From contig JBFMAF010000036.1 of the NCBI GenBank assembly GCA_040755995.1, positions 128,001 to 192,000 of the forward strand: a stretch of DNA of 64,000 nt, written 5' to 3'. The position numbers and the translations under genes are program-made. This document shows positions 1 to 64,000 of the stretch, one piece after another. Numbering within the stretch: position 1 is the first letter of the stretch; every line of letters starts with the position of its first letter. The notes below the pieces were generated by a model. That model made no database searches, had not been told where the DNA came from, and saw nothing but the letters and a program-made list of their open reading frames with translations. This DNA is from Acidobacteriota bacterium (lineage in GTDB: Bacteria > Acidobacteriota > CAIWXX01).

Positions 1-21
1 TTCGCCTCCGGTGCGCGTCAT
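1..21 (-). CDS. 5' end of a gene running off the window edge (MTRTGGE...), possibly a TetR-like regulator
   Basis: Minus-strand ATG at 21 preceded by SD AAGGAGA (27-33). A palindrome and a TTGACG-17-TATTAT promoter lie upstream. Confidence 0.4.
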
Positions 22-31
22 GCTGTTCTCC

Positions 32-79
32 TTAACTGACCGTCCGGTTAATAATATACAGGAAGAGGACACTCGTCAA
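32..79 (-). promoter_or_regulatory. sigma70-like promoter with imperfect palindromic operator
   Basis: TTAACTGACCGTCCGGTTAA at 32-51. Minus-strand -35 TTGACG (79-74) and -10 TATTAT (56-51), 17-bp spacer. Confidence 0.5.
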
Positions 80-198
80 GTACGGTTGGAACGGTTTCCT
101 GCGGGGGCGCGGCGACCGCCATTGAGCACTGATCCGGCTTGACACGGCGGGACCGGACGTGAGATAGACCCGGGGGACGTAGTCAAGGAAGCAGATAG

Positions 199-549
199 AT
201 GTGGATGCCAAGCGTATTCAGCGTCCTTCGGCCCGCTGTGGGCCCAAGCTCCTCTCACACTCTGGGGCCGATCGTCGCCGCGAGTGACTTCAGAGGGCTC
301 CTTGCCCGAAGCAGTATCACCACCGGCCGGATCAGCGTCACTCTGCAAGGCAGCCTGGCGCTGACGGGTAAAGGCCACCTGACCGATATCGCCGTCGCGG
401 CCGGGCTCGACGGATTCCGCCCGGAGATGATCAGCTTCGACAAGGCCGTGGCGACCATGATGCAGGTCGGGGTCGACATGTCACGGAAATACAAAGAGAC
501 GGCTCTCGGCGGGCTCGCCGCCGGTGGTCTCGGCGAGAGCGGAGCCTGA
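199..549 (+). pseudogene. sdaA: L-serine dehydratase with a large in-frame internal deletion
   Basis: N-terminal motifs GPSSSHTLGP and GSLALTGKGHLTD are joined directly to the C-terminal motif SFDKAVATM..VG.DM..KYKETALGGLA. Only 116 aa. Confidence 0.8.
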
Positions 550-560
550 GGCTGGTCCCG

Positions 561-1820
561 ATGAGGGTCCTGCTGGTCTCGGCGAACACCGAGCGTGTGA
601 ACATGGCCACGATGCCGGTCGGGTTGGGGTATGTCGCCGCCGCGGCACGAGCCGCGGGACATGACGTCCGATTCCTGGATCTGATGGCCGAATCAGACCC
701 GGCTCGCGCCATCCGCGGCGCCGTGGGCGAGCATCGGCCGGAAGTGATCGGCATTTCTGTCCGCAACGTCGATGACCAGTGCAGGGCGAATCCGCGGTTC
801 CTCCTCGACGAGGCGCGCGCGACGGTCGGCGTGTGCCGCGAGGCGAGCTCGGCGCCGATCGTGCTTGGCGGCGCCGGGTACAGCATCTTTCCCGAGGAGG
901 CGCTGGCGTACTTGGGAGCGGACTTCGGAGTGCGCGGGGATGGCGAGCGCGTCTTCGTCACACTGCTTGGCCGGCTGCAGCGACAGGAAGATCCCGTGGG
1001 CCTGCCCGGGGTGTACAGCGCAGGAAGAATCGATGCTGCTGAGCCTCTCTGGGAGCCGATGGATGCCGCGCACGCGCTCGGCGAGGACTGGCGCCGTTCG
1101 GTGGATGTCTCGAGCTCGGATCTGTGGGTGCCGGTGCAGAGCCGGCGCGGCTGTCCCAATGACTGTTCGTACTGCTCCACCTGCCGGATCCAGGGCCGCG
1201 CGATTCGTATACGGCCCCCTCAGGCTGTGATCGACGAGGTGGTGCGCCTGGCCGATGCGGGGTTCAGGCAGTTCTATTTCGTTGACAACGCCTTCAACAT
1301 GCCCGAGTCGCACGGTCTGGCGCTCTGTCAACTGCTGGAAGAGCGGAGGCTCGGCGTGCGCTGGCGGTGCATTCTGTATCCGCACAAAGTGAGAGGCGAG
1401 TTCGTCGCAGCGATGGCCCATGCGGGGTGCGTCGAGGTGGCGGTGGGCTTCGAGAGCGGCTGCGAGCGGGTGTTGCGAGCGATGAACAAGCATTTCACCC
1501 CCGGCGAAGTGCGGCAGCTCAACGGGCTGCTCGAGCGGCACGGCATACGGCGCACTGGATTTCTGCTGCTGGGCGGTCCGGGCGAAACGCGGGAATCGGT
1601 CGAGGAGAGCCTGGCCTTCGCCGCCTCCCTCCACCTGGACGCGCTTCGGATCACGACCGGCGTCCGCATTTATCCCGGCACACCGCTTACTCGCATTGCG
1701 GCCGAGCAGGGGATGATCCAGTCAGAATCGGGGCTGCTCTTGCCGCGATTCTACCTCGCGCCCGGCCTCGAATCCTGGATCGACGAGCGCGTGAGCCCAG
1801 GTTTCTTCACGTACAGGTAG
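561..1820 (+). CDS. B12-binding radical SAM protein
   Basis: N-terminal cobalamin-binding domain (PVGLGYVAA, VLGGAGYS) and CxxxCxxC motif RGCPNDCSYC. Confidence 0.9.
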   Translation: MRVLLVSANTERVNMATMPVGLGYVAAAARAAGHDVRFLDLMAESDPARAIRGAVGEHRPEVIGISVRNVDDQCRANPRFLLDEARATVGVCREASSAPIVLGGAGYSIFPEEALAYLGADFGVRGDGERVFVTLLGRLQRQEDPVGLPGVYSAGRIDAAEPLWEPMDAAHALGEDWRRSVDVSSSDLWVPVQSRRGCPNDCSYCSTCRIQGRAIRIRPPQAVIDEVVRLADAGFRQFYFVDNAFNMPESHGLALCQLLEERRLGVRWRCILYPHKVRGEFVAAMAHAGCVEVAVGFESGCERVLRAMNKHFTPGEVRQLNGLLERHGIRRTGFLLLGGPGETRESVEESLAFAASLHLDALRITTGVRIYPGTPLTRIAAEQGMIQSESGLLLPRFYLAPGLESWIDERVSPGFFTYR

Positions 1821-2583
1821 TCCCTGTTGGGCATCCGGCGCCCTGATCGGTAGCCGCCAGAGTCTCGTCGATGAATCGCGCGAGTACGTGCCGGCCGCCG
1901 TGGCTGAGCGAAATGAACGCGACGCCGATCCCGTTCAGCTTCTCCCGCTCGGCAGTGGTGTGGCGGACGACCCAGCCTTCGCCGGTGAGCGGCCCCGTCA
2001 TACCGGGAAGTGGCAGCTCGAAAACGATGGGAGCGCCTATCGGGGGTCGGGCGGTTGATTCGAGCAGCATACCGGAGCGCGAGATGTTCACGGTCTGACA
2101 GCTTAGCGTCTCTTCCATGCCCTGGACCCTGACCTCCACCCGCACCTGGATTCGGGCATTTACCCGTGGCGCCACCATTGTCCGGCGGGCGATCGCCGCC
2201 TCGAGCTCATTGGGAGACGCCGAGAGCGGCAACAGCACGTTCAGGCCGTTGCCCAAGAACTGCCGGTATTCCTCCATCTGGGCCTCGGGCGCGAGCAGGA
2301 TGAGGATGCATTTCGCACACGGCGTATTCTCCGAGCGGATTGACGCCAGGATTTCGGTGAACTGCAACTCGACGGACGGCTGGCTCAGGATCACCATCCC
2401 GTAACAGGTAGACTCGATGCGTTCTCTGAGATCTCCAGTTTCAGAGACATCTTCGACGAGGAACGGAGCGCGGGCCAAGAGGCCACGGCGTACTGAGCTC
2501 AGCGAGCCCGGCAGGTTGAACAGCAGGACCCGCATGGCGTCCACTGGTGCCGTTTCAGATTCGAGCCCGGGCATCCGGATCAC
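1807..2583 (-). CDS. PilZ-domain protein with degenerate receiver-like N-terminus
   Basis: RxxxR (PRVNAR) and NISRSG PilZ motifs, plus GIGVAF. Start codon uncertain. Confidence 0.8.
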   Translation of the reverse strand: MIRMPGLESETAPVDAMRVLLFNLPGSLSSVRRGLLARAPFLVEDVSETGDLRERIESTCYGMVILSQPSVELQFTEILASIRSENTPCAKCILILLAPEAQMEEYRQFLGNGLNVLLPLSASPNELEAAIARRTMVAPRVNARIQVRVEVRVQGMEETLSCQTVNISRSGMLLESTARPPIGAPIVFELPLPGMTGPLTGEGWVVRHTTAEREKLNGIGVAFISLSHGGRHVLARFIDETLAATDQGAGCPTGTTCT

Positions 2584-2658
2584 AGCTCGATTGGCCGGCC
2601 GTTCATCCGCGCGACCTCGCGGGATAGGCGCCCTCCCCCATCGGGTCGGCGAGCCATG

Positions 2659-4944
2659 CTACTTGATCTCGAAGCGATAGTGGTTGCTCTCCTTGCCGTC
2701 CACGATCACGCGCACCTCGCAGATACCCTTGCGGCATCGTTTGGGTATCTCGACCTTGATCGACGTGAGGCGCGCGCGTGTGATCTTGGCGAGCCTGGTC
2801 CCGAAGTACACCTTGATCTTCGATGCGTCGGCAGAGAAGTTGTTGCCGCGGATGGTAGCAGAGCTTCCGGGCTTGCTCGTCTTCGACTTGATGCGCGTTA
2901 TCGTCGGACAGCCGGGACAACCGGCTGTGACTGTGATCGTGGCTGTGGAGCTATCGGCTGTGCCGCAGGCGTTGGTGACGCGCGTCCAGAAGTACGCCGT
3001 CGCAGCCAGTGCGACAGTCGTGTACGAGCTGGAGTCCGTACCGACCGGCGTCGACGTGTCTCCGGCGAGGCCCTGGTACCACTGGTAGTGGAGAGGCGCA
3101 GTGCCTGAGGCCGTTACCGACAGGGACGCCGTCTGGCCACTCGATATCGTCTGGCTCTGCGGATCCTCTATTACGAGGGGCGCCGTACATCCGCCGCCGC
3201 CGACAGTAACGGTCGCGGTGTTAGAGTTCGCAGCGCCGCAGACATTCGTAACTCGCACCCAGAAATTCGTCGTCGCGCTGAGGGCCGCCGTCGTGTAGCT
3301 GGCCGAGTCTGTGCCGACCGGCGTGGATGTGTCACCAGCCGCGCCCTGGTACCACTGGTAGTGCAGCGGCGCGGTGCCCGAGGCGGCAACGCTGAGGGTG
3401 ACAGTCCCCCCGCTCGCGACAGTCTGGCTCTGCGGCTGCGTGGAGATCGAGGGGCATAGGCACGTCTGATCCACGAAATTGACACCCCAGAGGTTGCCAA
3501 CGGTCGTGCTATAGCCAACCGAGGTACCGACGGTCCTCGACTGATTGAGGAATATGCAGCCAGCCTTGGAGGCGCTCACGGTATATGTCCCCGCTGGGAC
3601 ATGGACCAGTGCGTAGATCCCTCTTGCGTCGCTCGTGTCTGAGTATGCACCTGCGGTCACGAGGGCGCCGCTGATCGGGTTCCCGCACCCGTCGAGGACA
3701 CGGCCGCTGAGGATTTCGCCGCCTCCGCTCACGAAAACGTTGTACACGCACTTGTAGACTTTGTTGAAGGATGGAGACGAGGTGATGTACGGAAGGTCGT
3801 ACCAGGTATCAGACGAGCCCGACCAGCCCATGTTGAGGTGGTGGTAAATCTTGCCCGAGCTGTACCCGTAGCCGTCGCACACGATCGCATGACCACCAGC
3901 CGCACCTGTGATTCCCAGGTTTACCGGCAACCCTGCATCGAGATTCGGGTTGACCATCTCGTACAACCCGTGCCCGACGAGTTCCTGGGCGCTGTTGTAA
4001 CCCGCGATTGCATTGCTGTACCCGAACCGCGAAGTCAAGGCGCCGGCAATGGCCAGAGTGTCCGCGGCTGAGCCACCGCTCTGGTACCACATGTTAACCG
4101 ATGCGCCCGTGTCGTGCGTCAGGTACCCGATGGCCCTCCTCTGGTTGTCGGGAGTCGAACCTGGCGGGTCGTACGGCATGTTGGCCCAGTCGTAGGCGCC
4201 GCCGGACCCGTCTCCGCCCATCGTGTTCTCGCTCTGCGGAGTCTGAGACGGGCCGACGTAGATGGTGTATGAGTGCACCCCGATTCCAGAAGTCGGGTGC
4301 TGATGGAATCGCATCAACTGCGACATGGCCGTGGCGACACACCCGCAAACCCAATTGTTCGGCGTGAAGTAGTTGTAGCAGAGCCCGCCACCGTCGTTGC
4401 CCTGGTTCCACCTGCTCTGCACGAACGCGTCCACCCGCGGATCGCTAGGCGATGGCACCGAGCCTAGATCCATTCCCGGACGCGCGTCCTGATTCAAGTA
4501 GCGCCGCCAGGTCTCCCTCGCATCAGATACCTCAGTCGAGTGCGCCGCCTCGGGTCCGCCCGTCTGCATCTCGCGCGCCCATCGAAGCCGGTCCGGCATG
4601 TCCGCCATCAGGAAGTCATACAGCGGATTCTGCGGATTCGGATCGATGAAGCCGTTGGCGGAGAAAGCAATTATCGGGTGGATGTAGTCGTCTGGGGCGA
4701 CCACCACGAACCCTGCCGGATCAAGCCTGACTGCATAATAGATGATTTCTCCGCCAGGGCCCTTCTCCGAATCCACGCCCTTGATGACAGCGCTCATCCT
4801 GGCGTTCAGCGGCCGCGGCGCCAGCCGCAACCACCCGGCTACGGCAGACATCGCCTGTTCCGCGCTAACCGGATCAGCCAGAACTACCGTCGCGGCACCC
4901 GCCAAGACGGTAAGAACCACAACAAGGCTAACCAGCTTCCTCAT
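2659..4944 (-). CDS. secreted C10 (streptopain/SpeB-like) cysteine protease with prodomain, CarboxypepD_reg-like domain, two Ig domains and C-terminal IPT/TIG-like domain
   Basis: Signal peptide MRKLVSLVVVLTVLAGAATVVLA; motifs GCVATAMSQLM, GGHAIVCDGY and HLNMGWSG; SD GGAGGGG before ATG at 4944. Confidence 0.9.
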   Translation of the reverse strand: MRKLVSLVVVLTVLAGAATVVLADPVSAEQAMSAVAGWLRLAPRPLNARMSAVIKGVDSEKGPGGEIIYYAVRLDPAGFVVVAPDDYIHPIIAFSANGFIDPNPQNPLYDFLMADMPDRLRWAREMQTGGPEAAHSTEVSDARETWRRYLNQDARPGMDLGSVPSPSDPRVDAFVQSRWNQGNDGGGLCYNYFTPNNWVCGCVATAMSQLMRFHQHPTSGIGVHSYTIYVGPSQTPQSENTMGGDGSGGAYDWANMPYDPPGSTPDNQRRAIGYLTHDTGASVNMWYQSGGSAADTLAIAGALTSRFGYSNAIAGYNSAQELVGHGLYEMVNPNLDAGLPVNLGITGAAGGHAIVCDGYGYSSGKIYHHLNMGWSGSSDTWYDLPYITSSPSFNKVYKCVYNVFVSGGGEILSGRVLDGCGNPISGALVTAGAYSDTSDARGIYALVHVPAGTYTVSASKAGCIFLNQSRTVGTSVGYSTTVGNLWGVNFVDQTCLCPSISTQPQSQTVASGGTVTLSVAASGTAPLHYQWYQGAAGDTSTPVGTDSASYTTAALSATTNFWVRVTNVCGAANSNTATVTVGGGGCTAPLVIEDPQSQTISSGQTASLSVTASGTAPLHYQWYQGLAGDTSTPVGTDSSSYTTVALAATAYFWTRVTNACGTADSSTATITVTAGCPGCPTITRIKSKTSKPGSSATIRGNNFSADASKIKVYFGTRLAKITRARLTSIKVEIPKRCRKGICEVRVIVDGKESNHYRFEIK
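2929..3456 (-). repeat. tandem duplication encoding two Ig-like domains (~273-nt period)
   Basis: SGTAPLHYQWYQG..GDTSTPVGTDS occurs twice; DNA ccctggtaccactggtagtg at 3071 and 3344. Confidence 0.9.
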
Positions 4945-5174
4945 GTACCCCCCTCCACAAGTCGAGCTGCCATGCGTGTTCCCCCTGCCGGACGGATGTG
5001 CGATCTGACGATCGCCTCCGGCTCCACGGCAGCGCAATGCGCCTCGCCGCTCCCACAGGGTTCACGCCTGGAGTATACGGGCGCCGGACAGCGAAATCAA
5101 GGCCTCCCGCGCACAGCGCTCGCGATGGCGACGCGCCACCTGTTGGCTCAAGGTGTGTGCCCGGGGGACGGAAC

Positions 5175-5693
5175 CTACTGAAGCCCGTCGCCCGCGGCCA
5201 CGGCCTGCTCGATCGTCGACACCAGCAGAAACAGCGATCGAGCTCTGTCGGCGAGTGGCACGAATCCATGTCGGCTGTAGAAGCGGGCTGCCGTGTCATC
5301 CTTGGCTTCGGCCAGCACGGCGACAATGCCGATGTCGGTGCGGGACAGACGGGAGACTCGGAGGAGGGCATCCCTGAGGAGCGCCGATCCGAGGCCACGT
5401 CCCGATGCCGACTTGTCGACGGCGAGCCTGCCCAGGCAGGCAACTGGCACAGGATATCTTGGGCACTTTCGCCGAAGATCCGGAGGAATCGATTCGAATG
5501 CGATGCTCGCCACGCTGAGCGAGCAGAAGCCATATACACGTTCCGCATCCGACGCGACGAAAGTGCGCGAGTAGTTCTTGTCCTGCTGCTGCCTCGCGTA
5601 GAGTCTGATGAACTCGTCTAGGGCTGAATTCCCGCAGTCAAAGGAGCTCCGAATGTGGTCCCTGTTGAGGGGCTCGATCCGCCAGCCTGTCAT
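5175..5693 (-). CDS. GNAT acetyltransferase toxin (TacT/AtaT-like)
   Basis: Motifs FDCGNSALDEF, LGRLAVD..ASGRGLGSALL and FYSRHGF; overlaps the stop of the DUF1778 gene. Confidence 0.9.
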   Translation of the reverse strand: MTGWRIEPLNRDHIRSSFDCGNSALDEFIRLYARQQQDKNYSRTFVASDAERVYGFCSLSVASIAFESIPPDLRRKCPRYPVPVACLGRLAVDKSASGRGLGSALLRDALLRVSRLSRTDIGIVAVLAEAKDDTAARFYSRHGFVPLADRARSLFLLVSTIEQAVAAGDGLQ

Positions 5694-5974
5694 CGCGCCC
5701 GCACGCCCCGCAACAGCCTGCGCAACGCCTTGTTCGGTTCCGGCGGGTTCTCGATCGCCCTCAGGAAGATATCGCGATCGCGATCGCTGAGCACGATGGC
5801 CTCATGTTCGGAAAGAACGCGCCTGGCCGCGTCGCGAGCGTGTGCCAGCATGAACGCTGACAACGTGAGACCTGAGATGTCGGCTGCCCGCTCGATTTCT
5901 CCGCGGACCTGTGGGCTCAACCTGAGATCGATGCGAGCACTCCTCTGCGAGCGACGTGACGCTGACTTCGCCAT
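5690..5974 (-). CDS. DUF1778 (TacA-like) antitoxin
   Basis: RIDLRL..IERAA..LSAFML..A..I.LS.RD...F; SD AAGGAGG before ATG at 5974. Confidence 0.9.
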   Translation of the reverse strand: MAKSASRRSQRSARIDLRLSPQVRGEIERAADISGLTLSAFMLAHARDAARRVLSEHEAIVLSDRDRDIFLRAIENPPEPNKALRRLLRGVRAR

Positions 5975-6098
5975 CGCTGACCTCCTTTCCGGCAGTCTAG
6001 CACAATGTACGGAAAATTGCCACCATTTGCCGCGATCGAGATCGAGCGATCGGCTCGCCCGCGCGTGGCGTTGGCGACGGGTTCCGTGTGTTCCCATG

Positions 6099-7262
6099 TC
6101 AGTGGGATGGGTTCGAAGGTGGCGCGAGTATCTGTCCAAGCGACCGGATTGCGTCCTCGACAGGCCATACCTCGATCTCGTCCCAGTACTCGCGGTGTGA
6201 CCCACCGTAGAACAAGTAGCAGCGGGCGGACGGATAGTCCTCCTTGAAGAGGCGCAGCCCCGCCGCATCACGTCGCGAGAGCCTGGCACCCCGCTTGACT
6301 TCAATCGCGACAAGACCGCGCCGGCCGTACGCGACTATATCCACCTCTGCGCCGGTGCTTGTGCGCCAGTACGAAATCGAGTACTCCGACGCCGAATACT
6401 CGTTCATCGCGAGCAGTTCCTGCATCACGAGTGACTCTAGAGCGGCTCCTTCTATCTCCTCGGGCGTGTCCAGCGGCCCACTCGGCCTCAGCTGCCGGTA
6501 GACACCCACATCAAAGAAGTAGAACTTCGGGTGCGCAGCCATCCGCCGCTTGGCACGCCTGGTAAAGACCGGCACGCGGAAACCGAGCAGGAGGTCTTCG
6601 AGCAGGTCGAAGTGATACCCGACCGTCCTGCGATCGATCCCGGCCTCTCGCGCAATCTCAGCCGTGTTCAGCGTTGAGGCCTGGGAGAAGCTCGCCGTCT
6701 CGAGGAACCTGACGAAGGAAGCGATGTTCCTGGTCAGCCCTTCCTGCAGCACCTCCTCCCGGAGATACGTCTTGACATAGGACGCCAGGTAGTCCCGTGG
6801 CGCAGGCTCGGAGAAGATCGCAGGCATGTGCCCATAGAGCAAAGACTTTCTTAGATCGAAGTCATCTCCCAGCTCACCCGCCACCAATGGGAACATGCGA
6901 TACGTGTGCGCCCTGCCGGCCAGAAGATTCACACCGCCCCGGCGAAGTCTGCGGGCGCTCGATCCCGTCAGGACGAAACGCCATCCTCGAGCCTCGATCA
7001 TCCGGTGTACCTCGTTCAGAATCTCCGGGGCGCGCTGGACCTCATCGACCACCACCCATCCGCGATGGTTGCGCGGGACGAAGTCGGCGAGGCGCCCGGG
7101 GTGCGCGAGGAGCGACTGGTAGACATCGGCATCCAGCAGGTCGATGAACACGGCGTCACCACAGCGCTGTTTCAGCCATGTCGTCTTGCCCGTTCCACGA
7201 GGGCCGAACAGGAAAAAGCTGTGGCCCGCGGCCAGGGGTTTCGAAAGCATTCTGGCATACAT
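6099..7262 (-). CDS. AAA+ ATPase (AAA_14 + DUF4143, COG1373-like)
   Basis: Motifs GPRGTGKT, VVVDEVQ, LTGSS, PKFYFFDVG and YWRTSTGAEVD..AIEVK. Confidence 0.9.
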   Translation of the reverse strand: MYARMLSKPLAAGHSFFLFGPRGTGKTTWLKQRCGDAVFIDLLDADVYQSLLAHPGRLADFVPRNHRGWVVVDEVQRAPEILNEVHRMIEARGWRFVLTGSSARRLRRGGVNLLAGRAHTYRMFPLVAGELGDDFDLRKSLLYGHMPAIFSEPAPRDYLASYVKTYLREEVLQEGLTRNIASFVRFLETASFSQASTLNTAEIAREAGIDRRTVGYHFDLLEDLLLGFRVPVFTRRAKRRMAAHPKFYFFDVGVYRQLRPSGPLDTPEEIEGAALESLVMQELLAMNEYSASEYSISYWRTSTGAEVDIVAYGRRGLVAIEVKRGARLSRRDAAGLRLFKEDYPSARCYLFYGGSHREYWDEIEVWPVEDAIRSLGQILAPPSNPSH

Positions 7263-7263
7263 G

Positions 7264-7290
7264 TTTCCATTCTACATTGAAAAATGGAAA
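7264..7290 (-). promoter_or_regulatory. inverted repeat overlapping the -10 of the AAA ATPase gene
   Basis: TTTCCATT-N11-AATGGAAA; minus-strand TAGAAT lies 6 nt before the ATG. Confidence 0.5.
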
Positions 7291-7412
7291 AGCCAAGCGC
7301 CTTTCGTTTTTCGTGGAAAGGTCGACCCGCGACGGCTTGGACGGGTCTCGGCCCCCGGTGAGCTGCCCCCTCCACCATGCGCCGGTAGGCGAGGCCAGAC
7401 GTGCGGTCGGGA

Positions 7413-7775
7413 TCAGGTCACATACTGCCGCATGCGTTCGGCCTCTTTGCGCAGCGAGTCGGCTTCGCGTCGATGCGTCTCGGCCTCCACTTTCCAGCGT
7501 TCAACACTGTCCTGGTCAGATGGCGACTGTGTGGTTGCGTAGCGCTCGGCAGAACGCACTGCTGCTGCATCGGCTTCTCCGGCGAGCACCTCGGCTTCCT
7601 TGGCCTTCTTCTCCGCCTCGTCCGCAAGCTGGAGATAGCGCTGCGCCTCGGCTTCGTTCGGCTCCCTACCGCCCTCTCGCGCGAACGCCCGCTCCAGCAC
7701 TCCTCCGACCTCCTCCTGCGTCCGCGTGTCAGCAGGCCGAAAGCGCCCGGAATCGTCCCTATCTGGATCGTCCAT
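7413..7775 (-). CDS. hypothetical charged helical protein (120 aa)
   Basis: Last gene of the co-oriented cluster; A/E/R-rich; carries the RFRxAxxxTxxExxxxLxRAF motif. Confidence 0.7.
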   Translation of the reverse strand: MDDPDRDDSGRFRPADTRTQEEVGGVLERAFAREGGREPNEAEAQRYLQLADEAEKKAKEAEVLAGEADAAAVRSAERYATTQSPSDQDSVERWKVEAETHRREADSLRKEAERMRQYVT

Positions 7776-7831
7776 TGTTCATCTTCCCAGGTTGGAGCCA
7801 CCGAGTGCTGCGGGTAACGGCCTCACCGGCG

Positions 7832-8551
7832 CTAGTCCTTCTTGACATCGGCGGCCTCATCGGGCTTCTCGTAGCCCTTCTTCTCGGCTACCTCTTCGAC
7901 GCCCCACGTCCGGATCTCGCCGGCCTCTCGTCGCTTTTCCCAGGCCTCGTCACCCTTCTTGTCAGCCTCTTGACGCCACGCGTCCGCGTCTTTCTGCCGA
8001 GTCTCGGCCGTCTCCTTCAGACTATCCGCGTCCCACTTGTCCTTGGCGATTTCAGACCGCGTCCCAGCCGCCTCAGCCTGCAAGTCAGCGCGCTCGGCCC
8101 TGTGCCCCGCCTCCTCCTTGCGGTACTCTGATGCCTCCGCCTGGCGGTCCGCCGCCTGGGCCGCATAGTAATCCTTGTCTTCTTTGGACTCTGCACGCTC
8201 CGCCTGCCACTTTGCGTCGGCAGCTGAGTCGTCCTTGCGCTTGGCGTACCACTCATCCCAATCCGCGTCCTGCTTCTTGTGCCCCGCCTTGTACTCATCC
8301 CAGTCCGCCTTCTCCTTGGCGGCCCGGTCATCCACGGTGTCGGCCCACTTGCCCACCGCCTCCTCCGAATCCTTGCGGTCCTTCGGCGGCTCCTCCTTCG
8401 GCTTGTCCCAATCCAGGGCCTTTTCGACCTCCTTCTTCGTCTCCGGCGTGGCCTCGGTCTTGGCTTCCGTCTTCGCCTCGCTGGTACTCGTCGATTCGGC
8501 TTTCGCTTCCGTCGACGACGTGGTGCTGCTTTCCGACGTCTCTTCGGCCAT
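7832..8551 (-). CDS. hypothetical highly charged Trp-periodic helical protein (239 aa)
   Basis: SD GAGGTG; S/T/E-rich N-terminus followed by A/E/K/D-rich helical repeats with periodic W/Y. Confidence 0.8.
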   Translation of the reverse strand: MAEETSESSTTSSTEAKAESTSTSEAKTEAKTEATPETKKEVEKALDWDKPKEEPPKDRKDSEEAVGKWADTVDDRAAKEKADWDEYKAGHKKQDADWDEWYAKRKDDSAADAKWQAERAESKEDKDYYAAQAADRQAEASEYRKEEAGHRAERADLQAEAAGTRSEIAKDKWDADSLKETAETRQKDADAWRQEADKKGDEAWEKRREAGEIRTWGVEEVAEKKGYEKPDEAADVKKD

Positions 8552-8586
8552 GTGTCACCTCTCTGAGAAGTCCTCCGTGCTATGTC

Positions 8587-8775
8587 CTATGTCTTTCGTG
8601 CTGCGTCACGCTCGGGCTCGGGAAATGCCCTCGCAAGCGCCTGCTCGGTCTCCGACCGCGTCTCGTTCGGCGCCGCCCTGAAGCGAGCTTCATCGACCTC
8701 GCCGATCTTCTCGACGGCCTTGTCCGATTCCCGCACCGCCTCCTGTGTGATGTCCATGCTCCCCGGATTCGGCAT
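8587..8775 (-). CDS. hypothetical small acidic protein (62 aa)
   Basis: Strong SD GGAGGA; begins 16 nt after the ATPase stop; carries the RFRxAxxxTxxExxxxLxRAF motif. Confidence 0.7.
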   Translation of the reverse strand: MPNPGSMDITQEAVRESDKAVEKIGEVDEARFRAAPNETRSETEQALARAFPEPERDAARKT

Positions 8776-8790
8776 CTGTCCTCCTCCCGC

Positions 8791-11700
8791 CTAGGCGGTG
8801 GTCGCGCGGCCCGGTCCGTCTGCCACGCCCTGGAATCCTTGCAGCACGTGCGGCCGCTGCGCCCCCGAGTTGACCAGGTAGCAGAACGCCAGCGGGTGAA
8901 TGTGCTGTGGCGAAACCTCGAACGGTGCCACATCCTGCGCCATCCGCTGCACGACCTCCACCAGGCGGCCGAAGTTGTTCACGAATCCAGGTCGCTCCGC
9001 GGCCTCCTTCAGTCGATCGGCGAGAAGCTGCGCCTTCGGCGCAAGATCCCGTTGTACCACGAACCCGTACCAGCACTGCCGCCGGCAGAACCGGCATCCA
9101 GGCTCGATGCGTCTGGGCTGCACCGCCACCTGCCCTCGGAGTTCCTCCAGGAACGCGACGATCTGGTCGGCCGTTTGTGGTGTTGTCGGGCCCTCGTTCA
9201 TGAGCCCTGAAACGGCTCCGGAGAACAGCTCCTCCAATCGGAGATACGATCGGAAGCTGCCGAGGCCTCCGCGATAGTACCCGTGCCATTCCTTCAACGC
9301 GAGATGCGCCGTCTGGACGATATTGCAGAACAGGACGCCGGGCGCGGGCTCGACGCCGCCGAGGCGCTTGCGCAGAGCATTGAGAAGCGTCGCGCGCGTC
9401 CGCGCCCACTCCGCTTTCGCCGCCGGCGGCGAGCCCGCCATCAGGCTCGCGATGAAGTTATGGCATGCCTCGTAGCCGGCGGCATCGGGGGCGTTTGCAT
9501 CGGACAGGTACATGCAGGGGGAATCGCAGGGGGCGCACCCGGGCCACCGTCGGTATATATCACGCACTGTGTCTTGAAACGCAGTCATACGCTTTCGCAG
9601 TCCCTCGCGCCCGATGTCCCGCATGAACTGTTCGCGCAGGTTGTCCTTGACGCCGTACACCTGCAGCAAGATCGGCTTGTCCAGGAATTCGTTGTGGACC
9701 ACGGCCTGGCCCACACGCAACCGCACCACGTGCTCCTTCTGTTCCTGCGTCAGGTTCATGGCATTGCCCACCGACTGCCGGTCGTCTTCCGCGACGATAC
9801 GGTGCAGGATCTTGAGATTGGTGTTCTTCAGAACGTCCGGAGTCAGCTTGGCCGGCACCTGATCCACGATGATGAACCCCTCGCCGTACTCACGGATCTC
9901 GGCCAGAATATCGGAAAACATCTCCACGGCCTTCCCGCGCGGGTTGGCGGACTCGGCACTGAGCGCGGGCGGGATGTTCTTGAGGAGCCGGTGGGACTCC
10001 TCGATCAGCGTGATGTGCTGCAGGCCGCCGCCGTAATGCCGGGCAGTCTCGCAATACTCGTAGAGGTTTATCAGGAGCAGCGCCATGAGGAAGGCCTTCT
10101 CTGCATCATCCCCCACGTTCTTGAGCTCCATCACGGACGGCTTGCCGAAGAGCAGCTCCGCAGGGTATGAGTTGCGCGTGTTCAACATCGATCCCTTGCC
10201 CGCGATCAGGAGACTCTTGATGCGTGCCTTCAAAGCCGCCGAGATATCCATGCTCAGCTGCTGTGCGTATTTCTTCCGTTCCACGACGACGTCGATCTGG
10301 CGGTACAGGTCCTCGATCGTCGGCAGATACGGCACGTAGTCGTCCTTCGATGCGTCGATGAAGCGATTCTCCGAGCGGGAGAGGTCCCATCCCCGGTCTG
10401 TGTAGACGTCGAGGACCGCTTCCTCGAGGATGTACGGCATAGAGGCGTACATCGGGAAGCTGGCATTGAATACCGCCTTGAGCAGATCGATGTGGGTGAG
10501 CAGAGGGTAGCCGCGGGCGAAATGGAACGGGTTGAGGCGAAACGGGGACGTGGTCTCGTCCCCGAGTGTGAACACCTGCAGCTCGCGTCCCATCACAGGG
10601 TCCGCCAGCAAGACCCTGTACTCGGTCTTGGCCGGCTCGATCACCAGAAACGGCACCTGCTCGCGTTCGTATGCCACCCGCAACAACGCCAGACATGTAT
10701 TGGTCTTGCCCGCCCCCGTAATCCCGGTGATGAAAGTGTGCTTCGTCAGGCTTTTCGGTGGAACGTAGAAACGATCCGGCAGGACCTCGCCCCTGTAGAT
10801 CACCTGACCCAGCGCAAACCCTTCGGCAGCCGGTGGGTTGAGACCGAAGTCGGCGATTGGCGTCAACCGAATCCCAGGAACCTCCTCGCGCGGCATCCCC
10901 ATCACCAGCGACAGCTCGACGGTATTCAACGGAGTCGCGAGCTTGTGATAGATGGGTCCCAGCGGATGAGGAGCCTGTTCCGGGAACTGGATCTCGGGAT
11001 TGCGGAATTGCATGAGCGAGTCGCGGAGCGCCTCGTCATGCGCGCTCATATCGATCGACCGCAACGGTTCAAAATATGTCTCCTCACCCGACAGCACAGC
11101 CCGGACGACACCCTGTCCGCGATGCAGCGTGTTCTCGTTCTCAGCAAGAAGGAAGGTGCCGACATTCCACAGGCCGGAATTCTTGCCGTCCTGCAGGCGC
11201 TCCACGTACCGGTCCAGCAGCGACTCGCAGAACGCCGCAGTCTTGTTGAGAATCTCACGGCTGATGCCGCGCGTGCGCTGCTCGGACGTCGTGTCGGTGC
11301 GACCCATCGAGAACCCGGCACCCCCGACCACGGCGCTCAGGATCGGGCTGGCCGCTCCGAGCAGCGGACCGAACCCGAGCATGCCTCCGAGCAGCGTGGC
11401 CCCGCCGACGATGAGGCCGCCGCCGAGCGACCCGCCTTTCTGGTCGGCCCGCGAGGTCGTCTGTCCGATGGAGTCGCTCATGGTGCCGCGGACGTAAGCA
11501 TGAATCTCGGAGCTCAGCTCGCGGCACCTCTGGATCACCTCGTCGACCGTCGGCTCGCGAATCGGTTCGGCGATCACCACCAGGCAGTACTGCTCGCCGC
11601 GCAGGCTGTTGGCCAGCCGTTCGAGCCCCTGGACAAACACATCCTTCGACCCCTCTTTCAGCGACGGAATCCCGGTGATCGCGCCGATCCGCCGCAGGCT

Positions 11701-12174
11701 GGCGATGGGACGCAGCAGTTCCAGCGAGACATCGCGCGGCCCGAGCGAGCTCAGGCGAATGCCTGGGTAATTGCCGTGCAGAGCGCTGTCCAGGACTTCG
11801 ATCAGGTCGGCCGTGTGCTCGTGGCTGGCGGCATCCGACTTGTACAGGCCCATGTAGAGCTGCGTGCGATGCCCCTCGCTCCCGACCACGAACGCCAGCG
11901 AGTGAGAGCCGTCGCGGAACGAGCTAATCACGTTCTGCATGTTCAGGGCGTGAAGGCTCCGGCTCACGTCCGGCGAATGCGCAACTTCTGTGATCCGAAG
12001 GAACCGCAGGTTTGCCATCAGATTCGCGTCGGGCTTGACCTGTACCAGCCCGAAGTCGGGGACGCCGGGGAGGTAGCGCCGCTCGAGCGCCGTCAACAGG
12101 CTCTGACTTAGAGCGCTGTCGGACAGAGCCATCATCTGGCCATGGGGTCCTGCTACCTGCAAAGGCATATCCAC
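8791..12174 (-). CDS. large HerA/VirB4/FtsK-superfamily ATPase (DUF87-like)
   Basis: KHTFITGITGAGKT (Walker A), HITLIEESHRLL (Walker B), EIREYGEGFIIVDQVP and NTNLKILHR. Confidence 0.85.
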   Translation of the reverse strand: MDMPLQVAGPHGQMMALSDSALSQSLLTALERRYLPGVPDFGLVQVKPDANLMANLRFLRITEVAHSPDVSRSLHALNMQNVISSFRDGSHSLAFVVGSEGHRTQLYMGLYKSDAASHEHTADLIEVLDSALHGNYPGIRLSSLGPRDVSLELLRPIASLRRIGAITGIPSLKEGSKDVFVQGLERLANSLRGEQYCLVVIAEPIREPTVDEVIQRCRELSSEIHAYVRGTMSDSIGQTTSRADQKGGSLGGGLIVGGATLLGGMLGFGPLLGAASPILSAVVGGAGFSMGRTDTTSEQRTRGISREILNKTAAFCESLLDRYVERLQDGKNSGLWNVGTFLLAENENTLHRGQGVVRAVLSGEETYFEPLRSIDMSAHDEALRDSLMQFRNPEIQFPEQAPHPLGPIYHKLATPLNTVELSLVMGMPREEVPGIRLTPIADFGLNPPAAEGFALGQVIYRGEVLPDRFYVPPKSLTKHTFITGITGAGKTNTCLALLRVAYEREQVPFLVIEPAKTEYRVLLADPVMGRELQVFTLGDETTSPFRLNPFHFARGYPLLTHIDLLKAVFNASFPMYASMPYILEEAVLDVYTDRGWDLSRSENRFIDASKDDYVPYLPTIEDLYRQIDVVVERKKYAQQLSMDISAALKARIKSLLIAGKGSMLNTRNSYPAELLFGKPSVMELKNVGDDAEKAFLMALLLINLYEYCETARHYGGGLQHITLIEESHRLLKNIPPALSAESANPRGKAVEMFSDILAEIREYGEGFIIVDQVPAKLTPDVLKNTNLKILHRIVAEDDRQSVGNAMNLTQEQKEHVVRLRVGQAVVHNEFLDKPILLQVYGVKDNLREQFMRDIGREGLRKRMTAFQDTVRDIYRRWPGCAPCDSPCMYLSDANAPDAAGYEACHNFIASLMAGSPPAAKAEWARTRATLLNALRKRLGGVEPAPGVLFCNIVQTAHLALKEWHGYYRGGLGSFRSYLRLEELFSGAVSGLMNEGPTTPQTADQIVAFLEELRGQVAVQPRRIEPGCRFCRRQCWYGFVVQRDLAPKAQLLADRLKEAAERPGFVNNFGRLVEVVQRMAQDVAPFEVSPQHIHPLAFCYLVNSGAQRPHVLQGFQGVADGPGRATTA

Positions 12175-12175
12175 C

Positions 12176-14056
12176 TCACTTCTTGAGCTGGGTCACGGCA
12201 CAGATCGCCAGCCCCCTGGCGATCGTCTCCTCCGGGTTCGGCGCAAGAATCGGCGGGCGGTCGAGAGCCGCGCGCACGGCGTCGCCCGCGAAGTACCACC
12301 GCGCACTCCCGCCCGCCAGGATGACATGATCCAGGTGCACGGGCCTGAAGCCGATCCTTCCCGGGGCCTCGACGAGCGCATCCTGCAGCTGCTTGCGTGC
12401 CTCGGTCAGGAGCTGGTCCATCTCGACACGCGTCATTGAGATGCGCGTCGGTGGATCGCCCGCCGGAATGACGCAGTACTGGACATGCTCATTCCGTCCC
12501 TCGGCAAACGACCTCGACGCCTCTTCCTTGAAATCGCGCGCCAGCAGGGCGAGCGCGCGATGGTCCTCGTCCGAGAGCTCCAACTGCAGATGCTGGAGCA
12601 ACCAGTTCTCGATCATCATGTCAAACCACATGCCGCCCAGAGGAAGCTCCGTGTGATCGATCACGACCGGAGGCGACCCTTCGCCGCGTATCTCCACGAA
12701 CGAGATGCCCAGACCCTGGCTGCCCCAATCGAGCACCATCGCGTGCTCGGTGTCTCGGGGCGCCTTCTGGAGATGGAACGCCGCCGCGGCGAGAGGCTCG
12801 GGCACGAGCATTGCCAGCGGGAATCCGGACTGCTCAACCACCTCTGCCAACGCTTGCATGCGTTCCTCGGGCCAATCGGGCGGCACACCAAGAGCCGTCG
12901 CCGCGCCCTCGTGAGAATCAACCGAGCCCGGCCCGAGCACCTCGACCAGACGATAGCACAGCATCGTGAGAAAGCTGCGTGCCGCCTGAGCCGCCTCGCC
13001 CGAATCAGCTCCAATCTCGCCTGCGAATCCCAGGCTGACCTCATCCGGCGCCTGCGGCCACAGGCCCAGTGCGGCCTGGCCGAACAGGTCGGCGGAGCCC
13101 CCGGCGGACAGCTTCACGGCTGACGGGACCATCGTGCGCGCATCGAAGCGCACGAAGTCGGGCGGCGCGAGCAGGCGCCGGCCGTCGGCGCGGGCGTAAG
13201 CCAGGTAGGAATAGCCGCGACCCAGCGCGAGCCCAGTGATCGTGCGCGCGCCTCGCCGAGCCGGACGCTCACGATGCACACGGGCCAGACTCGAGAGGTT
13301 CCTCTGGGGTTCGGGTTTCGGCGGCCGCGCCTGAGCCGGCGTCGGGGACGGCGCCGGCGCTTGCACCTGCACAACGGCGCCGGCTCCAACCAGAGCCGCC
13401 CGAAGCCGCTCCGCGACCTCAAACGACAACTCCACGGCCAGCAGCACCGGCGCGCTCGCGACGAATGCGCTCGCGTCAGAGGGATTGAGGCCGAGGACCT
13501 GCCGGAGCGCGACGATGACACGCGGCCGATATGGGCCCGCAGAGACGAGCGTTATGTTGTATCCGGTCTGAGCGGCCGGCACCGGCGCCGCTGGAGACGC
13601 TGCGATCGCCGGTGGAGCTTGAGGCTGCACCACAGGCGCCGACCTTGGTGCAGCTGGTTGTCCCGGCGTGTGTTGCGGTGGAACCGAGGCGGCCGGTTGT
13701 TGTCCAGACGTCGGCGCCACAGGTACGGCAGCAAGCGCGGCGGGAGCTCGGACCGGTGGTGACTGCCGCTGGACCGCGGGCGCGGCCACAACGGGAGCCG
13801 CTGGAGGTTGCGCTGCAGCTGTTGCCGGGGCGCGATCAGTAGACATAGTCGGAGCCGCGGTCGCTGCGGCAACGGTTGGGGTTGCAGTCGGCGCGGGCGA
13901 TTTGAGAGTTGCAGGGGTTGGCGGATCCGGCGGCCCTGCGGGCTCTCCCGCGTCGGCGCGCTCTCCGCATTTCTGGCAGAAGCGCCCTTCAGGTGGCAGT
14001 TTCGAACCACAGCTAGTGCAAAATCTCGACGGCGGATTCTTCGCGTTCTCAGGCAT
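12176..14056 (-). CDS. zinc-ribbon + Pro/Ala linker + ribosomal L7/L12 C-terminal-like + Hsp70-like nucleotide-binding domain protein
   Basis: FCTSCG..FCQKCG; YNITLVSAG..VIVALRQVLGL..A..FV.SAP..L..AGAVVQV; GVPPDW, VPEPLAAA, VLDWG, ILAGGSAR and PEETIARG. Confidence 0.8.
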   Translation of the reverse strand: MPENAKNPPSRFCTSCGSKLPPEGRFCQKCGERADAGEPAGPPDPPTPATLKSPAPTATPTVAAATAAPTMSTDRAPATAAAQPPAAPVVAAPAVQRQSPPVRAPAALAAVPVAPTSGQQPAASVPPQHTPGQPAAPRSAPVVQPQAPPAIAASPAAPVPAAQTGYNITLVSAGPYRPRVIVALRQVLGLNPSDASAFVASAPVLLAVELSFEVAERLRAALVGAGAVVQVQAPAPSPTPAQARPPKPEPQRNLSSLARVHRERPARRGARTITGLALGRGYSYLAYARADGRRLLAPPDFVRFDARTMVPSAVKLSAGGSADLFGQAALGLWPQAPDEVSLGFAGEIGADSGEAAQAARSFLTMLCYRLVEVLGPGSVDSHEGAATALGVPPDWPEERMQALAEVVEQSGFPLAMLVPEPLAAAAFHLQKAPRDTEHAMVLDWGSQGLGISFVEIRGEGSPPVVIDHTELPLGGMWFDMMIENWLLQHLQLELSDEDHRALALLARDFKEEASRSFAEGRNEHVQYCVIPAGDPPTRISMTRVEMDQLLTEARKQLQDALVEAPGRIGFRPVHLDHVILAGGSARWYFAGDAVRAALDRPPILAPNPEETIARGLAICAVTQLKK

Positions 14057-14072
14057 CGGATTCACCCTTGTG

Positions 14073-14100
14073 CAGTTGTCAGTTGCCAGTTGTCGGTTGC
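14073..14100. repeat. heptamer tandem repeat
   Basis: CAGTTGT CAGTTGC CAGTTGT CGGTTGC. Confidence 0.7.
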
Positions 14101-14202
14101 GGACGATGCTGAGTGCCCCGCCGCGATCGCGAACTGTCTCGGCGCCGTGACGTCGCACCTTGTGTCCCGGGCATCTCTCTTCCCGTGGAGGGGAGCGGCC
14201 CA

Positions 14203-14943
14203 CTACCCTGCGGGGCTGCCGCAGTGGTCGCAGAATCTGGCGTCCGCGTGGAGCTCGTGCCCGCAGGTGAAGCACCTCTTGGATGCCGCGGCCCCGCATG
14301 CGTTGCAGAACTTCGAGCCGGGTTGCAGCGGCTGGCCGCACTGAACGCAGGCCACCGGGCCTGCTGCAACTCCCGCCTGACCTGGCGACCCCATGGTGAC
14401 TGGCGGAGGTGGCCTGACAGGGCCATGTGGTGCGCCAGGTTGCCCCTGAGCGGAGCCGAATGCTTGCGGGCCCTGAAACGGCGCCTGGGACGCGCCGAAG
14501 CTGGGAGCCGTGCTGAATCCGGGGGCGGCGCCGGCGGGCGAGCCGCCGAACGCGGAGTTCGTCCTCACGTACTCCTCGATGAAACGCCATGCTTTGGTCT
14601 GCAACTGCGACTGCTGGTAGGCCCCGACCCCCGCCGTGATCAGCGCAGGGAAGAAGACGATGGCTCCCACGCCGGCCACGACACCCTTGTCAGCCCACTT
14701 CGCTCCTCCCATCTCGACACTCACGTACTCGCCTTCCAGGCCGATCATGGCCGTCAGAGCGGACGACATCCCGGCGATCTTGCGGAGTGTGTCTTCTTTG
14801 CGTGCCTGGACGGTCAAACCGCCGTTCGGCGCCGGCATGATCTGAGTCTGATACCCGTCCCTGGCGAACCATTCCGTGAGCGATTGGGCCAGTGCCTGCA
14901 TGTCAATGTCGGGGCCGTAGAAGTGGCGCTTCTCCATGGGCAT
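14203..14943 (-). CDS. double zinc ribbon (DZR) protein with hydrophobic Gly-rich segment
   Basis: C-terminal CVQC/CNAC/CFTC/CDHC; segment GVVAGVGAIVFFPALITAGVGA; SD GGAGG. Confidence 0.85.
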   Translation of the reverse strand: MPMEKRHFYGPDIDMQALAQSLTEWFARDGYQTQIMPAPNGGLTVQARKEDTLRKIAGMSSALTAMIGLEGEYVSVEMGGAKWADKGVVAGVGAIVFFPALITAGVGAYQQSQLQTKAWRFIEEYVRTNSAFGGSPAGAAPGFSTAPSFGASQAPFQGPQAFGSAQGQPGAPHGPVRPPPPVTMGSPGQAGVAAGPVACVQCGQPLQPGSKFCNACGAAASKRCFTCGHELHADARFCDHCGSPAG

Positions 14944-15012
14944 GGTCTAGACCTCCTTCAACCTTCGCTTCTATGTGCAGCGCTACGATCTGTCGGAACC
15001 GTATCTCCGGGC

Positions 15013-15672
15013 TCAGAAGAACACCGAGTCCGAGACCTTCTCTCCGCGATTGACGCGCTCGGCCACCTTGTATCCATCGAACGCGCAGGCCACCGCAAAT
15101 ACCAACCCCAGCAGCATCCACAGCGAGAAGATGCCGGGATTCGTCAACACCATCTGCTCCTGGCCGAACATGTCCATCATCGGAGTGTAGGCACCCCTGA
15201 GAATGACGAACGACGCGATCCACCAGACGGCGAGTTGAATCGCCCCTTTCTTCATCTGTCCGTTATAGAAGGCCTGCGCCCCGAACCCGCCTAGAAAGAA
15301 CCCCAGCGCCGCAGCTACGCCCTGGCTCTTCCGCTTCGAGACCGGCTGCGCCGGGTAGTATCCTGGCGGATAGGCGCCCGGTGCCTGCGCCGGTGGAGGG
15401 CCGTACGGTTGAGGCGCCTGTGGTGGTGCATAGGGCACCCCGACGGGCGGCTGGCTCGGCGGGTACTGCGGAATTGCGGGTGGCGGCGCCTGAGGCGGCT
15501 GGTAGTACTGTCCACCTGGGTAGGCAGAGGTGGGAGGTGGAGCCTCTGACTGCGGCGGGGCCGGAGCGATCGGAGGCTGTGGACTCGGAGCGGCGGCGAC
15601 GGGTGCACCGCAGGACATACAGAAGCGAGCATCATCGGCATTCTTGGTCCCGCACTGACTGCAGAATGGCAT
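15013..15672 (-). CDS. zinc-ribbon + Pro-rich + TM2/NINE membrane protein
   Basis: MPFCSQCG..FCMSCG; KSQGVAAALGFFLGGFGAQAFYNGQ (TM2 signature); SD GAGGTG. Confidence 0.85.
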   Translation of the reverse strand: MPFCSQCGTKNADDARFCMSCGAPVAAAPSPQPPIAPAPPQSEAPPPTSAYPGGQYYQPPQAPPPAIPQYPPSQPPVGVPYAPPQAPQPYGPPPAQAPGAYPPGYYPAQPVSKRKSQGVAAALGFFLGGFGAQAFYNGQMKKGAIQLAVWWIASFVILRGAYTPMMDMFGQEQMVLTNPGIFSLWMLLGLVFAVACAFDGYKVAERVNRGEKVSDSVFF

Positions 15673-15986
15673 AGGATCACCTCTTCAGAGTATTGTCGAG
15701 TGGAGTTTCGAAGCAGACCCGCGGGTCCTCACGCCGGCTTGCGGCGCCAGGGCAGGCGATCGACCGGACGCGCTCGCGGCGAGCCTTGCGGGTAGCCGGC
15801 ATAGCGCCCAAGATAGGCGTGCCCGGCGCCGTTGTCAAGCCCGCTGCGCGCAGGAGAACGGAAGAGGCGAGTGGCAGCCTGCCCATCGGCCTTTCATGCA
15901 GCTCGCCTGGCCGTCACGTGCGTTCGACACGGGCCCGCGTCGTTCATCACATTGCACGGCGCGCGAAGGCGGCTCCATCGTATGGT

Positions 15987-16550
15987 ATGGGTGTGATGAT
16001 CAAGCAGCGAGCGAGCGAGCGGTCTGCGCGTGGCCGGCCTGCCTTCGCGCCGGATCTCCTGGCGCTGGTCATCTGCTTCGGAGCCGCGGCCGAGGCTTCG
16101 GATGCCCTCGCAACGCCTGACGGACTGCTCAGGCCGGCCGGCTTCGAGCTCGACGGTCCGACGCAGACTTACGGAACCGACGAGCGCACCCTGCAGGACG
16201 GCTCGATCTTCGATTACATGGACGGTGCGGGAGTCGCCTATCTGGAGCACGGATTTCAGCGGCTGAGCCACACGTCGCTCAAGAACGCAGCCGGCCATCG
16301 CATCGTCGTGGATTCGTTCGAGTTCTCTTCCCCCGAGCAGGCGCAGGCGGCTTTCGCAGACGAGGCCATTTGCCCGGCGGGGTACGTCGCTCTGGAAGTC
16401 CGCGGGAGTCAGTGCAAGGTTTACAACTTCTCGCCCGACTACGTGCTGTGCTTCGCCGCGGGAAATCGCATGGTCAGCATCCGCACGAACAACGATGAGC
16501 ACGCCCGGGCGGTGAGGGAGCTCGCCTCCGGGCTCTTGATGGAAAGGTAA
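15987..16550 (+). CDS. exported protein, DUF6599-like
   Basis: Signal-like LLALVICFGAAAEA and IFDYMDGAG..YL..GF motif; adjacent to DUF362. Start uncertain. Confidence 0.6.
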   Translation: MGVMIKQRASERSARGRPAFAPDLLALVICFGAAAEASDALATPDGLLRPAGFELDGPTQTYGTDERTLQDGSIFDYMDGAGVAYLEHGFQRLSHTSLKNAAGHRIVVDSFEFSSPEQAQAAFADEAICPAGYVALEVRGSQCKVYNFSPDYVLCFAAGNRMVSIRTNNDEHARAVRELASGLLMER

Positions 16551-16554
16551 GGGC

Positions 16555-17511
16555 ATGAACCGCAGATGGTCCCGAAGAGACTTCATCGCAGCAGGCGCCC
16601 TGGGAGGGATGGCAGGATGGTGGGCGTCGAGCAAGGCGGCAACGTTGCTGGCGCAGTCGTCGTTGGCATTCGACAGGACGAAGGTGATCGTAGCTCGCGA
16701 CGAAAAGTGCATCAACGGGCGCAACGAGTGCGACCCGGTGCTGGTCAAGAGGGCCTTCGACAGGTCACTGCTCGCGTTGACCGGCCGGCAGGATGCAAGG
16801 GCGGCCTGGACGTCGCTGGGACTGGCCGCCGCCGACGTGGTCGCGGTCAAGATGAACTGCTGCACCTGGACGATCCCGCTCGCGCCGCACAAGGAGCTTG
16901 TCCGCGCGCTCTGCGACAGCCTCGGAACTGTCATCCCGCAGAACAACATCATCCTCTACGACCGCTCGAACGAGCAGCTCGATGAGGGCGGCTTCGCCAT
17001 CAACCAGTCGAAAAGCGGTGTGCGCTGCTTCGGGAACGACCAGGGTGGAGGCTACGACGAGCAGGAGAGGCTCACACGGATCGTCACCAACACCTGCACC
17101 AAGCTCATCAACCTTGCGTCGCTGAAGTGCGTCGAGTGGCATTTCGGCGGAAGCATCTTCATGAAGAACCACATCGGCACGCTCATGAGTGAAGACATGC
17201 CGAAGTGCCACGGCAACCCCGATTTCCTGGCGGAAGTGAGCTCTCGTCCCAGCATACGGAAGAAGACGATACTGCAGCTCTGCGACGGTCTCCGGGGCAG
17301 CTACCAGAGAGGAGTCCCGTGGTACTGGGCCGGGATCATCATGGGACGGGACCCGGTGGCGTCCGAATGCGTGGCGATGGACGTGATCAACGAGAAACGT
17401 ATCGCCGAGAAGGTGCCCGCGATAGAAATGCCGGCGCACCTGCTGATTGCCGCGGGCAAGTACAGGATCGGCACCTGCAACGCGCATCTGATCGAGAGAG
17501 TACGAGTGTAA
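16555..17511 (+). CDS. Tat-exported DUF362-family protein
   Basis: SRRDF Tat motif; VAVKMN, LINL..LK, MKNHIG and GRDPVA. Confidence 0.8.
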   Translation: MNRRWSRRDFIAAGALGGMAGWWASSKAATLLAQSSLAFDRTKVIVARDEKCINGRNECDPVLVKRAFDRSLLALTGRQDARAAWTSLGLAAADVVAVKMNCCTWTIPLAPHKELVRALCDSLGTVIPQNNIILYDRSNEQLDEGGFAINQSKSGVRCFGNDQGGGYDEQERLTRIVTNTCTKLINLASLKCVEWHFGGSIFMKNHIGTLMSEDMPKCHGNPDFLAEVSSRPSIRKKTILQLCDGLRGSYQRGVPWYWAGIIMGRDPVASECVAMDVINEKRIAEKVPAIEMPAHLLIAAGKYRIGTCNAHLIERVRV

Positions 17512-17517
17512 AACCGG

Positions 17518-18768
17518 ATGAAGGGAGGCGGCATGGAGCGGAACGGAAGATCCTGGTATCGGCGCGAGTTCCTGAAGAGCAACTTCTTGGGGGCGATCTC
17601 ACTCGGCCTGCTCGGCTCTACGGCACTCGGCGAGGAGACGTCGGCTGCCAAAGCGCCGCCGGGCCCGGTGATCCACCGCACCCTGGGCCGGACCGGCATC
17701 AAGCTGCCGGTCGTGAGCATGGGCGTGATGAATGCCAGCGGGAACGCCGCCCTGGTCAAGGCAGCGTTTGAGAAGGGCATCCGGCACTTCGATACCGCTG
17801 CGTCTTACGGACGCGGAAGAAACGAGATCATGCTCGGCGCGGTGTTCAAAGAGCTGCAGGCGCGCGACGAGGTCTGCATCGCGACGAAGATGCCCGGTAT
17901 CCCGCGATCAGTGATCGCGCAGATGGACGTCGAGCGCGTATGCGACTACTGCCTGGATCAGATCGCCGGGTGCCTCCAACGTCTGCAGACCGACCACGTG
18001 GAGATGATCTACATCCACGATGTGTCGGACCCCGCCTATCTAGTGGATCCCGGCTCCCGCAAGGCGCTGGAGATCGCGAAGCGAGAGAAGAAGGCCCGCT
18101 GGGTCGGCTTCTCGACTCACTCGAAGATGATCGATTGCCTCAACGCGGCATCGCGCGACGGCTTCTTCGACGTCGTGCTGTCTTCGTTCAACTACTCGAT
18201 GTCGGAAAACACGGCGTATATGAAGGCGCTTGAGACCGCGGCCGCCAAGGGAATCGGGCTCATCGCGATGAAGACGCAGTGCAAGCAGCCATGGTACCGC
18301 GAGCCCGAGTACGAGTCGGGCGACCAGTTCTACCAGGGTAACATCGTTCACACCGCGCTGCTGAAGTGGGTCTTGCGGCACGAGTTCATCACGACCGCCA
18401 TCCCGGGTTTCACTACGTTCCAGGAGCTGGATGAGGACTTCTCGGTTGCCGGCAACCTGGAGTACACCCCCAACGAAGAGAGATTCCTCAAGGACCGCAA
18501 TGTCAGAATCGCCATGAAGTCCGTCTGCCAGCAGTGCGGCCAATGCGTCGCCACCTGTTCCGGGCGTGCCGACATCCCGACCCTGATGCGCTCGCACATG
18601 TACGCGGCCTGCTACTCGAACTTCCAGCAGGCGCGAGCCACTCTCGACGAGATCCCTGCTGGACGCGGTCTATCGAGCTGCAGCTCCTGCGACACCTGCA
18701 CCGCGCGATGCGCCAACCGTGTCGACATCGCCCGGAGGCTGGACGAGCTCAAGGTGATCTTCGCGTGA
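17518..18768 (+). CDS. Tat-signal aldo/keto reductase with C-terminal Fe-S cysteine motifs
   Basis: RREFLK; RTLGRTG, FDTAASYG, IATK, GFSTH and IAMK; CQQCGQCVATC and CSSCDTCTARC. Confidence 0.9.
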   Translation: MKGGGMERNGRSWYRREFLKSNFLGAISLGLLGSTALGEETSAAKAPPGPVIHRTLGRTGIKLPVVSMGVMNASGNAALVKAAFEKGIRHFDTAASYGRGRNEIMLGAVFKELQARDEVCIATKMPGIPRSVIAQMDVERVCDYCLDQIAGCLQRLQTDHVEMIYIHDVSDPAYLVDPGSRKALEIAKREKKARWVGFSTHSKMIDCLNAASRDGFFDVVLSSFNYSMSENTAYMKALETAAAKGIGLIAMKTQCKQPWYREPEYESGDQFYQGNIVHTALLKWVLRHEFITTAIPGFTTFQELDEDFSVAGNLEYTPNEERFLKDRNVRIAMKSVCQQCGQCVATCSGRADIPTLMRSHMYAACYSNFQQARATLDEIPAGRGLSSCSSCDTCTARCANRVDIARRLDELKVIFA

Positions 18769-18772
18769 ACAC

Positions 18773-19744
18773 ATGAGGAGAATCGTCATGGGCGGAACAC
18801 AAGACCGGTACCTGGCCACATCACTCCTCGCGGGAGTTCTTTTCCTCGATCTGCCCGGGGTCGAGCTTCGACTAGACATCGCCCCCTGCGCCGCGGAAGG
18901 TTCTGGATCCGTGCGTGCTGACCCGGCGCCTGTGCAACCGGCCTCCCCGGCAGTGGGAACGGCCCGAGAGAAGGCCGTGAGGATCTACCGGAACGAACAG
19001 GGGATGTGGGAAGCCGAGTACCCGCTGGGCATCATCATGGTCTACGTCCCCGCAGGGGAGCTTCTGATGGGATCACCCGAGGGGGAGATCGGTCGCAACG
19101 AGGACGAGGGCCCTCAGCACCTGGTGAAGATATCGCACGGATTCTGGATTGGCAAATACGAGGCCACGCAGTCCCTCATGAAGGCGCTCTTCGGCAGGAC
19201 CTTCGCTTACTATCAGGGTTCGGATGACTGCCCGCTGGAATGGGTCAGCCTGGACGACATACAGGAGCTGCTCAAGGCGCTGAATGAGAAGACGGGCCTG
19301 GCCTTCCGCCTCCCGTCCGAGGCCGAGTGGGAATACGCTTGCCGCGCGGGGACCACGTCTCCGTTCGCGTTCGGAGACAGTCTGAGCTCCGCCCAGGCCA
19401 CATTCGACGGAAGCAGTCCGTACGGCAGCGGCGCCAAGGGGACGAGCCAAACGAAACCGGGCCCCGTGGGAAGCTTTTCGCCGAACGCATGGGGCCTTCA
19501 CGACATGCACGGCAACGTGTGGGAATGGTGCGAGGACGTTTACAAGGCAGACATATACCGGCATCCGGAGCTCTACACGAATAACGCCGCCGGGAACCCG
19601 GTGTATGCGGGAGAGGGCAACGAGCATGTTCTCCGAGGCGGCGGCTGCCTAGGCAAAGGCGCGACTCTTCGCTCCGCGGCCCGCGGCCATCAAGAGTGGG
19701 GCTTCATCTACTCAGGATTTCGCCTCTGCATGGACAACAGGTAG
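18773..19744 (+). CDS. formylglycine-generating enzyme (SUMF1/FGE-sulfatase) domain protein
   Basis: Motifs FRLPSEAEWEYACRAG, PNAWGLHDMHGNVWEWC and GFRL. Confidence 0.9.
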   Translation: MRRIVMGGTQDRYLATSLLAGVLFLDLPGVELRLDIAPCAAEGSGSVRADPAPVQPASPAVGTAREKAVRIYRNEQGMWEAEYPLGIIMVYVPAGELLMGSPEGEIGRNEDEGPQHLVKISHGFWIGKYEATQSLMKALFGRTFAYYQGSDDCPLEWVSLDDIQELLKALNEKTGLAFRLPSEAEWEYACRAGTTSPFAFGDSLSSAQATFDGSSPYGSGAKGTSQTKPGPVGSFSPNAWGLHDMHGNVWEWCEDVYKADIYRHPELYTNNAAGNPVYAGEGNEHVLRGGGCLGKGATLRSAARGHQEWGFIYSGFRLCMDNR

Positions 19745-19865
19745 CGAGCCTGATCCATCCGTGAGGTCGTCCTTCCCGCTCGATCTTCGCCTCCACGCGC
19801 CTCCACCCGCCCTCGAGACGCGGCCTCGGCGGCCGTCAGCTCGAAGTGGTCTCCAGGCGGTGCCC

Positions 19866-20654
19866 TCACGACGCCACCGGGGCCATGATCTTGTGAGCGA
19901 CCCATGTCCCGAGTGACCGCGGGACCAGCCGCCACGAGAAGACCAACAGCCGATTGGCGATCCCAGGCACCGTGAGTGCGCGGCGCTGCTTCATTGCCCG
20001 GTAGCCGGCCTCCGCCACCTCTCTTGCACTCATCATGGGCGTCTGCGTCATTCGGATTTTCTCCACCTTCGCCCGCGCCTGGAAACCGGTCTCGGTCACG
20101 CCGGGACAAAGCGCCGTCACGCTCACTCCTGTACCTCGGAGCTCCTCGGCGAGCGCCTCCGAGAACGACAGCACGTAGGCCTTGGTGGCGCAGTAGACCG
20201 CCATCAGGGGGCAGGGCCCGAAGGAGCCGGTGGAGCCCACGTTCAAGACGCTACCGGTCCCGCGGGCGATCATCTGCGGCAGGATGAGCCGTGTCAGGTA
20301 CGTCAGGCTCGTCATGTTGACATGCAGCATGCCGAGCAGCTGATCGACGTCTGCCTCCGCGAAGACACCGTGCATCCCGAACCCCGCGTTGTTCACCAGC
20401 ACGTCCACCTCGATCGAGCGTGCGTCGAGAGCAGCGGCCAGCTCTCTCGCGGAAACCGGATCGCTCAGATCTGCGGCCATGACAGCCACCTCCACGCCGT
20501 GCCTCCCGCGCAGATCCTGCGCGATCTCATCGAGTCTCGCCTTGTTCCGGGCGACCAGCACAAGATTGTGCCCATCGGCTGCGAGCAGGCGGCTCAGTTC
20601 GAGCCCGATGCCGCTTGACGCGCCTGTTACCAGAGCTGTCTTCTTCATCATCAT
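19866..20654 (-). CDS. short-chain dehydrogenase/reductase (DltE-like)
   Basis: Motifs TGASSGIG, LVNNAG and YCATK. Confidence 0.9.
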   Translation of the reverse strand: MMMKKTALVTGASSGIGLELSRLLAADGHNLVLVARNKARLDEIAQDLRGRHGVEVAVMAADLSDPVSARELAAALDARSIEVDVLVNNAGFGMHGVFAEADVDQLLGMLHVNMTSLTYLTRLILPQMIARGTGSVLNVGSTGSFGPCPLMAVYCATKAYVLSFSEALAEELRGTGVSVTALCPGVTETGFQARAKVEKIRMTQTPMMSAREVAEAGYRAMKQRRALTVPGIANRLLVFSWRLVPRSLGTWVAHKIMAPVAS

Positions 20655-21328
20655 CGTGTCCTCCGATTCGCTTTCCACCAAAGCCCTTGGAGAAGGGCGG
20701 TGAGAGTCTGTCTGAACGTGTCGTGAAACTGGAGCCTGAAGCATTCCATCCCCGGCATGCCGAGGATACGCTTGATCACTGGAGCCGGCTCCGCCACATT
20801 CTGGATGCCGACGACGAGCGTATATATCCAGAGCAGGAGCCGCTGTCCCTCTTTCGGCTTCGGGTGAGGCAGGCACCTCTCCAGCAGCCCGCCCGTGCGG
20901 ACCAGCCGCACCCGCAAGGCCTGCTTGAAACCCAGCGCCGTGGCGCCGTCGATGTTCCTCTCCAGTATCGCATGCCCGATCGCGATCAGGCGGGCGAGAA
21001 GCGGGTGGTGATCGACGGTACGCGTGAACAGTCCCGCCAGTTGCCTCGGCGTCGACGCGCGCGATGCGCGCGCCAGCCTTCCGAGTCCCGCATCCAGCTC
21101 ATCGAACCACCTGTCAAACTGGTCCGCGAGCAGCGCAAGAAAGAGCGCCTCCTTGCTGCCGAAGTAGAGGTACGGCGTACCCTTGGCGAGTCCCGCCCGC
21201 CGCGCGACCTCGGCCATCGATATCTCCTCGAACTCATGGCCGCGAAACAGCCCCAGCGCGACGTCCAGGATCGCCCGCCGGCGCTCCCGCTTCTGTGCGT
21301 CCCCGGCCGCCCTGTGTGTGATCACCAT
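20651..21328 (-). CDS. TetR family transcriptional regulator
   Basis: HTH ISMAEVARRAGLAKGTPYLYFGSKEALF; overlaps the SDR start. Confidence 0.9.
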   Translation of the reverse strand: MVITHRAAGDAQKRERRRAILDVALGLFRGHEFEEISMAEVARRAGLAKGTPYLYFGSKEALFLALLADQFDRWFDELDAGLGRLARASRASTPRQLAGLFTRTVDHHPLLARLIAIGHAILERNIDGATALGFKQALRVRLVRTGGLLERCLPHPKPKEGQRLLLWIYTLVVGIQNVAEPAPVIKRILGMPGMECFRLQFHDTFRQTLTALLQGLWWKANRRTR

Positions 21329-21342
21329 TGCGTCTCCGATTC

Positions 21343-21386
21343 ACTGACCCGAGGTCAATTATTACTGACCGCGGGTCAGTTGTCAA
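21343..21386 (-). promoter_or_regulatory. TetR promoter with two tandem palindromic operators
   Basis: ACTGACC-cga-GGTCAAT (21343-21359) and ACTGACC-gcg-GGTCAGT (21364-21380). Minus-strand TTGACA (21386-21381) and TAATAAT -10 region. Confidence 0.75.
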
Positions 21387-21665
21387 GTGGGACACGTGGC
21401 GGCGACGAGATTGCGCACAGCCAGGACGATGGAGCGAAGGAAGCGCTCAGCGCCAGCGGCAGCGAGGACGCCGGGCTTCTGGAGCGCCGCGCGCCTCTTG
21501 CTACGCTCAGGCGCCCGCTCCGGCGGCTTCCCATCGCAGACGCCCAACTGCAGTGCCCGGATGATTTCGGGATTCGTGATTTCGCCGGATCGCAGATACT
21601 CGTGCGCAGGCAGGGAAGGGGCACCATCCCGGTGGACAACTGCTCAGTCGGCTTACCCTCCGCCC

Positions 21666-21720
21666 AGGGGGGTCAATTCCAGATGCGCGAAAGGGGGTCA
21701 GTTTATAGTGATTGGCGACA
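21666..21720 (-). mobile_element. solitary IS21-family terminal inverted repeat (remnant)
   Basis: Minus strand reads TGTCGCCAATCACTATAAACTGACCCCCTTTCGCGCATCTGGAATTGACCCCCC: a TG terminus with tandem AA(C/T)TGACCCC boxes. No istA/istB in the window. Confidence 0.65.
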
Positions 21721-21869
21721 CTGTACGCGACCAGGGAGTTCCGTACCATGCTGGCCGAGGGGATGCACCCCCGCTTGCCCATGGACGCCAACATCGTGGA
21801 GCGGCACGCCACGGCACGTCACCCACGGTCTGGGGAGCCCTGGCCACGCGAGCAGTTCCTGCAGTGCCC

Positions 21870-22249
21870 GCCAGTTCCCGCGGATGGCGTCTGCGTAGCG
21901 ATCGGCTCGCTCCGCCCGCAGCCCTGCCTTGTACGCTCGATTCGCTGCGCAGGAGCAGAGGAGGAGAGCAATCGTCAGGAGGCCTGCGGCCCCGGATGCG
22001 AAGCGCAAAGCAAGGCCGCGCCTGCGCGTGTAGTGGTTGTTCATCTCACTTCTTGCCCAGCGACAGTATTGCCGTGTTGTGATGCAGGGCGTCCTCGAGC
22101 CAGACCGACTCGGATTCGACCTGCCTGATCGTGTACTTCTCTTCGAGAATCGGGCCCTGCCTAAGCGCAAGCACATCGTTCTTGAGACCGAATAGCGCGA
22201 TCATTCCACGCAATAGCCGGAACGGCTCGTCCGCGAACACGTTAGTCAC
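21870..22249 (-). pseudogene. remnants resembling a T2SS/type IV pilus operon: C-terminal fragment plus 5' end of a TPR-lipoprotein/secretin-like gene
   Basis: ...VLALRQGPILEEKYTIRQVESESVWLED stops at 22046. MNNHY..LLLCSCAANRAYKAGLRAERADRYADAI starts at 22044, then degenerates. Confidence 0.4.
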
Positions 22250-22495
22250 AGCACCCCCACCTATGCTGGAACCCGACCGCCATGGAATATGTGGTGGCGA
22301 AGGCGGCTGTCAACAATCGTTTTTTCTTTCCTCCGGACATGCGCCCAATGACATACGCGCAGTTCGGAGGCGAGAACGCTATGGTGCGCGTCTTCGGCTG
22401 TGCTGAGCTGACAAAGGGCAGCGTCTCACGGACCCACGGCAGTTGTGCCGACGGCCCTGTTGTCGAATGGTGACGCGCTGTATAGAATCGTGACC

Positions 22496-23110
22496 ATGTT
22501 GTTCGTAACAGGGCTTCTGATTGCGGCAGCAGTGGCGGCGCCTTTCGCGGCCAGGATTGATTCCTACTACGCCGGGGTGAACGTGCTGCAAGCCGACTTC
22601 GAGCAGTTGACCAGGTCTGCGGCCACGCGGGTGACGAAGAGCGAACGCGGCGTGTTCATGATGAGCAGGCAGGATGATCTCTTGCGATTCGAATACAGAG
22701 AGCCCGAACGCAAGATCTTCCTGTACCGATCGGGAGCGGTCGATTTCTATGTGCCGGAGGACCGCCAGCTCATCCGGTATCGGCTCGAAGAGGGGGCGGA
22801 CATTCTGCCGTTTCTTTTCCTGCTGGGGCGCAGGCGCCTGGCCGATTGCATCAGCCTGCCGCTGGTCGACGAGAAGCCCGCCGGGCCGGGCGTGGTGCTC
22901 CTGCGTCTCCAACCCGTCCGCGGCGGCGACGAGGAGTTCTACGTGGAGGCCGACACGGGGACGGGATCGGTCACGCGAATCATCTTCCTGGACGAGCTGA
23001 GGAACCGGGTCGAGATCCGGCTGTCGCACCAGAAGAGGGCGGTGGGGCTGCCGCCCGGAGCCGCCAGGATTGAGACGCCGGCCGGGGTTGAGATCATCGA
23101 GCGCGACTGA
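22496..23110 (+). CDS. lolA: LolA-like outer-membrane lipoprotein carrier
   Basis: Signal peptide; LQADFEQ..G...M.R...RFEY.EP, and I...DEL.N...I.L. Confidence 0.75.
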   Translation: MLFVTGLLIAAAVAAPFAARIDSYYAGVNVLQADFEQLTRSAATRVTKSERGVFMMSRQDDLLRFEYREPERKIFLYRSGAVDFYVPEDRQLIRYRLEEGADILPFLFLLGRRRLADCISLPLVDEKPAGPGVVLLRLQPVRGGDEEFYVEADTGTGSVTRIIFLDELRNRVEIRLSHQKRAVGLPPGAARIETPAGVEIIERD

Positions 23111-23137
23111 AACCTTTGTCTGGTCAGGCCGTAGATA

Positions 23138-23719
23138 GTGGTGACTGAGAGCAGGGGCGCTAACGAGAGCGACCAGGATCTGGTGGTGCGCGTACTCAGG
23201 GGCAGGAAGGATGCGTTTGGAGTGATCGTGCAGAGATATCAGAGGGCGATAGTCAACTTCACGTGCAGGATGGTGCACGACTATGAGACGGCCCTGGATC
23301 TGTCGCAGGAGATCTTCACCAAGGCCTACAACTCGCTCGATACCTACAAGCCGGGGTACAAGTTCAGCACGTGGCTCTACCGGATCGCCACTAATCACGT
23401 GATCGACTTTCTCAGGAAGAAGGAGCCGCAATGGATCTCGATCGACCAGCCGGGAGACGAGGGGGATCGCCCAATGGAGATCCCGGTGGAGAGGTCGCAC
23501 GGGATCGAGCAGATGGCGTTCGAGGAGAAGCGGGAGAAGATCGAGGCGGCGATACAGAAGCTGCCGCCGAGCTATCGAAGGCTGATCGTTCTGCGGCACG
23601 TGAACGAGTGCAGCTACGATGAGATCGCCCGGATCTGCTCGCTGCCGCTCGGGACCGTCAAGAACCGCATCTTCCGGGCCCGGGAGATGCTGCGCGCGGC
23701 GTTGGAGGGATACCTATGA
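23138..23719 (+). CDS. ECF RNA polymerase sigma factor (SigW/RpoE-like)
   Basis: Motifs DLSQEIF.KAY, FSTWLYRIATN and SYDEIA..LPLGTVKNRIFRAR. Confidence 0.95.
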   Translation: MVTESRGANESDQDLVVRVLRGRKDAFGVIVQRYQRAIVNFTCRMVHDYETALDLSQEIFTKAYNSLDTYKPGYKFSTWLYRIATNHVIDFLRKKEPQWISIDQPGDEGDRPMEIPVERSHGIEQMAFEEKREKIEAAIQKLPPSYRRLIVLRHVNECSYDEIARICSLPLGTVKNRIFRAREMLRAALEGYL

Positions 23720-24276
23720 AGGATCATCCGGATCGGGTCGAGCTATCCGCGTACATGGACTCGGAGCTGCCTGCATCCGAGATCGGCCGTATCGGGCGCC
23801 ATCTGGGTGACTGTGGGGCCTGCGCTGGATGGGTGGGGCTGCATCGCTCGATTGCGTCAGGCCTGCGGCAGGACGTCGAGGCGCCGGCGGATTTCGGGGA
23901 TCTTGTGATGAGACGGCTTGTGCCGTATGGGCACGATTGGAGGCTCACTATCGCCGCGTCCGTCGTCTTCATGCTGTTCACGCTGTCGACCGGTGCAGCG
24001 CTGATCGGGTGGGGATTGCTCAGCGATGCGCGCGCAACCGCCCAGCTTGGCGCCACAGCCGCCGCCGCAATCGATCGCGCGCTGTCGTTCACGAGATCCG
24101 TTGCGATGCTCGCGGAGATGATGTTCGATCTGGCGCGGGTGCTGATCTCGTCTCTCACGCTCGTCCTCCGGTCTCTAGGACCGGTGCTGCCGCTGGCTCT
24201 GCTGGCCGCTGTCACAATCTTGACGTACTTGCTCGGGCGAAGTATCGCCGCCTACCGGAGGAGTCGTTTTGCCTGA
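23716..24276 (+). CDS. zinc-binding anti-sigma factor (zf-HC2) with TM helices
   Basis: LSAYMDSEL..HLGDCGAC; overlaps the sigma stop codon. Confidence 0.85.
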   Translation: MKDHPDRVELSAYMDSELPASEIGRIGRHLGDCGACAGWVGLHRSIASGLRQDVEAPADFGDLVMRRLVPYGHDWRLTIAASVVFMLFTLSTGAALIGWGLLSDARATAQLGATAAAAIDRALSFTRSVAMLAEMMFDLARVLISSLTLVLRSLGPVLPLALLAAVTILTYLLGRSIAAYRRSRFA

Positions 24277-25318
24277 TCGGCCGCCGGTTCTGACGCGGGT
24301 CGTTGCGAGACTGCGCGTGGAGACGCGAGATTGCGGCTTGTGGCTCGGAACGCACTGGGGCAGACGCCTCTGCTCCGGAGCGCTGCTGTGGGGCCTTGTC
24401 CTCATAGCCGCCGGAGCATGCGCGGACAGGTCGCGCGCCGCCTCGGCCGGCTCTGAGGGCCCCGCTCAGAGTCCGGGCAGTCGCGACATCCACATCGCCG
24501 TTGGAGAAGAGGCCCGGGAGGACCAGGTCTGCATCAAGGGCCGCATAATCATCGACGGGACCGCCCGCAGAAACGTGCTCGCGATAGGGGGCGAGGTGGG
24601 TCTGTACGGCGTAGTCAAAGGAGACGTCATTTCGGTGGGGGCTTCCGTCAGGATGGGACCCAAGGCTGTCATCGAAGGCGACCTTGTGTGCTTCGGTTCG
24701 TCTCTCGATCGGGCCGAGGGCTCCCAGGTGCTAGGCGAGACCATCTACGTCAACACGCCTCGCGAGCTCATCGATCCGCTTCTGAGCCGGCTGGAGTGGA
24801 ACCCGCTCGCGTACCGGTGGAGCCCGCTGCTGGTCGGCGCGAAGGTGGTCATGCTCTGCACGTGGTTCCTCATGGGGGCTCTCGTCATAGTCGCCTTTCC
24901 CGTACAGGTGAAATTCACTGCCGACGAGATACCGGTCCACTTCGTCCGATTCGGAATAATCGGCCTGCTCTGGGTCGCCACGCTCCTCCTGACGGCGCTG
25001 TTCCTGGCCTTCCTGGCGTTGCTGCTCGTCGGCATACCGCTTCTTCTGCTGCTCATCGTATTCGCGATCGTGATCAAGATCTTCGGGAACATCTGCATCT
25101 ACTACTCGGTCGGATCTCGATTGGCGCGCGCGCTGGGATGGCACCGGGCTCACGAGGTCCTGCACATGCTCCTGGGGCTGGCGCTCCTCGGATTCATTCA
25201 ATTCGTCCCGATCGTCGGATGGATGGTGTGGAGCCTACTGGGCATTATCGGGATGGGCGCCGCCCTGGCAACCAAGTTCGGCACAGGACAGCCGTGGCTG
25301 AGCAGGAAGAAAACCTGA
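24269..25318 (+). CDS. membrane protein with bactofilin-like beta-helix domain
   Basis: G.V.GDV.S.G-type repeats followed by several TM helices; third gene of the ECF operon. Start uncertain. Confidence 0.7.
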   Translation: MPDRPPVLTRVVARLRVETRDCGLWLGTHWGRRLCSGALLWGLVLIAAGACADRSRAASAGSEGPAQSPGSRDIHIAVGEEAREDQVCIKGRIIIDGTARRNVLAIGGEVGLYGVVKGDVISVGASVRMGPKAVIEGDLVCFGSSLDRAEGSQVLGETIYVNTPRELIDPLLSRLEWNPLAYRWSPLLVGAKVVMLCTWFLMGALVIVAFPVQVKFTADEIPVHFVRFGIIGLLWVATLLLTALFLAFLALLLVGIPLLLLLIVFAIVIKIFGNICIYYSVGSRLARALGWHRAHEVLHMLLGLALLGFIQFVPIVGWMVWSLLGIIGMGAALATKFGTGQPWLSRKKT

Positions 25319-25372
25319 CGCCATCGGCACCAGCCCGCAGAACTCGGCAGTCTCGATTGGGTGCCGAAGCCC

Positions 25373-25555
25373 TCACTTCGCGTTGTATATCTTCACGATG
25401 CACTGAACCGGACAGACGGCTTCGCACGCGGCGCAATCAGTGCATGCGGAGTTGATCGTGTAGATGTTGCCCCGCTCTTCGATCGCCTCGTCTTCGCACA
25501 CCGTCAGGCATTCAGCGCACCCGATGCATTCAGAGGTTATGATGTAGGATCCCAT
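25373..25555 (-). CDS. 2[4Fe-4S] ferredoxin
   Basis: CIGCAECLTVC and CTDCAACEAVCP. Confidence 0.9.
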   Translation of the reverse strand: MGSYIITSECIGCAECLTVCEDEAIEERGNIYTINSACTDCAACEAVCPVQCIVKIYNAK

Positions 25556-25672
25556 AGGCTCAGATTATCCAGACGTTTGGGGTACATTTCAAGGGGGTGA
25601 TCCCGAGGCGTCACAGTTGCTTTCGTGAAGGTGAACAGTTCCCGGGCATCATCATGCGACGGCGGCAGGCAC

Positions 25673-26233
25673 CTACACGGTGCGCAGCTCCTGTTCCTTC
25701 TTCTTCAACGCCTCCTCGATCTTGGCGATGCACTCGTCGGTCAGCTTCTGGATCTGTTCGAGCGTCCGCTTCTGGTCGTCCTGGCTGATCTTCTTGTCCT
25801 TCTCGAGCTTCTTGACCTCTTCGTTCGAGTCTCTCCGGATGTTCCGCAGCGCGTTGCGGCTGTCCTCGGCGAGCTTGTGAATATGCTTGATGAGCTTCTG
25901 CCGCCTTTCTTCGTTCAAGGGCGGAATCGGTATCTTGATGATCTTGCCGTCGTTGACCGGGTTGAGCTCGAGATCGCTCTTCCGGATGGCCTTCTCGATA
26001 GGCGCCAGCAGCGACTGGTCCCACGGCTGCGCCGTCAGCAGATTCGGTTCCGGCGCCTGCAGCGTCGCCACCTGGTTGAGGGGAGTCGATGTTCCGTAGT
26101 AGTCCACGTGGATCCCGTCCAGAATGCTGATGGTGGCTCGCCCGCTTCGCACCGTCGTGAGCTCACGCTTGAACGCGTCCACCGACTGTTCCATCCTGGA
26201 TCTGGCCTTCGTGAGGGTCTGCTTCAGTTCCAT
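25673..26233 (-). CDS. frr: ribosome recycling factor
   Basis: VRSGRA, YYG..PLNQVA, IPPLNEERR and RNIRRD. Confidence 0.98.
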   Translation of the reverse strand: MELKQTLTKARSRMEQSVDAFKRELTTVRSGRATISILDGIHVDYYGTSTPLNQVATLQAPEPNLLTAQPWDQSLLAPIEKAIRKSDLELNPVNDGKIIKIPIPPLNEERRQKLIKHIHKLAEDSRNALRNIRRDSNEEVKKLEKDKKISQDDQKRTLEQIQKLTDECIAKIEEALKKKEQELRTV

Positions 26234-26338
26234 GAAACCTCCTCAATATCTGGGCGCGCATTCTATCACGGTCGTTCGCGCATGTCAGCCCGGCGGCCCC
26301 GCGGGCTCAACGGACCGAGGCGGAATCGGCCCGCCTGT

Positions 26339-27046
26339 TCAGACGACCTCTGACCCGATGCGCTCGCCCCGGACGATCCGTAAGATATTCCCGCGCTCGC
26401 GCAGGTCGAAGACTCGAATGGGCAGCTGATTGTCCATGCACAACGAAATCGCAGTCGCGTCCATGACCTTCAGGCCCTTCTTGAGCACGTCGATGTAACT
26501 GATGGAGTCGATCTTCACGGCGTTCTTGTCGATGTTGGGGTCGGCGGAATAGATGCCGTCCACGCGGGTTGCTTTGAGAATCGCCTCCGCCTTGATCTCC
26601 ATGGCGCGCAGCGCGGCGGCGGTGTCCGTGGTGAAGTACGGATTACCAGTGCCGGCGGCCAGGATGATGACGCGGCCCTTCTCGAGGTGCCGGATGGCGC
26701 GCCTCCGTATGTACGGTTCTGCCACCTCTCTCATCTCGATGGCCGACATGACGCGCGTGTACACGCGGAGCTTCTCGAGCGCATCCTGCAGGGCGATGCC
26801 GTTGATGACGGTCGCCAGCATGCCCATGTGATCGGCCGTTACACGTTCCATGCCCCTGGCCGACGCGGCGACACCGCGGAAGATGTTGCCGCCGCCGATG
26901 ACGATCGCCACTTCGACGCTCATGGCATGCACGTCGCGGATCTCCTCGGCGATCGACACGACCACGGCCGGATCGATGCCGGAGCCGGTCTCCCCCATGA
27001 GGGCCTCACCGGAGAGTTTCAGGAGGATGCGCTTGTAGGCGGGCAT
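26339..27046 (-). CDS. pyrH: UMP kinase
   Basis: [23 protein letters not shown] and [13 protein letters not shown]. Confidence 0.98.
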
Positions 27047-27173
27047 GTTTTCCAACGAGTCGCGGCCTATTCCCGACATCGATCCTGCCTCCCGGAGAAG
27101 GCGCACTGCGACCGCGTGTCGATATGTCGCGAGCGTTTGGCGAGCATGTGGTGCTCCGGGGCACCGGTCCCGC

Positions 27174-27773
27174 TCAGAGGTCCTCGCCCATGCGGTAGCG
27201 GACGAAGCGCCTGACCATGACATTCTCTCCCGACTTGGCGATGAACGCCGCCAGGATGTCGCGCACTTTCACGCTCTGGTCCTTCACGAAGGGCTGTTCG
27301 AGCAGGCACACTTCTGAATAGTAGTTCTGGAGCTTGCCTTCGACGATCTTCTCGATCACCTGGGGCGGCTTGCCGGAGTCCTTGAGCTGGGCGGCCACGA
27401 TCTCACGCTCCTTGCCCAGTATTTCCGGCGTCACATCTTCCTTCGCCACATATTTCGGTTCGGCCGCGGCGATCTGCATCGCGAGGTCCTTGACCAGCGC
27501 GTGGAACTCGGCGTTTTTCGCCACGAAGTCGCTCTCGCAGTTGACTTCGATCAGCACGCCGATCTTCCCACCTGCGTGTATATAGGACGCGATCACGCCT
27601 TCCTTGGTGGCGCGACCGGACTTCTTCTCAGCGATCTTGAGGCCGCGCTTCCTCAGATACGTGATCGCCTCTTCAGTATTCCCCTTGGTTTCGATCAGGG
27701 CGTTCTTGCATTCCATCATGCCCAGACCCGTGCGCTCCCGAAGCTCCTTGACCATTGCCGCTGTGATTTCCAT
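27174..27773 (-). CDS. tsf: elongation factor Ts (short form)
   Basis: [17 protein letters not shown] and [10 protein letters not shown]. Confidence 0.98.
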
Positions 27774-27868
27774 ATCTCACCTCTGATCCAGGGGTTGCCC
27801 CTGTGTTCCAGTTCCCTCTCGACGCTCCGCGTTATGGGAGGTCGTCCCGGCCGCGCTACGAAGAGTCG

Positions 27869-28681
27869 TCACACCTGCAGGTCGGCCGGGTGGCCTGGAT
27901 GCTTCCGCGGGAGATGCTCAGCCGCATCCGGTGCGATCGCCGGGCCCACCCCCTCGTCCTCCGCTACCTTCTCCTCGACCGCCTGAACGCCCTGATGAAT
28001 CGCTCGCCCCTCGAGAATGGAGTCCGCGATCTTCGACGTGAACAATTTGATCGCCCGTATCGCGTCGTCGTTTCCGGGGATGGGGTAATCGATCTCCTCC
28101 GGGTCGCAGTTGGTATCCACAACGGCGATCACCGGTACGCCCAGCCGGCGGGCCTCGCTCACAGCGATCGCTTCCTTCTTGGAGTCTACGATGAAGATCG
28201 CGTCCGGCAGCGAGCTCATCTCGCGAATGCCGGAGAGGTTCTTCTCCAGCTTCCGCTTCTCCTTCTCCATCCGAGTCTGCTCCTTCTTGGTGAAGACAGC
28301 TTCCCAGCGCCCGTCGCGTTTCATTTCATCCAGCTCTTTCAACCGTTCCACAGAGCGCTCGATCGTGGAGAAATTCGTGAGCAGCCCGCCCAGCCAGCGT
28401 TGATTCACGAAGTAGCACCCGCAGCGTGCCGCCTCTTCAGCGACGATGTCCTTGGCCTGACGCTTGGTGCCGATGAAGAGCACCGTGCCGCCGCGCGACG
28501 CGATATCCAGCGCGAAGGCGCTCGCGTTCTTGAACAGCGCCAGCGTCTTCTTCAGGTCGATGATATAGATCCCGTTGCGTTCTCCAAAAATGTACTCTTT
28601 CATCTTCGGGTTCCACTTCTTGGTCTGGTGGCCGAAGTGGACGCCGGCTTCGAGCAGCTCTTTCATCGTGACAGAACTCAA
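27869..28681 (-). CDS. rpsB: 30S ribosomal protein S2
   Basis: [17 protein letters not shown] and [12 protein letters not shown] start after SD AAGGAGG. Confidence 0.98.
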
Positions 28682-28698
28682 GTATGATCCTCCTTCGA

Positions 28699-29091
28699 TT
28701 AGCGCTTGGAGAACTGGAAGCGCTTACGGGCGCCCTTCTGCCCGTACTTCTTGCGCTCCTTCGTCCGGCTGTCGCGGGTGAGGTAGCCGGCCTTCTTCAG
28801 TTTCTTCCGCAACTCGGCGTTGTAGCTGAGGAGCGCCTTGGCGACTCCCAGCCGCATGGCGCCGGCCTGGCCGTTGATCCCGCCGCCAATGCATCGGGCG
28901 AGGATGTCGAACTTGTCGATTGTCTCCGTCAGGAGCAGCGGCTGCTTGATCGCCATCTTCTGCCCCGGCGTCTGGAAGTACTCATCGAACGGACGGCCGT
29001 TGACTGTGAAAATGCCCTTGCCGGGCCGCAGGAAAACGCGCGCGACGGCCAACTTGCGCCTGCCCGTGCCTTGATACTGAATCAGTGCCAA
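28699..29091 (-). CDS. rpsI: 30S ribosomal protein S9
   Basis: GTGRRK..VARV and [18 protein letters not shown]. Confidence 0.98.
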
Positions 29092-29237
29092 ACCAGTCTC
29101 CCTCCGTAAGTGCTAGGTGCTCAGTTCCGAGCGCTGAGTGCTCGCACCCATCTCCCACGCCGATCCCCCGCTCCTCGCGAGGCCCCGTCCCCGCTGGCAA
29201 GTCGCCGCGGGCGATGGCTCGGCATCATGCATCACCG

Positions 29238-29678
29238 CTAGTACCGGGTGGGCAGCTTGACCGCCTCAGGAGCCTGCGCCGTGTGTGGATGGGTGGCTCC
29301 GCGGTACACCTTCAGCCGCGTCCGCAACTGCTTGCCCAGCTTGTTCTTGGGCAGCATCCCGAAGACGGCCAGCTCGACCACCTTCTCCGGCGATCGCGCA
29401 AACAGACTCTCCAGGCTCTCTTCCTTCATGCCTCCCGGATAGCCAGAGTATCGGTAGTACTTCTTACCGGTCATCCGCTTGCCCGTGAACTTTATCTTCT
29501 CAGCATTGACGACTATCACACCGTCGCCCATCGGCAGGAACGGCGAGTACTCCGCCTTGTCCTTTCCCATCAGGATGTGCGCGGCGACAGTGGCGAGACG
29601 GCCGAGGACCACGTTCTCCCCATCCAATAGCTTCCACCCGAGAGAAACATCCCCAGCCTTCGGAAAATATGTCCTCAT
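29238..29678 (-). CDS. rplM: 50S ribosomal protein L13
   Basis: LGRLA..A..L.GK.K, YSGYPGG, GMLPKN and HPHTAQ.P. Confidence 0.98.
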   Translation of the reverse strand: MRTYFPKAGDVSLGWKLLDGENVVLGRLATVAAHILMGKDKAEYSPFLPMGDGVIVVNAEKIKFTGKRMTGKKYYRYSGYPGGMKEESLESLFARSPEKVVELAVFGMLPKNKLGKQLRTRLKVYRGATHPHTAQAPEAVKLPTRY

Positions 29679-30184
29679 AACCTGTGCGTCTCCTCCACAG
29701 AGTGCAAATGGGAAGCCTACCCCAGACACCCTGGTATGTCAAGAGATTTCGGCGTTCCGGCGTGCCTGTGCGCGTCGCTCGTAGGCGGGGGACGACCGTC
29801 GGCGTAAGGACGCGCGGCGCGCGCCCTGGCGGCCCGCAGACGGGAGGCGCGGGCATCTACGTGCAAGAGAACGAGCTCGTGCGGATCCCGTGTGCCACAT
29901 CTCGAAACGGACCGCCGAATTTCGGATTGACGGGCCGGGCCGGTCCGGGCTATTGTGTTGTCGTTCAGGGGAGGAGTTTGGCACATCACTTCGGGCTGAA
30001 CCGTCCGACGCAGCCGCGGGTATGCAAAGGCTCTGTGAGCTTGAGGCGAAAGACGTGTCGCGATTGAATCAAGTTCTTGGACCGGTGCATCATCGCTGCA
30101 CGGGAGCCGTCCCCTCTCTACGCGAGGCGCGGCCAGAGCGGCCTCGCATGCTTCACCGGCCCCAGGCCGCGGCTTGCTAATATC

Positions 30185-32008
30185 ATGTGGGGCTGCTATC
30201 TGAAGATCGACGGCGAGATCCTGCAGGACGCGATCCTGCTGGATGTGGAGGTGACGCAGGAGCTCAATCGACATTGGCGGTGTCGAGTGGATTGCCACGA
30301 GGCGGAGGACAAGCGATTCCCGGTAGAGGACTGGCTGGGCAAGGACCTGCAGGTGATCGTGCGCGACCAGGATGACGCCGAGCACGTCGTGTTCGATGGA
30401 TTCGTACTGGAGTCGGGGCTGGAGCACGAGGTATTCGGCTGCTACATGGCCTCGATCGCCGGCGTGACCAGGTCACACAAGATGGACCTGACCCCGCGGC
30501 AGGCCTACTACACCGGCAAGACCATGGAGGACCTGGCAGGCGAATTTGCAGGCAACGCCGGGCTGGACGCTGAGGTGAAATGGTCGGCGAAGCCCGCTCT
30601 GGACTACGTGCAATGGGGCGAGACGGACTGGCGGTTCCTGCTGCGCCTGCTCGATGACAGCGATTGCTGGATTCGCCCCACCGCGAGCGGCATAGAGATC
30701 AGCGACTCCTTCAAGGACGCCGGCACGAAATTGCAGTGGCGCGGCGAGAGCGGGGAGAAGGGGCTCTTGAGCTTCAAGGTCAAGGGCAGGCTCACCCAGC
30801 CGTCCTTCGACGGTGCGCACTATCACGCGGCGAAGATGGAGAGCGCGACCTTTTCACAGATCAGTCAGGAGCCGACCTACTACGGCTCCAGCGGGTCCAT
30901 GGTGGACGCCGCCCAGCGCGCGTCAAAAGACAAGATGCTTACCGGATATCGTCCTACGCGCCGCCGGGCCGATTCGCTCGATGGATATGAGAAGATCCTG
31001 AAGAGCGAGAGCGAAAGATCGATCGGCAGCAGTGTCGTCGCATCGGGCGTCAGCAAGAATCCCGAGCTGGCTCCGGGCAACGAAGTCTCGATCGACGGGG
31101 TGCTCGACGCGAAGGGCAGCTATGGGTTGACCCGGGTCGTTCATCGTTGGACGCCGACGGGCTACGTAAACGAGTTCTCGTCGACACCGTGGAAAGCATA
31201 CCGCGAGCCGCATCCGGCCCCGCCCGATGAGTTTTGCGGCTTCACGCCGGCCCGCGTTGTTGCCAACGCCGACCCCGAGAGCCGCGGGCGATTGCAGGTT
31301 CAGTACTACTGGCAGGAGCAGAATCAGACGCGGTGGGCGCGCAGGATGACGCCTCACGCCGGCTCTGACCGCGGGTTCTACTTCACGCCGGAGATCGGCG
31401 ACGAGGTGCTCGTGGGGTTCCAGGAAGGCGACCCTGAACGGCCCGTGGTCCTGGGGTGTCTGTGGAACGGTGTCGACCGCGCGCCGGTCGAGGAGTTCTG
31501 GGGTGGTGAACATGGCGGGGACGACGTCAAGCGGATCGTGACCAAGAGCGGCCATCGGATCCAGATCGTCGACAAGGACGGCAAGGAGTCTATCGTCATC
31601 GCCACGCCGAACGAGTTGAAGGTCTCGATGATCGAGAAGACCGATGAGACCGGCCGCTCGATGATCACGCTGCACACCGAGAGCGGCGACATCTTCGTGA
31701 GTGCGCCGAACGGGCGTGTGCATTTCCACAGCAAGTTCTTCACGCGCGAAGTCGGCGTTGCGAGTGCAGCGGCCGCAGCGGCTCCATCGGCCGGTGGGGA
31801 GGAGAAGACGTCCTGGGTCGAGATCGAGATGGTGGACGAGGAGGGCAACCCGGTCGCGGGCGAACGATACCGGGTGACGCTGCCCGACGGGAGTGTGGTC
31901 GAAGGCACGCTGAATCGTCAGGGGTTGGCGCGTATCGACGGCATCGACCCGGGAACCTGCCAGATCACCTTTCCGAGCCTGGACCAGGAGGCCTGGGAGA
32001 AAGCGTAG
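30185..32008 (+). CDS. vgrG: VgrG-like spike protein (gp27/gp5-like) with C-terminal transthyretin-like extension
   Basis: VQWGETDWRFL.RL, ARVV.N.DP...GR.QV, TRWAR, RGFYFTPEIGDEVLVGF..GDP.RP.VLG.LWN and I.TKSGH. Confidence 0.85.
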   Translation: MWGCYLKIDGEILQDAILLDVEVTQELNRHWRCRVDCHEAEDKRFPVEDWLGKDLQVIVRDQDDAEHVVFDGFVLESGLEHEVFGCYMASIAGVTRSHKMDLTPRQAYYTGKTMEDLAGEFAGNAGLDAEVKWSAKPALDYVQWGETDWRFLLRLLDDSDCWIRPTASGIEISDSFKDAGTKLQWRGESGEKGLLSFKVKGRLTQPSFDGAHYHAAKMESATFSQISQEPTYYGSSGSMVDAAQRASKDKMLTGYRPTRRRADSLDGYEKILKSESERSIGSSVVASGVSKNPELAPGNEVSIDGVLDAKGSYGLTRVVHRWTPTGYVNEFSSTPWKAYREPHPAPPDEFCGFTPARVVANADPESRGRLQVQYYWQEQNQTRWARRMTPHAGSDRGFYFTPEIGDEVLVGFQEGDPERPVVLGCLWNGVDRAPVEEFWGGEHGGDDVKRIVTKSGHRIQIVDKDGKESIVIATPNELKVSMIEKTDETGRSMITLHTESGDIFVSAPNGRVHFHSKFFTREVGVASAAAAAAPSAGGEEKTSWVEIEMVDEEGNPVAGERYRVTLPDGSVVEGTLNRQGLARIDGIDPGTCQITFPSLDQEAWEKA

Positions 32009-32048
32009 GCCGGCGAAGGCCGAGCTGTCAGGTGGGGAGGGTGCGCAT

Positions 32049-32690
32049 ACGGGCCACGTTCACCGAGTGAAACAGGGCGAATGTTTCGAAAGCATCGCCT
32101 TCAAGTACGGGTTCAATTGGGAGACCCTCTGGGCGCATCCTCAGAACCAGAGGCTGCGCGAGAAGTCCAAGACGCCGAATATCGTGATGCCTGGGGACGA
32201 GATCTACATACCAGAGAAGCGGGCCAAGTCCGAGGCCGGGGCGACCGAGCAGTCGCATCGCTTCAAACTCAAGGGCGTTCCGTCCAAGGTCCAACTTCGA
32301 ATGGTCGACTCAGCCGGCAAGATCCGCGCGGGCCTCAGCTACGTCATGGAGATTCAGGACGGCCCCACCTACCGCGGAAAGATACCGGCAGATGGCTGGA
32401 TCAGGCATAGCATCCCGCCAAATGCGAAGACGGCCAGACTCGAAGTGACCGACAACGTCGTGACCGAGGAGTATGTTCTTCAACTGGGCGGTCTTGACCC
32501 CATCTACGAGGTGACCGGCATTCAGCAACGGCTCAAGAACCTCGGCTATGACCTGGATGATGCCCCGGGCGCGTTCGGCCCGGCTACCGAAGCCGCCATC
32601 TGCAGTTTCCAAACGGCGCACGGTCTTACGGAGACAGGCGAGGCCGACAAGCGGACGCTTGACAAGCTGTTGGAGGTCTATGGCTGCTGA
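32049..32690 (+). CDS. LysM + transthyretin-like + peptidoglycan-binding domain protein
   Basis: HRVKQGECFESIAFKYG (LysM) and IQQRLKNLGY..G.FGPATEAAI.SFQ..HGL..TG (PG_binding_1). The probable start codon at 32049 is ACG; the first GTG is at 32067. Confidence 0.85.
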   Translation, partial: TGHVHRVKQGECFESIAFKYGFNWETLWAHPQNQRLREKSKTPNIVMPGDEIYIPEKRAKSEAGATEQSHRFKLKGVPSKVQLRMVDSAGKIRAGLSYVMEIQDGPTYRGKIPADGWIRHSIPPNAKTARLEVTDNVVTEEYVLQLGGLDPIYEVTGIQQRLKNLGYDLDDAPGAFGPATEAAICSFQTAHGLTETGEADKRTLDKLLEVYGC

Positions 32691-32857
32691 GGCCGTTCGC
32701 ATCCCACTCAACACAGCCTGCCTGAGGCCGTTCACCACGCACAGACGCAAGGGTGTCGCAGGGCGGCCGCAGCTGCTGGGTTGCCGAGAGCCGCACTCGA
32801 CCGGGCGCATCAGGCCCCGCTCCATACTCAGTTGTCTTGCCCGGTGAGGTGCCTGCC

Positions 32858-34888
32858 ATGGGTGACGAACAGGAGAAGCCAGACCCGTATGCGAACGGAA
32901 AGGAGCCTTCGACGGAGGGTGCTGGGGCAAAGAGTGCCACCACATCGGAGGGCGCCGGGACGACCAAAGAATACCGGGATGACGATCATGACGACAGCGA
33001 TCACGACAAGGACAAGTCGGAGTTTCCCGGGGACCTCCGTGACGATGACCACGATCACCTGACGGATCACGTAAACGAAGGGGCCCCGCCTCCGGTGCCA
33101 CCTTCTCCGGTTGTCCCTGTCACGCGAACGACCAAGTACCACAGCGTGAACCCACCCGGACCGGCTGAAAGTAGTGCTCAAGTCGAATTCGGCCCCGTCA
33201 AGATCTTCAGGACCCGCGAGGACTGGAAGACGAGGGCCGCCAAACACACGTCCGCACTCGAAGGTCGCATACCGGACATGTATCTCGACCACAAGGGATA
33301 TGTGACGGTGGGTATTGGCCACTATCTGCCGAAGGCGGACAGCGCGAGTCATATCCCCTTCCAGTTCAAAGCGTCTTCAGGCAGGACAGGAGAGGGATCG
33401 GCCAGTGACAAGGCGGACGAGTGGAAGATGGTTTTGGATCATGGAGCGGCTCTGAAGAAGGCCGGAAAACTGAAGTCGCCCAGACGAGTGCCAAACACGA
33501 AGCTCTTCATGTCGGACACCGCGATCGACGAGCTTCTCCGTCGGGACATGGAAGCGCGCTACCCTACACTGGAACGACGCTACGATGCGTTCAAGAGCTG
33601 GAATCCCAAAGAACCGTCCCCTGTCAAGTTCCACAAGTTCAGGGACCTGCCGGACTCGGCCAAGGTAGTCCTTTTCGACATGATGTTTGGACTTGGAGAA
33701 TTCGGCCTGTTCGGAGGAGGAAAGAAGACCGGGTTCCGGATGCTGCTTACCGCCATCAAAGCGGGAGATTGGGAAACGGCAGCCGAGAATTGTCACATCA
33801 CGAACACGGTACGCGAGACGCGGAACAAGAGAAACCGGGCACTGCTCCTGCAGGCGGCCGAGGAGGCCGGCGTAGCGGTGCAGCCGGAGAGCCCAAAGAC
33901 GCCACCGCCGACACCGGCACCCGCCAAGCCGGCCCCCAGCCCGCCTCAGGTCACTCCAAAGACCACCACGGTCAATACCCTCGGTGGCCGAAAGCGGGAA
34001 CCTATCGTCTATCCACGCGTGCGACTCCTGAAACAGTGGGACAAGCGCTGGAATGTTGGAAAGAAGAAGGCCCCGGGCTTACTATGGAAGCCCCCTTGGA
34101 CGAACCTGCGGGAGAAGAAGTACCGACCGTATGCCAACTGGCAGAACTCCGGGTGCTGTCCAACGTCTCTGGCCATGGTTCTGCGTTGGTGGGCCGAGGA
34201 CAACCCCGCCACGCAGGGGAAATTGAGCTTTCCAAAGGGACCCGCCGCCGGGACGTACGGCTCGCCGCCGATGAACCCCGTGGACATCAATCATCGCCTT
34301 CACGGCTCGCTCTATGTTCCGACCAGAGAGGTCGGCGGGTCGCTGAAGATCGAAGGTCGCTCGGTTGTCCCCTACGGCCTGGACTACAAGGCCGTCCTCA
34401 ATGCCGCCCGACAGGTATCGCTGGTGCTTGAGGACGGTACTACCAAGGGCATGCAAGTGCACTACCAGCCGTGGAATCAGGCCAGCGCTAGCAACCCCAA
34501 GCACGTGGAGCTGAAGAAGGAAATGCTACGCAAGGGCCTCTGCTACGGGCCGATGCTCGCGAACATGACCTTCCCAGGTCATTTCGTGGTCGTGCAAGGG
34601 TATCGGGCCGGGAAAATATACATTTGCGACCCCGGCAACGACCTTCATTACAAATGGGGCTCGCCCGTCGAGAGCGAAAAAGAGATGCCGACCAAGGAAG
34701 CTCTCCGCGCCGGCGGGGATGACGTGGATGCCCCGGGGCGAGGTTACAACGCTGTTCCTGAGGGAGCGAAGTTTACGCCCAAACTGAAGCACGGAAGCCC
34801 CAAGCGTCCACTGACGTGGCTCGAGTCCGTGATCGGCCTGGTCTATTTCTACTTCGACGAGAAAGCTATACATCCGGAATGGCGTTGA
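32858..34888 (+). CDS. putative cell-wall-targeting effector: phage-type lysozyme + C39-like peptidase
   Basis: LEGRIPDMYLDHKGYVTVGIGH (E-x8-D-x5-T); Pro-rich linker; KQWD.RW, SGCCPTSLAMVL, GHFVVVQGY and YICDP. Confidence 0.8.
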   Translation: MGDEQEKPDPYANGKEPSTEGAGAKSATTSEGAGTTKEYRDDDHDDSDHDKDKSEFPGDLRDDDHDHLTDHVNEGAPPPVPPSPVVPVTRTTKYHSVNPPGPAESSAQVEFGPVKIFRTREDWKTRAAKHTSALEGRIPDMYLDHKGYVTVGIGHYLPKADSASHIPFQFKASSGRTGEGSASDKADEWKMVLDHGAALKKAGKLKSPRRVPNTKLFMSDTAIDELLRRDMEARYPTLERRYDAFKSWNPKEPSPVKFHKFRDLPDSAKVVLFDMMFGLGEFGLFGGGKKTGFRMLLTAIKAGDWETAAENCHITNTVRETRNKRNRALLLQAAEEAGVAVQPESPKTPPPTPAPAKPAPSPPQVTPKTTTVNTLGGRKREPIVYPRVRLLKQWDKRWNVGKKKAPGLLWKPPWTNLREKKYRPYANWQNSGCCPTSLAMVLRWWAEDNPATQGKLSFPKGPAAGTYGSPPMNPVDINHRLHGSLYVPTREVGGSLKIEGRSVVPYGLDYKAVLNAARQVSLVLEDGTTKGMQVHYQPWNQASASNPKHVELKKEMLRKGLCYGPMLANMTFPGHFVVVQGYRAGKIYICDPGNDLHYKWGSPVESEKEMPTKEALRAGGDDVDAPGRGYNAVPEGAKFTPKLKHGSPKRPLTWLESVIGLVYFYFDEKAIHPEWR

Positions 34889-35025
34889 AGCCGGGCGCAG
34901 CCGCTGCGTGAATGCCTGAGGCTCTCACCCTTCCGCATGAGATGCGGTGCCGACAACATAAGAGTTCCGGTGAGAACTCACGGAATGCCACGACCCCGGC
35001 TGGGTCTAGGTTGAGCGGCGGAGGT

Positions 35026-35805
35026 TCATGATGCGCTGAGGGTATCGCTGCTTCCCGGTCGTATCCAGCGTCCCTCAGGCGTCAGGATCTCGCACGGCAG
35101 GAAGTTCGACTTGTATCGCATCTGGTGGCAATCGCGGACGAAGAAGCCGAGATAGAGATACGGCAAGCGGCGCCGCCGGCACTCCTCGATCATCCACAGG
35201 ATGTTGAACGTGCCCAGGGACCTCGAGGGCAGATAAGGCTCGAAGTAGCAGTACACCGCGCTCATGGCCAGAGGTTCCAGGTCGGCGACGCTCACGGCCA
35301 CGAGCTTCTCCCCGGCTCGGCATACGACCTCGACTGTCTCTACCGAAGACGTGTAGAGGAAGCGTTGGAACTCCTGGAGCGACCCGTCCATGGTTCCATC
35401 GTGGCGGAGGCTCAGGTAGCGCCCGTACAGCTCGTGCTTCTCATCGGTCAGAACCGGTTGGCCGAGCTCGACGGACAGGTCGCGGTTGCGCGTCCAGCAG
35501 CGCCGCTGTGCACGAGACGGCCGGAATTCCTCGACGGGCACTCGAATCATCCTGCACGCGTCGCACCCATCGCACCGCGGCCGATAAAAGAGGTGCCCTA
35601 GTCGCCGGAAGTTCAGATCCATGAGCGAATGGTAAACGCCCGGGAGATACGACGATACGAGAAGGGTGGTGTTGCGCGCCGTTCTGCCCGAAAGATATGG
35701 ACAGGGGAACGGCTCCCCGGGAGCAGGCACGGCACGCTCTATCGCCTGCGCCAGCAGAAGCGTCCGTCGAGCGTGAGCCTGCTCCGTCGGGCTCATGATC
35801 GCCAT
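35026..35805 (-). CDS. arginyl-tRNA-protein transferase family (bacterial Bpt/ATE)
   Basis: CPYLSGR, FRR.G..FYRP.C..C.AC, SAVYCYF, SLGTFNIL and YLYLG. Confidence 0.9.
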   Translation of the reverse strand: MAIMSPTEQAHARRTLLLAQAIERAVPAPGEPFPCPYLSGRTARNTTLLVSSYLPGVYHSLMDLNFRRLGHLFYRPRCDGCDACRMIRVPVEEFRPSRAQRRCWTRNRDLSVELGQPVLTDEKHELYGRYLSLRHDGTMDGSLQEFQRFLYTSSVETVEVVCRAGEKLVAVSVADLEPLAMSAVYCYFEPYLPSRSLGTFNILWMIEECRRRRLPYLYLGFFVRDCHQMRYKSNFLPCEILTPEGRWIRPGSSDTLSAS

Positions 35806-35976
35806 TCCTAGTCACCTCAGATTCTACGCCGGAACCGAGACAAACGAACCGATTGCAGATCGTGCGAGCCCGAGGTCCTGGCCGGCACAGCCAGGACGTG
35901 AATCGCGAGAAAACGCATTCGGCGAATCGGCACCTCCTTCGTATCGCGCGAGGAGCCCGCAAACCTCAGACGAAGC

Positions 35977-36420
35977 CTACGTTTCCGAGATCTCCAGGTG
36001 CATGATCTGTCCGCCCAGGTTCGCGGTTCTTGCCATCGTAGCTGCCAGGACGAGGATAAGCAACAACGTGACGTAGAGAAACCATGCCGGGTAGCTCTCG
36101 CGCTTGCGGAAGAGCACGCATCCAGCCAGGCTCCATACACCCAGCACCTCCATGAGCGTCAATGCGAATTCGGCGGCCTCGTGATGCGTTCCTATCTTCT
36201 CGGGCGACGCCATGGGCAGCGAAGCGAGCGCCTCGGCGGCCTCGTCGCCTGAAATGAACGTCGGAATCGTCATCACGGCCAGGAAGACTATGAGCCACAT
36301 CCCTACCGTCTGCAGCTCGCGGCTCCTCCTGACGAGGGCCACCACCCAATAGAGGATGGCCAGAAAAATCCCGATGATCGGGAAATGGTTGATCAAGAGG
36401 TGAAAATGCGGCCAGTTCAT
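35977..36420 (-). CDS. DUF2231-like membrane protein
   Basis: HLLINHFPI, four TM segments, HHEAA and TANLGGQI.H.EI. Confidence 0.7.
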   Translation of the reverse strand: MNWPHFHLLINHFPIIGIFLAILYWVVALVRRSRELQTVGMWLIVFLAVMTIPTFISGDEAAEALASLPMASPEKIGTHHEAAEFALTLMEVLGVWSLAGCVLFRKRESYPAWFLYVTLLLILVLAATMARTANLGGQIMHLEISET

Positions 36421-36628
36421 CGTCTCCAGCTCCTCCTCTCGCGCAGACTCCCGCGACCCGATGGCCTCAGATCCGGCCCCGCCGCTCCAGCGAATCGACC
36501 TTATCGTGGGCTCCACACCACACGCATTTCATCATAGGAGCCGGGAGACGCCGTGTCAACGCGAAGCCGGCCGCGGGGTCGCTCATCCGAGGTGATACAA
36601 TAGAATAGGTTCGATTGCCGGAGGCTGG

Positions 36629-39600
36629 ATGGAAGAGGATCGAAGAGGGCTCTCGACACCGGTCGTCAGGACACTACTCTTCAGCGACCTCGTCGGCAGT
36701 ACCCACATGGTGGAACAGCTGGGCGATGTCCGTTCGGCTCACCTGTTCGCCCGTCATGACAGGACGGCCCGGGACCTCCTCCTACTCCACGGCGGCCGGG
36801 AAATCGACAAGACTGACGGGTTCCTTCTTCTCTTCGAGCGACCCTTCGACGCGGTCCTCTACGCCGCCGACTACCATCGCGCGCTCGACCAGCTGTCGGC
36901 CGAGGAACGCACACCCCTCAAGGCGAGAGTCGGGATACACCTCGGCGAAGTCATCCTCCGCGAGAATACGCCCGAGGACGTGCGACGCGGAGCCAAACCG
37001 CTCGAAGTCGAGGGCATAGCAAAGCCCGTCGCCGCTCGCGTGATGTCTCTGGCATTGGGAGGGCAGACTCTGCTCACGACTGCCGCGTTCGACCTCGCAC
37101 GCCGTTCGGCGGTGGGTGAGAAGGGAGACGCGGCGTCGCTTGGGTGGACAGCCCACGGGCGGTACGTGCTCAAAGGTGTCGAGGAGCCGATGGAGATCTT
37201 CGAAGTCGGCATCGAAGGGGCTTCTCCGATGACGCCTCCACCCGACAGTGAGAAGGCCCGCCGTGTCCACGAAGAAGACGCCATCCTGGGCTGGCGGCCG
37301 GCTGCCGGGATTCCGCTTCCACAGCGCAAGAGCTGGATCATCCAGCGCAAGCTCGGGGAAGGGGGATTCGGCGAGGTCTGGCTTGCGCGCCACAGCAAGA
37401 CCGGCGTCACAAACGTTTTCAAGTTCTGCTTCGAGGAGGACAAGCTTCGCGCGCTGCGGAGGGAGGTCGCTCTGCTGCGGTTGCTCAAAGACGCGCTGGG
37501 CGACCGGGACGATATCGCGCGCGTCATCGATTGGGAGTTTCAATCCCCGCCGTACTACCTGGAAACCGAATACTCGTCGGGGGGAAGCATTGAGGAATGG
37601 ACCGCCCAGCAAGGCGGCTTGGCGACCATCCCTCTTGATACAAAGATCGACCTGGTGGCTCAAGTGGCCGAAGCACTCTCGGCAGCACATTCGGTCGGGG
37701 TCCTGCACAAGGACGTGAAACCGGCCAACGTGCTTGTCAGAACAACCGCCGACGGCAGGCCTCGAATCCAGTTGACAGACTTCGGCATAGGTCGCGTTAC
37801 GGACCGCGAGCAGCTGGCCCAACGTGGGATCACCATCATGGGGATGACGGAGATCGCCGATGCCTCCACGGGTTCCACATCCGGCACACGGCTGTACATG
37901 GCCCCCGAGCTTCTCGAAGGCAAACCTTCCACCGTCCAGGCGGATGTGTTCGCACTGGGCGTGATTCTCTATCAGATGCTCGTGACAGATCTTCACCGCG
38001 CGCTTGCTCCCGGATGGGAAAGGGATATCCCCGACGAGTTGCTTCGCGAGGATGTTGCGCTTGCCGTAGACGGATCGCCCGAACGCAGGATTCACAGCAC
38101 CGCCGAGTTCGCCGAACGACTGCGCAACCTCGAGACGCGCCGAGCCCAACGACTGGAAGAGCGAAGGCGCAGAGAGGTGGAGGAAGCCACTCGCAACGCG
38201 CTGGCCAAAGCGCGGCGGAGACGCCGGCTCATGATGGTAGTTGCAGCGGCGTCCTTGGCGTTCGGCTCGCTGATGACATGGCAGGCGCGCCGCATATCGC
38301 AGGAGGCGGCCCGAGCGGAGCGGGCGCAGGCCGCCAAGTCGCTCGACCACCGCGCCGAGGCCATGGAATCACTGGCTCGAACCGCGGCCCTCCTGCCGCT
38401 CCACGACGTCGTGCGGGAGCGCGAGCACATTCGGCGCATCATCGGGCTCGTTCAGGAGACGCTGGAGGCGAACCCCCAGCTGGCCGGGCCGGCCAACGCG
38501 GCCCTCGGACGCGGCCACTACGCCCTCGGTGACATCGAGAACGCGAGGTCCCATCTGGAGAAGGCCTGGTCGGACGGCTATCGGGAACCCGACGTCGCGT
38601 ACAGCCTGGGACTCGCTCTGGGAGCCGTCTACCAGCGGCAGAGGGCCGCAGCCCGCTGGATCGAGAACGCCGAGCTGAGAGATCAGCGGATCCGTGAGAT
38701 CGATGAGACGATCAGGAAGCCGGCGCTCGAGTTTCTGAAAATCGGGAGCACCTCCGAGCTCGCATCGAGGAACTACGCCGAGGCCTTGATCCACTACTAT
38801 GCGGAGCAGTTCGATGAAGCACACGACGAAGCGCTCGCGGCGTTGAAGTCCATGCCGTGGCTGTTCGAAGCGCGTTATCTGGCCGGGGCGTCGCGGTTGA
38901 GACAGGCATTCGATGCCATGGAACGCGGCGATTGGTCACGAGCAGACACATGCCTCACTGAGGCCAACGCATGTTTCGACCTTGTGCGCGAGGCGGCTAG
39001 AAGCTGGGCGCCCGCCTTCGACGGCAACTCCGAAATCTCCCAGGCCAGGATGTCTATGGCCTCTTCACAGGGCCAGTCCCCGAAGCCCGCTCTGGATGCG
39101 TGCCTGGACGCATGCGCTCTGTCCGCGCAGGTGTCGCCGGACTCGCCGGAACCGTGGGAGAGGAGAGCGACTGCATGGAAGGATTGGGCGCGATACCAAC
39201 AAGAACACAACGAAGACCCGCGGCCTGCATATGAACAGTCCCGAACCGCTTCGAAGGAGGCTTGCCGGCTTTCCCCACGCCGAGCCCAGGCCTGGGAGAG
39301 CCTGGCGCTCGCGGATGTCGCGCTGGCCAGGTATCTGGCCTTCAGAGGCGAGGATGCGTCCGAAACCTTTTCCGAAGCGCTCAAGGCTCTTGACACTGCA
39401 AGAGATCTCGGTGCCAGCCCGTTCTCAGTGGCCATGAATCGCGGGGCATTCCTTCTGGAACGCGGGAGCTGGGAACGGGCGCGCGGCATTGATCCGTGGC
39501 GGAGCTACGAAGAAGCCATCCAGGCCTGTCAAGCGGCCGCCGGCCTTCAGCCCGGCCTCGTCAGACCCTTTCAAGTCCTCGGGACGATCTACCTGCGGAT

Positions 39601-40531
39601 GGGAAAAGACGAGCTCGCCACAGGCAAGGACCCTCGCCCTTCGTTTCTGAAGTCGAAAGAGGCTTTGACCAAGGCTATTGCGCTGAACCCCAAGCTTGCC
39701 ATCCTCTACAACGCCGCCGGCAACCCGCGGCTCATGCTGGCCAAGACCGAAATGGACAGCGGCCGCGATCCCGTCCAGCTGCTCGACGAAGCTAACCGCT
39801 TCTACAGCAAGTCGATTGAGATAGACCCGAACCTGTTCTTCCCTTATGACAACACGGGTCATGTGGAGCTGTATCGCGGAACCTGGCAGGCCTGGAACGG
39901 GAAGGATCCCGCCGAGACCTTTCGCAAGGGGATTCAGTTTCTCGAGAAAGCCCTCACTCTGCACGGGGATCACGTGGAGACGTACTTCCACCTCTTGGAT
40001 ATCCACATTCAGTGGGCGCTGTATGAGCTCTCGACGGGCCGGTCGCCCGACCGAAACCTCCGCGATGCGGAGTCTCTGCTGCTGCGAACCGAGGCGGCCA
40101 ATCCCAAGGCCTCACCCGAATCCGGCTCCAGCGTTTCGCTGCGGCGAGGTCAAATCGCTTTGGTTCGGGCTGTAGTCGATCTGGAGAACCGGAGAAGCCC
40201 GGTGAAAGCGTTGGCCGATTCCGGGAAGGCCCTGGAACAGGCCCTTCGGCTGCAACCGCGCGACGCGGAGATCCTGCTCGCATTGGGCTACCATCGTCTC
40301 GTCCTGGCGCACTTCCCGGGTTCGCCCCAGGCCCAGAAGGACCAATCCATCCGCGAAGCGGACGACTACCTCTCCCAGGCCATCAAGCTTCATCCAGGCA
40401 TGGCCGAGGCCCTGATCGTCCGGAGTTGGCTTGACGGAGCCTCGGTGGGAGCAGATCAGTCAGCGGGCGCGGCCGCCAATCCGATCCTTGCGCGCTACCT
40501 CGACACGCTTCCCTGGCCGGCCGGTCCCTGA
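36629..40531 (+). CDS. class III nucleotidyl cyclase-like + Ser/Thr kinase + TM + TPR fusion protein
   Basis: LLFSDLVGST, DKTDG and RVGIHLGEV; GEGGFGEV, HKDVKPAN, DFG and MAPE; hydrophobic segment followed by many TPR-like repeats. Confidence 0.9.
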   Translation: MEEDRRGLSTPVVRTLLFSDLVGSTHMVEQLGDVRSAHLFARHDRTARDLLLLHGGREIDKTDGFLLLFERPFDAVLYAADYHRALDQLSAEERTPLKARVGIHLGEVILRENTPEDVRRGAKPLEVEGIAKPVAARVMSLALGGQTLLTTAAFDLARRSAVGEKGDAASLGWTAHGRYVLKGVEEPMEIFEVGIEGASPMTPPPDSEKARRVHEEDAILGWRPAAGIPLPQRKSWIIQRKLGEGGFGEVWLARHSKTGVTNVFKFCFEEDKLRALRREVALLRLLKDALGDRDDIARVIDWEFQSPPYYLETEYSSGGSIEEWTAQQGGLATIPLDTKIDLVAQVAEALSAAHSVGVLHKDVKPANVLVRTTADGRPRIQLTDFGIGRVTDREQLAQRGITIMGMTEIADASTGSTSGTRLYMAPELLEGKPSTVQADVFALGVILYQMLVTDLHRALAPGWERDIPDELLREDVALAVDGSPERRIHSTAEFAERLRNLETRRAQRLEERRRREVEEATRNALAKARRRRRLMMVVAAASLAFGSLMTWQARRISQEAARAERAQAAKSLDHRAEAMESLARTAALLPLHDVVREREHIRRIIGLVQETLEANPQLAGPANAALGRGHYALGDIENARSHLEKAWSDGYREPDVAYSLGLALGAVYQRQRAAARWIENAELRDQRIREIDETIRKPALEFLKIGSTSELASRNYAEALIHYYAEQFDEAHDEALAALKSMPWLFEARYLAGASRLRQAFDAMERGDWSRADTCLTEANACFDLVREAARSWAPAFDGNSEISQARMSMASSQGQSPKPALDACLDACALSAQVSPDSPEPWERRATAWKDWARYQQEHNEDPRPAYEQSRTASKEACRLSPRRAQAWESLALADVALARYLAFRGEDASETFSEALKALDTARDLGASPFSVAMNRGAFLLERGSWERARGIDPWRSYEEAIQACQAAAGLQPGLVRPFQVLGTIYLRMGKDELATGKDPRPSFLKSKEALTKAIALNPKLAILYNAAGNPRLMLAKTEMDSGRDPVQLLDEANRFYSKSIEIDPNLFFPYDNTGHVELYRGTWQAWNGKDPAETFRKGIQFLEKALTLHGDHVETYFHLLDIHIQWALYELSTGRSPDRNLRDAESLLLRTEAANPKASPESGSSVSLRRGQIALVRAVVDLENRRSPVKALADSGKALEQALRLQPRDAEILLALGYHRLVLAHFPGSPQAQKDQSIREADDYLSQAIKLHPGMAEALIVRSWLDGASVGADQSAGAAANPILARYLDTLPWPAGP

Positions 40532-40592
40532 GGGCCTCTGGGCAGGGCAGGAGCCGCGGCATTTCGACGGCGTCCTCTCCACTCTCGACTCT

Positions 40593-40868
40593 CTACTCTG
40601 CCTTCGCCAGCACCCGTTCGATGCGAAACACGTTGCAGACCTTGGGGTCCGGGCAGCAGAAATCCCCTTGCCCCTCCACTTTCTCCCACGGGAATGAGCC
40701 GCCGAATCGCAGCGTCGTGAGGTACGGGAGCAGCGTGCCGAATGCGCCGAGGCAGATTCCTTCGGGTGTCTTGCGCCGGACCATGAACTGGTCGCCGACC
40801 TTGTGCCCGTTGGGGCACTTAGCCAGCTGCGAAACAAGGGTGATTTTCACATCGTATCGCTTTGCCAT
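40593..40868 (-). CDS. TIGR04076-family protein
   Basis: KCPNGHKVGDQF, GICLGA and CCPDP...VFRIER. Confidence 0.8.
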   Translation of the reverse strand: MAKRYDVKITLVSQLAKCPNGHKVGDQFMVRRKTPEGICLGAFGTLLPYLTTLRFGGSFPWEKVEGQGDFCCPDPKVCNVFRIERVLAKAE

Positions 40869-40875
40869 CTGATCC

Positions 40876-41625
40876 TCATAGCATCTGAGTCCCGCCGGAG
40901 ACGGGGAGATATGAGCCGGTCACGAACCGGGACCAATCCGAGCAATAGAAGAGCACAGCGCCTGCGATGTCCTCGGGCTCTCCAAGCCGAGCCAGCGGAG
41001 TGCGCGAGGCGATAGCGCGCCGGGCCTCTTCCGGATGATGTGCCGTTGCGTCCGTGCGAGTCCAACCCGGAGCCACGACGTTGACTCGAATTCCGTGCGG
41101 CCCGAGCTCCAGGGCCAGCGCCTTCGAGAAGGCGTCCAGGGCGGACTTAGCACTGGTGTGAGCGATGAAGCCGGGCCCGGGAACGCGCGAGAGCCCGCTG
41201 CTGACGTTCACGATGCAGCCGCTGCCGCGCCGGATCATCCCCGGCACCACCGCCTGGCAGCAATAGAAGCTCGCCTTCATCTCATTTACGAGCTTGCGCT
41301 CGAAGTCATTCCACTTGAATTCGACGAAGGGCAAGACCGGGAATGCCATGTTCGCGTTGTTGACGAGGATATCTGCCGGTCCCAACTCGGTTTCGGTCTT
41401 GCGGACCAGGGCCTCGACCTGACTCTGGATCGTGACATCGGCCTGCACGAGAATGGCTCGGCCGCCGCCGCGCACGATCTCGTCGAGCACCTGCTCGCCG
41501 CGCTCGCGGTTCTGCGCGTAGTTCACCGCGACCTTGGCCCCGTTGGCCGCGAGCAACTTCGCGGTGGCAGCGCCTATCCCGCGGCTGGAGCCCGTGACGA
41601 TCGCGACTTTGTCTGCCAGTATCAT
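40876..41625 (-). CDS. SDR oxidoreductase (FabG-like; catalytic Tyr position is His)
   Basis: TGSSRGIG, LVNNA, HTSAK and GIRVNVVAPG. Confidence 0.9.
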   Translation of the reverse strand: MILADKVAIVTGSSRGIGAATAKLLAANGAKVAVNYAQNRERGEQVLDEIVRGGGRAILVQADVTIQSQVEALVRKTETELGPADILVNNANMAFPVLPFVEFKWNDFERKLVNEMKASFYCCQAVVPGMIRRGSGCIVNVSSGLSRVPGPGFIAHTSAKSALDAFSKALALELGPHGIRVNVVAPGWTRTDATAHHPEEARRAIASRTPLARLGEPEDIAGAVLFYCSDWSRFVTGSYLPVSGGTQML

Positions 41626-41940
41626 TCATCTGCCTCCTGCAGTGTTGTGGACCTCGTGTGATCGGGACGAACGACTGCGATGAACATGCAACGGACGAGC
41701 CTAGCACACACCCCGGCCTTAAACTACCGTCCGCAACCATGGGTCTGCTCGCGGTGCACTTCTCGGAGGACGGGCAGTCCCTTCTCTTCCAGGTCTGCCC
41801 TCGGGACTCGAACGATGGCTGCACGTGGCAGCAGCTTCGCCTGTGACTGACCGGAGACGCTGACGCCGCTAGGTGTGCGCACAGCACGCGTAGGCTTCAC
41901 CCCGAGTCGGAGGCTGAGCACTCCCTGGGATCCCCGGGCA

Positions 41941-41968
41941 TTGACAGCGGGTAGCATTATGCTACCAT
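41941..41968 (+). promoter_or_regulatory. TA promoter with perfect palindromic operator
   Basis: TTGACA (41941) -16- TACCAT (41963); GGTAGCAT-T-ATGCTACC at 41950-41966; ATG 6 nt after the -10. Confidence 0.75.
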
Positions 41969-41974
41969 TCATAC

Positions 41975-42361
41975 ATGAGCCAGCCTGTGAAACTATCCGA
42001 TGCGCTGGTGCTGGACGCCCGGCTGGCAGCCGAAGCGGTGGAACGCTCCATTGCGGGCCAGGTGGAGTTCTGGGCAAGACTCGGGAAGGCCATCGAGCCG
42101 CTGCTCCAGGGGACGCAGGTGATTGCCCTGTGTCGTGATGGTGCGACGAGGCCGCTTTCCGACTGTCTGAAATCCGTGGATTCCGCCGCGGGTCGCCGGC
42201 ACGTCGCAGAGTTCCTCCGGAGCCAGCCCTGGCCGCACTACGAACCGCACGCGAAGCGGGCTGGCCTGCTGGTGCGCACCGAAGCCAGCGGGAGGCGGAC
42301 AGTCGGGCGATTCGTCAATCGGAGGTTTCAAGCGGTGAGGGTGAAGGCCGCCGGGCGATGA
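41975..42361 (+). CDS. ParD-like antitoxin
   Basis: MSQPVKLSDALV.DAR..A....RSIAGQVEFWARLG. Confidence 0.8.
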   Translation: MSQPVKLSDALVLDARLAAEAVERSIAGQVEFWARLGKAIEPLLQGTQVIALCRDGATRPLSDCLKSVDSAAGRRHVAEFLRSQPWPHYEPHAKRAGLLVRTEASGRRTVGRFVNRRFQAVRVKAAGR

Positions 42362-42936
42362 GCCTGTCGCTCGATCGCGGCCCGGTCATAGTCGCACTCG
42401 CGGGACCGAACGGCGCCGGCAAGACGACTTTCTACCACGCCCATCTGCGGCCGGCGGGGCTGCGGTTCATAAACGCCGATGTGCTCGCCCGCGAGCTGGA
42501 CCTCGATGCCTATGCGGCCGCGCGCGTCGCCGATGCGCTACGCCGGCAACTTGTCGACCAACGGGAGAGTTTCGTTTTCGAGACGGTGTTTTCCGATCCG
42601 GTCGGCGACAAGTTGGCCTTCCTGAGAGAGGCGACAGCGGCCGGCTACAACGTTGTCCTCTGCTTCATAGGGATCTCAGGGCCGGATGTCTCCGAGGAGC
42701 GCGTCGCGATGCGCGTTTCGCAAGGTGGGCATGATGTGCCGGCCGAGAAGTTGGTCAACCGGTTCCCCCGCACGCTGGCGAATCTCCGAGCTGCCATCCG
42801 CGCCCTGCCGCATGTGTGGATCTTCGACAACGACGACCTGCGGAGGCCCTTTCGCTTGGCTGCTGTTTTCGAAAACGGCCTCCCTCGGACCCTGAATGCC
42901 CCGGTGCCAGTGTGGCTCAGACCGTTGTTGAGATAG
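42358..42936 (+). CDS. zeta-toxin-like P-loop ATPase/kinase (COG4185-like)
   Basis: LAGPNGAGKTT, FINAD, SFVFETVFS and RV..RV.QGGHDVP; ATGA overlap with the antitoxin. Confidence 0.85.
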   Translation: MSLSLDRGPVIVALAGPNGAGKTTFYHAHLRPAGLRFINADVLARELDLDAYAAARVADALRRQLVDQRESFVFETVFSDPVGDKLAFLREATAAGYNVVLCFIGISGPDVSEERVAMRVSQGGHDVPAEKLVNRFPRTLANLRAAIRALPHVWIFDNDDLRRPFRLAAVFENGLPRTLNAPVPVWLRPLLR

Positions 42937-42960
42937 ACTCGTCTTCCGGAGACGGACACA

Positions 42961-43470
42961 GTGCATACGTATGAGCGAGCCGAAACGCAGACACGCTTTC
43001 TGAACGTCGACGTGGACGTGTTGTCGAAGGTCAGCCTCGAACCACTGCTTGCCGCTCTGGGCTCGAAGATCCTCCCTCTCTATGTGGGACGCGAGGGGAG
43101 ATACTACAGTGCTCACTTCGAATTGGCCGCCTCGTCCGATGAGGACGTGGACAAGGTTACACGCCGGCTGGCCGGGCTCATAGCAGGACTGCGGGGAGCC
43201 GCTCGCAAACTGTGGAAGGAGGCGCGAACTCGGGGCTTCAACGTGGGCATACAGGGCGGCATCAATCCCAGAATGCAGGAGATAGCAATCGAGGAGGACA
43301 CCGTGAATCTTGTCGCTAGGGTCGGGGGCAGGATCGTCGTCACGACCTACGCGGCTGAAATCGCGACCGCTCCGAGAGGCCGGGCTCAGAGCGCGAGAGA
43401 CGCGCCGCCAAATGACTCGCCCGGACGTAAGAGAGCAGCGCGGGCCGGGAACCGCAGAATCCCGCGGTGA
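42961..43470 (+). CDS. hypothetical protein (loosely DUF4279-like)
   Basis: Coding-like ORF; FLNVDVD and VARVGGRIVVTTY. Confidence 0.55.
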   Translation: MHTYERAETQTRFLNVDVDVLSKVSLEPLLAALGSKILPLYVGREGRYYSAHFELAASSDEDVDKVTRRLAGLIAGLRGAARKLWKEARTRGFNVGIQGGINPRMQEIAIEEDTVNLVARVGGRIVVTTYAAEIATAPRGRAQSARDAPPNDSPGRKRAARAGNRRIPR

Positions 43471-43518
43471 CTCAACTCGTGGCACCGTGTGGCGCCGCGT
43501 GATATACAATGCGGATGC

Positions 43519-46500
43519 ATGGTGCCAGCATTGCGCATTTGGGTCTATGTCTTCCTCGTCCTCCTGGCGCTCGGCTGGGCCCCGGCCAGATGCGAGTCGC
43601 CTCGCCCCCAGACGCAGAAGGGTGCGGCTGCCAGCGACAGAGGCCAGTTCACCAACGCCAGCGGCGCGGAACTGGTCACGCTGCTCTCGGATGAGGCCAC
43701 ACGGGCGCGTGCCTATCACGAGCTCTGCCGGAGGGCCGATCCCAAGACGGAAGCCGACTCCGATCGTTTCTGCGGCTCGCACAGAAATCCAGAGGTCGTC
43801 GTGTGTCCGCAGGAGGGAAGTAGACCACCTGTCTACGTCGTGCTGAGCGAGTTCCTCACACCGCATCAACCCTCAGGCCGTTTCGGGCGCCTGGGTGCCA
43901 AGGTGCCCGAAGTACCATGGCCGGAGCTGCGGCGGCGCAAGACCCTCCTGATCGACACATACTCATTCGACGGGAGCCCCCTGCACCCGTTCCCCTGCAA
44001 CGATAACGCACTCGACGGAATCATGCTGGACATGAATCGCGACGGATTTGTCGAGCGTGCAAACGACATCCGCCTGGGAGGATACTCGGCCAGCAATGTA
44101 GAAGTGTTCAAGGTGGAGCGAATGGGCGAACTGGCGGAGGTTCGACTCGCTGTGCTCTACAACTGGGGCGAACACGATGACTGGGACTACGCTTTCTCTG
44201 ATCGCGAGGAGGACGGATACGTGGAGGTGGACTTCGGTCCGCTGACTGAGAATGGCGTCATGCCGGAAGTCACCTTCCGCTGGAACGAGAAGAGCAAGAG
44301 CTGGGAGGGCCCGCCGTCCGGCCTGGGTGGTCATCTCGTGTTGTTGGACCCCGCTGACATCCGGGGCGAGATCGACCGTCTTGCCGCCACACGCGAGCCG
44401 TTTGAGGAAGATCCCGATGCCCTGCCGGGGTCTGATCGCTGGTCGGTTCGTGAGACGGGGTCGCTTCCGTGGGGATGGGCCAGGTTCAAGGCCGCTTCGC
44501 AGCCCTATCGGTACGCGTCCCTGAAGGCTCTCTCGGACGAGCAGATTCTCGAGTACATGGGCGAAGCGAAGAGCGTGGACGACCTGGAGCGGGATTCGGT
44601 TATAGCCACCAACATACCCGCGAGCATATGGAACATGGGCGCCAGGGAAGCTGCGCTCGCGGTGGCGAACGCGAACCGGGTTCCCGAGCATCGCGAGGCG
44701 TATGAATTCATCATCGATGCGATGGGGGGCCTGGAGCCGCCCGTTTCCTGCTCCATCGCTTTCTCCGTTCATGCGGCGCATTCGGCCCTGGAGAGGAGCT
44801 ACTTTCTGCGCTGCCATCCGGGTGGTTCTTACATGGTCTATGCGGGCGTCGTCTTGTGTGGCGCCCCGGCATACGATTCCACGTGCACGGGTCGGGAGTA
44901 TGACCTTCGGGTCTGCCTGCTTACGTATGACGAGGCAAGGACCGCCGCGCACACCCTGTGGTGGCTCAACCACGGACGTACGTCACCACCAGGAGAGGCC
45001 GCTGATTCGTACGGGGTTTGGTCGACGGGCGACGGCACGGCAACGCTCCAATGGCTGGGTGAGGATGGACAACTCGAGTGGAGGGTCACCGACTGGCTGG
45101 GCGGGCCGGTTTCGCAACGGTGGACCACGAGCTTCGGCGATGAAGAGTTGATCGGTATCGCCGGCGAGATGTTCGAGGAGGCGCTGCCAGCCAGGCTGGG
45201 CGAGCGCTGGTCGGGGTACAAGGGAATCCCGCTCCCGTACGCGTGCCTTGGGTCGAAGAACCTCAATGTGACACAAGAGCTGCTCAACCAGATCCACGAC
45301 CAGTCGCGACGCATACTTGCGATGTTCTCAATCCCACAAACGCGCGTCTCGTACAAGATCGTGCAGGAGGCGGTTCGGGCGGCGGGCGACCATGCCTTCA
45401 TCGACCTGCTCCCGCGGCTGCGCGTGATGCTGCGCGGGCTGCCGGCACCGTTCGGGCCGGTGCGAGATGAGTGCGCCGTCGAGAAGGAGATCGACGCGTT
45501 GGAGGCCGATGGATCGGCGGCCACACAAGAGCGAGTCTCTACGCTGTACGACGAGATCTCGGCGATCAGGCACGGGGCATTCGAAGCGGCGGCGATCGAG
45601 ACGCTGAGATCGAATCTCAACGAATCGATCCAACGAATCCTCTGTGCCCGCGATACACGGGCACTCTATGACTGGGCTGTCTCTGAGCGGGAAGGGCATG
45701 AGTGGGCCATGTCGATGCTCTTCTATGCGGGCCGGGGGAGACACATAGACGCACTGGAGAAGCGGTTCGACACGGAGGATCCGCCACACAAGGCCTCGAC
45801 ACTTGCTGCGCTCAGCTTGTTGGACAAACGTCGCTGCCTCAAACTCGCGCGGCGCGTCCCCGCAGACTCGGAGGACATCGTCGGGGCTGCCGCTCTTTCG
45901 ATCCTGGCTATGGCCGGGCCCGTGCCCGACGAGAATCGGCGCGTGGCCGCGCTTCTCCGAGGGCTGCTCGATCCTCGAAGAGATGCGGCCTTCCGGGAGA
46001 GCGTCCTGTGGTATCTGGTGCCTATGGGCGATCCACTCAAGTTCAAGAACCCAGAGATCGACGCCACCCTGCTCGCCATGCTTCGAGCGAAACCTGCCAT
46101 GTTCCCTGAAGGGTCCACAAGGCCGGCCGCGGCTCGTGCCCTCTACATGCGCACAGGGATGCGACACTTCGACCCGTTCGTAGAGGCGTTGGACCCCGAT
46201 CTCATGAGCGAGTATCGAGATCTCTTGAATCTCTTGGCTTGGATGACGCCCGAAGCCACCATGGAGCAACGCGCGAAACTGACGGAAGCGATCCGCCCGG
46301 AGTTCACGAGGACGCACGGGGCGCTTGACGAGATCCTCTTGACGGTCTGGGCCGCGGATCTGCGAGATCTCAAACCTGACATCGAGCGGATCGCCACCTC
46401 GGGGCCGGAAGACATCGAGGGAAGCAGGGGAGCCGCTTGGTCCTCCGGCGCGACAGTCCTGCGTGATCGATACCACATGGCGCGCCGCGTCGCGGCCATG

Positions 46501-46779
46501 TGGAACGAAGAAGAGCCCCTCACACGATTGAAGCTGCTGCTAGCGTTTGCACTGCAAGAGACCTACCTGTTCGGATCCTCTGATCCCTCAATGAACCTTC
46601 GCGTGGCGAGGCTCCGACAGCAGATTGAAGCCGATTCGAAGCGGCTAGCGCAGGAACAGCGACAGGAGCTGATCGCATTCATGCGTTGGTGCTGCGAGAT
46701 GCGCCCCGCAAGCGAATGGGAGTCACCGCCGAAACAGAGCGACATCGTGAGAATAGCCGGGTGGTCGCTAGAGAAGTAG
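43519..46779 (+). CDS. large secreted hypothetical protein with helical-repeat C-terminal half
   Basis: 3.2-kb ORF; signal peptide WVYVFLVLLALGWAPARC; DMNRDGFVE Ca-loop-like motif. Confidence 0.75.
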   Translation: MVPALRIWVYVFLVLLALGWAPARCESPRPQTQKGAAASDRGQFTNASGAELVTLLSDEATRARAYHELCRRADPKTEADSDRFCGSHRNPEVVVCPQEGSRPPVYVVLSEFLTPHQPSGRFGRLGAKVPEVPWPELRRRKTLLIDTYSFDGSPLHPFPCNDNALDGIMLDMNRDGFVERANDIRLGGYSASNVEVFKVERMGELAEVRLAVLYNWGEHDDWDYAFSDREEDGYVEVDFGPLTENGVMPEVTFRWNEKSKSWEGPPSGLGGHLVLLDPADIRGEIDRLAATREPFEEDPDALPGSDRWSVRETGSLPWGWARFKAASQPYRYASLKALSDEQILEYMGEAKSVDDLERDSVIATNIPASIWNMGAREAALAVANANRVPEHREAYEFIIDAMGGLEPPVSCSIAFSVHAAHSALERSYFLRCHPGGSYMVYAGVVLCGAPAYDSTCTGREYDLRVCLLTYDEARTAAHTLWWLNHGRTSPPGEAADSYGVWSTGDGTATLQWLGEDGQLEWRVTDWLGGPVSQRWTTSFGDEELIGIAGEMFEEALPARLGERWSGYKGIPLPYACLGSKNLNVTQELLNQIHDQSRRILAMFSIPQTRVSYKIVQEAVRAAGDHAFIDLLPRLRVMLRGLPAPFGPVRDECAVEKEIDALEADGSAATQERVSTLYDEISAIRHGAFEAAAIETLRSNLNESIQRILCARDTRALYDWAVSEREGHEWAMSMLFYAGRGRHIDALEKRFDTEDPPHKASTLAALSLLDKRRCLKLARRVPADSEDIVGAAALSILAMAGPVPDENRRVAALLRGLLDPRRDAAFRESVLWYLVPMGDPLKFKNPEIDATLLAMLRAKPAMFPEGSTRPAAARALYMRTGMRHFDPFVEALDPDLMSEYRDLLNLLAWMTPEATMEQRAKLTEAIRPEFTRTHGALDEILLTVWAADLRDLKPDIERIATSGPEDIEGSRGAAWSSGATVLRDRYHMARRVAAMWNEEEPLTRLKLLLAFALQETYLFGSSDPSMNLRVARLRQQIEADSKRLAQEQRQELIAFMRWCCEMRPASEWESPPKQSDIVRIAGWSLEK

Positions 46780-47082
46780 AACAGGGAGGCGCCGCCGCCC
46801 GCCTCTCATCGTGCCACGCCCCCGCAATTATTTCGCGGACCGAATAGCACAGCAGATGCGTATGTAGAAATGTGATTGTTCCCGGGCAAGAATGGAGAAC
46901 CCTGATATGGTGAATAGTGTGCCAGACAGCGATTCGCTGACGCCCAGATGGACGCGAGCGTTTGTCGCTGCAAAGGCCAGGCCGCCGGAAAAAGTGTATG
47001 CGGAGGCTTGTTGCCTCAGGAGGACCATCCTCCGGCAAGTGGTGCCCAACACGTCGAGCTCTTACGGGAAGGGGTGAATGAA

Positions 47083-49053
47083 ATGTTCTTCAGAGCCATT
47101 CTACTCACATGCATCAATCTGGCTGCCTTCGTCGCAGTCTGCGGGGCGGACCTGCGCTACGAGATCTCAGCCCAGCTCGTTCTGGACGAGAAGCTAATTC
47201 GCGCCCATGCGACGATGACGATTCCTTCCGATTTCCTGGATGTGCAGGGACGGATCAGCCTCGATGCCGAATCCGCAGGTGTCGATGCCGGCGGCAAGGC
47301 GCTGCTTCATGTCAATTCGATCTCCACCATCGCAAATGAGCGCCTCCGTTGGACATCGTCGGGCGGCACGATCACGGTCGAGCTTCCCAGGGAGGCCCGG
47401 GCCTCCACGGAGATCCCGCTCGTGGTGGACTACACCGTTCCGCTCGATCAGGAGGCTCTGAAGGCCTACGGCTACTATCTGCTTATGGGTGTGGATCCGG
47501 GATCGTTCTGGTACCCCGACGTCATCGGGCCGGGTGGAGATCGACCCAGGTTTCGGGATTTCGACGTGACTCTCAAGCATCCAAGAAACATGACGGTCGT
47601 CACGTCCGGCGCCCCTCATGAGGTCCAGACAGTCGGCGCCGATTCACTGGCCTCGCGATGGGTCGCCACACACGTGGAAGGATTCGCGCTGGCGATGGGC
47701 GAGGGGTTCGTCCAGGAACAGGTGGCGGCAGATGGGACGGCTGTGATTCTATTCTGCGAACCCCAGCTGGTCGAGACATACCGAAAGATCGCCGGTTACG
47801 CAGCCGAGGCCGTTGGCTGGTACAAGCAGACATACGGCTTCTTCCCGGTCAAACGAACTACAATTCTTCAGGGTCATTCGCTATGGGCCGGCGGCTATCC
47901 GCTGCCGAATGCCTTCATGGTCCATCGTGGAAAAACGGATCCCGAGTTCATGCGCTGGATCACCGCCCATGAGCTGGGGCACTACTACTGGGGTCTCTAT
48001 GTGCTGGGCTCAACCGAACGGCTCGACTGGCTCCAACTCGCCAACGGCATCTGGGCCGATCAGCTCTACATGGCCGAAAAAACGGGGAGGACCATCGAAG
48101 AACAATGGCGGGCGATGGGAAACGGCGATTGGTTCGTGGACTACTTCAGCGCAATGCTCGGCAACCACCCGCAGAGCCTCGATATTCCACCCGAGGAAGC
48201 AGACAACCTCGGCTTCGACTACAACTCGCTCGTGCGCCATGGCAAAGGAGCAGTCGGTCTCTACCTGCAGGCAAGGGGCCTGGGAAAAGAGAAGTTCCTC
48301 GACCTGCAACGAAGCATATTGAAAGACTACAAGTATCGCCCGCTCCCCTTGAGTGATTTCATCGAGCGGATCGAGAAGAGTGGAGCAGAAGGCGCAACAG
48401 GGTTTTTCAACAAGTGGCGGCGAGGAGACGCATGCATCAACTACTCGATCAGCGTAGACAAGATGGAACGGCACGCCGATATCATGCGCTATGCACTCGC
48501 TCTCACCCAAGACGGCACCGTGCCGTACCCCGTGACGGTCGAGGCTGAGGATGAACGGGGCCGTAAGGTGCGCGTGGAAGGCCACGGCGGCGAAGATGTG
48601 GAGGCGCTCACGGTCGACCTCAACGCTCCACTCTCACGCCTCCGCCTGGATCCCGACGGCATCGTGCCATCGCTGAATGCATCCAATCCGGCCATGCAGC
48701 TGGCGATTCTGAGAGCACTCTGGAACGAGAACCTCATGCCGATGTTCCGAATGATGGCAGCATCCTACCTGCGCGAACACCCAGGCAACGCCGAAGCCCG
48801 CCTGCTCGTAATAGCAGACGCCTTCACGTCCGCCCGATACCGCGACATCACAAGTCTGCTGACTACCGAAGATGCCAGAGCATGTTCCGATCTTGCGACA
48901 TGTCGTGCCGCAATCCTGCTGGCCCGCGCCATGGCTCGAATCGAAAAAGAGCCGGATGCGTCCGGTATCCTCGACGCGATTCGGCCCGTCGCCGATCGGC
49001 TCGGCCTGAAGCGTCGCTGGCAAGAGGCCTTCGACGAGATCGGCCGGCACTAG
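47083..49053 (+). CDS. secreted M1/gluzincin-like aminopeptidase homolog with TPR-like C-terminus
   Basis: Signal peptide; WYP, TAHELGHYYWG, FF..W and LDPD. Confidence 0.75.
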   Translation: MFFRAILLTCINLAAFVAVCGADLRYEISAQLVLDEKLIRAHATMTIPSDFLDVQGRISLDAESAGVDAGGKALLHVNSISTIANERLRWTSSGGTITVELPREARASTEIPLVVDYTVPLDQEALKAYGYYLLMGVDPGSFWYPDVIGPGGDRPRFRDFDVTLKHPRNMTVVTSGAPHEVQTVGADSLASRWVATHVEGFALAMGEGFVQEQVAADGTAVILFCEPQLVETYRKIAGYAAEAVGWYKQTYGFFPVKRTTILQGHSLWAGGYPLPNAFMVHRGKTDPEFMRWITAHELGHYYWGLYVLGSTERLDWLQLANGIWADQLYMAEKTGRTIEEQWRAMGNGDWFVDYFSAMLGNHPQSLDIPPEEADNLGFDYNSLVRHGKGAVGLYLQARGLGKEKFLDLQRSILKDYKYRPLPLSDFIERIEKSGAEGATGFFNKWRRGDACINYSISVDKMERHADIMRYALALTQDGTVPYPVTVEAEDERGRKVRVEGHGGEDVEALTVDLNAPLSRLRLDPDGIVPSLNASNPAMQLAILRALWNENLMPMFRMMAASYLREHPGNAEARLLVIADAFTSARYRDITSLLTTEDARACSDLATCRAAILLARAMARIEKEPDASGILDAIRPVADRLGLKRRWQEAFDEIGRH

Positions 49054-49363
49054 AAGCTGCGCGATCAGCATGCCGAGAATGAAGCTGCCGAAATGTGCCT
49101 ATGCCAGCCCTCCGCGGCTCTCATCCCGACTTCCGATTTCCAGCGGCTCATGCCTCTGGCTACGTTCCGCTCGACCATGCCCCAGCGCCCATCGCGCGCG
49201 CAGCGCTGGCAACGGCGGCTGCGAAGCACGCTAAGAGCAGCTGCGCGCAGGGACAAACAACCGAACCGCGTCCAGCGTGGTATACTGGCGAAGGATGTAT
49301 TACGGCTTGAACAGCGCAAGTATCCGCTGAGAAAAATAGACAGCCACAGGCGAGGTGAAGTCC

Positions 49364-49630
49364 ATGTCCACGATAACGTTTGCCATCTCCGAGGATCTCT
49401 CTGAACAACTCGCGCCGTACCGCGAGCAACTGGAAACGCTCCTCCGTATTGGGCTGCGCGAAGTAAAAATGGGGGAGAGTCTGGCGCTGTTCAAGCAGGG
49501 CGACATCTCTTTGTGGAAAGCGGCGCGGCTGGCTGGAGTCTCACTCCGCGAGATGACGCAGTTTGCCGTGGCGCACGGGGTGCGCGGAGTGGCCGATGAG
49601 GAGACCTTACGCGAGGAACTTGCATGCTAG
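49364..49630 (+). CDS. UPF0175-family antitoxin
   Basis: LALFKQGDISLWKAARLAGVS..E, EETLREEL; SD GAGGTG. Confidence 0.85.
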   Translation: MSTITFAISEDLSEQLAPYREQLETLLRIGLREVKMGESLALFKQGDISLWKAARLAGVSLREMTQFAVAHGVRGVADEETLREELAC

Positions 49631-50139
49631 TCGTGAGCAATGCAGGCCCCCTGATTGCTTTGGGCAAGCTGGGACAGTTGGGCCTGTTGGAAAAGCTCTA
49701 AGGAATCGTCCGCATCCCTCGCGAGGTCTACGCTGAGGTGGTAACCAACGGTTTGCACCTCGGGGCTCCCGAGGCCCAGACGATTGACTGGCTTGTGCGA
49801 CAGGACCGCGTGCAAGTCGTGCCGGTAGCATTGCCGACACCGCTCCCGCCCTGGGCCGGGCCGATTGACATCGGCGAAGTAGAGGTAATCCTGTTAGCGC
49901 AAGTACAGGGAGCAGATTGGGTGCTAATCGACAACGCGCACGCCCGCCGACCTGCGCGCCGAGCCGGGGTGCCGCTCAAAGGCACAATCGGCGTCCTCCT
50001 GGAAGCTTTCCGGCGCCGCTACCTCACGCTGCACGAATTCGAGCTCTTGATGCAGGAGATTCGAGCGAACCCCGAACTATGGATTAGCGAACAGCTCTGC
50101 GAATGGGCCGTCGCGCGTGCTAGAGAGACAAGCAAGTAA
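49624..50139 (+). pseudogene. DUF3368 PIN-domain toxin with in-frame TAA at codon 26
   Basis: MLVVSNAGPLIALGKLGQLGLLEKL*GIVRIPREVYAEV...IDIGEVEVI..LID...R..A...G...GTIGVL; stop at 49699-49701. Confidence 0.85.
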
Positions 50140-50216
50140 TTCATCAGAGCCAACTCTCGACACCCTGCGCCGCCAGGACAGCCTCGCCGGATTCATCGGC
50201 CCCGGGCCGCGCCTCG

Positions 50217-52091
50217 CTAGAACTCCCTCAGCGTTTCCTGTATTCCCTTGTGGACCTCGTACCAGTAGCTCAGCGACGCTTCGTGCTTGTCCTTCTCGAA
50301 CTCGTCGATCCAGCGGCGGAGCTCGGCGCTGGCGTCGCCGTCGACCGTCTGCCTGCGCTTCATGAACGCATAGACGAAATCGCTGCACCTCTCGGATTCC
50401 CAGTATAGCGATGCGTTCCGGCTGTTGATCCGGCAGGCGGTGAGGCGAATGCTCGCCAGGAACGCCTCCCTGGCGCCCCAGAGCGTTTCCACGATGTCGG
50501 GCAGCATCTCCTCGGCCCAGTTCCGGTGGAAGCGGCAGGTGCCGAGGTTGTCGAGGATCAGCTCCTGGCGCATCCGTTGGGCGTTCTTCCTGCCGAGCTC
50601 GCGCGGCGGCAGGAACTCGGGGCCGTAGTGCTGATAGTACTTGCCCATGATCGGCATTGGAGCCAGCACGCCCGGCGACCAGTACTGGTTCGGTACTACC
50701 CAGCCTCCTCGCGCGAAAGCGCAGTAGAGAAACGCGTCGAGAACCGCCTTGCCCTTGGCGCGCGCGAGGTGCCTGGCCATCCTGCGAGCGCCCAGGTGAA
50801 GGTCGAGCACCCCGCGTTTCTCGAGGATCGCACCGATGAGATCGATCCCCAGTTCCGCGTTGTGCATCGAGTCTGCCTCGATGCTGAACCCCTTCGGCGA
50901 GAAGACCGGTTTGGTGTCGACACCGAGCTCCTCTGGCGATAGCAGGTCCTTCGAGAGGCACTCGAAGAGCCACGCGAGAACGCCTCCGACAGAGATCGCG
51001 TCGAAGCCGTTCGAATCAGCGGCCCGATTCAGCTTCTCCGCGGCTCGCTGGTCGAAAATGCCTGTGAGCGGTCCCATCGTCTGATATGGCTCGTAATCCT
51101 TCTTGAACTCGTCTCGCATCTTCTTGCAAACCGCGGAACAGGGTTCGCCGCAGTTCCGCTGCTGCTTTGTCGCGATGGTCTCTTCATTGAACTGCTTCAG
51201 GTAGTGATTGACAATGAACTTCTCGTGCAGCTCCAGCCGCTCGGCTTCCTCCATGTAGATGCTGTTGTAGTTGAACGCAATGATTCGTCCGCGCAACGTG
51301 GCGTAGTTCACGCCGAAGGTCCCCCCGGTGTTGAACGCGGGATCGTAACGATACTTGGTCGTGGCTTCGAAGTCCTTCGCAGCGAGCTTCTTGCTGTAAC
51401 GCTCCTGGAACCAATTGTCGGCCACTTTTCGGTCGAGGACGTCCTCGTCGATGGTGGTCCCGCCGTAAATGACGGCGGCGATGCCGTGCTCTCGGAGCAT
51501 CTTCGTGCCGAAGCCGCCTCGTCCCGCCCAGGTGTCCACATGTGTAAGCCCGCTCTCGGAGATGGGAACGGAGCCGATCGCACCGAAGTCGGTATTGCGC
51601 GCCGCCGGGCCCACCGCGAGGATGCGGGGCGGAGTCTTGTAGGAGTCGGCGAATCGCTCGTGGACGTAGTCCATCAGCGAGTAGATCCCGCCGCGGCCCT
51701 CCCGCCAGATGCGTCCCACCTCGATCGGCGTGATCTGCACCTGCACATCCTCGCCGTGCAAACGGTTGAGCGCGAGGACGGACGGCACCGGGGCCTTGCC
51801 CATGAGCGACACCATGTCGACGCCCAGGTTGTTGAACACAAGCCCAGCCCCGCCCATCGACGAAACGTAGAAGCCATGCCAGCACGGCGAGAACCCGCTG
51901 AAGACGAGGCGGTTGGAGCCGGGTATGATCGACCCGGCCAGCAACCCGATGCCGATGTTGAGGCTGTTGTGCTTGGCGGCAAGATGCAGGCCGAGATCGA
52001 CTGGCCCGAAGAAATCCCTCATGCTGAATCGCTCGACCCTGTAAAACCCCGACCGTGCGTCGATCAGCAGAACTTTGAGATGAGGTTCCAT
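50217..52091 (-). CDS. W/Mo aldehyde:ferredoxin oxidoreductase family, GAPOR-like
   Basis: WAGRGGFG, GGTFGVNY, CGEPCSAVCKK..KDYEPY, GFDAI and DNLG.CRFHR.W; SD GGAGG before ATG at 52091. Confidence 0.8.
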   Translation of the reverse strand: MEPHLKVLLIDARSGFYRVERFSMRDFFGPVDLGLHLAAKHNSLNIGIGLLAGSIIPGSNRLVFSGFSPCWHGFYVSSMGGAGLVFNNLGVDMVSLMGKAPVPSVLALNRLHGEDVQVQITPIEVGRIWREGRGGIYSLMDYVHERFADSYKTPPRILAVGPAARNTDFGAIGSVPISESGLTHVDTWAGRGGFGTKMLREHGIAAVIYGGTTIDEDVLDRKVADNWFQERYSKKLAAKDFEATTKYRYDPAFNTGGTFGVNYATLRGRIIAFNYNSIYMEEAERLELHEKFIVNHYLKQFNEETIATKQQRNCGEPCSAVCKKMRDEFKKDYEPYQTMGPLTGIFDQRAAEKLNRAADSNGFDAISVGGVLAWLFECLSKDLLSPEELGVDTKPVFSPKGFSIEADSMHNAELGIDLIGAILEKRGVLDLHLGARRMARHLARAKGKAVLDAFLYCAFARGGWVVPNQYWSPGVLAPMPIMGKYYQHYGPEFLPPRELGRKNAQRMRQELILDNLGTCRFHRNWAEEMLPDIVETLWGAREAFLASIRLTACRINSRNASLYWESERCSDFVYAFMKRRQTVDGDASAELRRWIDEFEKDKHEASLSYWYEVHKGIQETLREF

Positions 52092-52699
52092 GGCTCCTCC
52101 ACGCCTGCCGTCAATTATAGGCGTTGTGGGCTCCCCGAAGGAAACGACCTGCGATGCCACGGTGACCCTGCTACCGAGCCCCTCTTGCAGAGATAGCGGG
52201 ACCGGGGCTCGGTCGATCCGGCTGAAGCCGGGTGGGGGTGGGGCGGTCGCCTTGCAGCATAACTCTCGGCAAGCACACGAGATGACTACGGCGGATGTCG
52301 CGTTTCCAAGCGAGCATTTCCGCTTACGATTGCGGGGCGGACCAATGTGGAGACGTCGGCCCACGTCACCCGCCGTCGATGCGGAGAGCACAAATCCGTG
52401 GGGGCCGACAGCGCGCGATCCTCGGATGTGCCGACCGAGCGGCCGAGCCCGCGCGCCAGGTACGCCGAAGTGATCATTTGCACTGATCACGCCGACGGGG
52501 CGATCGAGTGTTCCTTCACAACATGGCAGATCTCCAAGTGGTTTTCGTTCCACCCATGACCGGGCTTGCCACGCAGGAGCCGGTGTACCAGCCGCCCAAG
52601 ACCGAGCAGCTCCTCGGCCAGGCGACTCCGGGCGAGGTGCTGCGGAACCTGACCCGATACTGAACCCCCCCTACGAGGAGCCGCGGGAACACTGGAGTA

Positions 52700-54925
52700 T
52701 CATCGAGGGGGAACCGCCACGGAGAGTCCCGGGCCGAGGTGCTGCTCGAGGAAGCGCGCCGTGCGCTTCATCAAATCCATCCGGCACTCCTGCCAGTAGG
52801 TGAGTGTGTGATTGGAGCGTGGATAGAACGCCACGTCGAACGTCTTCCCGGACTCGAGCAGCTTCTGGACGAGCCTGACGGTGTCCTGAAATAGCACGTT
52901 GTCGTCCTGCATGCCGTGGATGATCAGGAGAGGGTCGGCGAGGCCGTTCACGTGCGTGATGGGCGATGTCCGTGTGTAGACGTCGGGGAACTCCACCGGA
53001 CGCCCGAGGCGCTGCGCCGTGTAGTCGTCCGTGTAGAGGCGCCAGTCGCTCACCGGCTTCCAGGCAACCCCCGCCTGGAACGCACCCGGGTGCGTGAACA
53101 GCGTCATGAGTGTCAAGAAGCCGCCGTAGCTGGATCCCCATATCCCGATCCGGGCCGGATCGACGAAGGGCAACGAGCGGAGGTACTTCGCGGCGCTCAC
53201 GGCCTCGGCGGAATCCACGATCCCCATCTTCTGATAGTAGCCGTAGTGAAAGTCGCGGCCGTAACCGGCGCTCGCGCGGAAGTCGACTCGCAGGATGACG
53301 AAGCCCAGCTGCTCTGCCATGTACATGTCGAGCAGGTCGTACTGGTGCCATTCGTTCCTGGCGGTGCCCGCATAGACGTTGCTGACCACCGCCGGGTACT
53401 TCTTCGACGGGTCGAGATCCATGGGTTTGAGAAGCAGTCCGCGCAGGATGCAGCCGTCTTCTTCGTTCGCAAACTCGACGTACTCGGGCTCGGGTCTAAC
53501 CACGGACGCAAGTCCGGGAGGCTCGGTCTTCAGCACTACTCGCGGCGCGCCTCCGGACGGATCAAGCAGCAGCAGGTCGGGCGGGTGCAGATATCGCGAG
53601 TACGTCGCGGCGCATCGCCGTCCGTCGTCCGAGACGGCCGGCAGGTAGCTCCCCGGAGCAGTGCTGAGCCTGCGCGGAGCGCCTCCGGCAGGCGGGAGCA
53701 TGCAAACATGCCTTTCGCGCGGGTCCGGCTGCGACGAGGTGAAGACGATTTCGGATCCCTTCGGTGGCACTGTCAGCGAGAGCACGTCCCAGGGACCTTT
53801 CGTCAGCTGCACCGCGGGTCCTCCGGCGGCAGGCACCGAGTAGATGTGCCGGTATCCATCCTTCTCGGATGTGAGAAGGATGCCCGAACCGTCGGGACTC
53901 CAGAGCGCGTCAATGTGCCAGAAGAAAGGATGCTGCTTCTCCTCGTATACCTTCCTGAGCGCCAGCGTGGCTCGATCCGCCACCAGGATGCGCCGGAGCG
54001 AGTAGCTCCCGTCGTTCCAGTTGATCAGAAGCGACTTCGAATCGGGCGACCACGCGAAGCTCCGATTGTACTCAGTCTCGCTGTTATTGAACCAGGCCTC
54101 GCCGCCCCATTCGACCCACCGAATCCTACCGCCGTCTCGACCTACTACACCGAGCATCGTCTCGAAAACCGGCATGCCCGTGTAACTGCGCTTCCAGGGC
54201 GAGGTCTCCGTACGGTCCGGGAGATAGTCGGGAATGACGATGTCTTCGAGGGCCTTGGTGTCCCAGAGCATCAGCGCGATGGCCGATCCATCAGGACTCC
54301 ACTCGTACTCCTGAATGGGCGAGACCGCGGGGTAGGCTGAGACCGGCTTGTTCGCGCTGAGCGCCGTCAGCTGGCGCGTGCCGCCTGTGCGAAGATCGAC
54401 CGTCCACAGATTCTGCGATCGTACGAACGAAAGCAGCGTCCCATCGGGAGAATACCGCAGGTCTGACTCGGACGTCTGCGAGCGGACGATCTCGCGGACG
54501 GGGTCGCGGCCCGCAGAACCGATCATGAACAGATCACCGTGCAGGACAAAAGCCAGGCTGCGCGAATCCGGAGACCATACGAACTCAGAGATGCCGCGGT
54601 CGTAGGCCTCCTCCTCTGCCTGTTGCTCCGGCGTCTTGACATCGCCTTCCGTCTGGATGCGTGCCATGGTCTTCACGTCAGTCAGGCGCCGTACGTTCCC
54701 ATCGACGGCCCGGACGAGATATATGTCCCGAAATCTCTCACCCTGCGCGTTCCAAAGAAAGGCGAGCGTGGTCGAATCCGGAGACCAAGATAGCGCCGAT
54801 GGCGCGGTTCCGTAAATGTTCGGATAGGCGAACAGCCGGTCGAGCGAGTAGTCCTTCTCTGCGAACGCAGGCGTTCCCAGGAAGAACGAGAACAAGATAG
54901 TTGCGGCACATGTGTTCTTTCTCAT
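52700..54925 (-). CDS. S9 family (DPP IV-like) serine peptidase
   Basis: Signal peptide; WSPD propeller repeats; GIWGSSYGG, HGMQDDNV and H. Confidence 0.95.
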   Translation of the reverse strand: MRKNTCAATILFSFFLGTPAFAEKDYSLDRLFAYPNIYGTAPSALSWSPDSTTLAFLWNAQGERFRDIYLVRAVDGNVRRLTDVKTMARIQTEGDVKTPEQQAEEEAYDRGISEFVWSPDSRSLAFVLHGDLFMIGSAGRDPVREIVRSQTSESDLRYSPDGTLLSFVRSQNLWTVDLRTGGTRQLTALSANKPVSAYPAVSPIQEYEWSPDGSAIALMLWDTKALEDIVIPDYLPDRTETSPWKRSYTGMPVFETMLGVVGRDGGRIRWVEWGGEAWFNNSETEYNRSFAWSPDSKSLLINWNDGSYSLRRILVADRATLALRKVYEEKQHPFFWHIDALWSPDGSGILLTSEKDGYRHIYSVPAAGGPAVQLTKGPWDVLSLTVPPKGSEIVFTSSQPDPRERHVCMLPPAGGAPRRLSTAPGSYLPAVSDDGRRCAATYSRYLHPPDLLLLDPSGGAPRVVLKTEPPGLASVVRPEPEYVEFANEEDGCILRGLLLKPMDLDPSKKYPAVVSNVYAGTARNEWHQYDLLDMYMAEQLGFVILRVDFRASAGYGRDFHYGYYQKMGIVDSAEAVSAAKYLRSLPFVDPARIGIWGSSYGGFLTLMTLFTHPGAFQAGVAWKPVSDWRLYTDDYTAQRLGRPVEFPDVYTRTSPITHVNGLADPLLIIHGMQDDNVLFQDTVRLVQKLLESGKTFDVAFYPRSNHTLTYWQECRMDLMKRTARFLEQHLGPGLSVAVPPR

Positions 54926-55165
54926 CTAGTGGCGCTCCAGCCGTTGTAGTAGGTGCTCATCGTGGGTCGCGGTGGCTCCCGTTGGGGAGGGCTCGACTCG
55001 ATCGCAACAATATCCTAGCCTCAAGTTCAACTGAGCTGTGGGATTCTCACACAACACGCGGTAGTACGGCAACATCGCAGGCATCGCAGCATCGCAGGCG
55101 CAGGCAGGCCAGCGTCGTCGTCCGGGCGCTTTTCTGTTACAATCTCGCGCCGTGTGAGAATCGGG

Positions 55166-57676
55166 ATGAAGTCTCGAGTTCAGCCCGTCTACGTCCTGTT
55201 CGTGGTCTCGGGCTTCTGCGCCCTCGTGTACGAGACGATCTGGCTGCGGATCTTCGCGATCTACTGCGGCAACACCACGTTTGCCGTCACGGCTGTCCTT
55301 ACGGCGTTCATGGCCGGGCTGGGCATCGGAAGCTACCTCATCGGCAAGCTGGTTGACCGTTCGCCGCAGCCGCTGCGCGTGTACGCCTTGATGGAGTTCC
55401 TGATCGCCGTCTACGCCTGGCTGCTGCCGCACTTGACGGCCCAGCTCAAACCTTCTTTCGGGTTCCTCACCAACAGCCTTCAGAACTACTTCTTCCCGAT
55501 GAATCTCGGCCGCTTCGCGCTGGTGCTCGTGCTGCTCCTCTTTCCCACCGCGATGATGGGCGGCACGCTGCCGGCGCTTGTGAAGGCGCTGGGGGGTGAG
55601 CGAGGACAGACGGCAAGCAGGCTGGCCGTCTTGTATGCGATGAACACTCTCGGAGGTGCTCTGGGCACTGGAGTTGCCGGTTTCTACATGATCGGCTCGC
55701 TGGGGCTGGAGAGAACACAGCGGTGGGCAATCCTGATCAACTTCGCGGTGGCTGCCGGCGCCTACCTGATGTCACGGCTCAGCGACTACTCCAGCGCCAG
55801 TGTCCCCCCGATGCAGCTCGCTCCTCCAACCAGGCCGCCGCAGAATTTCCTGCTGGTCTGTTTCGGGCTTGCCGGGTTCGCCGCGTTGGCCTATGAGGTC
55901 GTCTCCCTCCGGTTGCTCCTCTTTCTGCTCCCTTACGGATACAACAACGTCTACGTGTTCTCCACGGTTCTGGTCACATTCCTCTTCGGCATTTTTGCCG
56001 GCAGCATCCTCGTGGCCAGGTACATCGAATCCCTGCGCGACCCGTTGCGCACGGCTGGAGTCATCCAGATCGCACTCGCCTTGAGCACCGGCCTCTCGCT
56101 GCCTGTGCTGGCGCTCCTGCTGAAGGTGGCGCCGGCGGGCGAGGCCGTCCCGGAGTTCTCGACGCGCGCGTTCTACTCGTTTCTGTTCTCCTTCCTGGTA
56201 CTGCTGCCGCCCACCGCCCTGATGGGTGCCGCCCTCCCTGTTTACGGGCGGCTCGGCATGGCCAACTACGCACGCCTGGGCACAGACGTCGGCCGGATCT
56301 ACGCGGCCAACACCTTCGGCAACATCGCCGGGGCTTTTCTCGGCGGGTTCGTCCTGATCCCGTTCCTGGGTCTTCAGAAGTCGTTCGCGCTGATCCTGCT
56401 TGTCTACATGTTCGTAGGCGTGTCACTGTACGGAGCTGCTGAGCCACCCGGGAAGCAGCGCAGGTACAAGCGATACGCCCTGGCCATCTCTCTGGCTGCC
56501 ATACTGGTGGTCCTGATTCTGCCATTCTCGCGCCTCGCCGAGCCCGAGCCCCCGTACAAGCTGCTGCACTACTCCGAGGGAATCAGCTCGACTCTGATGG
56601 TCCTGCAACAGGGTCCGGATTGCGTGCTCCAGATCAACGACTTCGTCGCGGCCGGGACCGATTATGAGCACCTGCGCAACCAGCGAATGATGGCCTATCT
56701 GCCCTTGCTGCTCCACAAGGATCCCAGGAATGCGCTAGTGATATGCCTCGGCACGGGAACAACCGCAGGTGCGCTCGCCCTGTATCCGCCGATGACGAGA
56801 ATCACGGTGGTCGAGATCGACGAGCAGGTTCCCGACGCGCTCAACTACTTCTCCAAGGCCAACTTCAGCCTGCGGCTCTCGCGCAAGGCGAAGGTGGTGG
56901 TCGAGGACGGACGCGCATTCATGGAGTTCGACCCGGGGCGATACGACATCATCACCGGCGAGCCCCTCCACCCCAAGCGCGCAGGAACCGTGAATCTGTA
57001 TACCAGCGAGTATTACAAGCACGGCCTGGATCATCTGGCCGATGGCGGCATCTTCGCCCAGTGGCTCCCCGATCACGCGCTGACCCGGTCCGAGTTCTGC
57101 TCGATAATGAAAGCATTCGGCGACGTCTTCCCCCACTGCTACCTCTGGATGGGCGAGCAGCTGGTGATGCTCGGCACGCGCCAGCCCTTGCGGCCTGATT
57201 TCGAGCAGGTGGTTGCGAGGTCGCAGATGGAGGAGGTCCGGGCAGGGCTTTATGAGATCGACTTCGACGATCCGATCATCGTGCTGTGCGGCTTCCTGGC
57301 TTGGGACGACAACTTCCGCAGCTATGCCGCCCAGGCCAGGCAGCTCACCGACGACCTGCCCTGGATCGAGTTCTCGCGCGACCTGGAGAACCACAACCTG
57401 ATCCGCGACATCTTCTCTCGGCGCGCGAGCTTCCTGCCCATGGTCAATGGGCTTGATGCGAGCTCCGAGGAGTTCGCCGCCGCCTACGCGAGCCAGGTGC
57501 GATACGGTGCCGCCATCGCGGCCCTGCTGGACGGCCAGCTCCCTGCTGCGATCGCAGGGTTTGAAGAGAGCCTGCGGCTCAGGCCCGACCGGCGCGCCGA
57601 GCGCTGGCTCCGGACCGCCCGCGCGATGCTCGCCCAGAGCCGCTCGCAGGCTCCCGCACTACAGGGCCACCCGTAG
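55166..57676 (+). CDS. fused MFS-like membrane / spermidine synthase-like protein
   Basis: SGFCALVYE..W, YAMNTLG, YAANTFG; LVICLGTGTT, VVEID, EDGR, YDII and NLYTSEYY. Confidence 0.9.
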   Translation: MKSRVQPVYVLFVVSGFCALVYETIWLRIFAIYCGNTTFAVTAVLTAFMAGLGIGSYLIGKLVDRSPQPLRVYALMEFLIAVYAWLLPHLTAQLKPSFGFLTNSLQNYFFPMNLGRFALVLVLLLFPTAMMGGTLPALVKALGGERGQTASRLAVLYAMNTLGGALGTGVAGFYMIGSLGLERTQRWAILINFAVAAGAYLMSRLSDYSSASVPPMQLAPPTRPPQNFLLVCFGLAGFAALAYEVVSLRLLLFLLPYGYNNVYVFSTVLVTFLFGIFAGSILVARYIESLRDPLRTAGVIQIALALSTGLSLPVLALLLKVAPAGEAVPEFSTRAFYSFLFSFLVLLPPTALMGAALPVYGRLGMANYARLGTDVGRIYAANTFGNIAGAFLGGFVLIPFLGLQKSFALILLVYMFVGVSLYGAAEPPGKQRRYKRYALAISLAAILVVLILPFSRLAEPEPPYKLLHYSEGISSTLMVLQQGPDCVLQINDFVAAGTDYEHLRNQRMMAYLPLLLHKDPRNALVICLGTGTTAGALALYPPMTRITVVEIDEQVPDALNYFSKANFSLRLSRKAKVVVEDGRAFMEFDPGRYDIITGEPLHPKRAGTVNLYTSEYYKHGLDHLADGGIFAQWLPDHALTRSEFCSIMKAFGDVFPHCYLWMGEQLVMLGTRQPLRPDFEQVVARSQMEEVRAGLYEIDFDDPIIVLCGFLAWDDNFRSYAAQARQLTDDLPWIEFSRDLENHNLIRDIFSRRASFLPMVNGLDASSEEFAAAYASQVRYGAAIAALLDGQLPAAIAGFEESLRLRPDRRAERWLRTARAMLAQSRSQAPALQGHP

Positions 57677-57728
57677 CGGGGCGAAGGGCGGCGACGCTTC
57701 TCAGGTCGAGAGGACGCGCCTCGCGCCC

Positions 57729-58013
57729 CTACTCTTGCTGCGGCTGGAATCCGATGCGCTTCTGCAGTGCGTCCGGCAGGTTGGCAAGGATTCGGGTGTG
57801 TTCGTTCAGTGTGGCGATCACCTGGTCGAGCTTGACTTCGACAACGTCCATTCGCCTGACGAGCTGCAGCCATTCCTTGCGCAACTCGGCCATCTCTGCA
57901 TCATGCTCGGCATGGCGCTTCACGGACCACGCCTGGAGCGTGAGGAGCTCCGACATCTGTCTCTCTATCGTGGTCTGCCATGTGCGGGGGCGACCGTTCT
58001 TGCGTGATGGCAT
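57729..58013 (-). CDS. small coiled-coil hypothetical protein
   Basis: SD GGAGG; heptad-like pattern; ends LPDALQKRIGF. Confidence 0.6.
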   Translation of the reverse strand: MPSRKNGRPRTWQTTIERQMSELLTLQAWSVKRHAEHDAEMAELRKEWLQLVRRMDVVEVKLDQVIATLNEHTRILANLPDALQKRIGFQPQQE

Positions 58014-58179
58014 CGTGGCCTCCTGCCCAGAGTATAGCCCACATCGACTCTCCGGACCAGAGTCTTCGAGGCGAAGGAGGCGAAGAAGGGGTAGCGATTC
58101 CACGGCCAAGACACCGAAGCTCCGCGTTTGAAAACGCGTAACCAGTCAACTATAGTGCTCGGTCTTGAGAGGCGAGGCA

Positions 58180-58962
58180 GTGAGCACAACGGGTGATACG
58201 ATCCAGCATCGCGCGCCGATGGTGATCCTCAGGGAGGTCGTCAAGACCTACGACGGCAAGGTGCGGCTGACAGTCCTGGACGCCATCAATCTCACCATCG
58301 AGGAAGGAGAGATGGTCGCCGTCATGGGGCCGTCGGGGTCCGGCAAGTCGACACTCCTGAACCTCATGGGCGGGCTCGACGTGCCGACGTCGGGATCCGT
58401 GGTTGTAGCGGGCACCGACCTGGCCCGCGAATCCGAAGAGGGCCGATCCCTGTTCCGGCGCAACACGGTTTCGTACGTCTTCCAGGCCTATCATCTCATG
58501 CCCACACTCACCGCCTCCCAGAACGTGGCTCTACCGCTGCATCTCTCCGGCCTTGCCCGCGGCGAGATTGCCCAGCGCGTGCGCCAGGCGCTGGAGGAAG
58601 TCGGGCTCACTGAGCGCGCGGATCATCTCCCGGACGAGCTGTCCGGCGGCGAACGCCAGCGCGTAGCAATAGCACGCGCTGTGGTCACACGCCCGCGCCT
58701 GCTGCTCGCCGACGAGCCCACCGGCAACCTCGACTCCGCGCGCGGCGAGGAGATCCTCCAGGTGCTCGCAAACATCCACAGAAAACACGGTGCGACGATC
58801 GTCATGGTCACGCACGACAGCGGAGCCGCCACGCACTGCAGGCGGATCATTCGCCTGCGGGACGGGCGCATCGCCGGGGAGGAACGGAGAAACGGAGAAA
58901 CGGAGAAACGGAGAAACGGGGAAGCGGGGAAACGGAGAGACGGAGACGCGGTGACGCGCTGA
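58180..58962 (+). CDS. ABC transporter ATP-binding protein (LolD/MacB-like)
   Basis: GPSGSGKST, LSGGERQRVAIARA, LADEPTGNLD and VTHD. Confidence 0.95.
   Translation: MSTTGDTIQHRAPMVILREVVKTYDGKVRLTVLDAINLTIEEGEMVAVMGPSGSGKSTLLNLMGGLDVPTSGSVVVAGTDLARESEEGRSLFRRNTVSYVFQAYHLMPTLTASQNVALPLHLSGLARGEIAQRVRQALEEVGLTERADHLPDELSGGERQRVAIARAVVTRPRLLLADEPTGNLDSARGEEILQVLANIHRKHGATIVMVTHDSGAATHCRRIIRLRDGRIAGEERRNGETEKRRNGEAGKRRDGDAVTR
58883..58946. repeat. octamer tandem repeat (AACGGAGA)n, about 8 degenerate units
   Basis: Four perfect units at 58883-58914 followed by variants; lies at the 3' end of the ABC ATPase gene. Confidence 0.9.
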
Positions 58963-59032
58963 TGAGGCGGGAAACGGCCGTTCGCGAGTACGACAGCCGC
59001 GAGGATGCCGGCATGCTGCAGCGGGGGCGCCG

Positions 59033-61585
59033 GTGAGGTTTCTCCTGAGAACGCTTTCGCTGAGCTACCTGAGGCTTCATCTCGCCAAGACGCTCCTGAC
59101 GCTGCTTGGCGTTGCGGTGGGGGTCTCGACCCTCGTGTCGATCCAGTCGGCCGAGACGGCGCTGATGCGAGGGCTGCGCAATACCGTCGACCGCATCGCC
59201 GGCAAGGCGCAGCTGCAGGTCGTCTGCGACGGTGGAGTCCCCGAGGAGGCCCAGGACCGGATCCGCGATGTCCCGGGTGTGGTCGCAGTTGCGCCGGTGA
59301 TCGAACAGGTCGTCGTGGCCGAAGGGCCTGCCTCCGGCAGCCTGCTGATTCTCGGTGTCGACCTGCTGGGCGATCGCGAGATGCGAGAGTACGGCTTCGA
59401 GGGCGACGACGCGGACATCGACGACCCGCTCCTGTTCCTGGCGCAGCCGGACTCGATCGCCCTGTGCACGACCTACGCGCGGCGCGCGGGGCTCCGTAAA
59501 GACAGCTCGCTGACGCTCCGCATCTCCAACGGCACCAAGCGCGTCGTGGTCCGAGGCCTGATGCGCCCGAGCGGATTCACCGAGGCCTTCGCGGGCAACG
59601 TCGCCGTGACCGACGTTTACGCTGCACAGCTTCTGTTCGGGCGCGGGCGGCGATTCGATCGTGTCGAGGTGCGATTGGAGGAGGGGGTGTCGCTGGAGGA
59701 GGGCACGAGGCGCCTGGCGGCGGCCCTCGGCCCCGGCTATCGAATGGAGACTCCCGAGCGGCGGAGCGCGCAGATGGAGAGGATCATTGAGAACTTCGTG
59801 GCGGGATTCAACGTCACGAGCACGTTCGCTCTGGCGATCGGCGTCTTCCTCATTTTCAACGCGTTCACGGTGGCGGTTACGAGGAGGCGGCGCGACATCG
59901 GCATACTGCGTGCGCTCGGCGCTACACCTCGCCAGGTTCAGGCGCTTTTCCTCATGGAAGCCGCGATCCTGGGAGTTGCCGGCGGTGTCGTGGGTTTGGC
60001 TGGCGGGGCAGCGGCTTCCGGCTTGTCGCTTCGCGCGATGAGCGACCCCGTGCAGAATATTTACGGCCTGACCGAGGGTGCCTCGACTCATGTCGACGGC
60101 CGGCTGGTGGTGCTTGCCCTGACGCTCGGGATCGTGGCTTCGCTGCTCGGAGCCTGGGCGCCCGCACGGAATGCATCGCGAATCGATCCGGTCGAAGCGC
60201 TGGCGAAGGGGACCTACACGGCTCGGGTCCCGCCGCCCACACTCGCGCGCCTCGCCGTGGGCGCGGCCGCGATCGCCGGCGCGATCCTCGTGGCTGTCTT
60301 CCGGCCGCTCACCGGACTCCCCATGGTGGTCAGCGTCATCCTTCTGGGCTTCCTGAGCGCGCTGCTTCTGGTGGGACCCGTATCCTCGCGGTTGGTGCGT
60401 CTGCTTGCGCCTGCCATCAGCCGCCTTTCACCTGTTTCCGGACGTCTCGCTTCTGACTCCTTGCTGGGCAATCCCCGGCGGACGGCCGGCACCGTCATCG
60501 CCATCGCGGCCTCGCTCGCCTTCGTCCTTGGCCTGAGCGGCTACATGGACGCGACACGCCTGGCGCTCTACCGGTGGATCGACAACGTGATCACCTCGGA
60601 CATCTACGTGCGCAGCTCTGCCAAGCTGCTGCGGCCGGATTTCCGGTTCGGGCCGGAGCTGCGCGACGAGCTGCTGGCGATCCCGGGGGTGCGCGCGGTG
60701 GAGAGTTTCCGGTCGGAGCGCGTGTCGTTTCGCGGCGTGGACATCGTCGTGGCCAGCATCGAAATCGAAGGGATGATGCGGCGGACGAAGCACGAGTTTC
60801 TGGAGGGGAACGCGGAGACCTTCGAGCGTGGACTGGTTCGTGAAGGCAAGTGCGCTGTCTCCGACAACTTCTATGGGCTCTATCGCCTGGGCATGGGTGA
60901 TGTTCTCGAGCTGCCAACGCCGAATGGGTTGGTCGGCCTTCCAATCGCTGCGGTTTTCACTGACTACACATCCGATCGCGGTACGGTCTTCATCGACCGG
61001 GCCACTTTCACGAAGCTGTGGAACGACGACCGGGTCGACACGTACGATGTGAACCTGCTGGCGGGCGCCCGTCGCGACCAGGTGATGCGTGACATCCGCC
61101 GGAGGATCGGCGACCGATTCCCCGCGCTGATCTCGACCAGGGAGGAGTTCACGGCCGAGATCCGGCGGGCGCTCGACGCGTTCTTCGCGCTCACGCGCAC
61201 GACCCTGATGACCGCGATACTCGTGGCCTTCATCGGCATCGTCACGTCGCTGCTGATTTCGGTAATGGAGCGGACGCGCGAGTTCGGCATCCTGAAGTCG
61301 CTGGGGGCGGTCAGGCAGCAGGTCCGAAGGAGTGTCGTGATCGAAGCCCTGGTGGTGGGCCTGACAGGCCTGATAATCGCCGTGCCGATGGGCCAGCTGC
61401 TCACCGTTTTCAACACCACTACGGTCGCCGAGACGTTCGCCGGTTGGAGGATGCCCGTGCGCTATCCGTTCACCGCCCTCATCCAGATCCTCGTCGCCCT
61501 GCCATTGGTCTCCGCCGCAGCGGCCTGGCTGCCCGTCCGCCAGGCGCTTTCAATCAAGGTCACCGAAGCTATCTCGTACGAGTGA
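59033..61585 (+). CDS. ABC permease, duplicated MacB/FtsX-type
   Basis: TLLTLLGVAVGV, RRRDIGILRALGA and ERTREFGILKSLGA. Confidence 0.95.
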   Translation: MRFLLRTLSLSYLRLHLAKTLLTLLGVAVGVSTLVSIQSAETALMRGLRNTVDRIAGKAQLQVVCDGGVPEEAQDRIRDVPGVVAVAPVIEQVVVAEGPASGSLLILGVDLLGDREMREYGFEGDDADIDDPLLFLAQPDSIALCTTYARRAGLRKDSSLTLRISNGTKRVVVRGLMRPSGFTEAFAGNVAVTDVYAAQLLFGRGRRFDRVEVRLEEGVSLEEGTRRLAAALGPGYRMETPERRSAQMERIIENFVAGFNVTSTFALAIGVFLIFNAFTVAVTRRRRDIGILRALGATPRQVQALFLMEAAILGVAGGVVGLAGGAAASGLSLRAMSDPVQNIYGLTEGASTHVDGRLVVLALTLGIVASLLGAWAPARNASRIDPVEALAKGTYTARVPPPTLARLAVGAAAIAGAILVAVFRPLTGLPMVVSVILLGFLSALLLVGPVSSRLVRLLAPAISRLSPVSGRLASDSLLGNPRRTAGTVIAIAASLAFVLGLSGYMDATRLALYRWIDNVITSDIYVRSSAKLLRPDFRFGPELRDELLAIPGVRAVESFRSERVSFRGVDIVVASIEIEGMMRRTKHEFLEGNAETFERGLVREGKCAVSDNFYGLYRLGMGDVLELPTPNGLVGLPIAAVFTDYTSDRGTVFIDRATFTKLWNDDRVDTYDVNLLAGARRDQVMRDIRRRIGDRFPALISTREEFTAEIRRALDAFFALTRTTLMTAILVAFIGIVTSLLISVMERTREFGILKSLGAVRQQVRRSVVIEALVVGLTGLIIAVPMGQLLTVFNTTTVAETFAGWRMPVRYPFTALIQILVALPLVSAAAAWLPVRQALSIKVTEAISYE

Positions 61586-61600
61586 GTATCGAGCCTGTAA

Positions 61601-62530
61601 ATGGACGCCATTCGACTCTCGAATGTCAGCAAGACCTTCGACGGCCTCCGCGCCGTCGCCGATCTTTCGATGTCTGTTCCGGAGGGTTCGCTCTTCGGCC
61701 TTCTGGGTCCAAACGGCGCAGGCAAGACGACCACCATACGCATGATCCTCTCGATCATCCTCCCCGACGCGGGCTCGATCGCGGTGCTGGGGAAGCCGGC
61801 CGGCCAGGATGTGAACAAGTTCATCGGATATCTGCCGGAAGAGCGAGGCCTTTATCGGAAGATGAAAGTGGGCGACATGCTGATGTTCATGGCCGAGCTC
61901 AAAGGAGTCGACAAGGCCGCGGGGCGGCGAGGGATAGATCACTGGCTGGAGCGCCTCGACCTGCTGAGCTGGAAGAAGCGAAGGGTCGAGGAGCTGAGCA
62001 AGGGGATGCAGCAGAAGCTGCAGTTCATCGCCACGATCCTCCACCAGCCCCGGCTGATGATTCTGGACGAACCGTTCAGCGGCCTTGATCCGATCAACGT
62101 CAACCTGCTGAAAGAGATCGTGCTGGAGATGAGCCGCGGAGGATGCACGGTGATATTCTCGACGCATCGGATGGAGCAGGTGGAGCAGATGTGCGATGCG
62201 ATCTGCCTCATCAACAAGGCCCAGCTGGTGCTGCACGGGGACCCGAAGAGCATCCGGCGCGAATACGGGAAGAACACGGTAGTGGTGGACTTCGAGGGAG
62301 CGCCGGACTCGATCTTGGGGGAATGGCCGGGGGTCGAGAAGTACAACAGCTCGGGGAGATGGGCGGAGGTGCGGTTGAAGCGGGATGCCGACAGCCGCGA
62401 GTACTTGCAGTACCTCGTCCGGCATTTCCGTCTGAATAAGTTCGAGGTGGTCGAGCCGTCGCTCGAAGAGATCTTCATCGAGAAGGTGCGTGCGAGCAAT
62501 GAAGCAGATCTGGACCGTTCTGAAGCGTGA
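61601..62530 (+). CDS. ABC-2 type transporter ATP-binding protein (YhaQ/NatA-like)
   Basis: GPNGAGKTT, GYLPEERGLY, LSKGMQQK and LDEPFSGLDP. Confidence 0.95.
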   Translation: MDAIRLSNVSKTFDGLRAVADLSMSVPEGSLFGLLGPNGAGKTTTIRMILSIILPDAGSIAVLGKPAGQDVNKFIGYLPEERGLYRKMKVGDMLMFMAELKGVDKAAGRRGIDHWLERLDLLSWKKRRVEELSKGMQQKLQFIATILHQPRLMILDEPFSGLDPINVNLLKEIVLEMSRGGCTVIFSTHRMEQVEQMCDAICLINKAQLVLHGDPKSIRREYGKNTVVVDFEGAPDSILGEWPGVEKYNSSGRWAEVRLKRDADSREYLQYLVRHFRLNKFEVVEPSLEEIFIEKVRASNEADLDRSEA

Positions 62531-63758
62531 GTATCTCTTCCGGGTGAAGTCGAAGGCCTTCATCATCGGGACGCTCTTGGGACCCCTCGCACTGGCGGCG
62601 ATGGTGGGCGTCCCGATGCTGTTGACGAAGGTCGAGGTGAAGGAAGAGCGCCGGGTCGCGGTGCTGGACGACGGGGGTTCGGTCGCATCGGCCCTGCCGG
62701 AGTCTGCCTTTTTCGGCAAGAACTCGACATATCGGGTCACGCGCGTGACGAGCGATAGCACGGGACGCGCGAAGACGCTCGAACGGCTAAAGGGAGACGT
62801 AATCGCCCAGCGGTTGCATGGCGTTCTGATAGTGCCCGAGAAGGGCGAGGAGTTCTTGTATCTCGCGAAAAACGTCGGCAACTTCGTGGAGATCGCCGCG
62901 CTGGAGAACGCGGTCTCATCGATCGTCGTCGAGGCGCGGCTGAAGGCCGAGGGGCTTGACCCGGGACGCATCGAGGAGCTCACGAGGGCCGTGAATCTGC
63001 GCGCCCTGCGGGTCACGCAGGAGGGCGTCAGGGAAGAGAAGGGGCAGACCATCATGCTCACGTACGTGATGAGCCTGATCCTGTATACGAGCCTGCTCAT
63101 CTACGGCGTGTCGATCATGAGGAGCGTCATCGAGGAGAAGTCGACGCGGATAGTCGAAGTGCTGCTCTCATCTGTGAGCCCGTTTCGTTTGATGGCCGGC
63201 AAGATTCTCGGAGTCGGCTCGGTGGGGCTCACGCAGTACCTCATCTGGGCCGCATTCGGAGCGTTGATCTCTGCGTACGGAGCGCTTGTGGCGGGGGCGT
63301 TTTTGCCGCGGCAGGACCTGAGCTCATTCGTGAACATTCCGATCTCGGTGCTGCTGTATTTCCTTCTCTTCTTCGTGCTGGGCTACTTCGTGTACGCGAC
63401 CCTCTACGCCGGTATCGGCGCGATGGTGAACTCCGAGGACGAGAGCCAGCAGGTCCAGCTCATGGTGACTATGTTCCTGGTCCTGCCCATCATGCTTACG
63501 CCGCTCGTGCTGAAGAGCCCCGACTCGAGGCTCTCGGTCGCCCTGTCGCTGTTCCCGTTCTTTTCGCCGGTCTTGATGATGATGCGCGTCTGCATCATAA
63601 ACGTGCCCGCGATTCAGATCGCGCTCTGCGTCGGCTTCTCGCTTGCCGCGACACTGCTCGTCACCTGGGTTGTGGCGCGCATCTACCGCATCGGCATCCT
63701 GATGTACGGCAAGCGCCCGACCCTCATCGAGGTCGTGCGATGGATCAGGTACAGCTGA
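62499..63758 (+). CDS. ABC-2 type permease (YhaP/NatB-like)
   Basis: REY..RVKSKAF, EEKSTRIVEVLLSS, GKILG and YRIGILMYGKRP. Confidence 0.95.
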   Translation: MKQIWTVLKREYLFRVKSKAFIIGTLLGPLALAAMVGVPMLLTKVEVKEERRVAVLDDGGSVASALPESAFFGKNSTYRVTRVTSDSTGRAKTLERLKGDVIAQRLHGVLIVPEKGEEFLYLAKNVGNFVEIAALENAVSSIVVEARLKAEGLDPGRIEELTRAVNLRALRVTQEGVREEKGQTIMLTYVMSLILYTSLLIYGVSIMRSVIEEKSTRIVEVLLSSVSPFRLMAGKILGVGSVGLTQYLIWAAFGALISAYGALVAGAFLPRQDLSSFVNIPISVLLYFLLFFVLGYFVYATLYAGIGAMVNSEDESQQVQLMVTMFLVLPIMLTPLVLKSPDSRLSVALSLFPFFSPVLMMMRVCIINVPAIQIALCVGFSLAATLLVTWVVARIYRIGILMYGKRPTLIEVVRWIRYS

Positions 63759-63908
63759 ACGGGCAGTTCCGTGTCCGACCCGAGGGCCTGAGTCCGAGTG
63801 CCTCTTGCTTGACAAGCCAGCATGCCGAGCTATCATTCTTTGCATGACGGAATGAGAGCGAGGTGCATGGACTGTCTGGACTCGGGTATCACGACGAAGG
63901 AGTCGATC

Positions 63909-64000
63909 ATGGCTGTCATCTCAATGTTCTATGGAATCATCATTTGCTCAGGAGCTGTCCTCGGGCGCCGTGTCCTGAGAACCCGTCGGATTCTGGTCGA
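63909..64000 (+). pseudogene. DUF4160-like toxin-antitoxin gene 5' remnant
   Basis: SD AAGGAG then MAVISMFYGIII, which matches the DUF4160 N-terminus as recalled. The sequence then diverges with no H.PPH.H motif. TTGACA-16-TATCAT upstream. Confidence 0.55.

What the first reader, a model, noticed from the sequence alone, without database searches (positions are those of the whole stretch)
7413..15672. Candidate undescribed export/conflict system: Zn-ribbon membrane proteins + Hsp70-like fusion + giant HerA/VirB4-like ATPase + three small helical proteins
Seen: seven co-oriented genes with short gaps (1 nt between the Hsp70-like and ATPase genes). The first three all carry CxxC zinc ribbons on Pro-rich linkers, and two have hydrophobic segments. 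The last three are charged helical proteins with no signal peptide. Established: FtsK/HerA/VirB4 ATPases pump DNA or protein, and in type VII secretion they move small helical substrates. No NurA, Sir2, relaxase, VirB or WXG100 partner is present, so the locus matches no HerA or T4SS/T7SS arrangement I can name. Inference: a dedicated protein translocation or membrane-targeting machine with its own chaperone-like subunit and substrates.
Basis: partly seen in the sequence, partly recalled or inferred. Interest (0 to 1): 0.85.

Follow-up and report, generated by a model that had tools for sequence, protein, structure and literature searches.

The report
Lone VirB4 pump for swappable toxins
This operon encodes a secretion-type motor protein that lacks its usual partner machinery, carries its own long membrane-seeking hairpin, and in most related bacteria sits directly before an interchangeable toxin and its antidote, so it may be an undescribed way for bacteria to export weapons.

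Summary
The seven co-oriented genes are real and conserved: genes 2-4 and the two larger helical proteins occur at 7 of 7 closest loci. Corrections: the ATPase most likely starts at ATG 12168 (gap 7 nt), and the Hsp70-like protein has a degenerate nucleotide site and no substrate-binding domain.

The ATPase has a full VirB4 fold (N-terminal domain Z 17.9 to TrwK), yet the 99.8%-complete genome has no VirB3, VirB6, VirB10, VirD4 or WXG100 match. It carries a beta-hairpin insert; across homologs the arms are matched (25-87 residues, r 0.91), Ser/Thr/Gly alternate strictly, and the tip is often hydrophobic.

At 63 of 83 hairpin-bearing loci a toxin-like domain follows within 1.2 kb, usually with an immunity gene next. 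Shared acidic leaders carry different tips: the polymorphic-toxin pattern. This window belongs to a subclade whose cargo slot holds non-enzymatic helical proteins.

Best reading: a stand-alone VirB4-derived protein exporter (0.6). Export is inferred, not shown; hairpin-less relatives also precede toxins. No description found in ten literature searches.

The parts
15810..15838 (-). Sigma-70-like promoter candidate about 140 nt upstream of gene 1
   Evidence: 10 of 12 consensus matches; 2 sites in the region against 0.8 expected in shuffles; not evidence of function
15013..15672 (-). Gene 1, 219 aa: zinc ribbon, Pro-rich linker, TM2 membrane domain; accessory
   Evidence: Pfam Zn_Ribbon_1 and TM2 over cut-off; homolog at L006 only among 26 GTDB loci; other Zn-ribbon membrane genes flank L007, L008 and L019
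14203..14943 (-). Gene 2, 246 aa: unnamed N-terminal domain with a hydrophobic hairpin (residues 84-102), linker, double zinc ribbon
   Evidence: Pfam DZR; hydropathy; present at L001-L007, 56-73% identity
12176..14056 (-). Gene 3, 626 aa: zinc ribbon, Pro/Ala linker, L7/L12-C-terminal-like domain, degenerate Hsp70-type nucleotide-binding domain; no substrate-binding domain
   Evidence: Pfam HSP70 E 4e-14 and Ribosomal_L12 E 7e-8; phosphate-1 Asp replaced in the window and L001-L006, and the phosphate-2 loop altered, whereas both are intact in Synergistota and PVC homologs
8791..12168 (-). Gene 4, 1125 aa: VirB4-fold ATPase (N-terminal domain with hairpin insert, motor domain, Cys-containing helical C-terminal domain)
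   Evidence: AlphaFold2 pLDDT 84; Foldseek top hits are R388 TrwK/VirB4; motor Z 33.8 to VirB4 4ag5; N-terminal domain Z 17.9, rmsd 3.7, 267 aligned to 7o42; Walker A and B intact
11248..11490 (-). Beta-hairpin insert in the ATPase: strand 11440-11490, Gly-rich hydrophobic tip 11299-11439, strand 11248-11298
   Evidence: Two 17-residue strands in the domain model, tip under pLDDT 50; family-wide arm symmetry and two-residue periodicity
8794..9633 (-). ATPase C-terminal domain with two conserved CxxC-x-C clusters; candidate cargo-docking domain (inference)
   Evidence: Invariant cysteines in 10 clade members; no solved relative by sequence
8587..8775 (-). Gene 5, 62 aa acidic protein; resembles the N-terminal motif of gene 7, with nothing after it
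   Evidence: Homologs at L006 (58%) and L136 (46%); ranks 8-10 of 1487 proteins with a profile of the gene 7 motif, directly after 7 family members; hhalign probability only 18
7832..8551 (-). Gene 6, 239 aa acidic helical protein in the slot that holds toxins in relatives; no enzymatic domain recognised
   Evidence: At L001-L007 and L136, 29-60% identity; no Pfam, NCBIfam or PADLOC family; Atlas structure matches all TM under 0.5
7413..7775 (-). Gene 7, 120 aa helical protein; clade-wide constant partner, candidate adaptor or co-exported subunit
   Evidence: At L001-L008 and L025; 58 proteins in the family, none with Pfam; at L008 it accompanies a papain-like protein and its own neighbour instead of gene 6

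Best explanation
The operon is one version of an undescribed, stand-alone protein export system built on a VirB4-derived ATPase. Shown: the VirB4 fold, the absence of the tested T4SS and T7SS parts, the hairpin insert, and a family-wide gene order of accessory NTPase, ATPase, leader-bearing cargo, immunity. Inferred mechanism: (1) the ATPase oligomerises as VirB4/HerA motors do (established knowledge). (2) Its hairpins reach the membrane; packed side by side they would form a Ser/Thr/Gly-lined barrel whose hydrophobic tips insert into a bilayer, taking the place of VirB3/VirB6. (3) It recognises an acidic N-terminal leader and threads the unfolded cargo through. (4) The Hsp70-like or dynamin-like partner and the zinc-ribbon membrane proteins position the motor or remodel the membrane. 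In most relatives the cargo is a nuclease or peptidase toxin with a cytoplasmic antidote, used against neighbouring cells. In this window the cargo slot holds the 239-aa helical protein, with the 120-aa protein as adaptor or co-substrate and the 62-aa protein as a leader-only remnant or modulator. Whether this copy is still toxic is open.
For: VirB4 fold in both domains. No VirB6, VirD4, WXG100, VirB3 or VirB10 match in a 99.84%-complete genome. Hairpin: 54 of 68 non-redundant ATPases have an insert of 60 aa or more. In the 28 of these with a hydrophobic tip, the tip sits at 0.52 +/- 0.03 of the insert, and the mean arm difference is 7.6 against 60.5 by chance (0 of 10000). Ser/Thr/Gly periodicity is about z +24 at even lags and -16 at odd lags. 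Toxin-like domain within 1.2 kb downstream at 63 of 83 hairpin loci (48 of 63 non-redundant), against 5 hits in 925 kb of other flank, 4 of them second cassettes. 47 of the 63 are WHH, LHH or NS_2 types that Pfam confirms; SUKH, YezG, PoNi and DUF6985 genes follow. Shared leader with different tips: L021 (LHH) and L030 (NS_2) 74% over residues 1-140; L022 (NS_2) and L023 (WHH) 67% over 1-99; L138, L139, L143 and L144 64-79% over about the first 80 residues. Five tip types within one short-branched Synergistota clade of 7 rows. 0 of 68 toxin-slot proteins have a Sec-like signal by a crude rule, and 63 of 68 have a net-acidic first 80 residues. The window's own clade includes a papain-like (L008) and metallopeptidase (L009, L029) cargo.
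Against: No export, killing or expression data. The window and its 7 closest GTDB loci have no recognisable toxin or immunity gene, and toxin seeds find nothing elsewhere in the genome. The acidic 239-aa family does not score significantly for the gene 7 motif (ranks 68-745 of 1487), and the two families do not align (probability 0.5), so a shared leader is unproven here. 14 of 68 ATPases lack the full hairpin, and hairpin-less Anaerolineae members still precede leader-plus-tip proteins, so the hairpin is not required for the toxin link. The seeds came from these same slots, so that count is partly circular, and loci are related. WYL regulators and dynamin-like genes upstream also fit anti-phage islands. 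A sister family with an even longer hairpin has no toxin next to it at the 15 loci read.
Confidence: 0.6

Rival explanations
1. Intracellular anti-phage system. The motor senses infection and strips the antidote from the nuclease (abortive infection), or pierces an internal phage compartment with its hairpin and pumps the nuclease in.
For: WYL regulator upstream at many Firmicutes-type loci and dynamin-like partners; weak LeoA/LeoBC matches for some dynamins; the motor core also resembles DndH and defence HerA proteins; patchy spread, 2 of 61 genomes of the window's phylum sample; a DUF4143 ATPase and a GNAT-TacA pair lie just downstream.
Against: SUKH, YezG and PoNi antidotes, tip swapping behind a constant leader, second cassettes and an RHS gene at L009 are the pattern of inter-cell toxins (PMC3482391 passages). 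PADLOC gives only weak HerA/mad8 core matches.
Confidence: 0.17
2. Single-protein DNA transfer machine of a mobile element, like Streptomyces TraB or archaeal Ced (recalled). The toxin-antidote pair is a maintenance or recipient-selection module.
For: VirB4/HerA motors commonly move DNA (established knowledge); CedD is the second-best NCBIfam hit, far under its cut-off; relatives occur on plasmids and viral contigs; the sister family NF033849 has the same kind of insert without toxins.
Against: No VirD4, no integrase among the window genes scanned, no shared flank repeat of 10 nt or more, and GC close to the genome (0.65 against 0.63). 23 of 42 plasmid hits are typed non-mobilizable. A leader that tracks the ATPase clade suggests protein cargo.
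Confidence: 0.1
3. The window's subclade is a disarmed derivative that no longer exports anything. It acts as a membrane-stress or scaffolding complex, and the helical proteins are structural subunits.
For: Degenerate Hsp70 site; no toxin or immunity domain; a stable, non-swapping set of small proteins at 7 of 7 close loci plus L136; short hairpin (81-87 aa insert).
Against: Walker motifs, hairpin and hydrophobic tip are kept. L008, in the same clade, pairs the 120-aa gene with a papain-like protein. The 239-aa protein diverges faster (29-60%) than the ATPase (65-78%), as cargo does.
Confidence: 0.11
4. Chance clustering of unrelated genes.
For: Genes 1 and 5 are present at few loci.
Against: The core order is conserved across two phyla, and is permuted but complete at L007.
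Confidence: 0.01

Closest known systems
VirB4/TrwK of type IV secretion systems (R388)
   Same: Fold of both the N-terminal domain (Z 17.9) and the motor (Z 33.8 to 4ag5)
   Different: No VirB3, VirB6, VirB10 or VirD4 match in the genome; carries a hairpin insert and an extra Cys-containing C-terminal domain; neighbours are cargo-immunity pairs
Type VII secretion (ESX/T7SSb) with WXG/LXG polymorphic toxins
   Same: Works alike: an FtsK/HerA-superfamily pump, signal-peptide-free cargo with a helical leader, swappable nuclease tips, SUKH/YezG antidotes and small helical partners (PMC3113570 passages). The N-terminal domain also resembles chains of ESX-3 (Z 9.4) and ESX-5 (Z 7.4) (that these chains are EccE is recalled)
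   Different: One active motor domain of VirB4 type, not the multi-domain EccC/EssC/YueA; no WXG100; Hsp70-like or dynamin-like partners instead
[quoted passage not shown] 2012, PMC3482391)
   Same: Constant N-terminal trafficking region, variable C-terminal toxin, adjacent immunity gene
   Different: This export route is not among those in the passages read; 'hsp70', 'dnak', 'virb4' and 'dynamin' occur 0 times in the held text. The window's own cargo has no recognised toxin
NCBIfam NF033849 ser_rich_anae_1 (serine-rich protein, function not given)
   Same: Best NCBIfam hit; its members carry a longer Ser/Thr/Gly two-periodic insert in the N-terminal half
   Different: Score 97 against a cut-off of 650. 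Its Anaerolineae members sit after a multi-TM gene and mostly before SAF/CpaB-like and receiver/MinD-like genes (labels read by eye), not toxins
HerA defence and repair systems (Sir2-HerA, HerA-DUF4297, NurA-HerA, DndH, MADS mad8, CedD)
   Same: Motor core fold (Z 23-34)
   Different: All scores far below the curated cut-offs; partners absent
DO-GTPase/GAP1 conflict systems with Hsp70 (Kaur et al. 2020, PMC7159879)
   Same: Hsp70 without its peptide-binding domain, zinc ribbons and TM components in a conflict operon
   Different: Defined by DO-GTPase and GAP1, absent here; no VirB4-type motor; proposed to act inside the cell
Beta-barrel protein translocases such as the anthrax protective-antigen pore and aerolysin-type stems (recalled, not tested)
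   Same: Long Ser/Thr-rich hairpins that oligomerise into a conduit with a membrane-inserting tip
   Different: No sequence or fold match found; here the hairpin is fused to an ATP motor; barrel formation is not shown

Membership tests
Type IV secretion system | VirB4-fold ATPase | tested here: met
Type IV secretion system | VirB3, VirB6, VirB10 and VirD4 partners | tested here: not met
   0 matches each in G000, 99.84% complete; very divergent forms could be missed
Type IV secretion system | Relaxase and origin of transfer | not tested
   No genome-wide relaxase search; none among the window genes scanned
Type VII secretion system | WXG100 substrate | tested here: not met
   PF06013 0 matches; no W-x-G in the three small proteins
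Type VII secretion system | EccC/EssC/YueA ATPase with several FtsK domains | tested here: not met
   One motor domain; VirB4 Z 33.8 against EccC Z 18.1
Type VII secretion system | EssA/EssB or EccB/EccD membrane components | not tested
   No genome search for these families
Polymorphic toxin system (ATPase family as a whole) | Constant N-terminal region with interchangeable toxin tips | tested here: met
Polymorphic toxin system (ATPase family as a whole) | Immunity gene directly downstream | tested here: met
   SUKH, YezG, PoNi and DUF6985 matches; cognate pairing not shown experimentally
Polymorphic toxin system (this window's locus) | Toxin domain and immunity gene | tested here: inconclusive
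   No known domain in genes 5-7; an unrecognised activity is not excluded
Polymorphic toxin system | Export and delivery to another cell | not testable with these tools
   Needs secretion and competition assays
HerA defence/repair systems | Curated HerA family score and Sir2, NurA or DUF4297 partner | tested here: not met
   28-68 bits against cut-offs of 600-970; no partner match
NF033849 ser_rich_anae_1 | Score over the cut-off of 650 | tested here: not met
   96.9 for the window; 68-131 for 13 relatives
DnaK/Hsp70 chaperone | Intact phosphate loops and a substrate-binding domain | tested here: not met
DO-GTPase/GAP1 system | DO-GTPase and GAP1 genes | tested here: not met
   No such Pfam match in the operon; weak DO-GTPase matches near L013 and L126 only

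The most novel reading that the evidence does not exclude
A new class of secretion system in which one polypeptide is both motor and conduit. A VirB4-type ring's hairpins assemble into a length-tunable beta-barrel needle (arms 25-87 residues, roughly 8-29 nm before strand tilt) with a membrane-piercing tip, and delivers leader-tagged toxins across the envelope or into a neighbouring cell or phage compartment. The N-terminal domain profile matches 1083 clusters at E <= 1e-30.
Probability: 0.33. Interest if true: 0.94.

Novelty: new variant of a known kind. Interest (0 to 1): 0.83.

Why it matters
Polymorphic toxins are sorted by their export route, and each known route needs a multi-protein machine or a Sec signal. 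This family has neither, yet it is widespread: named records in Acidobacteriota, Chloroflexota, Synergistota, PVC, Cyanobacteriota and Lactococcus, plus gut metagenomes. It ties a large set of proteins annotated only as 'ATP-binding' or 'DUF87' to a testable role. It offers a link between T4SS VirB4 and T7SS-like toxin export, and the cargo slot points to unnamed toxin and antidote families. A complete copy on a dairy Lactococcus cremoris plasmid makes the question directly testable in a harmless laboratory host.

Tried and rejected
Complex prediction of four copies of the hairpin stalk: no verdict (0.19, mark 0.42); counted neither for nor against.

RNA runs: none listed.

Homology of the 120-aa and 239-aa families, suggested by eye: not supported. 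One leader shared by all three small proteins: supported only for the 62-aa and 120-aa pair. Gene 2 domain fused to Hsp70 at L008: no significant match.

Atlas searches: no usable hit for the 239-aa protein; only unnamed clusters and a DUF8128 lead at 0.85 for the N-terminal domain. The C-terminal domain and the 120-aa protein have no solved relative by sequence; they were not folded alone, so their folds are untested. HerA chains were not listed for the N-terminal domain alone, which does not exclude them.

Paralogs or toxin cassettes elsewhere in the genome: none found. Flanking repeats: none of 10 nt or more. The first tree run timed out; FastTree was used instead, with long-branch warnings, so only local clades are relied on.

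Literature searches listed no paper describing the system. The library lacks most subscription papers.

Earlier-finding look-ups showed nothing; 128 showed two unrelated loci. Hairpin length against envelope thickness was not tested, because most loci lack taxonomy.
Full report
Observation. The seven minus-strand genes are present as described. Pfam gives zinc ribbon + TM2 (gene 1), double zinc ribbon (gene 2), zinc ribbon + L7/L12-C-terminal-like + Hsp70 nucleotide-binding part (gene 3), DUF87 (gene 4), and nothing at cut-off for genes 5-7. The ATPase on record is 1125 aa, so it likely starts at ATG 12168, 7 nt after gene 3. Operon GC is 0.65 against 0.63 for the genome, and no flanking repeat of 10 nt or more was found. 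The genome is 99.84% complete and holds one copy. Its closest named relatives are Acidobacteriota.

Conservation. A GTDB scan gave 26 loci. At the seven with a full-length ATPase of 65-78% identity (L001-L007; L001 and L002 are nearly identical), gene 2, gene 3, the 239-aa gene and the 120-aa gene are present at 7 of 7, while gene 1 and the 62-aa gene are present at 1 of 7. L007, a Chloroflexota record, has the same genes permuted. L136 repeats the order ATPase, 62, 239, 120. An Hsp70-like gene lies upstream at 21 of 26 loci. The system is patchy: 2 of 61 genomes in the window's phylum sample, counting its own, and 3 of 401 in the order of L001 at E <= 1e-60, counting L001's. In the class of L007, 33 of 401 genomes match, mostly over the motor core only.

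The ATPase is a VirB4. AlphaFold2 gave pLDDT 84. Foldseek ranks R388 TrwK/VirB4 first, with about 1000 alignment columns. The motor matches VirB4 4ag5 (Z 33.8) and the DndH C-domain (Z 33.7), then HerA (Z 28). The N-terminal domain folded alone matches TrwK (Z 17.9, rmsd 3.7, 267 aligned), then chains of ESX-3 (Z 9.4) and ESX-5 (Z 7.4), with all else at 5.7 or below. Walker A and B are intact. Searches of the genome for VirB6, VirD4, WXG100, VirB3 and VirB10 gave 0 matches each. NCBIfam scores are far under the cut-offs; the best is NF033849 at 97 of 650. A profile of the N-terminal domain finds 2657, 1968 and 1083 clusters at E <= 1e-3, 1e-10 and 1e-30.

The hairpin. Between two helices of the N-terminal domain lies an insert of variable length. 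Of 107 ATPases, 68 remain at under 70% identity; 54 have an insert of 60 aa or more and 14 do not. In the 28 with a hydrophobic 31-residue tip, the tip lies at 0.52 +/- 0.03 of the insert. Arm lengths in the listing run from 18 to 87 residues (25 or more in all but one) and correlate (Pearson 0.91), and the mean arm difference is 7.6 against 60.5 for random placement (0 of 10000). Ser/Thr/Gly alternate, with z about +24 at even lags and -16 at odd lags. Relatedness inflates the correlation. The domain model shows two 17-residue strands with a low-confidence tip. The other 26 inserts lack the helical tip; several have a short amphipathic turn, read by eye. That the hairpins form a barrel is inference, by analogy with beta-barrel pore stems (recalled).

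The cargo slot. I added 80 metagenome loci (the best 80 of 443 found), 17 viral-contig loci and 4 of 42 plasmid hits. Pfam on the downstream genes shows WHH/colicin-DNase, LHH, NS_2, a deaminase and weak metallopeptidase matches, followed by SUKH, YezG, DUF6985 or PoNi. Of 83 hairpin loci with at least 1 kb downstream, 63 have a toxin-like domain within 1.2 kb: WHH 29, NS_2 12, LHH 6, and 16 that I labelled by motif (metallopeptidase 4, restriction-type 4, two HNH-like types 7, PoNe 1). Elsewhere in 925 kb of flank there are 5 hits, 4 of them second cassettes. The seeds came from these slots, so the 16 motif-labelled cases are partly circular. The 20 loci without a hit are 8 of the window's clade, 6 of a clade with another kind of small protein, and 6 others. 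Leaders are shared across tip types (74% over 140 residues for LHH against NS_2; 67% over 99 for NS_2 against WHH). One Synergistota clade of 7 rows with short branches carries five tip types. None of 68 toxin-slot proteins has a Sec-like signal by a crude rule, and 63 are net acidic in their first 80 residues.

Results against. Only 1 of 14 hairpin-less loci had a seed hit nearby, but hairpin-less Anaerolineae members precede proteins with a shared leader (64-79%) and restriction-type or HEXXH tips read by eye, and have a small membrane gene upstream. The toxin link therefore belongs to the motor family, and the hairpin is one of at least two membrane solutions. The sister family NF033849 has a longer two-periodic insert and, at 15 loci read, no toxin beside it.

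Accessory NTPase. Of 65 hairpin loci with 3 kb upstream, my profiles found an Hsp70-like gene at 21, a dynamin-like gene at 28 and neither at 16. Some of the 16 are misses (L005, L089, L113), and some carry Sel1 repeats. An Hsp70-GTPase fusion occurs at L126. In the window's clade the Hsp70 phosphate loops are altered, while they are intact in Synergistota and PVC homologs. A scaffold role is likelier than chaperoning.

The window's small proteins. The window falls in a 10-row clade (support 99) with L008, which has a papain-like gene in the operon, and L009 and L029, which have metallopeptidase cargo. The 120-aa family has 58 members and no Pfam. It occurs with the papain-like gene at L008, where no 239-aa gene was found before the contig end, which suggests an adaptor rather than an antidote. 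The 62-aa protein shares its N-terminal motif (ranks 8-10 of 1487). The 239-aa protein has a conserved motif of similar look but no significant score (ranks 68-745) and no profile match to the 120-aa family. It has few relatives and no fold match. It is placed as cargo by gene position and faster divergence only.

Mechanism. Most likely (0.6) an export motor that reads an acidic leader and threads cargo across a membrane, using its hairpin as anchor and perhaps as conduit, aided by membrane-associated partners. Rivals are intracellular anti-phage action (0.17), a disarmed scaffold in this subclade (0.11) and DNA transfer with an addiction module (0.10). Fold, gene order, hairpin geometry and tip swapping are shown. 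Oligomer, membrane insertion, leader binding and export are inferred.

Literature. I read passages of PMC3482391 (first 300,000 of 357,715 characters held), PMC3113570 and PMC8195603, and the abstract, passages and section 27 of PMC7159879. The first two link HerA/FtsK pumps to toxins only through YueA and WXG/LXG. The last describes Hsp70 without its peptide-binding domain in DO-GTPase/GAP1 systems, which differ. Ten searches listed no description of this system. Other papers were seen only as search listings. Supplements of the two Zhang papers could not be read and may bear on novelty. PADLOC gives only weak core matches.

Verdict. A real, conserved operon. It is a variant member of an apparently undescribed family of polymorphic-toxin loci centred on a lone VirB4-type motor. 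It works like type VII export but is neither a T4SS nor a T7SS by the features tested. Interest 0.83; if the one-protein needle holds (0.33), 0.94.

Noticed in passing
L167-L181 (NF033849 members from G handles): This named but functionless family has an even longer Ser/Thr/Gly two-periodic insert (about 225-400 aa) in its N-terminal half. It sits after a multi-TM gene and mostly before SAF/CpaB-like and receiver/MinD-like genes (read by eye). 30 of 401 genomes pass its cut-off. Possibly a related envelope-spanning machine with another job.
   Followed up: partly
L127 (NZ_CP032437.1) 1619-12124: Lactococcus cremoris plasmid with a complete version: WYL, two dynamin-like genes, two small genes, hairpin ATPase, HNH protein, putative antidote.
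   Followed up: partly
L053, L054, L069, L072, L081, L085, L090, L104, L108, L128: A separate clade in which the gene after the ATPase encodes a 200-230 aa protein with an amphipathic N-terminus and no known domain, with dynamin-like genes downstream in some.
   Followed up: no
L009:3083-3403, L029:13331-13666, L045:1449-1796, L126:12161-12466, L143: An unnamed 100-115 aa family sits directly upstream of acidic-leader metallopeptidase genes in Chloroflexota-type loci and a cyanobacterial plasmid; a candidate antidote or chaperone (grouped partly by eye).
   Followed up: no
L067:4536-5207, L099:12193-12696, L015:10913-11536, L041:12613-13122: Cargo-slot proteins with HNH-like or restriction-type motifs, or none, that have no Pfam or NCBIfam match; candidate new toxin families with adjacent candidate antidotes.
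   Followed up: partly
L025:7993-8929: A broken copy in which part of the ATPase N-terminal domain runs directly into the 120-aa gene, apparently after a deletion.
   Followed up: no
window 5175-7262: Directly downstream on the same strand: an AAA_14/DUF4143 ATPase (PADLOC PDC-S01 match) and a TacA-GNAT toxin-antitoxin pair. Not conserved next to the operon in most relatives.
   Followed up: partly
window 30185-34888: A VgrG-like spike gene (Phage_GPD + Phage_base_V) followed by a peptidoglycan-binding gene and a 676-aa gene of no family; possibly an orphan contractile-injection cassette.
   Followed up: no
window 41975-49053: ParD-like/zeta-toxin pair followed by several large genes with no Pfam match at 1e-8 (1086 aa and 656 aa).
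   Followed up: no
L023:16640-18898: A 752-aa protein with nine L7/L12-C-terminal-like repeats downstream of the system, echoing the same domain in gene 3.
   Followed up: no

Follow-up and report, generated by a model that had tools for sequence, protein, structure and literature searches.

The locus described here raises the question of what purpose is served by a short motif that recurs near the N-termini of three small proteins (p62, p239 and p120) encoded next to a HerA/VirB4-type ATPase. It lies in a window of 64,000 nucleotides, meaning the whole stretch of DNA that was analyzed, from an Acidobacteriota bacterium (contig JBFMAF010000036.1). A preliminary description had proposed that the motif is a docking or secretion signal read by the adjacent ATPase, analogous in role to T7SS signals, or otherwise a processing site. 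Docking gained support from conservation of the motif in two phyla, its co-occurrence with one form of the ATPase tail and a controlled co-fold, while the T7SS likeness survives as an analogy only, and a processing site found no support, with no protease family among the locus genes scanned. We assign a probability of roughly 0.6 to the reading that the motif is an N-terminal docking helix on the ATPase tail, likely marking proteins for ATP-driven export in an undescribed polymorphic-effector system.

The ATPase operon and its small proteins

The genes run on one strand in the order Zn-ribbon/TM2, double-Zn-ribbon, Hsp70-like, DUF87 ATPase, p62, p239 and p120 (Table 1), with the Zn-ribbon/TM2 gene as the probable first gene of the operon. 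Two promoter matches were found in the region against 1.1 expected, so a match by itself carries no evidential weight. The locus has no gene recognizable as a dedicated channel or outer-membrane component, and the window no recognizable immunity gene. In many related loci (designated here by L numbers) the ATPase gene is immediately preceded by an Hsp70-like gene, and the Hsp70-like protein of the window may be inactive, since its phosphate-loop motifs, compared by eye, are degenerate where those of the Synergistota and Verrucomicrobia loci are intact; the corresponding protein has an FHA domain in L087, L094 and L099. Other upstream neighbors in related loci include a double-GTPase-like gene with a 511-aa partner ahead of the Hsp70-ATPase-toxin run (L013:1793-6041), dynamin-like genes (L070) and GrpE/DnaK/DnaJ-like genes (L037, L038, L040, L049). 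Directly downstream of p120 in the window are a TacA-GNAT toxin-antitoxin pair and an AAA_14/DUF4143 ATPase matching PADLOC PDC-S01 (5175-5971 and 6099-7262, minus strand), and elsewhere in the window are a C10 peptidase with Ig and TIG domains (2659-4944, minus strand) and a 1096-aa reading frame with no Pfam match (43489-46779, plus strand).

Table 1. Features of the ATPase locus, ordered by position in the window.
Feature	Position	Strand	Remarks
p120	7413-7775	-	120 aa; motif, then helical region
Motif in p120	7683-7745	-	residues 11-31; best conserved block of the p120 family
p239	7832-8551	-	239 aa; disordered acidic N-terminus, then motif helix (residues 37-45), then bundle
Motif variant (core) in p239	8408-8452	-	residues 34-48; LxW end
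p62	8587-8775	-	62 aa, acidic; little beyond leader and motif
Motif in p62	8623-8685	-	residues 31-51; predicted ATPase-binding helix
HerA/VirB4-type ATPase (DUF87)	8791-12174	-	1127 aa; Walker A and B intact
ATPase C-terminal domain	8821-9573	-	residues 868-1118; two tandem Cys4 helical repeats
Repeat 2 groove, predicted motif receptor	8845-9054	-	ATPase residues 1041-1110
ATPase motor domain	9637-10842	-	residues 445-846
Ser/Thr/Gly-rich hairpin with hydrophobic glycine-rich tip	11260-11481	-	ATPase residues about 232-305; low confidence in monomer model
Zn-ribbon, L7/L12-like and Hsp70-like nucleotide-binding-domain protein	12176-14056	-	
246-aa protein, hydrophobic segment and C-terminal double Zn ribbon	14203-14943	-	clade-conserved
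Zn-ribbon and TM2 membrane protein	15013-15672	-	orthologue in L006
Sigma-70-like promoter match	15810-15838	-	upstream of the gene run

All three small reading frames and their motif peptides are present as previously described, and they are likely real genes because substitutions relative to the L006 orthologues pile up at third codon positions (18/17/34 at positions 1/2/3 in p62, 40/33/77 in p120 and 73/54/135 in p239). Possible roles for p62 are those of a decoy, a regulator or a minimal substrate. In p239, which sits in the slot held by toxins in related loci, residues 71-216 are predicted to form a three-helix up-down bundle (pLDDT about 98); its fold as colicin Ia (Z 11.2) or BAR (Z about 10) was rejected, both matches being generic and scoring lower than helical bundles can through their arrangement alone, and Foldseek returned no match at E<=0.001. 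Pfam gave neither a recognizable toxin domain nor a WXG100-type match in p62, p120 or p239, and an Atlas search returned nothing usable for p120. A fusion of p120 to other cargo was also rejected, since nothing beyond extended helical variants and what seem to be deletion fusions turned up among 18 representatives.

The motifs of p62 and p120 align without gaps at 10/21 identities and both have Asp at -3, as first reported. RFR and Asp(-3) belong to these two proteins and not to p239, and Asp(-3) is not constant among p120 orthologues; the ending of the pattern RFRxAxxxTxxExxxxLxRAF likewise does not extend to p239, whose helix closes with LxW, not LxxAF. The "acidic disordered stretch" said to precede the motif also needs amending, in that the N-terminal part of p62 is partly conserved (an ERIGEVDEAR block) and not just disordered. 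In a six-frame scan of the 7.7-Mb genome (137,403 stretches), only the p62 and p120 reading frames match the strict pattern, and the p239 core, AxxxTxxExxxxL, has 185 matches. Shuffle tests gave p=0.018 for the likeness of p62 and p120 (0.051 with window shuffles), whose ten identities were matched by 2/300 shuffles, p=0.068 for p62 and p239, with the p239 core alone not significant, and p=0.008 for a weak likeness between the helical parts of p120 and p239. Profile-profile comparison of the p120 and p62 families yielded E=6.7e-4 at a probability of 27%, and that of p62 with the p239 family E=0.13. The single-genome evidence is thus weak to moderate, and the claim of a common motif is carried by the orthologue families. 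A profile search of 4730 reading frames found no further motif-bearing gene in the genome (best background score at most 16.6, vs 39.8 for p239), and tblastn detected no paralogue of p62, p239, p120 or the ATPase. A recent duplication from p120 to p62 was rejected, as DNA identity over the p62/p120 segment is 42/84.

In the monomer model of the ATPase (pLDDT 83, pTM 0.68), the best structural matches of the motor are the C-terminal domain of VirB4 (Z 33.6, rmsd 3.0, 353 residues aligned) and DndH-C (Z 33.2), followed by HerA (Z 28.4) and TrwB (Z 24.6), and the closest solved motors include DNA translocases. Its tail is read as two Cys4 helical repeats (probability 85%, E 7e-6). Over one alignment span, the hairpin insert falls into two size groups, with 94-323 residues (40 homologues) and 35-64 residues (63 homologues), and it resembles a barrel or ruler of adjustable length. 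In Synergistaceae the insert is lengthened by Ser/Thr-rich repeats to 323 residues (ATPases of L010, L013, L017 and L022 were noted), and the glycine-rich hydrophobic tip is retained in many. The N-terminal part matched unnamed clusters in the Atlas, with DUF8128 as a lead only, at 0.85. The family occurs in Acidobacteriota, Chloroflexota, Synergistota, Verrucomicrobiota, Lentisphaeria and gut metagenomes, with a patchy spread (6/401, 33/401 and 6/301 genomes), and a motor tree (FastTree, midpoint root) puts the window ATPase in the long-hairpin group, beside the Synergistota and Verrucomicrobia/Lentisphaeria toxin clades. Upstream of one short-insert ATPase (L167:4342-6538) are helical proteins of 88-326 aa with central WxD motifs recalling WXG100, of which the two scanned had no Pfam match.

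Conservation of the motif and its predicted receptor

Related loci were retrieved from genomes (26 loci), from metagenomes (the best 80 of 527 loci) and from further searches. Orthologues of p239 and p120 lie 3' of the ATPase in the Bryobacteraceae-type loci L001-L005 and in L006, and p120 is kept beside the ATPase where a C39 peptidase gene replaces p239 (L008) or where the gene order is altered (L007, in which the p239 and p120 orthologues precede the module instead). Orthologues of p62 were found in L006 and in L122, a locus of the class Anaerolineae (Chloroflexota), where a 55-aa protein mixes p239-like and p120-like residues (EAPTEVKAQVDETLVRAF) and bridges the p239 form and the p62/p120 form of the motif.

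Leave-one-family-out profiles, trained on two families and scored on the third, picked the motif as the best site in 5/5 p62, 17/19 p120 and 8/8 p239 proteins, and at that site 5, 11 and 7 of them, respectively, reached p<0.05 against 300 shuffles; these p-values overstate the significance, given a hand-set register and related sequences. This test left out 7 of the 18 p120 representatives (fragments, fusions, one near-duplicate and one divergent sequence), one chimeric p62 match, and two p239 homologues that the anchor pattern missed and in which the motif is visible on inspection. Following an acidic leader, the consensus is about [PE]Ax[PD]ET[KQR]xE[VLI][DEG]x[ATVI]Lx(RAF|W) in three families with dissimilar C-terminal parts, where it forms a conserved island amid variable N-termini. 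The profile search near homologous ATPases that had been proposed at the outset therefore came out in favor of the motif, which is conserved beside ATPases in two phyla.

The motif is clade-specific and not family-wide, a family-wide motif being rejected because the toxins of Synergistota, Verrucomicrobia/Lentisphaeria and the gut clades have other leaders. Full repeat 2 (at least 40 bits) is present in 13/133 ATPases, and a motif-bearing neighbor in 11 of these 13 loci, the remaining two being the lowest-scoring ones. Held-out acidic neighbors matched the core at p<0.01 in 3/8 cases within this repeat-2 clade vs 3/208 elsewhere; the three are a protein of 83 aa and the zincin-type proteins of L009 and L081. 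The motif was not detected in three candidate cargoes of the same clade (the L008 C39 peptidase, an L028 zincin and an L032 nuclease), and across 1093 locus proteins non-training matches were no commoner than background.

Some further features of these loci were recorded. A conserved protein of 106-115 aa and of no known family adjoins the zincin-type proteins in p120-less loci (L009:3083-3403, L028:10331-10666, L081:1449-1796) and is possibly an alternative accessory factor. Small acidic proteins and one zincin have in common a GGPE(R/F)G-like C-terminal tail (L009:2808-3059, L028:10659-11483, L169, L172, L181). Apparent deletion or frameshift fusions (L025:7993-8929; P0080, P0089, P0053) join the N-terminal part of the ATPase to p120, the Hsp70-like end to p120, or the Hsp70-like protein to the ATPase start, and the module seems to decay through internal deletion.

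A receptor for the motif is suggested by co-folding, in which ATPase residues 436-1120 were paired with p62, the only one of the three small proteins used as partner. The ipSAE of this pair was 0.73, while the highest value among three controls was 0.00. The mark applied is passed by 116/157 solved complexes and 2/215 mismatched pairs, counts that are only rough when a prediction uses its own alignments. Runs agreed in at least 93% of contacts, with a partner pLDDT of at least 63. Confident contacts of p62 fall at residues 24-27, 31-36, 39-40 and 42-54, and those of lowest error (F32, A35, T39, E42, T43, A46, L47) include positions conserved across families, while the ATPase contributes residues 1041-1071 and 1102-1110 of tail repeat 2. 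The co-folding suggested in the preliminary description thus places the p62 motif on the C-terminal domain, which supports binding without showing it. This predicted docking fits three independent patterns, namely the co-occurrence with repeat 2, the existence of standalone tail genes and the correlation between leaders and tails (see below), and we regard docking of the motif on the ATPase tail as very probable. In five sister loci the ATPase itself has no tail beyond the motor, and the tail is encoded by the next gene downstream (E 4e-12 to 7e-8). These standalone genes encode 207-242 aa (L093, L094, L097, L099, L104), and four of the five loci have long acidic downstream proteins with a different N-terminal tag of their own, of about 45 aa, in common.

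Toxin neighbors, proposed mechanism and alternatives

That the docked proteins are exported is suggested by the toxin-immunity neighbors of related ATPases. A nuclease toxin recognized by Pfam follows the ATPase, or is its first large neighbor, in 25 related loci, mostly with an immunity gene, and these toxins are acidic proteins ending in LHH, WHH/colicin-DNase or NS_2 nuclease domains. Such toxins follow 18/40 long-hairpin ATPases with a complete N-terminus vs none of the 45 short-insert loci scanned (of 63), and in 14 of the 18 long-hairpin toxin loci the toxin is followed by a SUKH or YezG immunity gene (DUF6985 in two more). PMC3113570 and PMC3482391 tie the pairing of nuclease toxins with SUKH/YezG immunity to exported polymorphic toxins, and the latter paper gives a constant leader with a swapped toxin domain as their mark; both this arrangement and the adjacent immunity gene are found in the related loci. 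Among the closest pairs within a clade, leaders are 45-88% identical while the toxin domain changes, as in L013/L018, which have different nucleases behind leaders 70% identical over residues 1-76, and in L075/L077 (87.5%) and L021/L050 (80%). Pfam identified no trafficking domain in the leaders, and the toxins scanned had no WXG/LXG Pfam match. More generally, an acidic protein (D+E at least 17%) is encoded first after the ATPase in 68/114 loci, vs 182/957 neighbors overall.

The leaders also vary with the ATPase tail. Over 300 pairs from 25 toxin or toxin-slot loci, leader similarity correlates with tail similarity at rho 0.55 (0.69 among 72 close pairs) and with motor similarity at rho 0.29 (0.45 among the same close pairs), coefficients that are overstated because the locus pairs are kin and non-independent; toxin domains track neither tail nor motor (0.02 and 0.06). 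In L013 and L017 the motors are 94% identical, the tails have diverged and the leaders are unrelated.

Taken as a mechanism, the acidic leader would keep the N-terminus unfolded, and the motif helix is predicted to bind repeat 2 of the Cys4-helical tail, which may be an exchangeable adaptor, so that each ATPase clade would read its own leader. The motor, presumably a hexamer as in the FtsK/HerA superfamily, could then thread the docked protein from its disordered N-terminus, with help from the Hsp70-like neighbor, and, more speculatively, six Ser/Thr/Gly hairpins might form a conduit through the envelope. Provided that docking holds, we consider export probable, whereas we entertain the hairpin as a channel only tentatively. 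For the window locus we take p239, which has no recognized activity, as the likely cargo. The docking site would probably also be used by p120 and p62 in accessory or regulatory roles; they could be accessory subunits or regulators, and may be competing ligands.

The main rival to export accepts that the motif docks and keeps the machine inside the cell, with the ATPase holding, unfolding or releasing tagged partners (toxin, antitoxin and decoys) as a stress- or phage-triggered switch, in the manner of HerA-based defense complexes. HerA defense and DNA-translocase complexes are indeed among the top fold matches of the motor, and the patchy spread over genomes, the TacA-GNAT pair and PDC-S01-like ATPase just downstream, and the failure to recognize a channel gene in the locus are all consistent with such a switch. 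The PADLOC HerA matches are all partial, however, and the LHH, WHH and NS_2 nucleases with their SUKH/YezG immunity genes, together with the occurrence of nuclease toxins after long-hairpin ATPases and after none of the short-insert ones scanned, argue for delivery, which leaves the switch unlikely in our estimation. We find it distinctly improbable that p62, p239 and p120 are structural or gating subunits clipped to the tail, with the motif as an assembly site and the true substrates using other signals: retention of p120 where p239 is replaced, the lack of cargo in p62 and the three candidate cargoes without a detectable motif would suit such subunits, but in L009 and L081 the motif stands ahead of zincin-type domains as well, p239 is found where related loci have their toxin, and in sister clades the toxins' own leaders track the tail. 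Least probable is a likeness unrelated to the ATPase, whether the relic of an old duplication or chance among acidic helical proteins. The marginal pairwise p-values, the weak likeness of the p120 and p239 helical parts and the low profile-profile probabilities would accord with it; a conserved island in variable N-termini of two phyla, the low DNA identity of the p62/p120 segment, and a co-fold that passes against its controls by way of the motif residues speak against it.

Returning to docking for export, the ATPase family would give the interbacterial LHH, WHH and NS_2 toxins of environmental and gut bacteria a missing delivery route, because these toxins stand beside the ATPases without a recognized export domain. 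A bolder extension, which we think rather unlikely, would be a new secretion class built around one gene, that of a hexameric HerA/VirB4-type ATPase. Its Ser/Thr/Gly hairpins would assemble into a beta-barrel needle that can vary in length and inserts its tip into a membrane, and its exchangeable tail would recognize an N-terminal helix, particular to each clade, on polymorphic toxins and other cargo. If this were true, the motif of the window would be the first signal of this class for which a receptor is predicted, and if the hairpin is the channel, it would to our knowledge be the most compact protein secretion machine known. With a signal of about 20 residues and a named receptor groove, the idea is directly testable.

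Relation to known systems

The open full-text literature that was searched yielded no description of this system, and PMC7159879, PMC9503650 and PMC10853773 deal with other systems. The best NCBIfam match of the ATPase is NF033849 (ser_rich_anae_1), which likewise comprises large ATPase-like proteins with a serine-rich region and under whose name no paper was found. All NCBIfam scores are far below cut-off, with 96.9 bits for the window ATPase and 78-163 bits for seven relatives vs the NF033849 cut-off of 650, and by these scores the family of the window ATPase is a sister of NF033849, not a member. A DUF87/HerA motor is common to the HerA systems (HerA-NurA, Sir2-HerA, HerA-DUF4297, DndH, CedD), but the window ATPase adds an N-terminal region of about 430 aa with the hairpin and a tail of about 250 aa, and no NurA, Sir2 or DUF4297 partner was matched by PADLOC or Pfam among the operon genes.

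Two secretion systems come closer in the way they select their substrates, although the ATPase/motif system belongs to neither T7SS nor T4SS, because it has one motor domain, no WXG100 and no VirB6. The tandem FtsK domains of T7SS are missing, with a single motor domain at residues 445-846 in place of three; WXG100 (PF06013) had no match in the genome (99.84% complete; a control was positive in 3/14), nor did EccB/D/E or EssA/EssB/EsaA among the seven locus genes scanned. The motor fold is of the VirB4/VirD4 type, as in T4SS, and VirB6/TrbL (PF04610) had no match in the genome, with no virB genes recognized in the locus. As in T7SS (EccC/EssC/YueA, with WXG100, LXG and LDXD substrates; PMC3113570), the ATPase of the related loci is an FtsK/HerA-superfamily member that has polymorphic nuclease toxins and their SUKH/YezG immunity genes as neighbors. 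According to PMC6954902, a short peptide signal is read in T7SS by the C-terminal ATPase region through subtype-specific pockets, LxxxMxF being recognized on EccCb1 ATPase3; in the window the signal is near the N-terminus, after an acidic leader, and its predicted receptor is a Cys4-helical tail where T7SS uses a RecA-fold pocket. In the bacteria-killing T4SS of Xanthomonas, an alpha-helical accessory domain of an ATPase recognizes the effector tag, the all-alpha domain of VirD4 binding XVIPCD (PMC8740702). That tag is a C-terminal domain of about 120 aa, whereas here it is an N-terminal helix of about 20 aa, with its predicted site on the C-terminal tail and not on an all-alpha insert. By analogy, then, the mode of recognition proposed here would work like the reading of T7SS signals and of XVIPCD by VirD4.
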